A DNA stretch of 32,974 nucleotides, from contig JAITQT010000109.1 of NCBI GenBank assembly GCA_031288745.1, positions 1 to 32,974 on the forward strand. The letters are read 5' to 3'. Below the pieces are notes generated by a model. The model saw nothing but the letters and a program-made list of their open reading frames with translations. It searched no databases and was not told the origin of the DNA. A program made the position numbers and the translations under genes. Below are positions 1 through 32,974 of this stretch, one piece after another; within the stretch, counting starts at the first letter, position 1, and every line of letters begins with the position of its first letter. The stretch comes from Deltaproteobacteria bacterium. GTDB taxonomy: Bacteria; Desulfobacterota; Desulfarculia; Adiutricales; Adiutricaceae.

Positions 1-223
1 ATTCCCCACCAGATATTATAAACCACTGAGCTTCAATAGTCAAATTGAAATATGGTACATTGTAGTGTTAATCAAAGTTAAAATATTTGGTTGGAGCAGA
101 GAGCTAAGTAGAAATGTTATAAAGAACTAATGTTAAGAACTTAAGGGTATGCTAAAACTTAATTACAACTCGAAAGTCGCTACCAGCCACAACGTGGGGA
201 AAAATGACTTGGTGAACGGCTAC
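1..223 (+). repeat. R-element copy 1 (3' module intact; 5' part diverged, partly deleted or cut by the window edge)
   Basis: 93-223 (GGAGCAGAGAGCTAAGTAGAAA...CAACTCGAAAGTCGCTACCAGCCACAACGTGGGGAAAAATGACTTGGTGAACGGCTAC) aligns with the 3' module of the copies at 7842-7961, 14793-14861(rc), 21354-21490(rc) and 22039-22168. Similarity stops right after GG(C/T)TAC. Confidence 0.7.
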
Positions 224-690
224 CTCCACCGTAATACCTCTAGAGCTGCGGCCAATTAGGTAGTCTGGCCTTAGCTTCGGTTAACCTCTAGGCCCCTAAA
301 GATAAAAATAAAAAAAAGAGTCAATTTTAAGCCTTTTCTTGGCCTCAGCGGCTAAAACTTAACCAGGGTAGGTCTCTAAAAAGTGTTTAAATTAAACATT
401 CGTCTCTTTGGCCCTGGGCCTTGGTTAAAAAAGCTTGAAATTTTAACCGAATAATTTAAAATAGTCTAAAATTCTTTTTTTTTATTGGCCTTATGACTCG
501 CCTCGGAACCTAAAAATATTAAACTTGGCCCCTAACCTATCAATCATGGCCCTAGCCAGCCCGTTAATTTAGGAGCGTCAAAAAAATAAAGCCTATGAGG
601 CCTTAATCATTAAGAACCGATTGTTATTTCGTAAATCATGGTTAAACCAATTTCTACTAATTAAATTTTAAGGCCCTTAGGAGGGCCAAA

Positions 691-1923
691 GTGATGAGCT
701 TATCTAACCAAGAAATTATTTCTCTAGGTCGTGAATATCTTTTTAACAACGTTAACCGCTTACCCCTAGCTTTAGTTAAAGGCCAAGGCCTAAAGGTCTG
801 GGACGCTGACGGCCGGCAGTACCTAGATTTCGTGGCCGGCATTGCCACCTGCGCCTTTGGTCATTGCCCTGATTTGGCCATCGAAGCTTTAAATAAGCAA
901 GCCCATGAACTTTGGCACGTCTCTAACCTCTATTGGAACGAGCCAATGGTTAAACTGGCCAAGTTTCTAGTCCAAGCCAGTGGTTTAGATAAGGCTTTTT
1001 TCTGCAATAGCGGGGCCGAGGCTAACGAAGCAGCCATTAAGATGGCTAGAAAACACGGTCTCGATAACTTCGGACCAGAGCGCTATATTATTGTCTGCGC
1101 TTTAAACTCTTTCCACGGCCGCACCATGGGCGCTATCACCGCTACTGGCCAACTAAAGCTCCAACAAGGCTTCGGGCCTATGGTACCCGGCTTTAGGCAC
1201 GTTCCTTTTGGTAACATAAAAGCTATCGACGAGGAGGTGAACAAAAGCGTTTGCGCTGTCTTACTTGAGCCTGTTCAAGGGGAAGGCGGAGTGGTTAATC
1301 CACCGGATGGCTACTTAAAGCAAGTAGAGGAGATTTGCCACGCTCGGGGGGCCCTTTTAATCTTAGATGAAATTCAAACCGGCCTAGGCCGGACGGGCCG
1401 CGACTTCGCCTTTAAGCATTTTGGCCTTAATCCCGACGCCATCACCATAGGCAAAGCCTTAGGCAGCGGCTATCCCATTGGGGCCTTATTAGCCGCCAAA
1501 GGCCCGGCCGCAGCCTTAAGCCCAGGGACCCACTCTACCACCGTAGGCGGGGCCCCTTTGGCCATGGCCCTTAGTTTAGCCCTAACCCAAAAAATCTTAG
1601 AGCCCTCTTTCTTAGCTAGGGTGGAAAAAGTTGGGCAATATTTTGTAAACGAGCTTAACCTGCTCAAAACCAAGCGCCCCGACCAAATCGAACAAATCCG
1701 GGGTCTTGGACTTATGCTCGGGCTAAGCCTTAGTCAAAATTCTGCCCCAGTAGCCGAAAATCTTCTAAATAAAGGTTTTCTTGTTAACGCCACGGCTGGC
1801 ACCGTCTTAAGGTTCGTGCCGCCGCTTACGGTGACAGAGGCTGATATCGACTCCCTGATAAAGGCCATAGACCAAGCCTTAGGCGAACTTCACCCTTCTG
1901 CCGTTTCGGACGCAAAACCATGA
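691..1923 (+). CDS. argD: acetylornithine aminotransferase (class III PLP aminotransferase)
   Basis: 410-aa ORF with class-III aminotransferase motifs (FCNSGAEANEAAIKMARK, ILDEIQTGLGRTG). AGGAGG at 679-684 precedes GTG 691 / ATG 694. The stop overlaps the argF start (ATGA at 1920-1923). Confidence 0.9.
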   Translation: MMSLSNQEIISLGREYLFNNVNRLPLALVKGQGLKVWDADGRQYLDFVAGIATCAFGHCPDLAIEALNKQAHELWHVSNLYWNEPMVKLAKFLVQASGLDKAFFCNSGAEANEAAIKMARKHGLDNFGPERYIIVCALNSFHGRTMGAITATGQLKLQQGFGPMVPGFRHVPFGNIKAIDEEVNKSVCAVLLEPVQGEGGVVNPPDGYLKQVEEICHARGALLILDEIQTGLGRTGRDFAFKHFGLNPDAITIGKALGSGYPIGALLAAKGPAAALSPGTHSTTVGGAPLAMALSLALTQKILEPSFLARVEKVGQYFVNELNLLKTKRPDQIEQIRGLGLMLGLSLSQNSAPVAENLLNKGFLVNATAGTVLRFVPPLTVTEADIDSLIKAIDQALGELHPSAVSDAKP

Positions 1924-2846
1924 CCACCCACTTTATTACCTTTCGGGATTTAACTGTTTCTCAATACTATCATATTTTTGAGCGGGCTAGCTTTCTTAAA
2001 AAAGAGCGCCGCTCAGGTCAATATCGCCTCGACCACTTAAAAGGCCGCGCCGTGGGCGTCTTTTTTAACAAACACTCCACCAGGACAAGAGTGAGTTTTG
2101 AATGCGCTATAAACGAACTGGGCGGCCAGCCTATCATCATGAACTTAAACGATAGCCAGTTTTCTAGAGGTGAACCTTTAAGCCACTCGGCTAGAGTGTT
2201 ATCGGGCTACCTAGCGGCGCTAGTTATCCGCACCTATGAGGAAAGTCAGTTAACGGAACTGGCCAAATGGGGCTCCATTCCCGTTATTAACGCCTTAACT
2301 GACGATCGCCACCCTTGCCAAGTTTTAACCGATATCTTTACCCTCTACGAGCGCTTAGGCTCAAAAAAACTTTCAGATCAGCTAATCTGCTGGATCGGTG
2401 ATGGCAACAACATGGCCAACACCTGGGTGGAAGCCGCAGCCGTCCTTGGTTTTGGGCTAAATTTAGCCTGTCCCGAGGGTTACGAGCCCAAGGCCGAGAT
2501 TTTAAAAAGGGCCTACCAGGAAAACCCTAAAATTAAGCTCACCCGCTCCCCCTTGGAAGCGGCCGAGGGGGCAACGGCCGTAAACACTGACGTCTTCACC
2601 TCCATGGGCCAAGAATCGGAAAAGGAAAAGAGGCTTAAAGATTTTAAGGACTTTCAAGTCGACTCAAACGTAATGGCTAAGGCCGCCCCCGGAGCTATCT
2701 TTATGCACTGCCTTCCGGCTCATCCTGGCGAGGAAGCTACTAATGAGGTTATAGAGAGCGAGGCCTCGGTGGTCTTTGAAGAAGCTGAAAACAGACTCCA
2801 CGTCCAAAAGGCCCTTTTAGAGTTTATTATTCCTAAATTAATATAA
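1920..2846 (+). CDS. argF: ornithine carbamoyltransferase
   Basis: 308-aa ORF with the carbamoyl-phosphate motif STRTR, plus HPCQ, DVFTSMG and HCLPAH, which are characteristic of OTCases. Translationally coupled to argD. Confidence 0.9.
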   Translation: MTTHFITFRDLTVSQYYHIFERASFLKKERRSGQYRLDHLKGRAVGVFFNKHSTRTRVSFECAINELGGQPIIMNLNDSQFSRGEPLSHSARVLSGYLAALVIRTYEESQLTELAKWGSIPVINALTDDRHPCQVLTDIFTLYERLGSKKLSDQLICWIGDGNNMANTWVEAAAVLGFGLNLACPEGYEPKAEILKRAYQENPKIKLTRSPLEAAEGATAVNTDVFTSMGQESEKEKRLKDFKDFQVDSNVMAKAAPGAIFMHCLPAHPGEEATNEVIESEASVVFEEAENRLHVQKALLEFIIPKLI

Positions 2847-2866
2847 TAGGCCAATTTAGTCAAAAA

Positions 2867-2900
2867 AACTTCAAGATATTTATGATGCTTTCGACCATCA
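2867..2900 (+). repeat. H-block short intergenic repeat (copy 1)
   Basis: AACTTCAAGATATTTATGATGCTTTCGACCATCA is about 80% identical to 7446-7479. It contains the hairpin ATGATG/CATCAT. Confidence 0.5.
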
Positions 2901-3092
2901 TGGGCTCTTTACATACACAAGTTACTGTATTGTCTTTAAAAGCTAGTAGATGAGTTAAGGTATGTTCGGGGCAAATTTTCTTCCCTCAATAGATCATGAG
3001 ATTTAGCCCTTTTAATTTAAAGTATCCATTTCTTTTAGCCGCCTAAGGACCTTTTTCTTTAAGCGGTTAACCCCCAGAAACGAGAGGCCTCC

Positions 3093-4718
3093 TTGATCGT
3101 CAAAACCGACTATCTGGTTATAGGCACCGGCATAGCCGGGCTAAGTTTCGCTCTTAAGGCTGCTAAGACCGGCGAGGTGGCGATACTGGCTAAACACGAA
3201 GCCTATGACACCAACACTAATTTAGCCCAGGGGGGCATAGCCGCAGTCATGGGTGACGACGATCTGGTGGAATACCACGTTAAAGATACCCTCGACTCCG
3301 GTCAAGGCCTAAGTCACCTAGATATCGTCAAAGCGGTGGTCGAGGCGGGGCCAACGATGATAGAGCAACTAAACGATTTGGGAGTGCCCTTTACCACTAG
3401 AAACGGACGAGAGGACCTTCCAGAGTTGGGTCAAGAGGGAGGACACAGCCGCCGCCGCATTATCCACGCCAAAGATATGACCGGACAAGCGGTTCAAAAG
3501 ACTTTGGGGGAAAGGGCTAAGGAAAACCAAGCTATCAGCTTTTTCGAGTACCACCAAGCCCTCGATCTCATCTTAGCCGAAGGTGATTTAACTGATTCTA
3601 GACCTCGGGCCGTGGGGGCCTGGGTCTTAGACGTTAAAAGCAGTACCCTTAAGGCCTTTATGGCTAAAACCATCGTTTTAGCCACCGGAGGCTCAGGCAA
3701 AGTCTACCTCTACACCACCAATCCTGACGGGGCCACCGGCGACGGCTTGGCTATGGGCTGGCGATGCGGGGTTAAGGTGGCTAATTTAGAGTTCGTTCAA
3801 TTCCACCCTACCTGCCTCTATCACCCACAGGTTAAAAATTTTCTAATCTCAGAAGCCGTAAGAGGCGAAGGCGGTCGATTAATAGATAACGAAGGCCGAT
3901 TTATTATGAGCGGTCACCCCCAAGGCGATCTAGCCTGTCGAGACGTGGTGGCCCTAACCATTGACGCTAATATGAAAAAAAGCGGAGCTGAGCACGTCTA
4001 TCTAGATATCACCCATCGCGACCCTAGCTTTATCAAAGATAGATTTCCTAAAATATACCAAACCTGCTTCCGTTTAGGCATAGACATCACCAAAACGCCC
4101 ATTCCGGTGGTCCCGGCGGCCCACTACCAATGCGGAGGGTTAATGGTCGATATAAACGGACAAACTAACATTAATAACCTATACGCCATAGGAGAAGTGG
4201 CCTGCACTGGTCTTCACGGGGCCAACCGTCTGGCCTCAAATAGCCTTCTGGAAGCCTTGGTCATGGCCGATAGAGCGGCTAAAGATTCAAGTGATAAACT
4301 ATCCGCCATCGCCTCCCCACCAATAACTAATCTAGAGCCTTGGACCATAGGCCGCCTGGGCACAGCCCCAGCCGAAGCGGTGCTGATTTCTCAAAGCTGG
4401 GATGAGATTCGCCGCTTTATGTGGAACTACGTGGGCTTAGTTAGAAGCGATCAAAGGTTGATGATGGCCTTTAAGAGGCTCGAGCTAGTTAAAAGTGAGA
4501 TAGACGATTTTTTTAGAAACTTTGAGGTTGACGCCGACTTAGTAGAAGTTAGGAATATTGCCGCAGCCGCTGATCTCATTATCTGTAGCGCAGCTTTGCG
4601 CAAAGAAAGCCGCGGCCTTCACTATAGTTTATCGTGGCCCAATAGAGACGATCTTAATTTTGCCCGCGATACTATCTTAATTAATCACTCTCCCGATATT
4701 CGCCCCACTCCCCATTAA
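3093..4718 (+). CDS. nadB: L-aspartate oxidase
   Basis: 541-aa ORF with the N-terminal FAD fold DYLVIGTGIAGLSFA, plus RGEGG and HGANRLASNSLLE, typical of the NadB/succinate dehydrogenase flavoprotein family. The length fits NadB. TTG start preceded by GAGAGG. Confidence 0.88.
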   Translation: MIVKTDYLVIGTGIAGLSFALKAAKTGEVAILAKHEAYDTNTNLAQGGIAAVMGDDDLVEYHVKDTLDSGQGLSHLDIVKAVVEAGPTMIEQLNDLGVPFTTRNGREDLPELGQEGGHSRRRIIHAKDMTGQAVQKTLGERAKENQAISFFEYHQALDLILAEGDLTDSRPRAVGAWVLDVKSSTLKAFMAKTIVLATGGSGKVYLYTTNPDGATGDGLAMGWRCGVKVANLEFVQFHPTCLYHPQVKNFLISEAVRGEGGRLIDNEGRFIMSGHPQGDLACRDVVALTIDANMKKSGAEHVYLDITHRDPSFIKDRFPKIYQTCFRLGIDITKTPIPVVPAAHYQCGGLMVDINGQTNINNLYAIGEVACTGLHGANRLASNSLLEALVMADRAAKDSSDKLSAIASPPITNLEPWTIGRLGTAPAEAVLISQSWDEIRRFMWNYVGLVRSDQRLMMAFKRLELVKSEIDDFFRNFEVDADLVEVRNIAAAADLIICSAALRKESRGLHYSLSWPNRDDLNFARDTILINHSPDIRPTPH

Positions 4719-4722
4719 CGCT

Positions 4723-7305
4723 ATGAACCCTAATTTAGCTAACTTAGCTCCCCTTTCCAGGGCTAATCAAGAAATCAACGAGCCTAAGAGCCGCCGGACC
4801 TTCGTCGCGCTCACGGCCATCTTAATTTTAATAGCCTCTGCAGCTACGGCTTCTTTTTTCTACTTTCGCACTAAAGAACAAGCCGCTCTCACTGCTAACT
4901 CTTTAGCCCTACGTGAACGGGCTCTAAATAACCTCTGGGCCTGGGTAGGAGGCTCTGAAAATGGCTTAAAGCGAGGTCGCCCCCCCTTTCTGGCCACTCT
5001 TAAGGCTAGCGATGGGGCGGAGTCGTTATTAGGTCTGGGAGCCGAATATTTTCTAGAAAACCGCTTTGATTTGGCCTTAGCCGCTTTTGAAAAAGCGGCT
5101 AAAACTATCGGCCCTGACCCGCGGCTCTTAGCCTTACAAGCCGCAGCTAACCTTAGGCTGCTTAACTACGGCCGGGCCAAAGACCTTTACCAAGAGGCCT
5201 TGGCCCTTAGAAGCCCAGAAGATCAAAGTCTCGAACGGTCCTCCGAACACTTAGGCTTAGCCGTCAGCCTGTTTCATCAACCAGACCCCCAAGGGGCTCT
5301 TAAAGAGTCTATAGCCGCCCTCTCAATACGCTCTCGCATCCTCGGCCCCCACCATCCCGATACCCTAGCCGCTCTAAACGTGGAAGCCACCTCCCTTTTA
5401 GCCCTTAACCGGGCCCAAGAGGCGGGTGAAAAACTACTTAAAGCCGTAAACGATTCTTTAGCTCAAGGTCTAAACCTCAAAGAGCCGGTCTTATGGGATT
5501 GCCTAGGGATTCTAACCTTAGCCTACGAAACCCAAGATCGCTTAGCCGAGCTAACCCCTTTAATAAATTCTTTTAAATTAGCCCAAGCTGAACCAGAATC
5601 ACCACGAGAACAAACCCAGCCAGACCTAACAAAGGACTCGGGGCTAACCTCAGCCTTGGGCACAGAGCCTACCCTAGAAGAGGATTCGACCCTAAACACC
5701 TCATTACATAACTCAAATGTTACCCATAATAATTTAGGTGCTGATTTAAGCGCTCAAAATCCTCCCCTGCAAAATATACCGCCAGAGAACCTAAGGCCTG
5801 ATACCCCCAAATACCAAGAGGGGCTGGGGCCGCAGACTCCTACTAGCCCAAGCGCCTTAAGGGTTTTGCCCGCCTCCTTTGATCCAGACCTAGCCAGAAA
5901 GATCATCTCCGAAATCCCCCCCCTTTCTTTTTCCTCTGTTCGCCCAGCCTTGGCCCTAGCTCTCATTTCCAGCCTAACGGGCAACTCGGCTGCAGGAGGT
6001 CCCCCGGATTTGGAAACAATCTGCCGCTCGCCCGTGCCCGGACGGGCCCATGAGATTTTCGATCTGTGTTTAATCTTGGCCCAAGGCTTAGCCGCAGCCG
6101 AGGCCCAAAACGAAGCTCTAGCTATAGTGCGTTGGCTAACTATCTCTAGCGAAACAATCCCCGAGCAACTTAACCCCGAAAGCCTAATCGATCTGCGTTT
6201 GTTATCGGCCGTGCTTTGGCGCAATCTTAATAAATACTCTCAAGCCGAGCAAGATTACCGTAAAGTCCTCGAGTTACTAGATGGTGCGCCCCTAAAACAA
6301 GAAGATCTTGTTTCTAAAACTATCTTAGCCGGCTTGGGCCTATCAGATTCTTTATTAGAGCAAAATCACTTGCCCATAGAATCAGAGCTTGAGCTGACAA
6401 CCGTACTAACTAAGCTTAAAAGTCTTAAACTTAATAGCCCCTTTGAACAAAATTTATACGCCCCAATTTTACTAGCTCAGCTCGGCTTAGTGACCAAGGC
6501 CTCGGGCCGAGATAAAGATAGCCGCGCCTTTTTTAACCAGGCCCTTAAGAGCGCCGAAAGTCAGCTAGGCATAAATTTAGGGACCAGCCTAGAGCCATCT
6601 GCTAAGGAACCTAAAAAAATTGCCTCCAAGAGCCGCAAAAAAGGGAAAAAAAAGAACAGTGTCCAAGCTACCCCCCCGGCCCCAAAGGTACCGAACCAAA
6701 ATTGGCTCGATAACGAGCGCCGCGATTTTCTCACCTCTTTTCTCGATCGTTTAGCTCTAGCTAGTAATCTCTCGCGGCCTCGAGCGCAAAAAAGCAAAAT
6801 TTTCAACCAATTTTTTATCCCCAACCTCTCCCCTACCGACGACACTCCACCCCAAAGCCCGGAGATCATGCGTTTGGAACTAACGGCCTTAAAACTCTTA
6901 GGCCGAACCGAAGAAATCGAGCCGATGATAACCTCCGCTTTGGAGTATTACCAAAGTCGAGGAGGCTTTTACTCACCTCTCTATTTACGATATCAAAGCC
7001 TTTGGCTTAAATATTTAGAGGAAAGCGGCGATATAAACTCCTTGTTGGCCGCCCTCGATCAACTGGCCGCTAACCCTGGTTTTAACGACCCACGCAACAA
7101 TTTGACCTTTACTGTTTCAGCCTTAAAGTACAAGGCCAGAGTCCTAGAAAATGCTGGCTTGGGCACCCAAGCTTGGCAAACCCTAAATCATGCGGCTTAT
7201 TTAATTTCCGAGCAAGCCCATTTGGGTGATTTAGCCGCCCTAGCCTCCTCCATTCAAACTGACCTTGAGCGTCTAAAACCTCAAGAAATTCCCCAAAATC
7301 ATTAA
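4723..7305 (+). CDS. membrane-anchored TPR-like repeat protein, function unknown
   Basis: 860-aa ORF starting 5 nt after the nadB stop. It has an N-terminal TM segment (FVALTAILILIASAATASFFYF), Ala/Leu-rich TPR-like helices, a Pro/Ser/Thr-rich linker and a Lys-rich patch (KKIASKSRKKGKKKN). Confidence 0.7.
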   Translation: MNPNLANLAPLSRANQEINEPKSRRTFVALTAILILIASAATASFFYFRTKEQAALTANSLALRERALNNLWAWVGGSENGLKRGRPPFLATLKASDGAESLLGLGAEYFLENRFDLALAAFEKAAKTIGPDPRLLALQAAANLRLLNYGRAKDLYQEALALRSPEDQSLERSSEHLGLAVSLFHQPDPQGALKESIAALSIRSRILGPHHPDTLAALNVEATSLLALNRAQEAGEKLLKAVNDSLAQGLNLKEPVLWDCLGILTLAYETQDRLAELTPLINSFKLAQAEPESPREQTQPDLTKDSGLTSALGTEPTLEEDSTLNTSLHNSNVTHNNLGADLSAQNPPLQNIPPENLRPDTPKYQEGLGPQTPTSPSALRVLPASFDPDLARKIISEIPPLSFSSVRPALALALISSLTGNSAAGGPPDLETICRSPVPGRAHEIFDLCLILAQGLAAAEAQNEALAIVRWLTISSETIPEQLNPESLIDLRLLSAVLWRNLNKYSQAEQDYRKVLELLDGAPLKQEDLVSKTILAGLGLSDSLLEQNHLPIESELELTTVLTKLKSLKLNSPFEQNLYAPILLAQLGLVTKASGRDKDSRAFFNQALKSAESQLGINLGTSLEPSAKEPKKIASKSRKKGKKKNSVQATPPAPKVPNQNWLDNERRDFLTSFLDRLALASNLSRPRAQKSKIFNQFFIPNLSPTDDTPPQSPEIMRLELTALKLLGRTEEIEPMITSALEYYQSRGGFYSPLYLRYQSLWLKYLEESGDINSLLAALDQLAANPGFNDPRNNLTFTVSALKYKARVLENAGLGTQAWQTLNHAAYLISEQAHLGDLAALASSIQTDLERLKPQEIPQNH

Positions 7306-7445
7306 GCCCTCCCAACAAGCCCGCTCAAAAAAAAACTCGGCCAGCCGATAGTCAACCACCGCCGGCTAAAAACAAAAGCCCGCGCTGGTGTACTTTACTT
7401 ACGAAGATAACCTCCATTGCTGGTGCGGGGCTCATCTAGTCAGAG

Positions 7446-7479
7446 AACTTAATGGTGTTTATGATGCTTTCGGCTATCA
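7446..7479 (+). repeat. H-block short intergenic repeat (copy 2)
   Basis: AACTTAATGGTGTTTATGATGCTTTCGGCTATCA matches 2867-2900. The flanking sequence 7431-7475 also resembles the R 3' module (..TCAGAGAACTTAATG..). Confidence 0.5.
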
Positions 7480-7518
7480 AGTGTTATAGCTTAATTTTTG
7501 AAGCGTAAATAAACAGAT

Positions 7519-7562
7519 GCCCCCATAGGAATTACTCGTTCCTATGGGGGCAAATCTTTTTT
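7519..7562. terminator. strong hairpin, possible bidirectional intrinsic terminator
   Basis: Perfect 12-bp stem GCCCCCATAGGA (7519-7530) / TCCTATGGGGGC (7540-7551) with a 9-nt loop. A T6 run at 7557-7562 lies 5 nt after the stem on the plus strand, and a T-rich tail follows on the minus strand. Confidence 0.45.
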
Positions 7563-7708
7563 CCACCGCAGCAGGATCGCTCCCATGGTCGAGGCTCTTA
7601 GCCCTCGACCATTCTAATTCTAATCATAGCAGTTTCAAAAAGCAAGGCCTTTATTTTGTCTTGCTGTCCCTGTACCGCGAGTTATTCTGGGTACTGCAAC
7701 GAGTGTCC

Positions 7709-7961
7709 GTTCACAAAAGTGAACGTTGCGGTGCCAAGCCTATTGAAAGGGACGACAGATATCGCAACAATGTAGCCCCCTCTAGGAGCTTAGTAATTTT
7801 AACATTAATCAAAATTCAAATACATGGTTCAAGTCCCCTGGCTAAGTAGAAACCTCAGAAGAACTAATGTTAAGATCTTAAGGCGTATGCTAAAATTTAT
7901 TTACAACTCGAAAGTCGCTACCAGCCGCAACGTGGGGAAAAAAGACTTGGTGAACTATTAC
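7709..7961 (+). repeat. R-element copy 2 (only copy without a MITE insertion; candidate structured ncRNA or ORF-less mobile element)
   Basis: It runs from GTTCACAAAAGTGAAC to GACTTGGTGAACTATTAC. The 5' module (CCTATTGAAAGGGACGAC..CAATGTAGCCCCCTCTAGGAGCTTAGTAATTTTAACATT) and the 3' module are shared with the other copies. Internal helices are described in the findings. Confidence 0.75.
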
Positions 7962-8256
7962 AGATAATTTATTCAATCATCATTTGTATTGAATATGTAC
8001 TCATATTTTTGAACCTTGTCAGGATAGCGACCTACGTTGATTTCCAATTTTAAATAAGTGGGCTAGACCAATCGGTTTTGAATAGATGATAGGCTGATTG
8101 TAGCACTAAGGCGGCGTTTATAAGCAGTAGGTGAGCCATACTTAAGATAAGTCTCTCGAGGTCCTTAAATTTAAGGCAATACATCTGAACGAAGAAAAGC
8201 GTCGAAATATTTTTTTCACAGGTGATCGCTATACCCATAAAAAACTTTTAGACGAC

Positions 8257-10272
8257 CTAAGAATGGCTAGAATCGCGGCTTGCCAGTGCGGGATCTTTCT
8301 TTGACTTGGGTAGTCTAGTATCATAATAAGTTAAGATAGCCCGCCTAACCAGATCTTGGCTACTTAAATTAACCTGGCCTCCGTGAACTAACACAGCGGC
8401 AATAGCTAAGGCCCCGACCTTTTGGTTAACTGGCTCTGATTGGTCGTCTTGATTTAATTGTATTGATTCTTTATTCTCTATTTCTTCTCTTTTTTCATTG
8501 GGTTTGGCCCAGGCCACGAACCAGTCAACTTTAAGGCCTTGCGTGTCGTTTATGGTCCCGCTCTTGCCGCCTAAAGAAAGTCTAGAAAGGAGAGGATGAG
8601 CTGAGGCGTCGCTAAAGCGTTTGCGGCCAGTTCCTTCGTTAACCGCAGCCATCATAAGTTCGGCTAATTCCTCAGCTGTTTTTTCCGCAACCACCTGGCG
8701 GGCAAGCTTAGGTTTACCTAAGTAAACTAAGTTTCCTTGAGAGTCGGAGACTTCGGAGACCACGTTGGGCTCAAACATCCGCCCTCCGTTAGCCACGGCG
8801 GAAGCCATTAAAGCTGCATGCACGGGGGTAAGCATAGTTTGCCTATTAAAGCCTGAGGCCAGTTCGGCCAAGCGAAAAATTTTTTTCTTTTCTTGATCCC
8901 ATTCCTCATCGCCATCGTTAATTCCCTCTCCTGGCTTTTCCATAGCTTGCTCTAAGCCTAGTTCAAAGGTCGAGGTCTCTAAAGGCAACTCGAAACCAAG
9001 CGTTTCGTTAAAGCCAAAGCGGAGGGCGTAATCGGAGAGATCCTGCGGGTTGAGGGTATAGGCCCCAAGCTTACCAAAAACAGTGTTGATGCTCTGGGCG
9101 AAACTCTGCCTTAAAGTGGCCTTGTGATTACCGCTATCAGGCTCTTTTTTTAGATTAGACATATAGAGGGTGTGCTTCCCCCCATCGTAGAGCACCTCTG
9201 AACGGGCTGAAAGCAAGGCCTTTTCAACTGCCGCAGCTGCAGTGACAATCTTAAAAACTGAAGCGGCTGGAAACGAGCTTTCTAAGGCGGCGTTCGTTTC
9301 AGTTTCCACATTCCTTCCGGCTAAAGCCAATACCCGTCCGCTTTGGGGATCAACCACCACCAAGGCCGCTTTTTGGGCCCCGCTATGCTCAACCCACCTA
9401 AGCGCCTTGGCTTGAAGGTCGGCGTCTAAAGTGGTCTTAACGTACAAAGTGCCGCCCTCGTCTTCCACGGCCAGGGGAGCGTTATTATCAGCTGATAGCC
9501 TGACGGGCCCGATTAAAGAGGCTAGTTGCTCTTTATTAACCAAATGGGCTGGCTTAGGTGGAGGACTCAAAAGGCCCACCAAAGGCGCGGGGCTGACGGC
9601 TTCCCCAACGGCTGGGGTACTATTGGCCCTTGGCTGGAAAAAATTAGCCAAGAGGTTTTGAGCCAAAGGCTTAACTTGGTTAGAAGCGATATTAGCGAAA
9701 AAAAAGGAATTAAAGACCAAGGCCTCGGGTCTTTTATCAATTTGAGGGCCAAAGTACAACGTAAGGGTACAAGAACCTAAAATAAGAGTTAAAATCGAAA
9801 TATTTTTAAAAAAATGAAAAATTGAAAATTTTTTATTAGTTTTTCGGGGCTCTAAAAAAATGGGGGCCTCGGCGCTGACGGCCTTATTATGGTTTACATT
9901 TGGCGCTATCGGGAAACTAGTAGGCTCTATAGGTAAGGCCACGGATTTATTTTCAGGGGAAAAATGGACCCGGCTCACAAAGACAGAGTCGCTGGCCTTA
10001 ACCATGGGCTTGGCCTTAACCATGGGCTTGGCCTTAAAAAGGGGTTTAAGGCGATTTTTTAAGGCTAGTGTGGTTAGCTCTTGCTCCTCGGCCCCTCTCT
10101 TAGCCCGGCCCAACCACTGGGGAAAGACTTCTTTAGATTTTTTTGAGTCCTTAGGCTCAGATGCCTTAGGGAGTTTAAAATCAAAAACCCCTTTGCCGAA
10201 TTCAGATCGGACCCCTAGGCCCGAGGTTAACGGGGCCTTATCCTTAAAATCTATACGGTCGGAAGGGTTCAT
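8257..10272 (-). CDS. penicillin-binding protein, transpeptidase type, with a long N-terminal cytoplasmic extension
   Basis: 671-aa ORF with SxxK (SVFK), SxN (SIN) and KSGT motifs in the correct order. It has a single TM (ILTLILGSCTLTLYF) after about 150 N-terminal residues. No glycosyltransferase motif was seen. Confidence 0.8.
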   Translation of the reverse strand: MNPSDRIDFKDKAPLTSGLGVRSEFGKGVFDFKLPKASEPKDSKKSKEVFPQWLGRAKRGAEEQELTTLALKNRLKPLFKAKPMVKAKPMVKASDSVFVSRVHFSPENKSVALPIEPTSFPIAPNVNHNKAVSAEAPIFLEPRKTNKKFSIFHFFKNISILTLILGSCTLTLYFGPQIDKRPEALVFNSFFFANIASNQVKPLAQNLLANFFQPRANSTPAVGEAVSPAPLVGLLSPPPKPAHLVNKEQLASLIGPVRLSADNNAPLAVEDEGGTLYVKTTLDADLQAKALRWVEHSGAQKAALVVVDPQSGRVLALAGRNVETETNAALESSFPAASVFKIVTAAAAVEKALLSARSEVLYDGGKHTLYMSNLKKEPDSGNHKATLRQSFAQSINTVFGKLGAYTLNPQDLSDYALRFGFNETLGFELPLETSTFELGLEQAMEKPGEGINDGDEEWDQEKKKIFRLAELASGFNRQTMLTPVHAALMASAVANGGRMFEPNVVSEVSDSQGNLVYLGKPKLARQVVAEKTAEELAELMMAAVNEGTGRKRFSDASAHPLLSRLSLGGKSGTINDTQGLKVDWFVAWAKPNEKREEIENKESIQLNQDDQSEPVNQKVGALAIAAVLVHGGQVNLSSQDLVRRAILTYYDTRLPKSKKDPALASRDSSHS
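9993..10037. repeat. 18-bp tandem repeat x2.5 inside the PBP gene
   Basis: TGGCCTTAACCATGGGCT occupies 9993-10010 and 10011-10028, followed by a partial unit at 10029-10037. It encodes KAKPMV KAKPMV KA in frame. Confidence 0.9.
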
Positions 10273-10452
10273 AACTACCTAAATTCTATCACCGACTATC
10301 ACAAAGAGGTCTAAATAGGCATGCAAAAGTGCTAAAATTTTTTGCTTTCTGGTTAAATATTTATTTTAAAAATTTAAACTAAACTTTCTTCCTATTTAGG
10401 TAAATAATATTTAAATTAAACTATTTTCACTATTAATTATTTTAATATTAGA

Positions 10453-11733
10453 CTAATTAGTTAAAGCCCTAATGACTTCTTGCCCGCCCAGAAACGATCT
10501 TAAGACTTTGGGTACTTCAATTGAGCCGTCTTCTAGTTGGTAGTTCTCTAATATGCTCACTAAAGTCCTACCAACGGCTAAACCAGACCCATTAAGGGTA
10601 TGGACGAACTCGGGTTTACCTTTTTCTCTGCGATACCTAATATTGGCCCGGCGAGCCTGAAAGTCCCCAAAACAAGAGCACGAGGAGATCTCTCTATAGA
10701 CTCCTGGGCCTGGCAGCCAGACCTCCAAATCGTAAGTCTTAGTTGAGCTAAAACCCATATCCCCTGTTGAGAGGAGCACCACCCTATAGGGTAGTTCCAA
10801 TCCTTTGAGAACCTCTTCGGCGTCTTGGGTCAGCTTTTCCAGCTCCTGGGAAGAATGTTCTGGTTTAGAAAATTTTACCAATTCAACTTTATCAAACTGG
10901 TGCATGCGGATCATGCCCCTCGTATCGCGTCCAGCCGCCCCGGCCTCGGCCCTAAAGCAAGGGGTGTAGGCGGTTAAATAAATCGGCAGTTTACTCTCTT
11001 CAATAATCTCGTCACGCAATAAATTGGTTAGCGGCACCTCAGCCGTGGGAGCTAGCCAAAGATCGTTATTTTCAACTTTAAAACCATCTTCGGCAAATTT
11101 TGGCAACTGTCCTGTACCACGCATGGATTGGGAATTTATCAAGGCCGGAGGCCAGATCTCGAGATAACCGCTATTTTGGGTGTGGAGATCGAGCATAAAA
11201 TCAATTAAAGCCCGATTTAATTTAGATAAGGCTCCGCGTAAGACTACAAATCTAGCCCCAGAAATCTTGGCCGCTGAGGTAAAATCCATTAAGCCTAAAC
11301 GCTCCCCTAGTTCCCAGTGATTTTTGGGCTGGAAAGGAAAATCCCTAATTGTTCCCCAGCGCCTAACCTCAAAGTTGGCGCTCTCGTCGCCCACGGGCAC
11401 CTCGCTCAAAGGTAGGTTGGGAATAGAAAGCAAAATCTCTTTTTCTTTTAGTTCAACTTGTGTTAACTGAGGCTCTATCGATTTAATATTTTGAGAGATT
11501 AAACGGTTCTCCGCAATCAAAACATCAGTCGACTCCCCGCTGCGTTTAAGCTCTGCCACCTTATCGCTTTGCTTATTTAGCCGAGCCTTAAGCTCTTCGA
11601 CTTTTAAAAGCAAATCCCGCCTTTGTCGATCTAAGAACTCAAAGGATTCCAAGGGCGCAACAGCGACGCGCCGATTTATCAAGGCCTCTTTGACGACGGA
11701 GAGGTTATCGCGTACGAATTTTAAATCTAACAT
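10453..11733 (-). CDS. serS: seryl-tRNA synthetase
   Basis: 426-aa ORF with an N-terminal coiled-coil arm (MLDLKFVRDN...) and a class II core (FRAEAGAAGRDTRGMIRMHQFDKVE, GSGLAVGRTLVSILENYQ). Confidence 0.95.
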   Translation of the reverse strand: MLDLKFVRDNLSVVKEALINRRVAVAPLESFEFLDRQRRDLLLKVEELKARLNKQSDKVAELKRSGESTDVLIAENRLISQNIKSIEPQLTQVELKEKEILLSIPNLPLSEVPVGDESANFEVRRWGTIRDFPFQPKNHWELGERLGLMDFTSAAKISGARFVVLRGALSKLNRALIDFMLDLHTQNSGYLEIWPPALINSQSMRGTGQLPKFAEDGFKVENNDLWLAPTAEVPLTNLLRDEIIEESKLPIYLTAYTPCFRAEAGAAGRDTRGMIRMHQFDKVELVKFSKPEHSSQELEKLTQDAEEVLKGLELPYRVVLLSTGDMGFSSTKTYDLEVWLPGPGVYREISSCSCFGDFQARRANIRYRREKGKPEFVHTLNGSGLAVGRTLVSILENYQLEDGSIEVPKVLRSFLGGQEVIRALTN

Positions 11734-12148
11734 CGAGTTATGTTCCCCAAAGGCCTAAATATTAAAAGTCTAAGATCGGACTAGCGCGCCCGAAAGGGCA
11801 AGCTCATAACCGAATAAAAGAACCTAGGCCAGAATCAGACTAGGCTCAAGATAGAGCTTAGGCTAAAAAAAGGAGCGGCCAAGCAAGGTAAGATTTTAAC
11901 TCTTAAGATCGAGTACGTCAAGATCTATTGGCCTTAATTCTTTGAATTGCTTTATTATTCAGCATTTAATTTCGAAGCCGGGTCAAATAAACCACTAGGC
12001 GGCTAAAGCCATGGTAATTTATTTTACATATGCCGATATTTTAATTTACGCTTATAGTCAAAATAAAAATTAGTAAAATTTTTTACTAACATACATTAAA
12101 CTATATAAAACATATTTTTTAGACTTAATTAGCTAGTTTTTTTCAATT

Positions 12149-12715
12149 TTAAGTGACTATATTATAGAGTCCCGGCTTTCTAGCCGGAGGTTTAGGCAAA
12201 TCCCTTTCTGGAAAGCCCAGACAAGCCGAGCCAATCACTCTGTAATCGTGGGGAAAGCCAAGGCTAGTTAAATAGGATCTAAAATCAGGCTCGTCAGCCG
12301 CGCTAGCCACCTGATTAATCCAGCAGCCGCCTAAGCCCACCACGTGGGCGGCCAAAAGCAGATAGCCCAAAACCAAGGCCCCGTCCTCCACCGGCCAATA
12401 AGAATCTTTTCTATGGGCCCCCACGATCACGAAGACCGGGGCAGTACCAAAATTTACGCTATAGGCTTTATTGGAGACTACTTCCTTATAAAGGTCAAAA
12501 CCAGGCTTCTGGACAGCCTCCCGAAGCTTTAGGGTGAACTCTGAGATCCTATCTAAGCCGATTACAGCCGTAGCGTGCCAGGCTTGCGTACCCCTGGCCG
12601 TGGGGGCGTAGCTAGCCGCATCCAACACCTCTTTTAAAAGCTCATCTGGCACTGAGAGTGGTTTAAAGACTCTTACGCTACGCCGCTCAACTAGCCATTT
12701 AAGATCTTTGTTCAT
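12149..12715 (-). CDS. nitroreductase family protein
   Basis: 188-aa ORF. The N-terminal RRSVRVF, SYAPTARGTQAWH and the overall length are typical of the NADH/FMN nitroreductase fold. Confidence 0.75.
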   Translation of the reverse strand: MNKDLKWLVERRSVRVFKPLSVPDELLKEVLDAASYAPTARGTQAWHATAVIGLDRISEFTLKLREAVQKPGFDLYKEVVSNKAYSVNFGTAPVFVIVGAHRKDSYWPVEDGALVLGYLLLAAHVVGLGGCWINQVASAADEPDFRSYLTSLGFPHDYRVIGSACLGFPERDLPKPPARKPGLYNIVT

Positions 12716-13101
12716 AATTAATACACCTCATTACTTTAAAATGTTAGCGCTCCTTACGAAGGGTTAAGCGGCCCTTTAAAGCATCTGCGCTTATTAGTCT
12801 AATCTCAACTTTATAATCCATAACCTAAAATAATCTATCATTTTTTTTACTTATTCGCCAATACCCTCATACGTTACCCTACCACAGCCTGGGTTGCTCC
12901 AAGCCACATTAGCCAACTTTGATAGAAGGAAGAAACGTTTTAAAAACTTAATCGCCTAAAAAATTAACCTTTCTAACAACCCTATCTCCCACCGCCTTGG
13001 GGGCCAAAGGGTTAAATAGACCTCGCTAGGTAAAAAAGTAAGGCTAAAGGCTTTTGATTTTAATACACCAAACCCGAGATAATAAAATTAAATGTTATTA
13101 T

Positions 13102-13211
13102 TGAGCGAAGCGCAAAAAGTCCCCTTTATCAGTCTTTAAATTTGTAACATAGTCTTATCACTAGTTAATTTTTTAGACTATTGTGCTTTTAAGAGGTTTT
13201 TGCGCTTCGAT
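13102..13211 (+). mobile_element. 110-bp MITE copy a
   Basis: Terminal inverted repeats GAGCGAAGCGCAAAAA / TTTTTGCGCTTCGATC. Flanked by a perfect 6-bp direct repeat ATTATT (13096-13101 and 13212-17). Confidence 0.8.
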
Positions 13212-13661
13212 CATTATTTTATTTTTTTATTCTTATCAAAGATAAATTTACTAGCCAACCTACTCGTAAGTTTCTTCGTTAACGATAGGGGCAGATTACA
13301 GGCTAATCGAATCTCACTAATTTTAGCACCGGCTACCAGAGCTGTCAAAGCTCCGGCCAGAGCGGCCTATGACCTAACCAGCGGTTTTCTCCCTCCTCAG
13401 GGGCAAAAGACCTAAATGATAGTCTCCAAAGCAGCTCCCATGGAGGTGATTTTGGCAGTTAAGACACCCGCTCCGACTACTCCCCAATGATACTACCGGT
13501 GATTTTAGCAGTGGTGGTCATCTCGAAAAATCGTTTGTTTATTAATCAAGGCCTTTGGTTTTATCATAATCCAGCACCTTGAGCTTTTAAGAAACAAGGC
13601 CTACCCCAGAAGATTGAAGAGCATTTAGGGCCACTCCATAAAAATATTGATAACCACACTT

Positions 13662-13771
13662 GATCGAAGCACAAAAAGTCACCTTTATGAGTCCTTAAAT
13701 TTGTAACAGGGCCTTATTACTAGTTAATTTTTTAGACTACTTTGCTTTTAAGGGGTTTTTGCGCTTCGATC
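13662..13771 (+). mobile_element. 110-bp MITE copy b (inside the IS110-family pseudogene)
   Basis: TIRs GATCGAAGCACAAAAA / TTTTTGCGCTTCGATC. Flanked by a perfect 6-bp direct repeat ACACTT (13656-61 and 13772-77). About 87% identical to copy a. Confidence 0.8.
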
Positions 13772-13819
13772 ACACTTAAGCCTAGGATAAGGTCCAAAAC
13801 CTACGAGCTATCAAGCCCC

Positions 13820-14548
13820 AACCATTACAAGCTCACAAACTCTTTATCATGGTAGGTTTTAACCTCTCACTGGGTTGCTGATAACATTTTTGGGACCAAC
13901 TGCCAAATGATTATCGCAGGACTAATTACGAAAAAAACCCGAATGAGACCTTAAGAATTCTACAGTTAGTTAGCGCCTTAAGGCTTCAAAACAATTAGTA
14001 TTATAAAGGCCCAAATAGGGAAATTGGCTGGTTAAGTCTGTGAAGATATTACAGAAATGTGTGAAAATAATCTCGTATTTACGAGCAAAATTGATACGCA
14101 TGAGCTAGGACTTGCACGTCGCATGATTAAGAGCGGCTTAGAGACTAAATTAGATCTTTTCCAGGCCATTAACTGAGTATCGTTCAAAGCCGCTCTGAGC
14201 CTTCTAGCTGAACTTAGCGATGATTGGTCGAATTTTCGTTGGGCTAATGCCTTGTTGAATTGGGGTAGAAAGAACTCGGGCCACAACGAGTTGACGGGTA
14301 AAAGAAAGAGTGGCCAAAAGTTAAAAGGCAATAAGCACCTAAGAAGGATTTTAGGCGAGATAGCCCAGCTGACCGCGAGAACTTAGTAGTATTTTAAACA
14401 AAAACTACAAAATCTAAAGCTAGGAGACGAGGCGACCAGAGGCTATTGAGCTGTTGGTCATAAAGTGCAGATAGCCGTTTATATCGTTCTACTAAAGGCA
14501 ATCCTTACCAAGACAATAAGGTTGAGTACGACGCTCTGGTAGCCAAGA
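13820..14548 (+). pseudogene. IS110-family (DEDD / Transposase_20 type) transposase pseudogene, C-terminal two thirds recognisable
   Basis: The frame from 14102 reads ..LFQAIN*VSFKAALSLLAELSDDWSNFRWANALLNWGRKNSGHNELTGKRKSGQKLKGNKHLRRILGEIAQLTART**YFKQKLQ..AVGHKVQIAVYIVLLKA. This has the IS110 hallmarks (LLAE.gD..rF, sG......KrGNkhLRr.L, A.ArKl...iy..Lk). In-frame stops lie at 14174, 14384, 14387 and 14447. Weaker frame-shifted similarity (GTNCQMIIAGLI, ETLRILQLVSALR) extends up to about 13820. Confidence 0.65.
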
Positions 14549-14792
14549 AAAATGCTTTGCTCTGGAGAAAGAACCTTAAGAAATAACATCTGGTCTCTTC
14601 TGAAAATAAATTTAGTAATTATAGAAGATAACTAACTTTATTAGGCTCAGATTAAGGCGCAGGCTAATAACCTAAGCTATGAACATTAAGTAGTCTACTC
14701 TGAATCGCCAGCAGTGGTAGCCATGGATAGTCTCAAAGCATCATTAAACTACTTTGGTAACGGGTTTTTTGGAGTTTTATCTTGGCCCACTT

Positions 14793-15108
14793 GTAACCGT
14801 TCACCAAGTCTTTTTTCCCCACGTTGCAGCTAGTAGCGACTTTCGAGTGGTAATTAAGTTTGATCGAAGCGCAAAAACCTCTTAAAAGCACAATAGTCTA
14901 AAAAATTAACTAGTAATTTGGCTATGTTATAAATTTAAGGATTGATAAAGGGGACTTTTTGCGCTGCGATCAACTTTGATTTAATGTTAAAATTACTAAG
15001 CTCCTATAGGGGGCTACATTGTTTCGGTTTGTGTCGTCCCTTTCAATAGGCTTGGCCCCGCAACGCTCTCTATTGTGAACGGGCCCTTAAACGTTCACAT
15101 TGGTGAAC
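14793..15108 (-). repeat. R-element copy 3 (carries a nested MITE and an internal deletion)
   Basis: The plus strand reads GTAACCGTTCACCAAGTCTTTTTTCCCCACGTTGCAGCTAGTAGCGACTTTCGAG.. then the MITE, then ..AATGTTAAAATTACTAAGCTCCTATAGGGGGCTACATTG..GTTCACATTGGTGAAC. The ends GTTCACCAA (14799-14807) and TTGGTGAAC (15100-15108) are perfectly complementary. Confidence 0.75.
14862..14971 (-). mobile_element. 110-bp MITE copy c (nested in R copy 3)
   Basis: TIRs GATCGAAGCGCAAAAA / TTTTTGCGCTGCGATC. The 6-bp flanks differ by one base (AAGTTT vs AACTTT). Confidence 0.8.
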
Positions 15109-15252
15109 TACACGCCCACTTTATCCATAGTTGAGGGATAGATTAGCTAACTATAAGTTTTTTCTATTTTTTCTTATCTATAGCTGAGTCATTTTTAGGG
15201 CCAACACTCTCAAAGCCGTGGAGGTTTGCTATGATTGTGCCGTGATACCAAG

Positions 15253-16875
15253 CTACTCGTAAGGTTCAGCCACAGGGTGATCGAAGCTTTGGATTAAAGG
15301 GACAGATGGGGCCTCGGGGGCCTTGACTTTAGGCTGAGCTTTAAAGGGGTCTAGGTTAATTTGCTCAATAGGCCACACTTGCGGCCACATTGGATGAGGC
15401 CTAATATTAGAGAGTCTTTTATCAATTAACATATCAAAGGTTTTTTGATACAACATGACGTAGGGCCGTTTTTCCAAAGCGTAAACGTTTAACCGCCTTA
15501 ATAAACTCTCTCTAGTCATATTATTTTGAGTCGAGAGGCCCTCTATCAGCTGGTCAACTTGAGAGTCGTTAAATCTGGCCGGATTTGATTTAATAGTGGC
15601 CCGCGAATCTAAAAACCCGCCTAGCCACATCTCGGGGCTTGGATACTCGGGCCGCCTAAAATCCAGTAACATATCCCAATCTCCCTTTTCCAAGATTCCC
15701 TGACCGTGAGCCCCACTAAGGGGGACTAACCTTACCGCTAGCCCGTGGGCAGATAGCTTAGAGGCTAGGACCTCCGCATCACTCCGCCCCGATGGGTCGT
15801 CGGCCTGGTAGACTAAATCTAGCGGTATCCGGGAGGGCCCTAAAGTAGAAAGTAACTGAACCGCTCTTTTTTCCAACTCGGCCGCCGAGGGGGGGGCCCC
15901 GACCGGTAGGCTTGGGGCTAAGCCGGCTGGGAAAAAACCGACCGGCTTTACTCTTTCCCCGCTAAGAGATAAAGCCGAAGCGGCTAAATCAGTAATTAAC
16001 TCTCTAGCCCCATCCATTTTTAGATAAGGCCTTAAGAGATTAAAAGCCAAAAATTTAGTCTCAAAAGATGTTACCTTAATTAATTCAAAGCGATTATCTA
16101 GCGGAGAAGTATATTGGGGCTGCCAAGCCAAGTGAGCCTGGTTTTCAATAAATAAGGCGTACCGTTTTTGTGGATCTTCGTTATAATAGAACTCAATTCG
16201 ATCGAGTTTGGGAATTACCTGGGCATCGGAGCGAATTTTTAACTTTATTAGTGTAGGTTCAACAGAATCGACCTCAAAGCCCCCAGAGCCTAAACTATGC
16301 TGGTCTAAATAGCCCGAGGGCCGGGCGGACAGAGAAGGACTAATCAAAGAAGCCATAGGCGAGGTTAGAGAGGCTAGAAAGGGGGGCCAAGGAGAATCTA
16401 GGCGGAATCTAAAAGTATGGGGCCCTACAATCTCAAAAAACTTTAGCCTCGGAAAATAAATGCTTCCGGTTTGGGTGCTCATTAAGCGATCAAAACTATA
16501 AAGAGCGGCGTAACTATCTAAGAGCGTTCCGTCTGGAAAACTTTGACCTTCCTTAAGGATAAAGGTATAGAGCAAACCATCTTCGGAGACTCTATAAGTG
16601 GCTGCGGCCGAATTTTTATTGTCGAGCACCGAACTTGCGGGCTCGAGATCAAATAGACGGCGATAGCAGGTCATGATCACGGGCCAGGCTGCGGGGTCAG
16701 GAGGGTAGCGCTGGGGGTCTAGGCTGACCGGGGCCTTAGGGTAGACCAGCCTTAAGGCATCGGCCCAAATTAAGTCTTTAGGGCTGAAAATCAAAAAAAG
16801 GAGTAAAAAAAAAAGCGCTCCCTTAGATGGCTTAAATTTGGTTTGAGCTTTGCTTATTAGTCGGCTATGGTCCAC
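15253..16875 (-). CDS. ABC transporter substrate-binding protein, family 5 (peptide/nickel type), orphan
   Basis: 540-aa ORF with a GTG start, an N-terminal hydrophobic signal-like segment (ALFFLLLFLIFSP) and family-5-like stretches (LDPQRY.., FELIKVTSFETKFLAFNL). No permease or ATPase genes are adjacent. Confidence 0.7.
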   Translation of the reverse strand: MDHSRLISKAQTKFKPSKGALFFLLLFLIFSPKDLIWADALRLVYPKAPVSLDPQRYPPDPAAWPVIMTCYRRLFDLEPASSVLDNKNSAAATYRVSEDGLLYTFILKEGQSFPDGTLLDSYAALYSFDRLMSTQTGSIYFPRLKFFEIVGPHTFRFRLDSPWPPFLASLTSPMASLISPSLSARPSGYLDQHSLGSGGFEVDSVEPTLIKLKIRSDAQVIPKLDRIEFYYNEDPQKRYALFIENQAHLAWQPQYTSPLDNRFELIKVTSFETKFLAFNLLRPYLKMDGARELITDLAASALSLSGERVKPVGFFPAGLAPSLPVGAPPSAAELEKRAVQLLSTLGPSRIPLDLVYQADDPSGRSDAEVLASKLSAHGLAVRLVPLSGAHGQGILEKGDWDMLLDFRRPEYPSPEMWLGGFLDSRATIKSNPARFNDSQVDQLIEGLSTQNNMTRESLLRRLNVYALEKRPYVMLYQKTFDMLIDKRLSNIRPHPMWPQVWPIEQINLDPFKAQPKVKAPEAPSVPLIQSFDHPVAEPYE

Positions 16876-16885
16876 TCACCGCACC

Positions 16886-17287
16886 TCACATATAAAAAAG
16901 GGAAGGCCCTAGGGCACCGAGGCCCCAAATAAAGATACTATAAATAAAAAAGCCAAAAAGAAAGACCCAGGCGGCTAAAAAACAAAATATCTCCTGCCCC
17001 TCCAAGCGTTCATACATCCCCCTTAAGGCCTCTAACCAACGAGCCCGCCAAGGGCTTAAGAGCACAAAGAGGGCGGTCGTTAGCGGGGCCAGGAAAAGAA
17101 AAATGGTCCTTTCCCTTAAGAGATAATATTTTTTATAGACCCCCGTCTCATTAATTAAAACGAAAAAACCAGCTATTAAAAATAAGTAAACCGCATGCCA
17201 GCGCAAAAATTGGTTAATTCTCTTATTTTCAGCAAAGCTTAGGTCGAATAAACGCATAAACCAAAGGCTCCGTGAACCTGGGGGCAT
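16886..17287 (-). CDS. small integral membrane protein, function unknown
   Basis: 133-aa ORF with 3-4 predicted hydrophobic helices. It ends 10 nt upstream of the SBP start on the same strand. Confidence 0.5.
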   Translation of the reverse strand: MPPGSRSLWFMRLFDLSFAENKRINQFLRWHAVYLFLIAGFFVLINETGVYKKYYLLRERTIFLFLAPLTTALFVLLSPWRARWLEALRGMYERLEGQEIFCFLAAWVFLFGFFIYSIFIWGLGALGPSLFYM

Positions 17288-17681
17288 AAGTTTTGTGGAG
17301 ATCTTTTTAACCTAGTGAAACTTTTCCAACTGAAAATTTAGCGAGAAAAATAAACTTAACGGTTTTATTATACGATAAAATCTAGGACCTAGCCAGGTTA
17401 AAATTCGAAGCTTTAATCGCTAAGACTTATATAGATATTTTTATTCAAATTTATGATCTTTTATTGATAATTAAAAATCTCTCCTCGATCGCTTAAGCCT
17501 AAAAAACTAAGCCCTTAAGCCCTCCTAGGGCTTTGGCTAGTAAATCTTTTTCGGCTAAGGTGAAAAAATAAACCCCAATCTATTGGCCTTTATATTGCAA
17601 AGATTTAAAATCGTCCAAAGAGGTGCCAATTTTTCCACCCCTCGGCTCTATCACTGGACTATGTAACGCGAGGCCTTAACC

Positions 17682-19532
17682 ATGTCTGAAGAAAACAAAA
17701 ATCAAGAGGGTGCCCTACCCGTTTTAAGCACCGATGAACTAACTGAGGCCCAAGAGCGACCTAGCCCGGCTCAAATGCCCGAAAACGCCCCTTCAAAGAG
17801 CGAAAACAACTCTATAGAAGCTAGCTCGGCGCAATCACCAACTGGCTTTAGGAGCTTTGATCGGGTCCAAGAAGCGGAAAAAGCCCTTGAAGATAGCCTA
17901 ATGGGAGCGGCACCTAGCCAAAGTTTTAGCCCCACCATCCATAGCGGCTCAGACTCTGTAGCCGCCCTGGCCCTTTCGCCTCCAGGAGGGCTCATCGGCG
18001 CAAGCTCTCAAAACGCTTTCTTTAACGCGGCTAGCCAATTTTTTTCTCATCTAGCAAAATTATGGAAGCGCATTCCTCCCTTAGAAGATATCTTCGACAT
18101 GCTGCTAGCCGCTGCAGGCTTTCAACGCAAACCAGCCGGCATGCTGCGCCGGGCTCAGCAATTAGCGGCCAAAGGCCGTAACGCCGACGCCATCAAGTGG
18201 TATAGGGATATACTTTATTTAAGACCCCTTACGGTAGCGGCCTACGACGGACTGGGGAGAGTGTATTTTAGGATGGGCTTGATGGAGGAGGCTAATCGCG
18301 AGTTTACTATCGCCGACTCTATAGAGCGCTTGGTTAATAACCGAGACGATCTCGACGCAGCTTGCTCGCTATCTAAAGCGTTAATTGAGCGAAAACAAGC
18401 TAAAATGGCCGCGTCTCTACTTGAACCGGTCCTCATAGCCCACTTTTACACAGCCCATAACAGTGAGCTTTTAAAAAAGATGGGCTTACTATACGCCGAA
18501 CTTAGGCAGACCAAAAAGCTCTACCAAGTCTACGAGGCCGGTCTACTTCAGCATCCAGAAGATCACGAATTCTACATCCTTAAAGGAAACCTTGAAATAA
18601 AACTAGGGCGAACGGCCGAAGGCGAAAGGCTCATCCGCTGGGGTAAGCTCATGGCTAGACTCAAGGAAAATCCAACCGACGTTAACGCCAACATATCTTT
18701 TGGCGAATTGTGCCTTAAAGAAAATAAAACTGTAGAAGGCCTAAATCACCTTAGGGAAGCGGCCACCTTATCTCCAGAAAACACGGGCATCCGCTGGCGT
18801 TTGTTTAACATTTATCAAAAGCAAAATAACTATAACGAAGCCTTGCGCTATTTTCTAGAAGTCGTCAATATCGAACCAGAAAACGAGGAACTTAAATACA
18901 AACTAGCTGACTTTTACCGCCGCAACCGTCATTTTGATGAAGCGCTTGATATTTACCGCTCTCTTAGCGCCAAACATCCTCGCCAACCCAGGCCTAGGGC
19001 CATTATGGCTACCCTTTTAACGGATATGGGAAATTTTGAGGAGGCCCAAAATCTTAAAGCCTTAGCCGACACCTTGACTATAGGTCTTAAGCCCGAGCCG
19101 GATCATCACGAAACAGTAACTTTCATGAAATACCTTTTTAGCATCAATCAAACCGATGAGGCCATGCAATGGCTTAATCGGGGCTTATCGAAATGGCCGT
19201 ACCACGGCGAACTTATCATTACCAAAGTCAAAATTCTCTATAACGAATATCGCTATAAAGAAGCAGTAAACCTCCTCAAACGCCTAATCAGTGTCAAGCA
19301 CGACATGGCCGAGCCTCACATGTGGATAGCCTTATGTTACCAAAGGCTCGGTAATCATATGGCCGCTCTAGCCGAAGCGCAGCTAGCTACTCGCCTAGCG
19401 CCCAAGAGCTTTACGTCCCACAAAGTCCTAGGCGATATTCTTAAAGAACAGAAAAAAATTAGTCAAGCCAACGCCGCCTACGAGGTGGCCGACATGATCC
19501 GGCTAACCCATGCCAAAGCCGCCAACGGCTAG
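17682..19532 (+). CDS. tetratricopeptide repeat protein
   Basis: 616-aa ORF with a low-complexity N-terminus followed by many 34-residue TPR-like units (e.g. AIKWYRDILYLRPLTVAAYDGLGRVYFRMG, ALRYFLEVVNIEPENEELKYKLADFY). Confidence 0.75.
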   Translation: MSEENKNQEGALPVLSTDELTEAQERPSPAQMPENAPSKSENNSIEASSAQSPTGFRSFDRVQEAEKALEDSLMGAAPSQSFSPTIHSGSDSVAALALSPPGGLIGASSQNAFFNAASQFFSHLAKLWKRIPPLEDIFDMLLAAAGFQRKPAGMLRRAQQLAAKGRNADAIKWYRDILYLRPLTVAAYDGLGRVYFRMGLMEEANREFTIADSIERLVNNRDDLDAACSLSKALIERKQAKMAASLLEPVLIAHFYTAHNSELLKKMGLLYAELRQTKKLYQVYEAGLLQHPEDHEFYILKGNLEIKLGRTAEGERLIRWGKLMARLKENPTDVNANISFGELCLKENKTVEGLNHLREAATLSPENTGIRWRLFNIYQKQNNYNEALRYFLEVVNIEPENEELKYKLADFYRRNRHFDEALDIYRSLSAKHPRQPRPRAIMATLLTDMGNFEEAQNLKALADTLTIGLKPEPDHHETVTFMKYLFSINQTDEAMQWLNRGLSKWPYHGELIITKVKILYNEYRYKEAVNLLKRLISVKHDMAEPHMWIALCYQRLGNHMAALAEAQLATRLAPKSFTSHKVLGDILKEQKKISQANAAYEVADMIRLTHAKAANG

Positions 19533-20239
19533 AGCTAGAAAAAAATGACCCTGCAAGTCACTAAGTTTTTTTAGTTAAATATCGCGATAAGACTTATTTA
19601 CTCAAATATTATAAATTTTGGCCTCAACTCTAATGGCTTAAAAATTTATTGGCCAGAAAAAACTTAGCCTCAGTCGAAAAAACGTTACCCGGCTCAATTA
19701 TTCATTTTGGCCTTTCTTTTAGGTAGCCTTGTGCCTCAGAAAGGCTTATGGGGCTTGGTCATAGCTTGTATTTTTTTTTCCAATCTGAGCTCCCAAACTA
19801 GCTCTTAAATTCTCCGTTGCTTTTTTTTCCTCTTTATTCTTTCTTATTCCCCCATTTAGTTATCCTGTTTGGTCTTGGGCTAGATAGAAATCTATCTATT
19901 TATAACTATTTGTAATTTTAGACTTTTTCAACTTAAGCTAATTAAAAAGAAATACTGGCCACCCTATTTAAAGAGCGGCCGGGCGAGATAAATGATTTTT
20001 GGGGCCTTCAGCTTAAAAACAAAAAAACTTAGTTTCAATCTGCTCTTTTCAATATTTTTGTCTCGCCATCCAGGCTTTTGAGAGAAGGGTTAAAATTTCA
20101 GAGCTATAAAAGTTAAATTTAGAGACCTTTCTATTTCAGAAACTTTTGGCGCAATATTTTTAAACCAAATTGATTGTTTACTCCAAAAAAGTTCTTCTAC
20201 TGTCTTGGGAGTCTAGCTTTTTCGTATTTATAAAAAAAC

Positions 20240-20268
20240 TTGATCTTTCTCACAAGTCTTGATAAAAT
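20240..20268 (+). promoter_or_regulatory. sigma70-like promoter candidate
   Basis: TTGATC (20240-45), a 17-nt spacer, then TAAAAT (20263-68), about 345 nt upstream of the IHF-like ATG. Such matches occur easily by chance in AT-rich DNA. Confidence 0.2.
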
Positions 20269-20612
20269 AAAAAAAATTAAAATTTAGACTTTTTTCTTCG
20301 GGCAAATCCAAAAGCATTTTTCTATTATTTTAAAAAAAAATCGCTTTATTTAAACGATCATTTGTTCATCGCCCGATTGATCGGTTTGTGTAAAAAAACC
20401 AAGTTTTAAATTAAAATACGAAGATACGTATGGAACCTATTAATCCCTACTCTTTTCATGTTTTATTTTTTAACTTACGGGAACTAACACCATTCGACCA
20501 CACCATCGGCCCTCCACCTCCGAACGGCCCGAAATTACTCTCGCAGTTTTTTCGGACCATCTACCGCTTAGACTCCTCTTATCACCTCATTTGTCTTAAA
20601 AGGCGGCTCAAA

Positions 20613-20954
20613 ATGACAATAACTAAGGAAACCATCATCAGGAGAATCAGTGAAAAAACTGGTTTTAACCGCCAGGACTCCAAACTGGCTGTGGAAAAAC
20701 TCTTGGATATCATGTACAACACCCTCTCGGGCGGAGAAAACCTTTTAATTTCAGGGTTTGGTAAATTTAAAGTTCTCTCCAAGAACGCTCGCTTGGGCCG
20801 CAACCCCCACACCATGGAAGAGATTAAACTTCAGGCCAGAAAAGTCGTCACTTTCAAACCCTCTGAAACTCTTAGGCTAAAGACTAATCAGCACCCTATG
20901 TCCGAGCCCTTAGAATCGGAATCGGAAGATGATTTTGACTTTTTGTATAAATAA
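20613..20954 (+). CDS. ihfA: integration host factor alpha-like DNA-bending protein (HU/IHF family) with an acidic C-terminal tail
   Basis: The 113 aa from ATG 20613 contain the HU/IHF signature (GFGKFKVLSKNARLGRNPHTMEEIKLQARKVVTFKPSETL). The 61 codons upstream in the tracked ORF have no family similarity. The tail ESESEDDFDFLYK is extra. Confidence 0.8.
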   Translation: MTITKETIIRRISEKTGFNRQDSKLAVEKLLDIMYNTLSGGENLLISGFGKFKVLSKNARLGRNPHTMEEIKLQARKVVTFKPSETLRLKTNQHPMSEPLESESEDDFDFLYK

Positions 20955-21353
20955 TTAGTCTAAAAACGTATGTTTTAAGGCTTTATCGAATAAGGCATCT
21001 ACTAGAACCTTTATTAATTTTTTGCGTATCTAAAGTTAGCAAACGAACGTTCATATGATTTTAGCCTCGTTACTCATAAAGTTAAATTATTTTATAAAGT
21101 TAGGCTCATCGACTCACTCAAATCCCCATTCCAAATCCAAAAATAGCCTCCCTTCGTTAAAATCGTCTCCCGTAAAAATTTTATATTAATACATCTTCTG
21201 GCGATTTTAGTAAATTTTCGCCTAAGGTCGCCCCAGCTTCCTCTTAACCACAACGTCAGCCTTACGGCTACTCGGAAGCAAATTAAGTGGACCAAAGCTC
21301 TTGAGCAATTTGGCGTGCGCCTTAAAATTCAGGGCTAACAATCTGTGAAAAGA

Positions 21354-21747
21354 GTAACCGTTCACCAAGTCTTTTTTCCACACGTTGCGGCTAGTAGCGA
21401 CTTTCGAGTTGTCATTAAGTTTTAGCATACCCTTAAGTTCTTAACATTAGTTCTTTTGAGGTTTCTACTTAGCTCTTTGCTCCAACCATATATTTTAACT
21501 TTAGTAATGTTGATCGAAGCGCAAATACCTCTTAAAAGTAAAATAGTCTAACAAATTAACTAGTAATAAGGACATATTACAAATTTAAGGACTGATAAAG
21601 GGGACTTTTTGCGCTTCGATCAATGTTAAAATTACTAAGCTCCTATAGGGGGCTACATTGCTGCAGTATGGGTCGTCCCTTTCAATAGGCTTAGCCCCGC
21701 AGCGTTCTCTCTTGTGAACGGGCCCTTAAACGTTCACATTTGTGAAC
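21354..21747 (-). repeat. R-element copy 4 (most complete copy; carries a nested MITE)
   Basis: Full 3' module (21354-21505, rc) and full 5' module including both GTTCAC/GTGAAC hairpins (21622-21747, rc). Interrupted only by the MITE at 21512-21621. Confidence 0.8.
21512..21621 (-). mobile_element. 110-bp MITE copy d (nested in R copy 4)
   Basis: TIRs GATCGAAGCGCAAATA / TTTTTGCGCTTCGATC. Perfect 6-bp TSD AATGTT (21506-11 and 21622-27). The uninterrupted R copy 2 has a single AACATT at the equivalent site (7801-7806). Confidence 0.85.
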
Positions 21748-21842
21748 CGAGACTAGCTGTAAGCATCTTAGCCTTTGGCTACCACTCCTGCGGTGACGCC
21801 TAGAAAGAACTTTCACTGCGTAAGTTAGCCTAGCGTCCCTTG

Positions 21843-21883
21843 CCAACAAAATAATAGCCGCCGAGATAAAAATCAGGCGGCTA
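21843..21883 (-). terminator. candidate intrinsic terminator for the pilus operon
   Basis: Stem TAGCCGCC (21855-62) / GGCGGCTA (21876-83) with a 13-nt loop. On the minus strand it is followed directly by TTATTTTGTT. The loop is longer than in canonical terminators. Confidence 0.4.
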
Positions 21884-21935
21884 CTACGTTTAAAACTTAA
21901 ACAAACTATTCAGCTTTTAGAGTCTATCTGTGTTC

Positions 21936-22168
21936 GTTCACAAATTGTATTGAGAGGGACGACCCATACCACAACAATGTAGCCCCCTATAGGAACTTAG
22001 TAATTTTAAAATTTATCCCTGTTAAAATATATAGTTGTAGCAGAGAGCTAAGTAGAAACCTCAAAAGAACTAATGTTAAGATCTTAAAGGCATGCTAAAA
22101 CTTAATGACAACTCGAAAGTAGCTACCAGCCGCAACGTGGGGAAAAAAAGACTTGGTCGAACGGTTAC
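21936..22168 (+). repeat. R-element copy 5 (5' helix strand deleted)
   Basis: GTTCACAAATTGTATTGAGAGGGACGACCC..CAATGTAGCCCCCTATAGGAACTTAGTAATTTTAAAATT....CTAAGTAGAAACCTCAAAAGAACTAATGTTAAGATC..GACTTGGTCGAACGGTTAC. It ends 20 nt from the pilX-like stop codon, in convergent orientation. Confidence 0.7.
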
Positions 22169-22188
22169 AGTGTCTTAGGGGACTTACT

Positions 22189-22887
22189 CTACAAGACCTG
22201 ATCGACCGCGTAGAGGACCGTGATAAAAGTCTGAGGCCCTGAACTCTTCGCTTCATCATCAGAAACGTTAAAGAAATTTTGACCTCCACCACCTTCCGGG
22301 TCTTTCCCGCTGACGGTTATGACGAAATAGCGGGTCCCTAAAGAGCCAACAGTATTACTACCATTTATGTTGACTCCCTCAGCCGAGCCCACTCCAGAGG
22401 GTGCACCGGAAGCCGAATCATGAGCTAAATCGCGAGAAATCATAACCGTGCCCACCACCCGGTTTTGCGTATCCTTAACTACAATATCGGGATTATCAGT
22501 CCTACCTACGGCCAAATAACGCTCTTTAAGCGAAACCCTCTTCTTAGAAACGTCAGTTAAGAGATAGGCCAAATCATCATTGACCTCAATTTTATATCCG
22601 GTATGTGAAGAGTTATAATCAAGATGATCTCGCACGTCTTCCATGGTCCCGTTAGTCAGAACGGCAGCGGAACGAAGGGCCAACTGCATGACCGCGTCGG
22701 CGTGGTGGAAGGCTTTTTTCGACTGATGATAGTTGGACGAAGAGCCCAACTCCACTCGGGTGGCGAAAAGAACCCCGGCCCCCAAAATTACAACTAAGAG
22801 CATGATAACCAAAGTGGTAACTAAGATCATCCCCTCGGATTTCCCCGAAAAAGGCCCGGTTAACTTATTAGACGCTGAGGCCAACAT
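22189..22887 (-). CDS. pilX: PilX-like type IV pilus minor pilin
   Basis: Start moved to ATG 22887, which has a perfect AGGAGG (22894-99) 6 nt upstream. The N-terminal hydrophobic helix GMILVTTLVIMLLVVILGAGVLFATR resembles the PilX N-terminal domain. It is the last gene of the pseudopilin operon. Confidence 0.6.
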   Translation of the reverse strand: MLASASNKLTGPFSGKSEGMILVTTLVIMLLVVILGAGVLFATRVELGSSSNYHQSKKAFHHADAVMQLALRSAAVLTNGTMEDVRDHLDYNSSHTGYKIEVNDDLAYLLTDVSKKRVSLKERYLAVGRTDNPDIVVKDTQNRVVGTVMISRDLAHDSASGAPSGVGSAEGVNINGSNTVGSLGTRYFVITVSGKDPEGGGGQNFFNVSDDEAKSSGPQTFITVLYAVDQVL

Positions 22888-22951
22888 TTTATTCCTCCTA
22901 AACATAACATCACGACTTAGGCCAAAGATTAACCAAAGATCGTCCAACCCA

Positions 22952-23386
22952 TCAACTCTTAATTGGAACAATACTGCGATAAACCACAGGATTTGCTTTT
23001 GGCCAAGCGACCTTAACTTCTATCTCGTTGGTAAATTGAGTGGGGCTTTGGCGAACTAAAGTGACGCTGCGGGTATAATAGCGCCCTGCCTCATTGGTAG
23101 GGGAACCAGTACGGTCAAAATAATCTAACTTTTCACTAGGAAAAGAATCTGGAATGTAATTCCTAAACTCCTCTATCTTGCTCTCGGCCAAAAAGACAGC
23201 CAAAGTCTGTTGCTCAGCGATCGATCCGCTACGGTAAGAACTCTGCTGCATGACTAAGGCGGCTAGAAATCCAAATAGAACCACCGTGAGGGCCACCAAG
23301 GTTTCAATTAAGGTAAAACCCGGACGAGAGCGCACCGCCTGCGGCACCAATGAGCTATGGGGAGAGCGAATAGTTAAAGTGCTCAT
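22952..23386 (-). CDS. pilV: PilV-like type IV pilus minor pilin (prepilin-type N-terminal cleavage/methylation domain)
   Basis: RPG|FTLIETLVALTVVLFGFLAAL is the class III signal with Glu at +5. GGAGG at 23393-97 lies 6 nt before ATG 23386. The mature size of about 120 aa is typical of PilV/GspI. Confidence 0.7.
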   Translation of the reverse strand: MSTLTIRSPHSSLVPQAVRSRPGFTLIETLVALTVVLFGFLAALVMQQSSYRSGSIAEQQTLAVFLAESKIEEFRNYIPDSFPSEKLDYFDRTGSPTNEAGRYYTRSVTLVRQSPTQFTNEIEVKVAWPKANPVVYRSIVPIKS

Positions 23387-23449
23387 CAAAATCCTCCAAA
23401 AAAGCTTAGGGCAATAAATAAAACTGGCTCTAATTTATATAACTTAACC

Positions 23450-24118
23450 TTATATATTCTTTAAACGTATATGGCCCGTGCTATTAACTACGCTTAAAAC
23501 CCATCTGTTAGAATTACCTAGACCTCTGTTTTTAAAGATAATCTCTATTGGACAATAGGTAATGGCTTCGCCCCCAGGGGTAAAGATAACCACGAAACTA
23601 TCGCGGTTAAATCCATCAAGGCCGCTAACTCCATAAGTTCTGGGCCCCACGCCGTTTTTGGAGAAAAAACCATTAAAATAAGATTTATAGTAATTATATT
23701 GCGGTCTTATCTTTGCGGTATTACTTTGGTATTCTATCTCAGTACCCTCATTGAGAGTAAAGGAGGAGGTGGCGAAAGGGGACCAGCTTTTAATGGCCCC
23801 GCTGGAATTAAAAACGGCCATTTGAGCAAAAGACCGGCAGGGCTCGCTCCCATCGCTACCTCGGGTCTCGGGTGTGCAATCGACCAAAATCCTGACTGGC
23901 CGTTGATAATTAGCGGCTGCAGACCTGGCCCGCTTTAAGAGGTTGGTAACCGCATTAGCGTCGGTTTTAATGGCCCTTCTGGGCACAATGCTCAAATAAG
24001 TCGGAGTGAGTATAGCTAGTAACACACCTATGATCACTATAGCGACTATCATCTCGATCATGCTAAAGCCAGAGCGAAGGGCTCGAGCGTACGCATAAAA
24101 CGTTTTTATAATCTTCAT
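23450..24118 (-). CDS. FimT/FimU/GspH-like minor pilin
   Basis: RSG|FSMIEMIVAIVIIGVLLAIL is a prepilin signal with Glu at +5. AAGGAG lies 7 nt upstream of ATG 24118. 222 aa. Confidence 0.65.
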   Translation of the reverse strand: MKIIKTFYAYARALRSGFSMIEMIVAIVIIGVLLAILTPTYLSIVPRRAIKTDANAVTNLLKRARSAAANYQRPVRILVDCTPETRGSDGSEPCRSFAQMAVFNSSGAIKSWSPFATSSFTLNEGTEIEYQSNTAKIRPQYNYYKSYFNGFFSKNGVGPRTYGVSGLDGFNRDSFVVIFTPGGEAITYCPIEIIFKNRGLGNSNRWVLSVVNSTGHIRLKNI

Positions 24119-24151
24119 AACCGCGCTCCTTAACTAGCGCAAACCCTTTTT

Positions 24152-25273
24152 TTAATAGTTTCTAAGCTGAATCGTAGTTTCCAATAACCTTCTAACATAA
24201 TTATCCGGCCCTCCCACCACAGTGTGGTTCAGGGCTGGGATAGGCAGATGATTGCCTTTATAAGGATCTTCTCTAGGCGAGCGTGAAATCACAACTATCC
24301 TAACTGCCTTAACCGGCCGAGACAAAAGATCTTGGCCACTAAGATCGTGTACGTAGTTAGCCAAATTCGAAGGATCGTCATCGCCCAGACAAAAAGCAAC
24401 CTGAAAATCTTCAATATCCTCAGCCAGGATGTCGCCTTCGGCTTCGTCAGAGTCCATGACTAAAGTGTTGTCGGTAGTATTCACTCTAAAAGTATGGAGC
24501 CTAACCGACTTAACATTATAAACCAGAGAGCCAGCCCCAATCTCAGTCACCCCGTTAGGCAGAGTACCAGACGGAAGAGGCGCAATATCTATATCAGTCA
24601 AATTAGAGCCGTCACTTGTAGCTTGGACCAAAATCGGCGACCCGCTCGCCGGAACTAAGGCTAGATAATCGCCGCTTTTAAGCACTTCATCATCAAGACC
24701 AGCAGGAAAAGTCAAAACCTCTGATAACTTAAGGCTATCTGACGACGAGGTAAAGCCAGTCTCCAACATCCCTAAAGGGGCCGCAAAATCAGGGGCCAAA
24801 GAACAGATGGTCAAACTATCTGGGGCCTGACTTCCGTCGATACTAAAAATAGGTTTGACCCCAAAATCAGAGCCCGACTCATACTTAAACCAGCTGGAGC
24901 CGGAACCATCTTCATTCTTATTATAAACTTGTAGAAACTGATTCTGGTTTAGTCCTAGAAGGGAAAACCCATTGCCAGCCATGCGTAGATCACGGGAGAC
25001 ACCAGAAATACCCGAGCGCAGGTTAAGCATTTGCTCTAAAACAGATTCTTGCCGCATAAAGCTGCGAGAACTCGACGAATAAAGCATGAAGACCATAGAC
25101 ATTAATAAAGAACCCAAAAAGACGACGGTTAAGAGTTCTATTAAGGTCATAGCCGAACGACGCCGATTTAAGAGGGCCAGGGCCTTAAAAACTTGGGCCT
25201 TTAGCTGGCCAAGGGGCCTAAGGGTGTGCGGACCACATTGAGCCGCCGCTTGTTTTAATTTTATGTCGTTCAT
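24152..25273 (-). CDS. pilW: PilW-like minor pilin with an atypical long leader
   Basis: 373 aa. MTLIELLTVVFLGSLLMSMVF is a prepilin-type helix with Glu at +5, but it is preceded by 41 residues and has Ala rather than Gly at -1. The size and position fit PilW. Confidence 0.6.
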   Translation of the reverse strand: MNDIKLKQAAAQCGPHTLRPLGQLKAQVFKALALLNRRRSAMTLIELLTVVFLGSLLMSMVFMLYSSSSRSFMRQESVLEQMLNLRSGISGVSRDLRMAGNGFSLLGLNQNQFLQVYNKNEDGSGSSWFKYESGSDFGVKPIFSIDGSQAPDSLTICSLAPDFAAPLGMLETGFTSSSDSLKLSEVLTFPAGLDDEVLKSGDYLALVPASGSPILVQATSDGSNLTDIDIAPLPSGTLPNGVTEIGAGSLVYNVKSVRLHTFRVNTTDNTLVMDSDEAEGDILAEDIEDFQVAFCLGDDDPSNLANYVHDLSGQDLLSRPVKAVRIVVISRSPREDPYKGNHLPIPALNHTVVGGPDNYVRRLLETTIQLRNY

Positions 25274-25316
25274 AAATTCTTCTCAGTTTCATTTTTAGCG
25301 TCCTCCAAGATTATAG

Positions 25317-26336
25317 TCAATAAAGGACGACTTTTAAGCGATTGGTTCGCTCATGGCCCGCGACGAAAACCATAGCCTCACGATCATTCCAGTTAACCTC
25401 TAAATCAACAGAGCGCTCTTTGGAGTCCAGGCAGGTGGCCTTTAAGCTAAAACCTAGCCAAGGTTTATCGCTTTTTAATCTCAGTGAGGTTATTTGAGTA
25501 CAGGCTGTGGGGTCCAAAACAGCCGCGACGTATTTATAAACCCGCGATTCGCTTCCAGTGTAACCGATATTATAGTCGAGATTTTTGGCGTTAATGGTCT
25601 GGTTCTGCATAACCTTTAAATCAGAGGCCAGACTGTTTTCATCATAAACAACCTCGGTGGCTTTCGCCGCCTGGGGGCTTTCGCCCATATTGCGAGCCGT
25701 TCGCCAAGAAAAATAAAAGATAGCGGCCTCGACCGCGAAGACGACAACCAGACAGCCCACAAGAACTATGCCCCAGTTTCGCTTTGAAAGAGGGCTTAGT
25801 TGATTAAGAGGGGTAACTTCAGCCCAGGCCACGGCCCGATACGCACCGGAAGAATCAAGGCCTCCAACGAATTGGGTACCGTGGCGAATCTTTGGTTTTT
25901 TTTCTTGAGAGGGCTCGGTATTTAAGATATCGTCAATATTGATTTTGACAACATAGCGCTCCCCGCAATTCGGGCAAGTCTCCCAGGCCCCCTCCTGAGG
26001 GATTTTGGAGACGGGTATTTTATAACGCCCCAGACACTTAGGGCAGACGACAACTCGAAAGGTCTCCTTAGCCTTGGGCTTGGTTTTGCTATTAGGCTTA
26101 AGCCGCTCGACCCGGGCGACCCTTTTAACTTTAATAAGGCCGCCCTCGTCTTTTCCTAAAATAAGCTCCGAGCGGCAAACGCTACACTCGGCTGCAGTTT
26201 CGCCTAAAGGGAAAAGGGTGGGGTCAATGTGGCACAGAGAGCTGCAGATCGGACAAACCAACCGATTCGCATCCTCCGTAGATTGGGCCGAAGCCTTAAG
26301 AGCGGCTTCGGCCTCTATCTTTTCTACCGCGCTCAA
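25317..26336 (-). CDS. double zinc-ribbon, single-pass membrane protein of unknown function
   Basis: 339 aa with two CxxC..CxxC units (CPICSSLC..CSVCRSEL and CPKCLGRY..CPNCGERY), a TM segment (WGIVLVGCLVVVFAVEAAIFYFSW) and a C-terminal domain of about 125 aa. The TTG start overlaps the TGA stop of the pilY1-like gene. Confidence 0.65.
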   Translation of the reverse strand: MSAVEKIEAEAALKASAQSTEDANRLVCPICSSLCHIDPTLFPLGETAAECSVCRSELILGKDEGGLIKVKRVARVERLKPNSKTKPKAKETFRVVVCPKCLGRYKIPVSKIPQEGAWETCPNCGERYVVKINIDDILNTEPSQEKKPKIRHGTQFVGGLDSSGAYRAVAWAEVTPLNQLSPLSKRNWGIVLVGCLVVVFAVEAAIFYFSWRTARNMGESPQAAKATEVVYDENSLASDLKVMQNQTINAKNLDYNIGYTGSESRVYKYVAAVLDPTACTQITSLRLKSDKPWLGFSLKATCLDSKERSVDLEVNWNDREAMVFVAGHERTNRLKVVLY

Positions 26337-29300
26337 TCAGTTATTCCAATGTTAGAGAAATCCAAAACTTCTCTCCAGGATTTAACACCGCCTTTAGAAA
26401 AATTTCCGTCAGGCAGGTTAAAGTGCTCGTCAGAACCAGATTGGTTAATATAAGATATCTTAGCGTGCTTGCCGCCGCCACCAGTTCCTCCGTTGGAACT
26501 CGAGCTACCGCTAAGCCCGCCGCTAGAAGTTGAAGTATCGGTGGTGCCAGTGATAACCAGAGTCGGAGCCGAGGTTTTACCCTCGAAGGAAGCCATGTGA
26601 TCAGAGACCGGAGGCTTTCCAGTTATGGGGTGAGATTGTTGAATACTCTCTTGGAAATTATTAATCGAAGAAAAGGAGGTTGCCCCAAAATCTGGTTTGG
26701 GTAAACCAGTAAAGGTATCGAGCAACAAGGCAAAACTACGGCCGGCAGCACCGCAAGAGACAGAATCGGGCAAAAAGGAGGTATAGGCCATAATCGAGCC
26801 GGTGGGGCCGTAGGGTACCAGAGCCGCCTGATCGACCACCATCTCAACGCTAAGCCCCTTCCACCAATCAGAGTTTTCACTACCTGGTTTAAAGGGATTG
26901 TCAACCTCAGAGTTATCGACATAAATTTCCGAATTAGTCTTTAAGGCCCTTCTATAACCGCCATAATTATCAGAGATGACATTGGATAACTTTTCGTAAC
27001 TATTCAGCTCTTCCCCGCCGCTATTTATGGGCATCACCGCGCCATTGGCGTTAAGGGTTTGGACTTCACCTTCGGGATAAACCAAAATGTTGGAAACGTC
27101 CATTAAGTTATTCTCGGAGACCTCATTAAAAATTAGTTCGCCTTGAGAGTTAATTGGCTCTTTAATACCGTAAATATAATTTACGTGATTTAGACGACAC
27201 TCTTTAGTATCCCCAGCCCCTTCGCACAGGTGGCTATCATCATTTGAATAGTACCTACCGGTTCCAAAAACAACCCACAAACGGCCCTTGGCATCATAGG
27301 TTGCGTTGACTGCGGCGGTCACAGGTCTGTCAGTCTCAAAGAAAGGCTTAAAGTTTTGTTGCCAGGAATTTGGATTGATCGCATTCCCGCTAGAATTTGT
27401 CATATTAAGTCTAAAAACCGCCCCCTTGTCTAAATAGCCTTTGTTGCCGTATTTAGAACTACCGCATCTGTCCTGCGGCCAAGAGAGATAGGCATCTATA
27501 TCGTTTTCTTTTTCTAGACATAATAAAGAGCTAGTATCTTTGTCGGGGGCCGACTGAACAAGGCTAAAGTAGGCCAGGGCGTTAGACCAGCTAACCGAGT
27601 CGCCTTCTCTAATAACCGTGGAGGCTGGAGCCCTCAGGACTTGAGTCTGGGCTACGAAGGACTTGGGCCTATTAGTTTCTAAAATCCTGAATTCAGAGCT
27701 AGGCCCATTAATAGCGTCAAAGACGAAAACCTTAGCCGATTGGTTACTATAACCTTTATAGGCATTAGGCCCCTTATCAGGGGAGGGAACGGTTATTTTT
27801 TTGGCCGGATCATAGTTGTCGTAGGTCGGGCCACTACCAATTAAAGCGTACCATTTATCTCCTCCACTGGTGTTTCGCACCACAGTAGGCCTGGCCACCA
27901 CTAGCCCCAACTGAGGATGGCTAAAGCGCCACAAAAGGATGGGGTCAGTGTCTGGATTGGTCACGTCAAGGGCGAAAACCTCGGAATACGAGTAGCTCGG
28001 AGGATTAGACTTAGTTTCGATAGCCCTGCCTCCGAAACGGAGACTACCAATGATAAGGGTGCGCCAAGCGTCCGAGCCCTTAGAGGGGTCTTTAACCTCA
28101 ACCACCGTGGGGGTTAAATCGAGGTAATAGCTATGGGCGTAATCTTGTCGAGCCAGCCACTGTAAATGGGGTAGGATCGACTGAGGTATAAAGGACCAGA
28201 TCTCGCTCCCAATTTTAGTTAGTGGATCATCTTTGTAACCATTTTGACCCTCTCTGAGAGAATATGGTTTGCCAAGATTGACCGCATGAAGCATGCCGTC
28301 GTTAGCCCCCACCACCGCTAGGTGACGCCTCTTAGCGTAATTATTACGATACTGGGCGTAGGAACCGTCGCTATATTGATTATCGTAGGATGAAAATGGG
28401 GAACCTACAATGATGGGCTGAGAGTTAATTATATCTCCCAAACGACAAGTGATGGGTGTACCGGGCGATAAATCTGGCCAAGGTGATAAAGTCTGACGAG
28501 AGCGAAATTCGCCATTATCCCAACCTAAGACGTAATCAATGAGATTTTTGGCCGTTAGGGCGTCACTCTGGAGCAGATACGGGGCTAGGGCCGAGGCTTT
28601 ATCGGGTGAAAAGATATTATTGTTCCCAAAAGTAGTTGGAGTAGACCCGTTTAAGAGCTCATGATAGAAATAGACCCGCCGACCTTTGGAAGCTAAAGCA
28701 GTCAATGCTCTTGCTTTAGTCACTTCTTCATAAGAGTTAAGGCGAGCCAGGGTTTTACTCAAATCCCAGATAGTGTAAATTTTCTGCAAAGGCACGTATT
28801 GCAGACGCGCATTGCGATCGGGGAGGTTTTTGCCATTTTGGTCAGGAAAGACCCTAGCCACCGACTTTATATCGGCTTCATCCCTTACCTTCGAGCAGGC
28901 TAAGGTATCGGCTGCAGTGGGGAGCCTATTACAATCGACAAACTCGACGATCCAATCGCCCTTGGAACTAGGTCCACGAGAGGAATTAGCATCTCCAGCG
29001 AACCCGCAATCAAGATCTAATATACCGTTGCCATTGGTATCTTCACGCAAATTACCCCACAAATCCACAAACAACGCGTAAGTGCCGCCAAGCCACTTTA
29101 TTTCCGGGTAATCTGGAGAGTTTACCGGCGTATGCACCGTCTGAAAATAAGTGCGCACAGTCACGCCGCCGCCTAAGACCTGATTAACGGAAGCGGAAGT
29201 GGCCGTACCCACGTTTAGGGTACTCATGATCCTCTCAAAGGCTTCTGAAAGTTTTTCTTTGAGCTGACTTAGGTTGGCAGCGTAGAAATAATTATCGGGA

Positions 29301-32300
29301 ATCCCGTCGCCGTTTGGAGCCGGCAAGATATCGTATTCGTCTTTTTCCGGTTTGCCGTTGTGGTTTTCATCGTTAAACCCACCATATTTAGCCGCTAACC
29401 ATAAAGGATCGGGTAAATAGTTGGGAGGCGCAGGGGCCTGACCAGGGGCCGGGAACCTAAAAAATCTAGTTGCGGTTAGTGGAAGCCTCGCTGAACCGCA
29501 GCTCGGCACAGCCAAATTATGGGCCTTAACGTCAAAATCATTTACAAAACCAGGCATCTGAAGATTCCCGGCCTTACCGTCTTTAAAAAGGACTGGGTTA
29601 CTATCGGCGGCCGTAAAATTTTGAGGTTCAATCTTAATCGTTCCGGCCCGGTAGCAGGTGGGCGGCGTGTTAAGAGAATGGGCTATGGTCATCAAACCCT
29701 TCTCTTCACCGGAAGTCATATGGGACGTCAAGCCCTCATTTAAGATAGTCATGGGGCTACCGCCCATGTAATTGTGCTCGTTTTGGATTTCCAAATAGAC
29801 CCCTTCGGCGTTACCTAAGACGCGGCTGGGGTTATCTTTTTTACTCTCTGGGAAGTTAAGCCCCCCGTGGAGATAGTAGCCGATGTTAATCGGCATATTG
29901 CGATCGGTGTTGTCAATCTTTTCATAGAGAGAATAGACAAAGACGGCCACGCCTATGGCGTCTTTCATTTCTTCGGGTTTACCAATCTTTTTGTAGATTC
30001 GGCCGGGTTCTCCAATATAGCCGTAGACGTCCATGACCTCTTCGTAGCCTAAGTCGGTAAAGGGGCGATCGATAAAAAGGCTCGAGGTCTCATCGGGCAC
30101 GAAATCCTGATTTTTCTCTTTAGTTATGTCGTTTGAAGAGTAGTCATAAAAATTTGAGGCCCCCGGTAGCTTTCTCACCTCAGCCTGTCTAGCCGAGTTT
30201 CCGCCAGTGTCATCATAACCGCCATACTGGGAATAAACCGATCTAGCGTAGCTCTGCATCAAGGTTGGATCGGGGTCAGTTCTGTGACTAAGTATGCCTG
30301 TGGGCCTATGAAAATAGGCTGGTATCTGTGACCAGCGCTTGGGCATGTAAGCGGCAATATGGTAATTTTTAGGCCGTTCACTAGAATAGATGTAGTTGGG
30401 TCTAGAAGCGTGATCCCAGCTTTTATAGACCCATTCCCGATGGCGCTTAAAAGGGGCCGCAGCGTAGCGGCCGTCAGCGAAATCATTTAATATTTTCTTA
30501 GCTATCTGTCTATCGGCCGCGCTACCGCAACCGGTTATTTTATCGCGGTTCTTATCATTACACCTTGTGGTGTCGATAATATGTTCGAAAATTTGATAAT
30601 TATACTTCTTAGAATATTTTTCTTGCTTATAATAGACATAAGCCGTATCTCTTTCATCATCTCTAGATGGATAGCCCTCTTTATATTTATGATCTTGTTC
30701 GTAGCGAAAACTTTCCTTATGAGGCATATTGCTATCTGGATCGCACTCGCCCTGATAGCATTCGCGAATAAGATCAAAATAATATCGAACCGGGGCGTCT
30801 AACTGATAATCGTTACCCTCGCCCTCTAAGCGGCCGGTAAACCCAGCGAAAAGGGCCCCACTGTAGACCCTCCCCTCGTCGTCAGCTCGCCACTGAATGA
30901 CGTTGGTAGCAAAAGGACCGACATACTGGATGCCGTAGGGCTTGTTGTTGCCGTCCTTACAAAACCTAGTGTCTCCGTCGTTATTTCCGCAGGGGTAGCT
31001 CACGCTCATGGCCACAGGGCTAATTGAAATGACTTGACCATTGGCCGCGAGTTTGATTTCTGGAAAGATGGTAGGTAAGGCCACCGCGAAGGTCTGGACC
31101 TTGTTGCCAGAGCCATCGAAATCGTGGGTGTTACCATAATAGGCCGCTGCGGCCACGGCGTAGGTCCCGTAGGTTTGCGGGGCCCCAGGGCAAATACCCC
31201 TCACTTGGGCGAGAGAAGTAATCTTTCTTGGAATACAAAGATTCTCGTCGCCATCTGAAGGAGGCTGCCTGGAAACTTTACCTTCCGTTTTAGCTCCAGC
31301 AGTTCCAGAGTTGGTATTGGCGATATAGTAATATTGACCGCTAAAGCCCTCTAGCTTAGTGATGACGTTAAGATAGGCGCTCATGTTAAAGGACTTACTA
31401 AGGCCCTCGGTATTTACGAATCTATCACCGTCAGCATAATTTAGATTCAGAGTCGGAATACTACCCGCCCCTTCGCGCAAGGCGTGGGGAGAGCCGGGCA
31501 GCATATCTCCGTCGTGGCTAGTGGTGGTCGAACTTAAGATAAGAATAACTGGCTTTAGGCAATCGCCAGCGTTGGCAAATAGCGGAGAATTCCAAGAATC
31601 GAATGAAGATGAGCCTAAACGAGGCAGATCCACGCTCTCCTCACTTTGCATCAAAGAAGAGGAAGGATAGACGCTATAGGTAGCGGTAGTAGTATTTTTC
31701 GCAAAATACAAAAGCGCGGCATAGACCATCTCTCCCATGGGATTTCCAAAATTGCTCTCCATGGGATCGCGCCAGCCGATTCTGTATTTTTCAAACGTCG
31801 CGTCAACCTTATCGCGTTTATCAGATAAAGGTTTCAGACGAGCTTTGGTAACCTGAGTTATGCTATCGAACATCAGGAAAATATTGTTTTTAGACGTTCC
31901 CTTATAAGTGCCGTCAGGGTTAACCTGGTTTTTAATCGAGCCGACATTATGCCTCAGCCAGCCCGCATCCCAACGGTTAACATCATTAAAGGCACCAGTG
32001 AAAAGACCAAATAAGGCCTGATCCATTTCGGCGTATTTCTGAAGTAGACCAGTGGGCTTAAAGTAATCGCCGTAACGCTGACAATAGTCGCCCTTTTCTA
32101 TTAAAGCATCCTCGGGTATATAATCGGCCTTACTTGGCTTTGAAACTCCGCTTTTTCCCACAGAATAATCAAGGCGCTCGGTAAAGTTATGAACTTCCTT
32201 TTTGGTTAACGGCCTACAGGCCTCAACCACGATTTCTAGTTCAGTAAGCTTATAATCTTCGGCAAAGGAATTGAGGACGTAGGTTAAGGGAGTGTACTGC

Positions 32301-32974
32301 TGACGGTATTTAGGTGGATAATAGGCGTTAAAAGACCTAAAGCCCTCGTGATTGGTGACGTCTTCCTTCTGACGCATAAACCAGATGCCGTCGATAATAT
32401 AGAGCTTTTTGTCAGCCCGGCCGTAACTATTTAGTCGCCGGTACTTTCCGGCCCAGCGATCGGGGTTAATAGGCGTGTATTTACGCGTATCGTAATAAGG
32501 GGAGCCCTCGTTATAATCAAGCCAAAAATATTGGGTAAAATCATCGTAGCTCCAGGCCCCAGCGTTTTCTGGGATATCTTCAGCCGTAATATAGGTTAAA
32601 CCCGGCAGATCAACCACTCTCTTGCCGCCGTAAAGGACCTGACGGACCACATCAATACGCGAACTAGTCATCCAATTGAGCCAGTTTCCGCTCCAAACCC
32701 TTACATTGGCGTTTATGGCACCAGTTTTCATATTTTTACCGTAACGTTCTAGCGTTTCCCCTCCCGTCACCAAATCTTTGACCTTGCAAATGCCGGTCTT
32801 TGATCTAGGTGCCCTAAAATTAGGACGGGCGTTTTCCGAATCGTCGTGGCCGTTAGCAATGGCCGTGTGAAGACGAGTAGAGTCGGGATTACCAGAGGTC
32901 GCATCTTCCTTATCTTCAATACTAGGTCCTAGCCGGACAAAGTGACCTCTTTTGGTAGCGTCTTCGCCAGTAAG
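26333..32974 (-). CDS. pilY1: giant PilY1-like type IV pilus tip adhesin, 5'-truncated by the window edge
   Basis: The frame stays open for 67 codons upstream of the tracked TTG (32773) to position 32974, so the protein has at least 2213 aa. PilY1 C-terminal domain signatures: LGDIINSQPIIVG, VVGANDGMLHAVN, WSFIPQSILPHL, WRTLIIGSLRFGGRA, VFALDVTNP, LWVVFGTGRYY. vWA-like N-terminal part: NPMGEMVYAALLYFA, KPVILILSSTTTSHDGD, LWLAAKYGGFND..NGDGIPDNYF. Confidence 0.85.
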   Translation of the reverse strand, partial: LTGEDATKRGHFVRLGPSIEDKEDATSGNPDSTRLHTAIANGHDDSENARPNFRAPRSKTGICKVKDLVTGGETLERYGKNMKTGAINANVRVWSGNWLNWMTSSRIDVVRQVLYGGKRVVDLPGLTYITAEDIPENAGAWSYDDFTQYFWLDYNEGSPYYDTRKYTPINPDRWAGKYRRLNSYGRADKKLYIIDGIWFMRQKEDVTNHEGFRSFNAYYPPKYRQQYTPLTYVLNSFAEDYKLTELEIVVEACRPLTKKEVHNFTERLDYSVGKSGVSKPSKADYIPEDALIEKGDYCQRYGDYFKPTGLLQKYAEMDQALFGLFTGAFNDVNRWDAGWLRHNVGSIKNQVNPDGTYKGTSKNNIFLMFDSITQVTKARLKPLSDKRDKVDATFEKYRIGWRDPMESNFGNPMGEMVYAALLYFAKNTTTATYSVYPSSSLMQSEESVDLPRLGSSSFDSWNSPLFANAGDCLKPVILILSSTTTSHDGDMLPGSPHALREGAGSIPTLNLNYADGDRFVNTEGLSKSFNMSAYLNVITKLEGFSGQYYYIANTNSGTAGAKTEGKVSRQPPSDGDENLCIPRKITSLAQVRGICPGAPQTYGTYAVAAAAYYGNTHDFDGSGNKVQTFAVALPTIFPEIKLAANGQVISISPVAMSVSYPCGNNDGDTRFCKDGNNKPYGIQYVGPFATNVIQWRADDEGRVYSGALFAGFTGRLEGEGNDYQLDAPVRYYFDLIRECYQGECDPDSNMPHKESFRYEQDHKYKEGYPSRDDERDTAYVYYKQEKYSKKYNYQIFEHIIDTTRCNDKNRDKITGCGSAADRQIAKKILNDFADGRYAAAPFKRHREWVYKSWDHASRPNYIYSSERPKNYHIAAYMPKRWSQIPAYFHRPTGILSHRTDPDPTLMQSYARSVYSQYGGYDDTGGNSARQAEVRKLPGASNFYDYSSNDITKEKNQDFVPDETSSLFIDRPFTDLGYEEVMDVYGYIGEPGRIYKKIGKPEEMKDAIGVAVFVYSLYEKIDNTDRNMPINIGYYLHGGLNFPESKKDNPSRVLGNAEGVYLEIQNEHNYMGGSPMTILNEGLTSHMTSGEEKGLMTIAHSLNTPPTCYRAGTIKIEPQNFTAADSNPVLFKDGKAGNLQMPGFVNDFDVKAHNLAVPSCGSARLPLTATRFFRFPAPGQAPAPPNYLPDPLWLAAKYGGFNDENHNGKPEKDEYDILPAPNGDGIPDNYFYAANLSQLKEKLSEAFERIMSTLNVGTATSASVNQVLGGGVTVRTYFQTVHTPVNSPDYPEIKWLGGTYALFVDLWGNLREDTNGNGILDLDCGFAGDANSSRGPSSKGDWIVEFVDCNRLPTAADTLACSKVRDEADIKSVARVFPDQNGKNLPDRNARLQYVPLQKIYTIWDLSKTLARLNSYEEVTKARALTALASKGRRVYFYHELLNGSTPTTFGNNNIFSPDKASALAPYLLQSDALTAKNLIDYVLGWDNGEFRSRQTLSPWPDLSPGTPITCRLGDIINSQPIIVGSPFSSYDNQYSDGSYAQYRNNYAKRRHLAVVGANDGMLHAVNLGKPYSLREGQNGYKDDPLTKIGSEIWSFIPQSILPHLQWLARQDYAHSYYLDLTPTVVEVKDPSKGSDAWRTLIIGSLRFGGRAIETKSNPPSYSYSEVFALDVTNPDTDPILLWRFSHPQLGLVVARPTVVRNTSGGDKWYALIGSGPTYDNYDPAKKITVPSPDKGPNAYKGYSNQSAKVFVFDAINGPSSEFRILETNRPKSFVAQTQVLRAPASTVIREGDSVSWSNALAYFSLVQSAPDKDTSSLLCLEKENDIDAYLSWPQDRCGSSKYGNKGYLDKGAVFRLNMTNSSGNAINPNSWQQNFKPFFETDRPVTAAVNATYDAKGRLWVVFGTGRYYSNDDSHLCEGAGDTKECRLNHVNYIYGIKEPINSQGELIFNEVSENNLMDVSNILVYPEGEVQTLNANGAVMPINSGGEELNSYEKLSNVISDNYGGYRRALKTNSEIYVDNSEVDNPFKPGSENSDWWKGLSVEMVVDQAALVPYGPTGSIMAYTSFLPDSVSCGAAGRSFALLLDTFTGLPKPDFGATSFSSINNFQESIQQSHPITGKPPVSDHMASFEGKTSAPTLVITGTTDTSTSSGGLSGSSSSNGGTGGGGKHAKISYINQSGSDEHFNLPDGNFSKGGVKSWREVLDFSNIGITD

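Follow-up and report, generated by a model that had tools for sequence, protein, structure and literature searches.

Insertion sequences of the IS66 family have inverted repeats of 20-30 bp that start with GTAAGCG, together with direct repeats of 8 bp (PMC11946415), and the terminus GTAACCGTCCGGGCA occurs in some members of the family (PMC12888890). The R repeats, which we describe here in the window (the whole stretch of 32,974 nucleotides that was analysed), are ORF-less units of 100-400 bp that are bounded by terminal inverted repeats (TIRs) and occur in multiple copies in the intergenic spacers of a repeat-rich genome. In these respects they resemble bacterial MITEs, such as MITEPsy1/2 of Pseudomonas syringae (PMC3189936), the Cardinium MITE (PMC9769881) and the QMITEs of Coxiella (PMC5896051). 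They have no sequence similarity to any described MITE, and their mobility is read from sequence. The right end of R starts with GTAACCGT, compared to GTAAGCG or GTAACCGTCC in IS66 members, and an 8-bp duplication, seen in R at the copy c3, is common to both. Unlike the IS66 family, R carries no tnpA, tnpB or tnpC, its repeats are imperfect and about 15 bp long instead of 20-30 bp, and its left end reads GTGTY, not GTAAC.

Also comparable are the omega RNA/HEARO transcripts (IscB, TnpB) and the bridge and seek RNAs, the latter belonging to the IS110 family (IS110/IS1111). Like them, R is non-coding, a few hundred nucleotides long and linked to mobile DNA, with a sharp 3' boundary, but it differs in lacking an adjacent nuclease or recombinase gene, an Rfam match and covariation, and in possessing TIRs and an 8-bp duplication. 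R is a previously undescribed repeat family; an earlier note on this DNA had recognised no known family in it, and we likewise find that no described family matches. The reading that we favour, at a probability of about 0.75, is that of a decaying, ORF-less MITE family that is derived from an insertion sequence, probably with an IS66-type parent, in a mobile-element-rich genome.

Copies, boundaries and ends of R

The family comprises five copies in the 33-kb window, with 81-90% pairwise identity over 160-256 common columns, which is far above chance. Repeat search, MAFFT alignment, self-BLAST and an nhmmer search with a profile of the copies (E 1e-34 to 1e-85 for the five) recover the same five sites in the same orientations and no sixth in the window. 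The five-site non-coding repeat proposed in the earlier note is thus confirmed together with its orientations, while the coordinates given there needed revision, the left ends reaching 5-6 nt further and the first copy spanning 59-223 instead of 1-223. On the left, the boundary is found 5-6 nt beyond GTTCAC and reads GTGTCC, GTGTA, GTCTCG or GTGTTC. At the other end, a well-conserved 3' module of about 85 nt stops sharply at GGTTAC. Frame checks agree with the earlier claim that R is non-coding: all five copies are intergenic, they have no reading frame in common, and stops are present in every frame. Once nested inserts are subtracted, R measures 239-290 bp and contains no transposase ORF, and a 101-aa ORF overlapping the second copy has no Pfam match.

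The sole intact copy is c2 (7703-7961, + strand, 259 bp), which is located between convergent genes and has both ends present, with GTGTCCGTTCACAAA as the left inverted repeat (IRL) and GTAATAGTTCACCAAG as the right one (IRR, reverse complement). The other four are damaged, each differently. The partial copy c1 (59-223, + strand) consists of the 3' two-thirds only, as delimited by the alignments and by the nhmmer profile (positions 94-257, E 2e-51); its right end as reverse complement is GTAGCCGTTCACC, and bases 1-58 of the window are unrelated to R. In c3 (14793-15113, - strand, 321 bp; IRL GTGTAGTTCACCAAT, IRR as reverse complement GTAACCGTTCACCAAG), a central part of R, about 100 nt long, is deleted and a 110-bp MITE of a second family is nested at 14862-14971. 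Another copy of this MITE, at 21512-21621, splits c4 (21354-21753, - strand, 400 bp), which holds the most complete R sequence. In copy c5 (21930-22168, + strand, 239 bp), the 5' module is shorter by about 35 nt and the right inverted repeat has a 1-nt insertion; c4 and c5 are inverted relative to each other, their left ends facing across a 176-nt spacer. An extra 28-nt GTTCAC-N4-GTGAAC unit is found at the left end of c3 and c4. The R copies of 320 and 400 nt are longer because the 110-bp MITE has inserted into c3 and c4, so the size range of 250-400 nt put forward earlier is an artefact of these nested elements, combined with the loss of about 100 nt in c3. These independent deletions and insertions give the pattern of decaying DNA.

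The TIRs of R are imperfect, with GTGTYCGTTCACMAA on the left and GTAACCGTTCACCAAG on the right, read inward. The complementarity of the two ends, already seen in the earlier note, holds up: the 9-bp core GTTCACCAA matches at 9/9 positions in c3 and at 8/9 in c2 and c4, and is interrupted by the 1-nt insertion in c5. The right terminus is GTAACCGT in c3, c4 and c5, GTAGCCGT in c1 and GTAATAGT in c2, and the left terminus, GTGTYCGT, departs from the right one at positions 3-5 (GTGTY vs GTAAC). Complementary ends had been taken to fit either TIRs or a closing helix in a large RNA. Of these two readings the first is supported by the imperfect TIRs, the 8-bp duplication at c3 and the relatives that lack R; the second finds no support, and the variation in the would-be helix is uncompensated. 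Its variable position is C in c3 and A in c2, c4 and c5, opposite an invariant G, and the insertion in c5 has no counterpart on the other side.

Both ends of c3 are abutted exactly by the 8-mer GCCCACTT, which is read directly on the + strand at 14785-14792 and returns at 15114-15121 with 8/8 matches. The chance of any perfect 8-mer is 0.0016 in a simulation of four R copies that allows 27 boundary registers per copy. A target duplication was not found at c2, c4 and c5 (2/8, 2/8 and 1/8 matches), so that one of the four complete copies has such a duplication. In this respect R resembles genuine IS insertions, a substantial share of which have no direct repeats (PMC3189936, Table 4). That the duplication has survived at c3 alone would be explained if c2 and c4/c5 had recombined, c3 being situated inside conserved synteny.

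The copy status in the genome is indicated by two Logan short-read contigs of the same organism (SRR14710895) that carry exact copies of window proteins. One of them (L001) is 100% identical to window positions 7926-13131, with one end 36 nt within c2 and the other 29 nt within the first free-standing 110-bp MITE; the other (L008) corresponds to about 15500-21383 and ends 30 nt inside c4. Contigs that end inside R and inside the 110-bp MITE are the expected behaviour of a k-mer assembler at repeats, which indicates that both families are multicopy in the genome. Exact patterns of the 3' and 5' modules gave no further R copy among the matches listed for genome contigs and none in metagenome contigs, and the 5' module pattern gave none in viral contigs. 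Likewise, no real match to R was found by blastn in plasmids and phages, and the stop-free six-frame peptides of R, concatenated, had no match at E<=10 in a database of 5.8 billion proteins. Since no more copies were found in the collections searched, all statistics on R rest on five copies.

Origin of R and alternative readings

As members of a decaying MITE family, the R copies would be insertion-sequence derivatives with internal deletions and no ORFs. A DDE transposase encoded outside the window may bind the 15-16 bp TIRs (IRR GTAACCGTTCACCAAG, IRL GTGTYCGTTCACMAA) in trans, and an 8-bp staggered cut at each new site would then generate the 8-bp target duplication. Both the length of this duplication and the sequence of the ends suggest a parent in the IS66 family. 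R is read as an IS66-type non-autonomous element because its right end shares GTAACCGT and the c3 duplication measures 8 bp, a direct repeat of the IS66 type being present in c3 alone. The match of the right end to IS66 inverted repeats fades after about 10 nt (10/15 to GTAACCGTCCGGGCA, 10/18 to GTAAGCGTCCGGCGAACT) and the left end deviates at positions 3-5, so the assignment to IS66 appears less certain than the assignment to MITEs. Neither an autonomous parent IS nor an IS66 gene was found within the 33-kb window. The R copies would be old and look inactive, given their identity of 81-90%, their deletions, the doubled end unit and the nested second MITE. They may also have acted as recombination substrates, c2 being located at a three-gene deletion and c4/c5 at a synteny break. 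If R is derived from IS66, it would represent a modest addition to MITE catalogues.

A TIR-bounded, non-autonomous element could also descend from another 8-bp-duplicating family (ISL3, IS256, IS6 or IS1595) or from an undescribed one, the shared GTAACCGT then being coincidental. The confinement of the IS66-type terminus to one end of R, the rapid fading of the match and the absence of an IS66 gene from the window would suit such a parent, but we consider it unlikely: the GTAAGCG/GTAACCG starts and the 8-bp direct repeats of IS66 fit R, and the typical termini of the other 8-bp-duplicating families start with GG, unlike those of R. More difficult to reconcile with a MITE is the 3' module, whose conservation exceeds what a TIR alone would require. 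Together with the sharp stop at GGTTAC, this conservation could instead reflect a multicopy structured ncRNA gene, whose product, a guide scaffold of the omega/HEARO kind or a bridge/seek RNA, would work with a nuclease or recombinase encoded elsewhere, and whose ends would pair as a closing helix. The earlier note leaned towards such a guide or scaffold RNA. A weak sigma-70-like TTGARA-17-AACAAT in c2 and c5 and an IS110-family transposase remnant about 200 nt from c3 are compatible with this proposal, though the former is not above shuffle expectation, and the promoter-like and terminator-like matches in R are altogether at that level. The remaining evidence makes an RNA gene very unlikely. 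Rfam 15 yields no match at the gathering threshold in the whole window or at E<=10 for R, and the MFE is no better than that of dinucleotide shuffles for c2 and c5 on both strands (z +0.22, -1.71, +0.61 and +0.13, with one weak exception). RNAalifold, run on the alignment without the nested MITEs, gives a consensus of -1.38 kcal/mol in which 0 of 18 pairs are compensatory, at the low power that five copies afford, and the antisense consensus fold is weak (-8.4 kcal/mol). The closing helix is contradicted by the uncompensated changes described above, and four of the five copies (c1, c3, c4 and c5) are broken, unlike genes under selection. No IscB or TnpB ORF is adjacent to any R copy; a search of the neighbourhoods for IscB, TnpB and IS110 genes came out empty at c1, c2, c4 and c5 and gave only the degraded Transposase_20 remnant near c3, which is outside the duplication-bounded unit. 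To our knowledge, IS605 and IS110 elements make no TIRs and no 8-bp duplications, so that the TIRs and the duplication of c3 are foreign to them. We see no support for a new guide or scaffold RNA in R, which is accordingly removed from the candidates for such RNAs.

Two further proposals combine R with other functions or elements. The MITE could in addition be transcribed into a functional RNA from the 85-nt 3' module, for example a guide or regulator that a recombinase or nuclease encoded elsewhere in the genome would use in trans, with GGTTAC marking a junction functional in RNA or in DNA and not just a transposon end; this we hold to be highly improbable. The other proposal concerns the IS110 remnant, a pseudogene at about 14080-14590 (+ strand) that retains the C-terminal part of the transposase with a frameshift and several stops (Pfam Transposase_20, E 1e-6, in a scan of spacer translations that covered the + strand of 12716-14800). 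Its N-terminal DEDD domain is not detectable, and a word-indexed search with the stitched translation returned no homologue. IS110-family elements often target repeats, e.g. REP sequences or MITE ends for many IS110/IS1111 members, and R might have been a preferred landing pad of this kind for an IS110-family element to which it is otherwise unrelated. The distance of about 200 nt between the remnant and c3 is in keeping with this, but the remnant is neither in R nor at its edge, the other four R copies have no IS110 neighbour, and the dispersal of R itself would be left unexplained, which renders the proposal scarcely credible. The 195 nt between the remnant and c3 are unrelated sequence, and the remnant lies outside the target duplication of c3; it goes back to an insertion of its own into this spacer.

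Two other models of R were considered and rejected. R as the non-coding end of an IS110 element is incompatible with c3 being a complete TIR-bounded unit whose own 8-bp duplication excludes the remnant, and with the other copies lacking such a neighbour. In the case of an IS200/IS605 PATE, the GTTCAC-N4-GTGAAC hairpin is present at one end only, and IS605 elements are not known to make TIRs or duplications.

A 110-bp MITE family and the genomic context

The second MITE, unrelated to R, is 110 bp long with 17-bp TIRs (GATCGAAGCGCAAAAAG) and about 87-92% identity between copies. Two copies are free-standing (13103-13212 and 13662-13771), two are nested in c3 and c4 as described above, and a possible fragment is located at 12915-12968. 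Matching A/T-rich duplications of 6 bp flank three of the four copies (ATTATT, ACACTT and, for the copy in c4, AACATT), while the flanks of the copy inside c3 are near-matching (AAAGTT/AAACTT). MITE activity in this genome is independently shown, because a textbook 110-bp MITE has entered R twice.

The genes around R are those of an ordinary bacterial chromosome. The window encodes, according to Pfam, a class-III aminotransferase, an OTCase, an L-aspartate-oxidase-like flavoprotein, a transpeptidase, an SBP_bac_5 protein and the type IV pilus proteins PilX, PilW and PilY1; SerS and the nitroreductase were assigned from gene tables of the same stretch. The closest SerS proteins, at 67-72% identity, belong to MAGs that carry the label Deltaproteobacteria bacterium or Candidatus Adiutrix, the termite-gut symbiont lineage that includes the nearest named relatives of the host genome. 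Gene order is kept in two related loci, L002 and L003 (HU, TPR, small ORF, SBP, nitroreductase, SerS, PBP), and in L007 (SerS, PBP, FMN_red, NfeD, Band_7, TPR, NadB-like, ArgF, ArgD), whereas serS is flanked by other genes in the Adiutrix loci L005 and L006. Both R and the 110-bp MITE are absent from about 100 kb of these relatives' loci (L002-L007) by blastn and nhmmer; the orthologous spacers are covered in L002, L003 and L007, and at 67-72% SerS identity these represent distant relatives, not same-species empty sites.

The spacer between SBP_bac_5 and the nitroreductase extends over 2.5 kb here (12716-15252), about ten times its length of 168-300 nt in L002 (8448-8747) and L003 (8711-8877), and contains c3, two copies of the small MITE and the IS110 remnant. 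The mobile debris amounts to about 1.05 kb, i.e. less than half of this spacer. In L007 (GCA_031278635.1), the genes for FMN_red, NfeD and Band_7 are located between PBP and TPR at 3666-5970, where the window has a 950-nt spacer with c2 (7306-8256); no remnants of the three genes were detected in the window by tblastn. The c4/c5 pair is positioned at a synteny break between the conserved block and the pilus genes.

For annotation, the main yield of the window is two undescribed MITE families, R and the 110-bp element. They occur, together with an IS110 remnant, in a deltaproteobacterium that is uncultured and related to Candidatus Adiutrix. The repeats lengthen intergenic spacers, coincide with the three-gene deletion and the synteny break, and fragment short-read assemblies, a familiar pattern where mobile elements proliferate in host-associated bacteria or in bacteria with eroding genomes. 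As a separate observation on the Candidatus Adiutrix loci, L005 (3910-9051) and L006 (3587-8204) contain multi-kb stretches near serS with no or tiny called genes and no homologues of R or the small MITE. Such gene-poor stretches would fit a clade whose genomes are eroding and rich in pseudogenes.

Several minor features of the window were also recorded. Upstream of c2, a perfect hairpin with a 15-bp stem and T-runs on both strands (7518-7552) forms a bidirectional intrinsic terminator between the convergent genes. It is this terminator hairpin, not R, that accounts for a sub-threshold Rfam match to Cyano-2 at 7426-7590 (22 bits vs a gathering score of 40). Its arm CCCCCATAGGA resembles the internal R sequence CCCCCTATAGGA, probably by chance. 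Two AT-rich regions of 470 and 900 nt (224-690 and 19533-20429) have no ORF of at least 80 aa and carry scattered GGCC and TTAA motifs. None of the repeat families in the window matches them, and they may be eroded genes or regulatory regions. The HU-family ORF at 20430-20954 (+ strand) encodes 174 aa, compared to 102-143 aa in relatives, with the Pfam domain beginning at residue 65. Its true start is probably internal, or else the N-terminus is a lineage-specific extension.

Follow-up and report, generated by a model that had tools for sequence, protein, structure and literature searches.

The locus studied here is a dead, 5′-truncated relic of an IS110-family insertion sequence (IS), and the 15/16-nt direct repeat found at it is neither a target-site duplication nor an element boundary. 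We give this reading a probability of about 0.8. The locus lies in a window of 32,974 nt, the whole stretch of DNA that was analyzed, from a deltaproteobacterial genome assembly of 3.46 Mb in 511 contigs. The relic belongs to a new, unnamed lineage within the known IS110 family. Its features and those of the surrounding DNA are collected in Table 1.

Table 1. Features at and around the IS110-family relic (positions refer to the window).
Feature	Position	Strand	Basis
Left copy of the 16-nt repeat (GATAGTCTCCAAAGCA)	13418..13433	+	unique ORF-free DNA
113-nt MITE, copy b (element proper 13662-13771)	13660..13772	+	6-bp duplication ACACTT
IS110-family transposase pseudogene, C-terminal fragment	13828..14586	+	tblastn with C182 read-through; full-length relatives
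Pfam Transposase_20 (PF02371) match within the pseudogene	14156..14404	+	30.9 bits
Downstream non-coding region of the IS, candidate seekRNA/bridge RNA site	14587..14743	+	nhmmer, alignments
Conserved two-tier hairpin (predicted)	14686..14747	+	RNAalifold on three copies; covariance model R1
Hairpin, outer stem	14686-14691 with 14740-14747	+	RNAalifold
Hairpin, inner stem	14692-14701 with 14713-14723	+	RNAalifold
Hairpin, 3′ internal loop carrying the right repeat copy (14726-14740)	14724-14739	+	RNAalifold
Block T, proximal part, broken by R at 14792/14793	14744..14792	+	aligns with C182, C249 and C422
R copy 3 (MITE), TIRs GTAACCGTTCACCAA and TTGGTGAACTACAC	14793..15113	+	TIRs, 8-bp duplication, unoccupied site
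113-nt MITE, copy c, inserted centrally in R copy 3	14861..14973	-	copy of the 113-nt MITE family
Block T, distal part, ending GGTTTGCTATG	15122..15233	+	alignment to C182 right end, score 44

An earlier interpretation made from the letters alone (the sequence-only reading) had described a stop-ridden IS110-family transposase on the plus strand and had proposed the two Pfam domains of the family as a check. In a six-frame search of the organism's own genome, PF02371 matched the plus strand of the window (30.9 bits against a cut-off of 21.3, E=9.7e-7), with three stop codons inside the match (one TGA and two TAG); PF01548, the N-terminal DEDD, RuvC-like catalytic domain, gave no match on the window's contig (C77). 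The transposase relic is confirmed by this match and by a tblastn search with the read-through translation of a paralogue on contig C182, which aligns over 13874-14518 (E=1.3e-26) and again at 14491-14598, with a weak match at 13828-13869. Over its C-terminal 130 aa, this paralogue aligns with 14153-14521 at 48% identity (E=9.3e-23), and the peptide quoted in the sequence-only reading is located in a 44-aa ORF at 14252-14386. The pseudogene ends with a stop codon at 14584-14586. Along the tblastn alignment with C182 its frame is interrupted by eight in-frame stops and at least two frameshifts, at ∼13870 and ∼14491-14518. What survives is the C-terminal ∼55-60% of a transposase of ∼410 aa, from 13828/13874 to 14586, corresponding to residues ∼170/185 to the stop.

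Eleven full-length relatives begin to align with the window only at residue ∼185, and their residues 1-185 gave no tblastn match in 12700-13870. Smith-Waterman local alignments of 12716-13827 with the left end and the N-terminal coding region of the paralogues C182 and C411 stayed at null level. Based on this late start of the alignments, the absence of PF01548, and the null-level scores, we conclude that the IS copy is 5′-truncated at ∼13780-13870. In addition, the window reads NELTGK where all five aligned relatives read NESAGK, which replaces an invariant Ser of the C-terminal domain by Leu; by analogy to IS621, this Ser would have a catalytic role. Lacking the DEDD domain, an intact frame, and the conserved Ser, the element is inert and unable to transpose. 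We therefore class it as an IS110-derived relic and not as a working member of the family.

The nearest intact proteins in a collection of 5.8 billion proteins are 405-425 aa long and contain both PF01548 and PF02371; one of them scores 251 bits against the NCBIfam model NF033542 (“IS110 family RNA-guided transposase”). They share ∼50% identity with the C182 paralogue over its C-terminal 130 aa. With the 44-aa ORF of the window as query, the same 5.8 billion proteins yielded no candidate and no close intact relative. IS621 and ISCro4 matched in the C-terminal domain only (E=1.7e-9 and 8e-7, respectively), and the lineage is distant from these two structurally studied elements. The non-coding regions of metagenomic relatives (contigs P0001 and P0003) could not be aligned with the window lineage at the DNA level.

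Within the genome itself, nine places match PF02371 and five match PF01548, the latter domain being present in the paralogues C182, C34, C336, and C198. All of these places are broken, truncated, or at contig ends, and none in the 3.46-Mb assembly is an intact paralogue able to define the ends of the element. Fragments of the same lineage are found on C182 (decayed, from left to right end), C34 and C411 (5′ parts), and C249 (3′ part), and the window copy shows ∼70% nucleotide identity with its paralogues. C182 has ∼190 nt upstream of tnp, the gene for the transposase, and its left flank is unlike that of C411. A scan of C182 for inverted repeats returned chance-level pairs only (29 inverted pairs); the window copy has no left end.

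Downstream of the pseudogene, positions 14587-14743 form a non-coding region that shares homology with the sequences after the stop codon in C182 and C249. These two paralogues have 370 nt of post-stop non-coding sequence in common, and the window aligns with its first part in blocks that include TTAACTAACTTTA, CTATGAACATTAA, and CTGAATCGC. A profile built from C182 and C249 only, with the window excluded, found 14605-14734 in a genome-wide nhmmer search (E=4.6e-6). For the three copies, RNAalifold predicts a two-tier hairpin of 18 pairs, three of which are kept through two-sided changes. The 3′ arm of its inner stem and part of the adjoining loop coincide with a motif termed M (14708-14726). 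The position occupied by the right copy of the direct repeat varies between paralogues (GGATAGTCTCA-AAGCA, GAATTGTATCGCGGGCG, and GGATGGTCTCGCGGGCG), and the stems covary. On the window hairpin, a covariance model of this structure, R1, reaches 85.5 bits; the site was itself used in building the model. A further R1 match at 4651-4749(-), which contains GATAGTATCGCGGGCA and sits within two intact ORFs, was rejected as chance (E=0.31). The single-sequence folding energy of the non-coding regions is unremarkable (z between -1.2 and +0.4). A search of Rfam 15 gave only noise and no bridge-RNA-like family, for the whole window at gathering thresholds and for 12700-15300 and C182 at E≤10.

IS1111-type elements carry their seekRNA in a non-coding region that follows tnp (Siddiquee et al. 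2024, PMC11187229). Based on its position, its conservation, and its one covarying hairpin, we infer by analogy that 14587-14743 probably once encoded a guide (seek/bridge) RNA. The ORF-free stretch after the transposase had already been proposed as the site of such an RNA, and this proposal agrees with our results: the stretch is conserved and placed as in the IS1111-type elements.

We next turn to the direct repeat. Both strings described in the sequence-only reading are present in the window, the left copy in unique DNA and the right copy, GATAGTCTC-AAAGCA, in the hairpin loop, and each occurs only once in the 3.46-Mb assembly. They had been taken to bracket an IS110 element of typical length (∼1.2-1.3 kb). 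Neither a role as element boundary nor one as target duplication is supported: the right copy is internal to a non-coding region conserved among the paralogues, and the left copy lies in DNA without IS homology. The argument from length fails as well: the element is 5′-truncated, IS-linked homology continues to ∼15233, and an ORF of 405-425 aa alone needs ∼1.23 kb, so that the 1.2-1.3 kb between the repeats cannot be a complete element. Target duplication is, moreover, uncharacteristic of both the IS110 and the IS1111 groups (PMC11187229).

The DNA around the left copy (13214-13659) is unique in the genome, and neither tblastn nor local alignment found homology in it to the left end, the N-terminal coding region, or the non-coding region of the paralogues. 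A DNA search of 40 genomes of the same family with 12716-13659 returned the MITE of the own genome and, in four relatives, matches of 25-40 nt (E 5e-4 to 9e-4); the left region had no homologue in these genomes. The best local alignment between the flanks scores 25, and its significance depends on the size of the search space: P is 0.004 for a right-hand segment of 80 nt, 0.02-0.05 for ∼200-300 nt, and 0.11 for the full flanks. Taken alone, the repeat is thus a borderline case against chance. Together with an M-like match (13507-13521 against 14710-14724, 13/15 identical positions), its summed score was reached in 0/500 shuffles, in a test that was designed post hoc, once the data were known. 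Within the relic interpretation, coincidence is the most likely origin of the left copy, at odds somewhat better than even; otherwise, this copy would be a relic decayed past interpretation. A small ORF on the minus strand (13416-13521) overlaps this stretch. It is frameshifted and Gly/Ala-rich, its TAKIT repeats underlie the left M motifs, and it has no paralogue in the genome.

Alternatively, the repeat could be the best-preserved piece of a longer duplication, in which 13214-13436 would be another version of the non-coding region in a more advanced state of decay. Such a copy could derive from a tandem or neighboring IS copy or from modules like those of ISPpu9, in which A/A′ boxes and related sequence flank tnp. 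In semi-global alignments, 13214-13440 reached z=2.9 against two non-coding regions, those of the window (P=0.007) and of C249 (P=0.013), whereas it is unlike the non-coding region of C182 (z=0.5); seven control windows stayed at z<1 in the same test. The aligned blocks (ACTAA.TTTA, GAGCGG..CTATGA.C..TAA, and ATG.AT.GTCTC) keep the order of the non-coding region, and a third match, 13231-13253 against 14596-14617, is collinear with the other two. ISPpu9 also provides a precedent for separable modules with solo copies (PMC12288879), and block T, which adjoins the non-coding region, occurs alone on C422, C496, and C252. However, the nhmmer profiles of the non-coding region are blank on 13214-13440 even in a search space of 1.1 kb, covariance model R1 has no match there, and no transposase remnant is found to its left. 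The left ends of C182 and C411 do not resemble their own non-coding regions, and the solo copies of T start at different points (C182 coordinates 250 and 190), so that no discrete box is defined. We therefore regard a second copy of the non-coding region as unlikely.

Quite unlikely, in our judgment, is the broader idea that the repeat is a fossil of a working part of an undescribed IS110 lineage, either a guide/site pair or a set of ISPpu9-like A/A′ module boxes. The neighboring M motif would then be the right-end (B-like) box ending ..TCATG, and the locus would offer a readable guide/site pair for an uncharacterized bridge-recombinase lineage. Read specifically as a guide/site pair, the repeat would have its guide segment in the right copy, in an internal loop of the seek/bridge RNA, and the DNA site recognized by this segment, an old left junction or donor end, in the left copy. 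The right copy does fill a 3′ internal loop that varies among paralogues between conserved, covarying stems, and the guide RNAs of IS1111/IS110 elements hold short stretches identical to their target strands (PMC11187229). The sequence adjoining the IS left end on C411 (CGGTCATGGGTA) resembles the corresponding part of the C249 non-coding region, and C182 shows a 13-nt inverted match 6 nt outside its left end. These two matches were, however, picked by eye among many chance-level repeats, the 29 inverted pairs included. The left copy lies 400 nt from the nearest recognizable IS sequence, no left end can be identified, and Rfam has no match in the region. Guide segments of IS621 and ISEc11 are short, and the contiguous match of 15-16 nt exceeds them. 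Taken together, this makes a guide/site pair very unlikely, and we retain the interpretation of the locus as a dead relic with a repeat that marks no boundary.

On its right side, IS-linked homology extends past the right repeat. In alignments with C182 and C249, it continues for ∼50 nt to 14792, resumes at 15122/15130, and ends at ∼15233. Aligned locally with the distal right end of C182, the sequence reached a score of 44, compared with 17.6±2.3 under the null. The homologous sequence, termed block T, is ∼165 nt long. All six genomic copies have the same right boundary, ..GGTTTCATG (..GG(G)TTTCATG), beyond which the flanks diverge. In the window, the distal end of T lies 20 nt short of the stop codon (15253) of a convergent gene for a solute-binding protein. 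The three solo copies of T mentioned above are without a transposase. The one on C422 begins 3 nt past the position of the right repeat, without significant similarity further left, so that the right end of the IS could be at ∼14743 and not at ∼15233. We favor the view that T is the terminal part of the IS and that the solo copies are truncated relics. It may instead be a separable module like ssr9 of ISPpu9 (PMC12288879) or an insertion target. Folding of a consensus of the six copies gave no convincing structure (alifold -6 kcal/mol).

Block T is interrupted by R copy 3, which begins 53 nt past the right repeat and is flanked by a perfect 8-bp duplication, GCCCACTT, at 14785-14792 and 15114-15121. 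Alignments identified the unoccupied site in C182 (GAGCCACTTGACGG), C249, and C422. R has ∼450 copies; genome-wide, its two modules have 480 and 498 matches, 324 of them paired. The duplication is perfect (8/8) in 74 of the 169 copies scored and 7/8 in 32 more. With its TIRs (GTAACCGTTCACCAA / ..GTGAACGGACAC), a duplication of fixed length (8 bp), a high copy number, and no coding capacity, R is an ordinary, very abundant MITE, and neither a guide RNA nor a target of the IS.

The sequence-only reading had noted that the remnant sits among repeated motifs, the H/M blocks and R copy 3. The idea that the IS came to this site by targeting them is not supported. Events ran the other way round: R copy 3 with its perfect duplication entered IS-linked sequence. 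The flanks of R show no significant similarity to the IS right end. The M motif at 14708-14726 is simply the 3′ arm of the hairpin, and other occurrences of M, near other R copies (∼7563 and ∼21777) and in the genome, are as frequent as chance predicts for 15-mers when up to two mismatches are allowed. The sequence-only reading had itself cautioned that R was not obviously the bridge RNA of this element, a caveat that was borne out by the identification of R as a MITE inserted in an IS-linked block. R is thereby dismissed both as a bridge RNA and as a target of IS110 elements.

A second MITE family, 113 nt in length, is present in ∼400 copies, of which 169 of 216 full-length ones have a perfect 6-bp duplication. 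Copy b in the window is a simple insertion, as indicated by its perfect duplication at 13656-13661 and 13772-13777. The sequence-only reading had correctly recognized this copy as a MITE and had counted it within the bracketed element; it may lie inside or outside the IS, as recognizable IS sequence starts 50-100 nt to its right. Copy c has inserted into R copy 3, and the same nesting is found in 72 of the 324 paired R copies (22%).

Homology, 5′ truncation, target duplications, and nested insertion are all observed at the locus; the order of events that follows is our inference. First, an element of the IS110 family, with an IS1111-like layout in which a long non-coding region follows tnp, would have inserted ∼20 nt past the stop of the convergent gene for the solute-binding protein. 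Loss of the 5′ part and drift would then have left it at ∼70% nucleotide identity with the paralogues. Subsequently, R would have entered block T and created the 8-bp duplication; as this duplication has stayed perfect, we place the insertion after the decay of the IS. Copy c of the 113-nt MITE would have followed into R, and in a separate event copy b would have inserted just left of the surviving gene fragment, with its 6-bp duplication.

The locus alone carries little weight, as an ordinary genomic fossil of a well-known IS family. The relic serves as a stratigraphic marker, according to which R and the 113-nt MITE would have been active after the IS110 lineage had decayed. More notable at the scale of the genome are two MITE families of ∼400-450 copies each, one of which nests preferentially in the other.

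The IS110 family corresponds to PF01548 plus PF02371 (NCBIfam NF033542). The relic in the window shares with it the Transposase_20 domain, above the Pfam cut-off. No convincing terminal duplication was found at this copy, whose ends no intact paralogue fixes. It differs from the family in its missing DEDD domain, its broken frame, and the loss of the conserved Ser.

By comparison with the IS1111-type elements ISEc11, ISPa11, and ISKpn4 (PMC11187229), the window lineage likewise has long, conserved non-coding sequence behind tnp and in the same orientation, which covers at least 157 nt in the window and 225-390 nt in C182 and C249. A conserved structure of stems and an internal loop is predicted for this region as well. 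Subterminal inverted repeats were not identified in the lineage, where C182 gave chance-level pairs only and the window copy has lost its left end. As a difference from these elements, C182 also has sequence on the upstream side of tnp (∼190 nt). For the window lineage, the guide RNA, its target logo, and any guide match are putative.

A third comparison is offered by ISPpu9, an element of Pseudomonas putida KT2440 in which tnp and ssr9 form separable modules (PMC12288879). Block T of the window lineage is likewise located downstream of tnp and solo elsewhere, and the tnp-proximal part and T end alike (..GGTCATG and ..GGTTTCATG). ISPpu9 has A/A′ and B/B′ boxes, whereas the window lineage has no defined boxes, the left boundaries of its solo copies differ, and its T is without conserved structure. 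The target of ISPpu9 is a REP sequence (PMC12288879). The IS in the window has no evident repeat target; here it was instead the repeat, R, that entered the IS-linked sequence.

R is a MITE of ~280 nt and more than a mere repeat. Its ends are the terminal inverted repeats GTAACCGTTCACCAA and ..TTGTGAACGGACAC, and it is flanked by an 8-bp target duplication; among the 169 copies scored, 74 show this duplication without mismatch and 32 others agree at seven of eight positions. In the 3.46-Mb genome assembly to which the window belongs, the two modules of R gave 480 and 498 BLAST hits, respectively, of which 324 were paired.

Between the two modules, 72 of these 324 pairs (22%) hold a second, 113-nt MITE, whereas the inter-module target makes up less than 1% of the genome. 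Either the 113-nt MITE has a strong preference for the central part of R, or R and its insert propagate as a composite unit. About 400 copies of this smaller element are spread over the genome, and its 6-bp duplications are perfect in 169 of 216 full-length copies; a search of 40 genomes of the same family did not find it. Within the gene-free stretch 12716-13100, 36 nt at 12933-12968 show 75-81% similarity to internal sequence of the 113-nt MITE and are likely to be a piece of another decayed copy.

Coordinates of the small ORF and of the repeated and mobile elements in the window and its genome assembly (G000; C, contig; L, extracted locus)
Feature	Location	Remarks
R	window 14793-15113; 157-223; 7707-7961; 21354-21747; 21948-22168	also genome-wide
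113-nt MITE	window 14861-14973	nested in R copy 3
113-nt MITE	window 21511-21623	nested in R copy 4
Frameshifted small ORF	window 13416-13521	minus strand; reads MTTTAKITGSIIG / GVVGAGVLTAKITSMGAALETII*
Further IS110-family lineages	G000: C313, C58, C336, C166, C399, C49, C198, C120	
Third repeat family, ~102 nt	about C411:9925-10026 (locus L034 = G000:C411:9200-10200)	also ~30 other contigs
Solo block T, ~165 nt	G000:C422 (L033) 195-357; G000:C496:2747-2873; G000:C252:5-119	

The left copy of the direct repeat encodes the last residues of the small ORF, a Gly/Ala-rich frame that contains the TAKIT unit twice; the two left-hand copies of the M motif (13445-13459 and 13498-13512) coincide with these units. 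No paralogue of this ORF was found in the genome.

The genome also carries two or more other IS110-family lineages. Nearly all copies are interrupted by stop codons, truncated or run off the end of a contig; none of the IS110-family genes seen in the assembly is intact, and the longest open frame measures 288 aa (C120). A metagenomic relative of the window's transposase, P0003, is intact; the non-coding region downstream of it contains an internal repeat of ~165 nt with 74% identity (L026 1946-2245). The third repeat family comprises ~30-40 copies with 84-95% identity and an invariable end, ..GGCAAATGTTTTCGGTCCTGGGTATA; on C411, an IS110 fragment belonging to the window's lineage has its left end directly next to this terminus.

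Block T, the sequence following the non-coding region of the IS, also occurs as solo copies with no transposase nearby, all of which terminate in ..GGGTTTCATG. These copies resemble the unlinked ssr9 modules of the P. putida element ISPpu9.

Follow-up and report, generated by a model that had tools for sequence, protein, structure and literature searches.

A 5′-truncated pilY1 gene with a clade-restricted head insertion in a minor-pilin operon of an Adiutricales-like bacterium

PilY1 proteins decide the adhesion targets of type IV pili as well as surface sensing, and least is understood about their N-terminal parts. Many, though not all, members of the family have a Ca2+ site in the C-terminal propeller. 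Pseudomonas aeruginosa PilY1 (PA4554, 1161 aa; PDB 3HX6) is encoded by the fifth gene of an operon with fimU/pilV/pilW/pilX-type minor pilins, and its propeller carries an EF-hand-like Ca2+ site at D851-D859 (DNNSDGVAD). Extended, Cys-rich PilY1 clades are known in Myxococcota (clades 1.5-1.7), and the several clusters of M. xanthus (PilY1.1-1.3) supply alternative tips for one pilus (PMC13190605). In published models, PilX and PilY1 are predicted to interact by beta-strand complementation, and the N-terminal domains of PilY1 are placed at the distal tip (PMC13190605 and work cited there).

The window analyzed here, which is the whole stretch of DNA (32,974 nucleotides), contains a 5′-truncated pilY1 gene followed by five further genes. 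The features discussed below are as follows.

26333..32974, minus strand: pilY1, 5′-truncated (2213 codons and stop)
30755..32974, minus strand: conserved N-terminal head, aa 1-740 (BLASTP map, PF28373, AF2)
29495..30742, minus strand: clade-restricted insert, aa 745-1160, ~416 aa, at the head insertion hotspot
28568..29494, minus strand: head closing segment and neck, aa 1161-1469, conserved family-wide
26336..28567, minus strand: PilY1 C-terminal beta-propeller, aa ~1470-2213, ~740 aa (PF05567, 3HX6 profile match, AF2)
25317..26336, minus strand: Zn-ribbon membrane protein gene, 339 aa, with a 4-nt overlap with the pilY1 stop
24152..25273, minus strand: pilW-like minor pilin (PF16074, E = 1.4e-12, and N_methyl)
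23450..24118, minus strand: fimU/gspH-like minor pilin (N_methyl, GFSMIE prepilin motif)
22952..23389, minus strand: pilV-like minor pilin (GFTLIE prepilin motif; TIGR02523, E = 3.3e-08, below the curated cutoff)
22189..22971, minus strand: pilX-like minor pilin (PF14341 PilX_N, E = 2.1e-06)

The propeller of the window protein is homologous to that of P. aeruginosa PilY1 throughout, including LGDIINS, GANDGMLHA and the terminal WR, and its gene likewise lies with fimU/pilV/pilW/pilX-type genes; a putative signal peptide is found in its orthologues. However, the window protein is about twice as long (~2330 aa when complete), as the first-pass annotation had estimated, and its propeller is ~190 aa bigger (~740 vs. 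~550 aa) through loop insertions. The D851-D859 site is missing, with a Cys-Cys loop instead, RGD is absent, and vWA similarity of the head is undetectable. In addition, pilY1 opens the operon instead of standing fifth in it, and the Zn-ribbon gene replaces pilY2/pilE.

The likeness to the Myxococcota proteins lies in lineage-specific N-terminal growth alongside a conserved propeller, in the many cysteines, in the presence of several pilY1/minor-pilin clusters per genome (in the LBP92 and LBT38 MAGs) and in a cluster-specific accessory gene, comparable to TfcP of M. xanthus cluster 1. The differences from Myxococcota are that neither DUF4114 nor a SMART-type vWFA domain was detected, that the enlargement came by an orphan insertion at a single hotspot, that the accessory gene encodes a Zn-ribbon/TM protein instead of a cytochrome c, and that the lineage is Thermodesulfobacteriota, Adiutricales-like. 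Relatives are also found in sister clades of the same MAG lineage, namely the ~2000-aa Ca. Adiutrix type (P0020/P0021) and ~1800-aa paralogues (P0022-P0028). These show 31-37% identity in the head and propeller, with the same four minor-pilin genes alongside. The hotspot segment measures ~240 or ~135 aa in the sister clades, compared with 412-473 aa here, and the minor pilins precede pilY1 in sister-clade loci, whereas they follow it here.

Integrity and length of the gene

The minus-strand frame runs from nt 32974 to a stop at 26333-26335 and contains 2213 sense codons with zero internal stops; judged from base composition, a frame this long would stay open by chance with a probability of ~1e-49. 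That the frame runs off the window edge, as first noted, was borne out: because the window is the whole contig (P0001, 32974), the 5′ end of pilY1 truly lies beyond it. Alignment with 14 full-length orthologues indicates that 88-124 N-terminal residues, typically ~117, are missing, which gives an estimated full-length protein of ~2330 aa. TTG 32773, previously tracked as a start, is merely the fallback start of the gene caller. As deduced from the orthologues, whose N-termini open with typical hydrophobic sequences (putative signal peptides) and show the start that is canonical for PilY1, the missing ~117 codons are predicted to hold the signal peptide and the first DxDGDGxxD Ca-type loop. The partial protein contains 23 cysteines.

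An open reading frame of this size could result from mis-assembly, from a frameshift that fuses two genes or more, or from a chimeric contig, the more so as the contig is metagenomic and its end cuts the gene, and as a Ser/Gly/Thr tract (aa 2142-2168) is specific to the window. However, at least 14 orthologues from separate assemblies are known, with 52-62% identity and lengths of 2213-2342 aa, and collinearity with 14 of full length covers 100% of the query with no break. Identity is even along the gene, at 35-75% in all 50-aa bins, insert included, and the head and C-terminal halves both fold confidently in AF2 models. Furthermore, an independent Logan contig (L001, 5.1 kb), the only other contig with a neighboring gene, is 100% identical to the window across the part of pilY1 that it reaches, just the last 299 codons, and across the five downstream genes. 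Artefact is thus already effectively refuted, with hardly any probability left to it, and the pilY1 ORF is one genuine gene, truncated but free of assembly error or frameshift.

The first-pass annotation had taken the length to be unusual, and had named a length standard in the lineage as the observation that would speak against this. Since all of the at least 14 orthologues measure 2213-2342 aa, exactly this was found; a size of ~2330 aa is normal for its small clade of uncultured gut bacteria of the "Deltaproteobacteria"/Adiutrix type, and the impression of an anomalous PilY1 size is hereby corrected. PilY1-like proteins longer than 2000 aa also occur in other lineages (P0029, 2120 aa; P0031, 2073 aa; P0080, 2233 aa; P0074, 2485 aa), and the LBP92 and LBT38 MAGs each encode one ~2300-aa and one ~1800-aa PilY1. 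No NCBIfam family for the giant protein is available, and a literature search on pili in Adiutrix yielded nothing useful.

Propeller, calcium loops and head

The window protein is a true member of the PilY1 family. PF05567 was matched at aa 1512-1720 (nt ~27815-28441; E = 2.8e-14, 53 bits against a cutoff of 28.1), over profile positions 1-213 of 411 only. The family profile was found to match PDB 3HX6 with E = 1.1e-107 over chain residues 19-566, as far as the terminal WR motif, and the homology to this domain starts at aa ~1476 and continues to the C-terminus. These matches confirm the earlier assignment of PilY1 signatures to the C-terminal third. With a single sequence as query, phmmer had no matches in the PDB, 3HX6 being found by the family profile only. 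The AF2 model of the C-terminal region has a pLDDT of 88 and a pTM of 0.89; Foldseek returned generic propellers only, with low TM-scores and with 3HX6 outside the top 50, an outcome that supports only the fold class of the predicted model. Besides the propeller, the clustering with FimU, PilV, PilW and PilX minor pilins, in a non-canonical order, is as expected for PilY1/PilC proteins. The C-terminal tail GGVKSWREVLDF (aa 2195-2206) is conserved. The Ser/Gly/Thr tract noted ahead of this tail is indeed present; it falls in a gap in the orthologues, and the model shows it as disordered (pLDDT < 50).

All three of the calcium-loop-like motifs previously pointed out are present and conserved in orthologues, namely a 12-residue EF-hand-like loop DENHNGKPEKDE (aa 1202-1213, nt 29336-29371), NGDGIPDNYF (aa 1221-1230) and the 9-residue loop DTNGNGILD (aa 1312-1320, nt 29015-29041). 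The loops at aa 1202 and 1312 fit relaxed EF-hand-like patterns, whereas NGDGIPDNYF fits none, and the strict published PilY1 Ca motifs 1-3 are absent from the 2213 aa. In the propeller, the EF-hand-like motif 1 (Dx[DN]xDGxxD) was not found; a Cys-Cys loop (aa 1817-1837) aligns at the position of the P. aeruginosa Ca2+ site. The missing motif is compatible with membership, since whole PilY1 clades without Ca motifs exist (PMC13190605).

The loops at aa 1202 and 1312 lie in the head closing segment and neck (aa 1161-1469), which also contains LWLAAKYGGF, NGDGIPDNYF and a long helix. This region is conserved in the orthologues and in the family consensus, and has a pLDDT of 88-97 in model B.

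The head at aa 1-740 is common to ordinary PilY1s of 1300-1870 aa in the BLASTP map, and is marked by the motifs WSGNWLNW..SRIDVVRQVLYGG (aa 94-117), GNPMGEMVYAALLYF (aa 409-424) and KPVILILSS..DGD (aa 474-490). A precomputed PF28373 'PilY1_homolog_dom' annotation covers this region; a local Pfam search at E <= 5 gave no match to it. In AF2 model A, its pLDDT is mostly 75-95. The vWA-like elements that the first-pass annotation had placed in the N-terminal part were not recovered. No VWA Pfam family matched the protein, its segments (E <= 5), one orthologue or six shorter relatives, no Pfam/SMART vWA domain with a DxSxS MIDAS was found in the N-terminal part, and no vWA chain was found by the family profile in the PDB or by Foldseek. 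The sole DxSxS falls by chance in the C-terminal low-complexity Ser/Gly/Thr tract. An hhalign comparison with four classical vWA domains gave a probability of 0.25%, a weak test with approximate template sequences. The alternating beta/alpha elements of the head model would be compatible with a heavily interrupted Rossmann-like core.

The clade-restricted insert (aa 745-1160) does not align with ordinary PilY1s in the BLASTP map. Its invariant blocks include RYAAAPFKRHREWVY, GYEEVMDVYGYIGEPG, EIQNEHNYMGG and LNTPPTCYRAG, and further polar/aromatic blocks under strong constraint are RHREWVY and DVYGYIGEPG. A profile search against 1.84 billion representatives gave 11 matches, all in this clade or in the sister PilY1 clade; three short islands are common to the ~2000-aa sister clade. 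The hotspot segment increases in length from 50-140 aa in ordinary PilY1s through ~240 aa (218-297) in the sister clade to 412-473 aa here. Of the surplus length, ~360 aa comes from this one N-terminal head hotspot, with a further ~200 and ~285 aa spread across head and propeller loops. Searches of Pfam, the PDB and BFVD with the insert matched neither a family nor a fold. In the AF2 head model (~1200 aa, pTM 0.86), the insert is packed into one compact head, with confidence for the insert resting on ~18 sequences and with some stretches at a pLDDT of only 50-70. Foldseek with this model gave nothing significant, the best hits being at E = 2.3 in the PDB and at E = 1.1 in the BFVD viral library.

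No adhesin, lectin or sensor domain was recognizable in the head by Pfam, PDB/Foldseek or the exhaustive profile search. The extra bulk is thus mainly an orphan insertion of ~420 aa in the outward-facing head rather than added recognizable adhesin modules. The earlier suggestion that the extra mass represents additional adhesive or sensing modules at the pilus tip holds in part for the location, which published models support, but not for the modules, in whose place an orphan insertion and enlarged loops were found.

Could the enlarged head instead have an enzymatic or effector function, for instance as a hydrolase that attacks the surfaces of hosts, protists or lignocellulose and is either presented at the tip or released? 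The strongly constrained polar/aromatic blocks EIQNEHNYMGG, RHREWVY and DVYGYIGEPG and the large, compact, globular head of the AF2 model might suggest so, as might the habitat of the closest relatives, whose MAGs appear, judging by Ca. Adiutrix and by the style of the isolate names, to come from termite guts. Against this, Pfam at E <= 5 gave no match, the PDB and BFVD hold no structural neighbor, the insert has no homologue outside PilY1 proteins, and no catalytic motif is recognizable. A catalytic head is very improbable on this evidence.

Operon and proposed working

The six genes are arranged in the order pilY1, Zn-ribbon membrane protein gene, pilW, fimU-like, pilV and pilX, with gaps of -4, 43, 33, 60 and -20 nt between consecutive genes, and this order is kept in 9 distinct orthologous loci. 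The pilX-like gene probably starts internally; according to the gene caller, its product has 232 aa.

The operon might serve a type IV filament other than a type IVa pilus for motility or adhesion, for example a pseudopilus of the T2SS kind, a pilus for DNA uptake or a filament linked to secretion, with PilY1 acting as a periplasmic or outer-membrane plug or as a cargo adaptor. The minor pilins do score weakly against T2SS GspH, GspI and GspK and ComG NCBIfam models, the W-U-V-X order with pilY1 first is non-canonical, a Zn-ribbon membrane protein stands in place of PilE, no major pilin, secretin, ATPase or PilMNOP gene lies within the 33-kb window, and PilY1 localizations outside the pilus have been reported (PMC13190605). 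However, none of the Gsp/ComG scores comes near its curated cutoff, whereas PilW and PilX_N pass theirs in Pfam, and PilY1-type propellers are a hallmark of type IVa pili. The presence of extra pilY1/minor-pilin clusters in the same genomes is, moreover, as in M. xanthus (PMC13190605). Service to another filament is therefore considered unlikely.

The best explanation, with a probability of roughly 0.8, is that the gene encodes a Sec-exported PilY1 of ~2330 aa that pairs with the downstream minor pilins, primes pilus assembly and provides the head of the pilus tip. By analogy with characterized PilY1/PilC proteins, the C-terminal propeller and the conserved tail would dock on the four minor pilins encoded downstream, and the complex would prime type IVa pilus assembly and then sit at the pilus tip. 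The N-terminal head of ~1250 aa would face outward as the part in contact with a surface or ligand. Stepwise enlargement at the single hotspot, together with loop growth, would have yielded one globular, compact head rather than a modular chain. Ca2+ is probably bound by the loops at aa 1202 and 1312 and by the DxDGDGxxD of the missing N-terminus, which would rigidify the head-neck junction, and the place of a propeller Ca2+ switch of the P. aeruginosa type is taken by a probably disulfide-bonded loop. The analysis itself shows membership of the family, a single gene of lineage-typical length, the position and orphan status of the insert, the make-up of the operon and a compact fold predicted with confidence. 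Tip location, priming, adhesion, binding of Ca2+, a disulfide and any ligand are what we infer here; because the head has no recognizable adhesin, lectin or vWA domain, adhesion is deduced from position only.

A more speculative proposal, tentative and rather unlikely as a whole, is that the insert is a new fold giving the tip its ligand specificity in an apparent termite-gut habitat (for example for flagellate protists, chitin or lignocellulose), and that the Zn-ribbon/TM protein, which invariably comes after pilY1 in three clades of this lineage, is a new pilus accessory factor that replaces PilE/PilY2 and couples the export or state of PilY1 to the cytoplasm via its zinc ribbon.

If placed at the tip as proposed, the protein would exemplify growth by repeated accretion at one hotspot within a compact head, without standard adhesin domains. 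For studies of attachment in Adiutricales-like symbionts, apparently of termite guts, aa 745-1160 offers a well-conserved orphan region, together with a candidate accessory gene, although the practical value is modest.

The Zn-ribbon membrane protein, to which the locus points as a lineage-specific partner, has two CxxC..CxxC zinc ribbons (predicted to be cytoplasmic) with a PF13717 match (E = 2.5e-09), one TM helix at aa ~188-210, and a C-terminal domain of ~130 aa without a family match. Its gene is absent at the canonical loci L023 and L024. It follows pilY1 both in orthologous loci and, within the same lineage, in two further PilY1 clades, at the ~2000-aa P0020 and 2073-aa P0031 loci, the P0022 contig stopping at its pilY1 gene with the following gene outside its view.

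A single open frame cut by the contig end

On the minus strand, 2213 sense codons run from nt 32974 down to the stop codon at 26333-26335, with 0 internal stops; the chance of such an open frame, estimated from base composition, is ~1e-49. Because the window is the entire 32,974-bp contig encoding the protein (P0001), the pilY1 gene is cut by the contig end, in agreement with the first-pass annotation, which had placed the true start outside. TTG 32773 is a mere gene-caller fallback and not the real start. Alignment with orthologues indicates that 88-124 N-terminal residues, typically ~117, are absent from the window, so the intact protein would be ~2330 aa long. The orthologues start with a signal-peptide-like hydrophobic stretch and share the PilY1-characteristic start DYY.QPPL..KPAILM.LSKD..MFAPAY..ADxDGDGxxD.GFNP..Y.G.FDPYSCY. 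The GC content of the gene (0.47-0.49) is in line with that of the remainder of the contig, whose other genes are ordinary chromosomal ones (argD-like, OTCase, L-aspartate-oxidase-like flavoprotein, PBP, serS, nitroreductase, SBP_bac_5 protein and TPR proteins).

The ORF was correctly located and its assignment to PilY1 is right. The signatures reported in the C-terminal third were recovered by Pfam, in which PF05567 (PilY1 beta-propeller) matches aa 1512-1720 (E = 2.8e-14), and by a family profile matching 3HX6, the solved C-terminal domain of P. aeruginosa PilY1 (E = 1.1e-107, chain residues 19-566), through LGDIINS and GANDGMLHA up to the terminal WR motif. AlphaFold2 modelled aa 1230-2213 with confidence (pLDDT 88.3, pTM 0.89). 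Foldseek retrieved beta-propellers (sialidase, semaphorin, CPSF160) at low TM-scores, as fits a propeller whose loops carry many insertions.

Among 5.8 billion proteins searched, there were at least 14 full-length relatives of 2213-2342 aa (52-62% identity, 99-100% query coverage), collinear with the window protein end to end. Identity between the window protein and its orthologues is 35-75% in every 50-aa bin, the sole exception being a low-complexity tract at aa 2142-2168, and an independent contig from Logan shows 100% identity to the pilY1 3' end and to the five genes that follow it. Assembly error and gene fusion are thereby excluded. The length had been implied to be unusual; the homologue survey showed that such a size is standard in this lineage. 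PilY1-like proteins of >2000 aa also occur in other clades (P0029, 2120 aa; P0031, 2073 aa; P0080, 2233 aa; P0074, 2485 aa), and extended, Cys-rich PilY1 clades have already been described in Myxococcota (PMC13190605).

Origin of the extra mass

BLASTP searches against relatives of decreasing length showed that ordinary PilY1s of 1300-1870 aa share aa 1-740 and aa ~1160-2213, and that aa ~740-1160 (the insert) aligns with clade members only. Segment lengths across 68 relatives show that the insert occupies an insertion hotspot in the head.

Length of the head segment between two conserved anchors, 68 relatives
Ordinary PilY1s: 50-140 aa
~2000-aa proteins: 218-297 aa
Window's clade: 412-473 aa

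The surplus over a 1461-aa relative (P0038) is ~870 aa, comprising ~360 in the hotspot, ~200 in the rest of the head and ~285 in the neck and propeller loops. An insert-only profile, used in a HMMER search of 1.84 billion representative proteins, returned just 11 proteins, all PilY1s of the window's clade or the ~2000-aa sister clade; likeness in the latter is limited to three short islands (profile positions ~100-122, ~221-291 and ~348-381). Pfam gave no hit to the insert at E <= 5. Within the clade the insert is as conserved as the remaining protein (mean column identity 59%, with many blocks invariant), indicating that it is under purifying selection. The AlphaFold2 model of the 1200-aa head (aa 61-1260; pLDDT 81.4, pTM 0.86) has no significant structural neighbour in PDB (best E = 2.3) or BFVD, and its high pTM indicates one compact head rather than a string of modules. 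The extra size, previously ascribed to added adhesive or sensing modules, is due instead to an orphan insertion together with the growth of loops. The fold and ligand of the insert are, together with the membrane protein described below, the most interesting remainders.

The vWA-like strands and helices claimed for the N-terminal part are not supported: VWA Pfam families matched neither the giant protein, its segments, one orthologue nor six shorter relatives, and the family profile search of PDB returned no vWA chain. An hhalign comparison with four classical vWA domains gave a probability of 0.25%, although this is a weak test. The alternating strand/helix pattern of the head model may be compatible with a much-interrupted Rossmann-like core. 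Precomputed annotation of the head is PF28373 "PilY1_homolog_dom".

Among 185,579 species-representative genomes, the insert was found at 16 loci, all labelled "MAG: Deltaproteobacteria bacterium" (isolates Pcl387, Nc350, Cd354, Gx485, Ct408, Im510 and Kf353), with an additional weak match in Ca. Adiutrix sp. (Thermodesulfobacteriota, Desulfarculia, Adiutricales). These MAGs are presumably of termite-gut origin, given the Adiutrix affiliation and isolate naming style; the literature gave no confirmation. Single MAGs encode a ~2300-aa as well as a ~1800-aa PilY1, each accompanied by a separate set of minor pilins, resembling the multi-cluster PilY1 system of M. xanthus (PMC13190605).

Calcium motifs, C-terminal tail and putative function

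The published PilY1 calcium patterns (motif 1, Dx[DN]xDGxxD; motif 2, DxDxNxxxD; motif 3, Dx[DN]xDxxxxxx[DE]; PMC13190605) have 0 strict occurrences in the 2213 aa; a strict motif 1 (DHDGDGxxD) sits in the N-terminal part outside the window. The earlier claim of calcium loops is partly borne out. Of the motifs noted, DENHNGKPEKDE (aa 1202) and DTNGNGILD (aa 1312) are conserved and fit relaxed EF-hand-like patterns, whereas NGDGIPDNYF, although conserved, matches no calcium pattern. The experimentally defined P. aeruginosa propeller site DNNSDGVAD (D851-D859) is not conserved in the window's clade, where its place is taken by a longer loop (aa 1817-1837) that contains a pair of conserved cysteines. 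A canonical PilY1 calcium site is not supported.

The Ser/Gly/Thr-rich tract reported near the C-terminus is present (TGTTDTSTSSGGLSGSSSSNGGTGGGG; aa 2142-2168, window 26471-26551, minus strand) in the window sequence only; in one orthologue subclade, another insertion, G/S/D-rich, is found ~15 residues beyond this position. The tract is a variable disordered loop just ahead of the conserved C-terminal tail GGVKSWREVLDF, whose W is nearly invariant and which is unmodelled in the monomer (pLDDT < 50).

With family, operon and architecture established, we infer that the protein would be exported via the Sec pathway and that its propeller and tail would bind the minor-pilin complex; PilY1-PilX strand complementation is part of published models of other systems. 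The complex would prime pilus assembly and then sit at the tip, with the enlarged head as a putative distal contact surface. Structural Ca2+ binding is probable for the EF-hand-like loops where head and neck meet.

The pilY1 locus and its surroundings

Five same-strand genes lie directly downstream of pilY1 (gaps of -4, 43, 33, 60 and -20 nt), and the same six-gene order occurs in all orthologous loci long enough to show it (9 distinct loci).

Genes downstream of pilY1, in order
25317-26336, minus strand: Zn-ribbon/TM protein (PF13717)
Second gene: PilW (PF16074)
Third gene: FimU/GspH-like pilin (GFSMIE motif)
Fourth gene: PilV-like pilin (GFTLIE motif)
Fifth gene: PilX-like pilin (PF14341)

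The Zn-ribbon/TM protein contains two CxxC..CxxC zinc ribbons, predicted to be cytoplasmic, and one TM helix; its ~130-aa C-terminal domain has no family match. Its gene is a constant companion of pilY1 in this lineage: it comes directly after pilY1, with a 4-nt overlap at the stop, in the window's clade and in two further PilY1 clades (P0020 and P0031 types). Counterparts in other loci are at 14987-16123 (locus L002), 14159-14953 (L004) and 9753-10568 (L022). In canonical loci of other phyla, by contrast, that position is occupied by pilE or by unrelated genes, and the Zn-ribbon gene is absent. The protein diverges faster than PilY1 (24-40% vs 50-68% identity) and may serve the pilus as an accessory factor specific to this lineage.

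MAG Gx485_bin207 holds two separate insert-bearing giant pilY1 genes (loci L012 and L016), downstream of which tblastn (E <= 1e-5) detected neither the Zn-ribbon gene nor minor-pilin genes; either additional orphan paralogues or contamination of the bin could explain them. On a related contig, a type I-C CRISPR-Cas module (Cas3, Cas5d, Csd1; L022 12634-16646) lies ~3 kb downstream of the P0031-type pilY1/Zn-ribbon pair.

The whole window yielded neither a tRNA nor an Rfam family. A ~130-320-nt repeat element is present in multiple copies (13091-13218, 13652-13779, 14793-15108, 21354-21747 and 21948-22148), direct and inverted and of 87-94% identity. They fill two non-coding low-GC (0.37-0.40) stretches, of which one lies directly 3' of the final minor-pilin gene; the element could be an IS remnant or MITE-like. 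The ~2.5 kb at 12716-15252 (GC 0.39), between the nitroreductase and SBP_bac_5 genes, contains several copies and no convincing ORF. An ORF at 20430-20954 (plus strand), probably starting at an internal ATG, was recognised by eye as carrying an IHF/HU-like DNA-binding sequence (MTITKETIIRRISEKTGF...GFGKFKV...).
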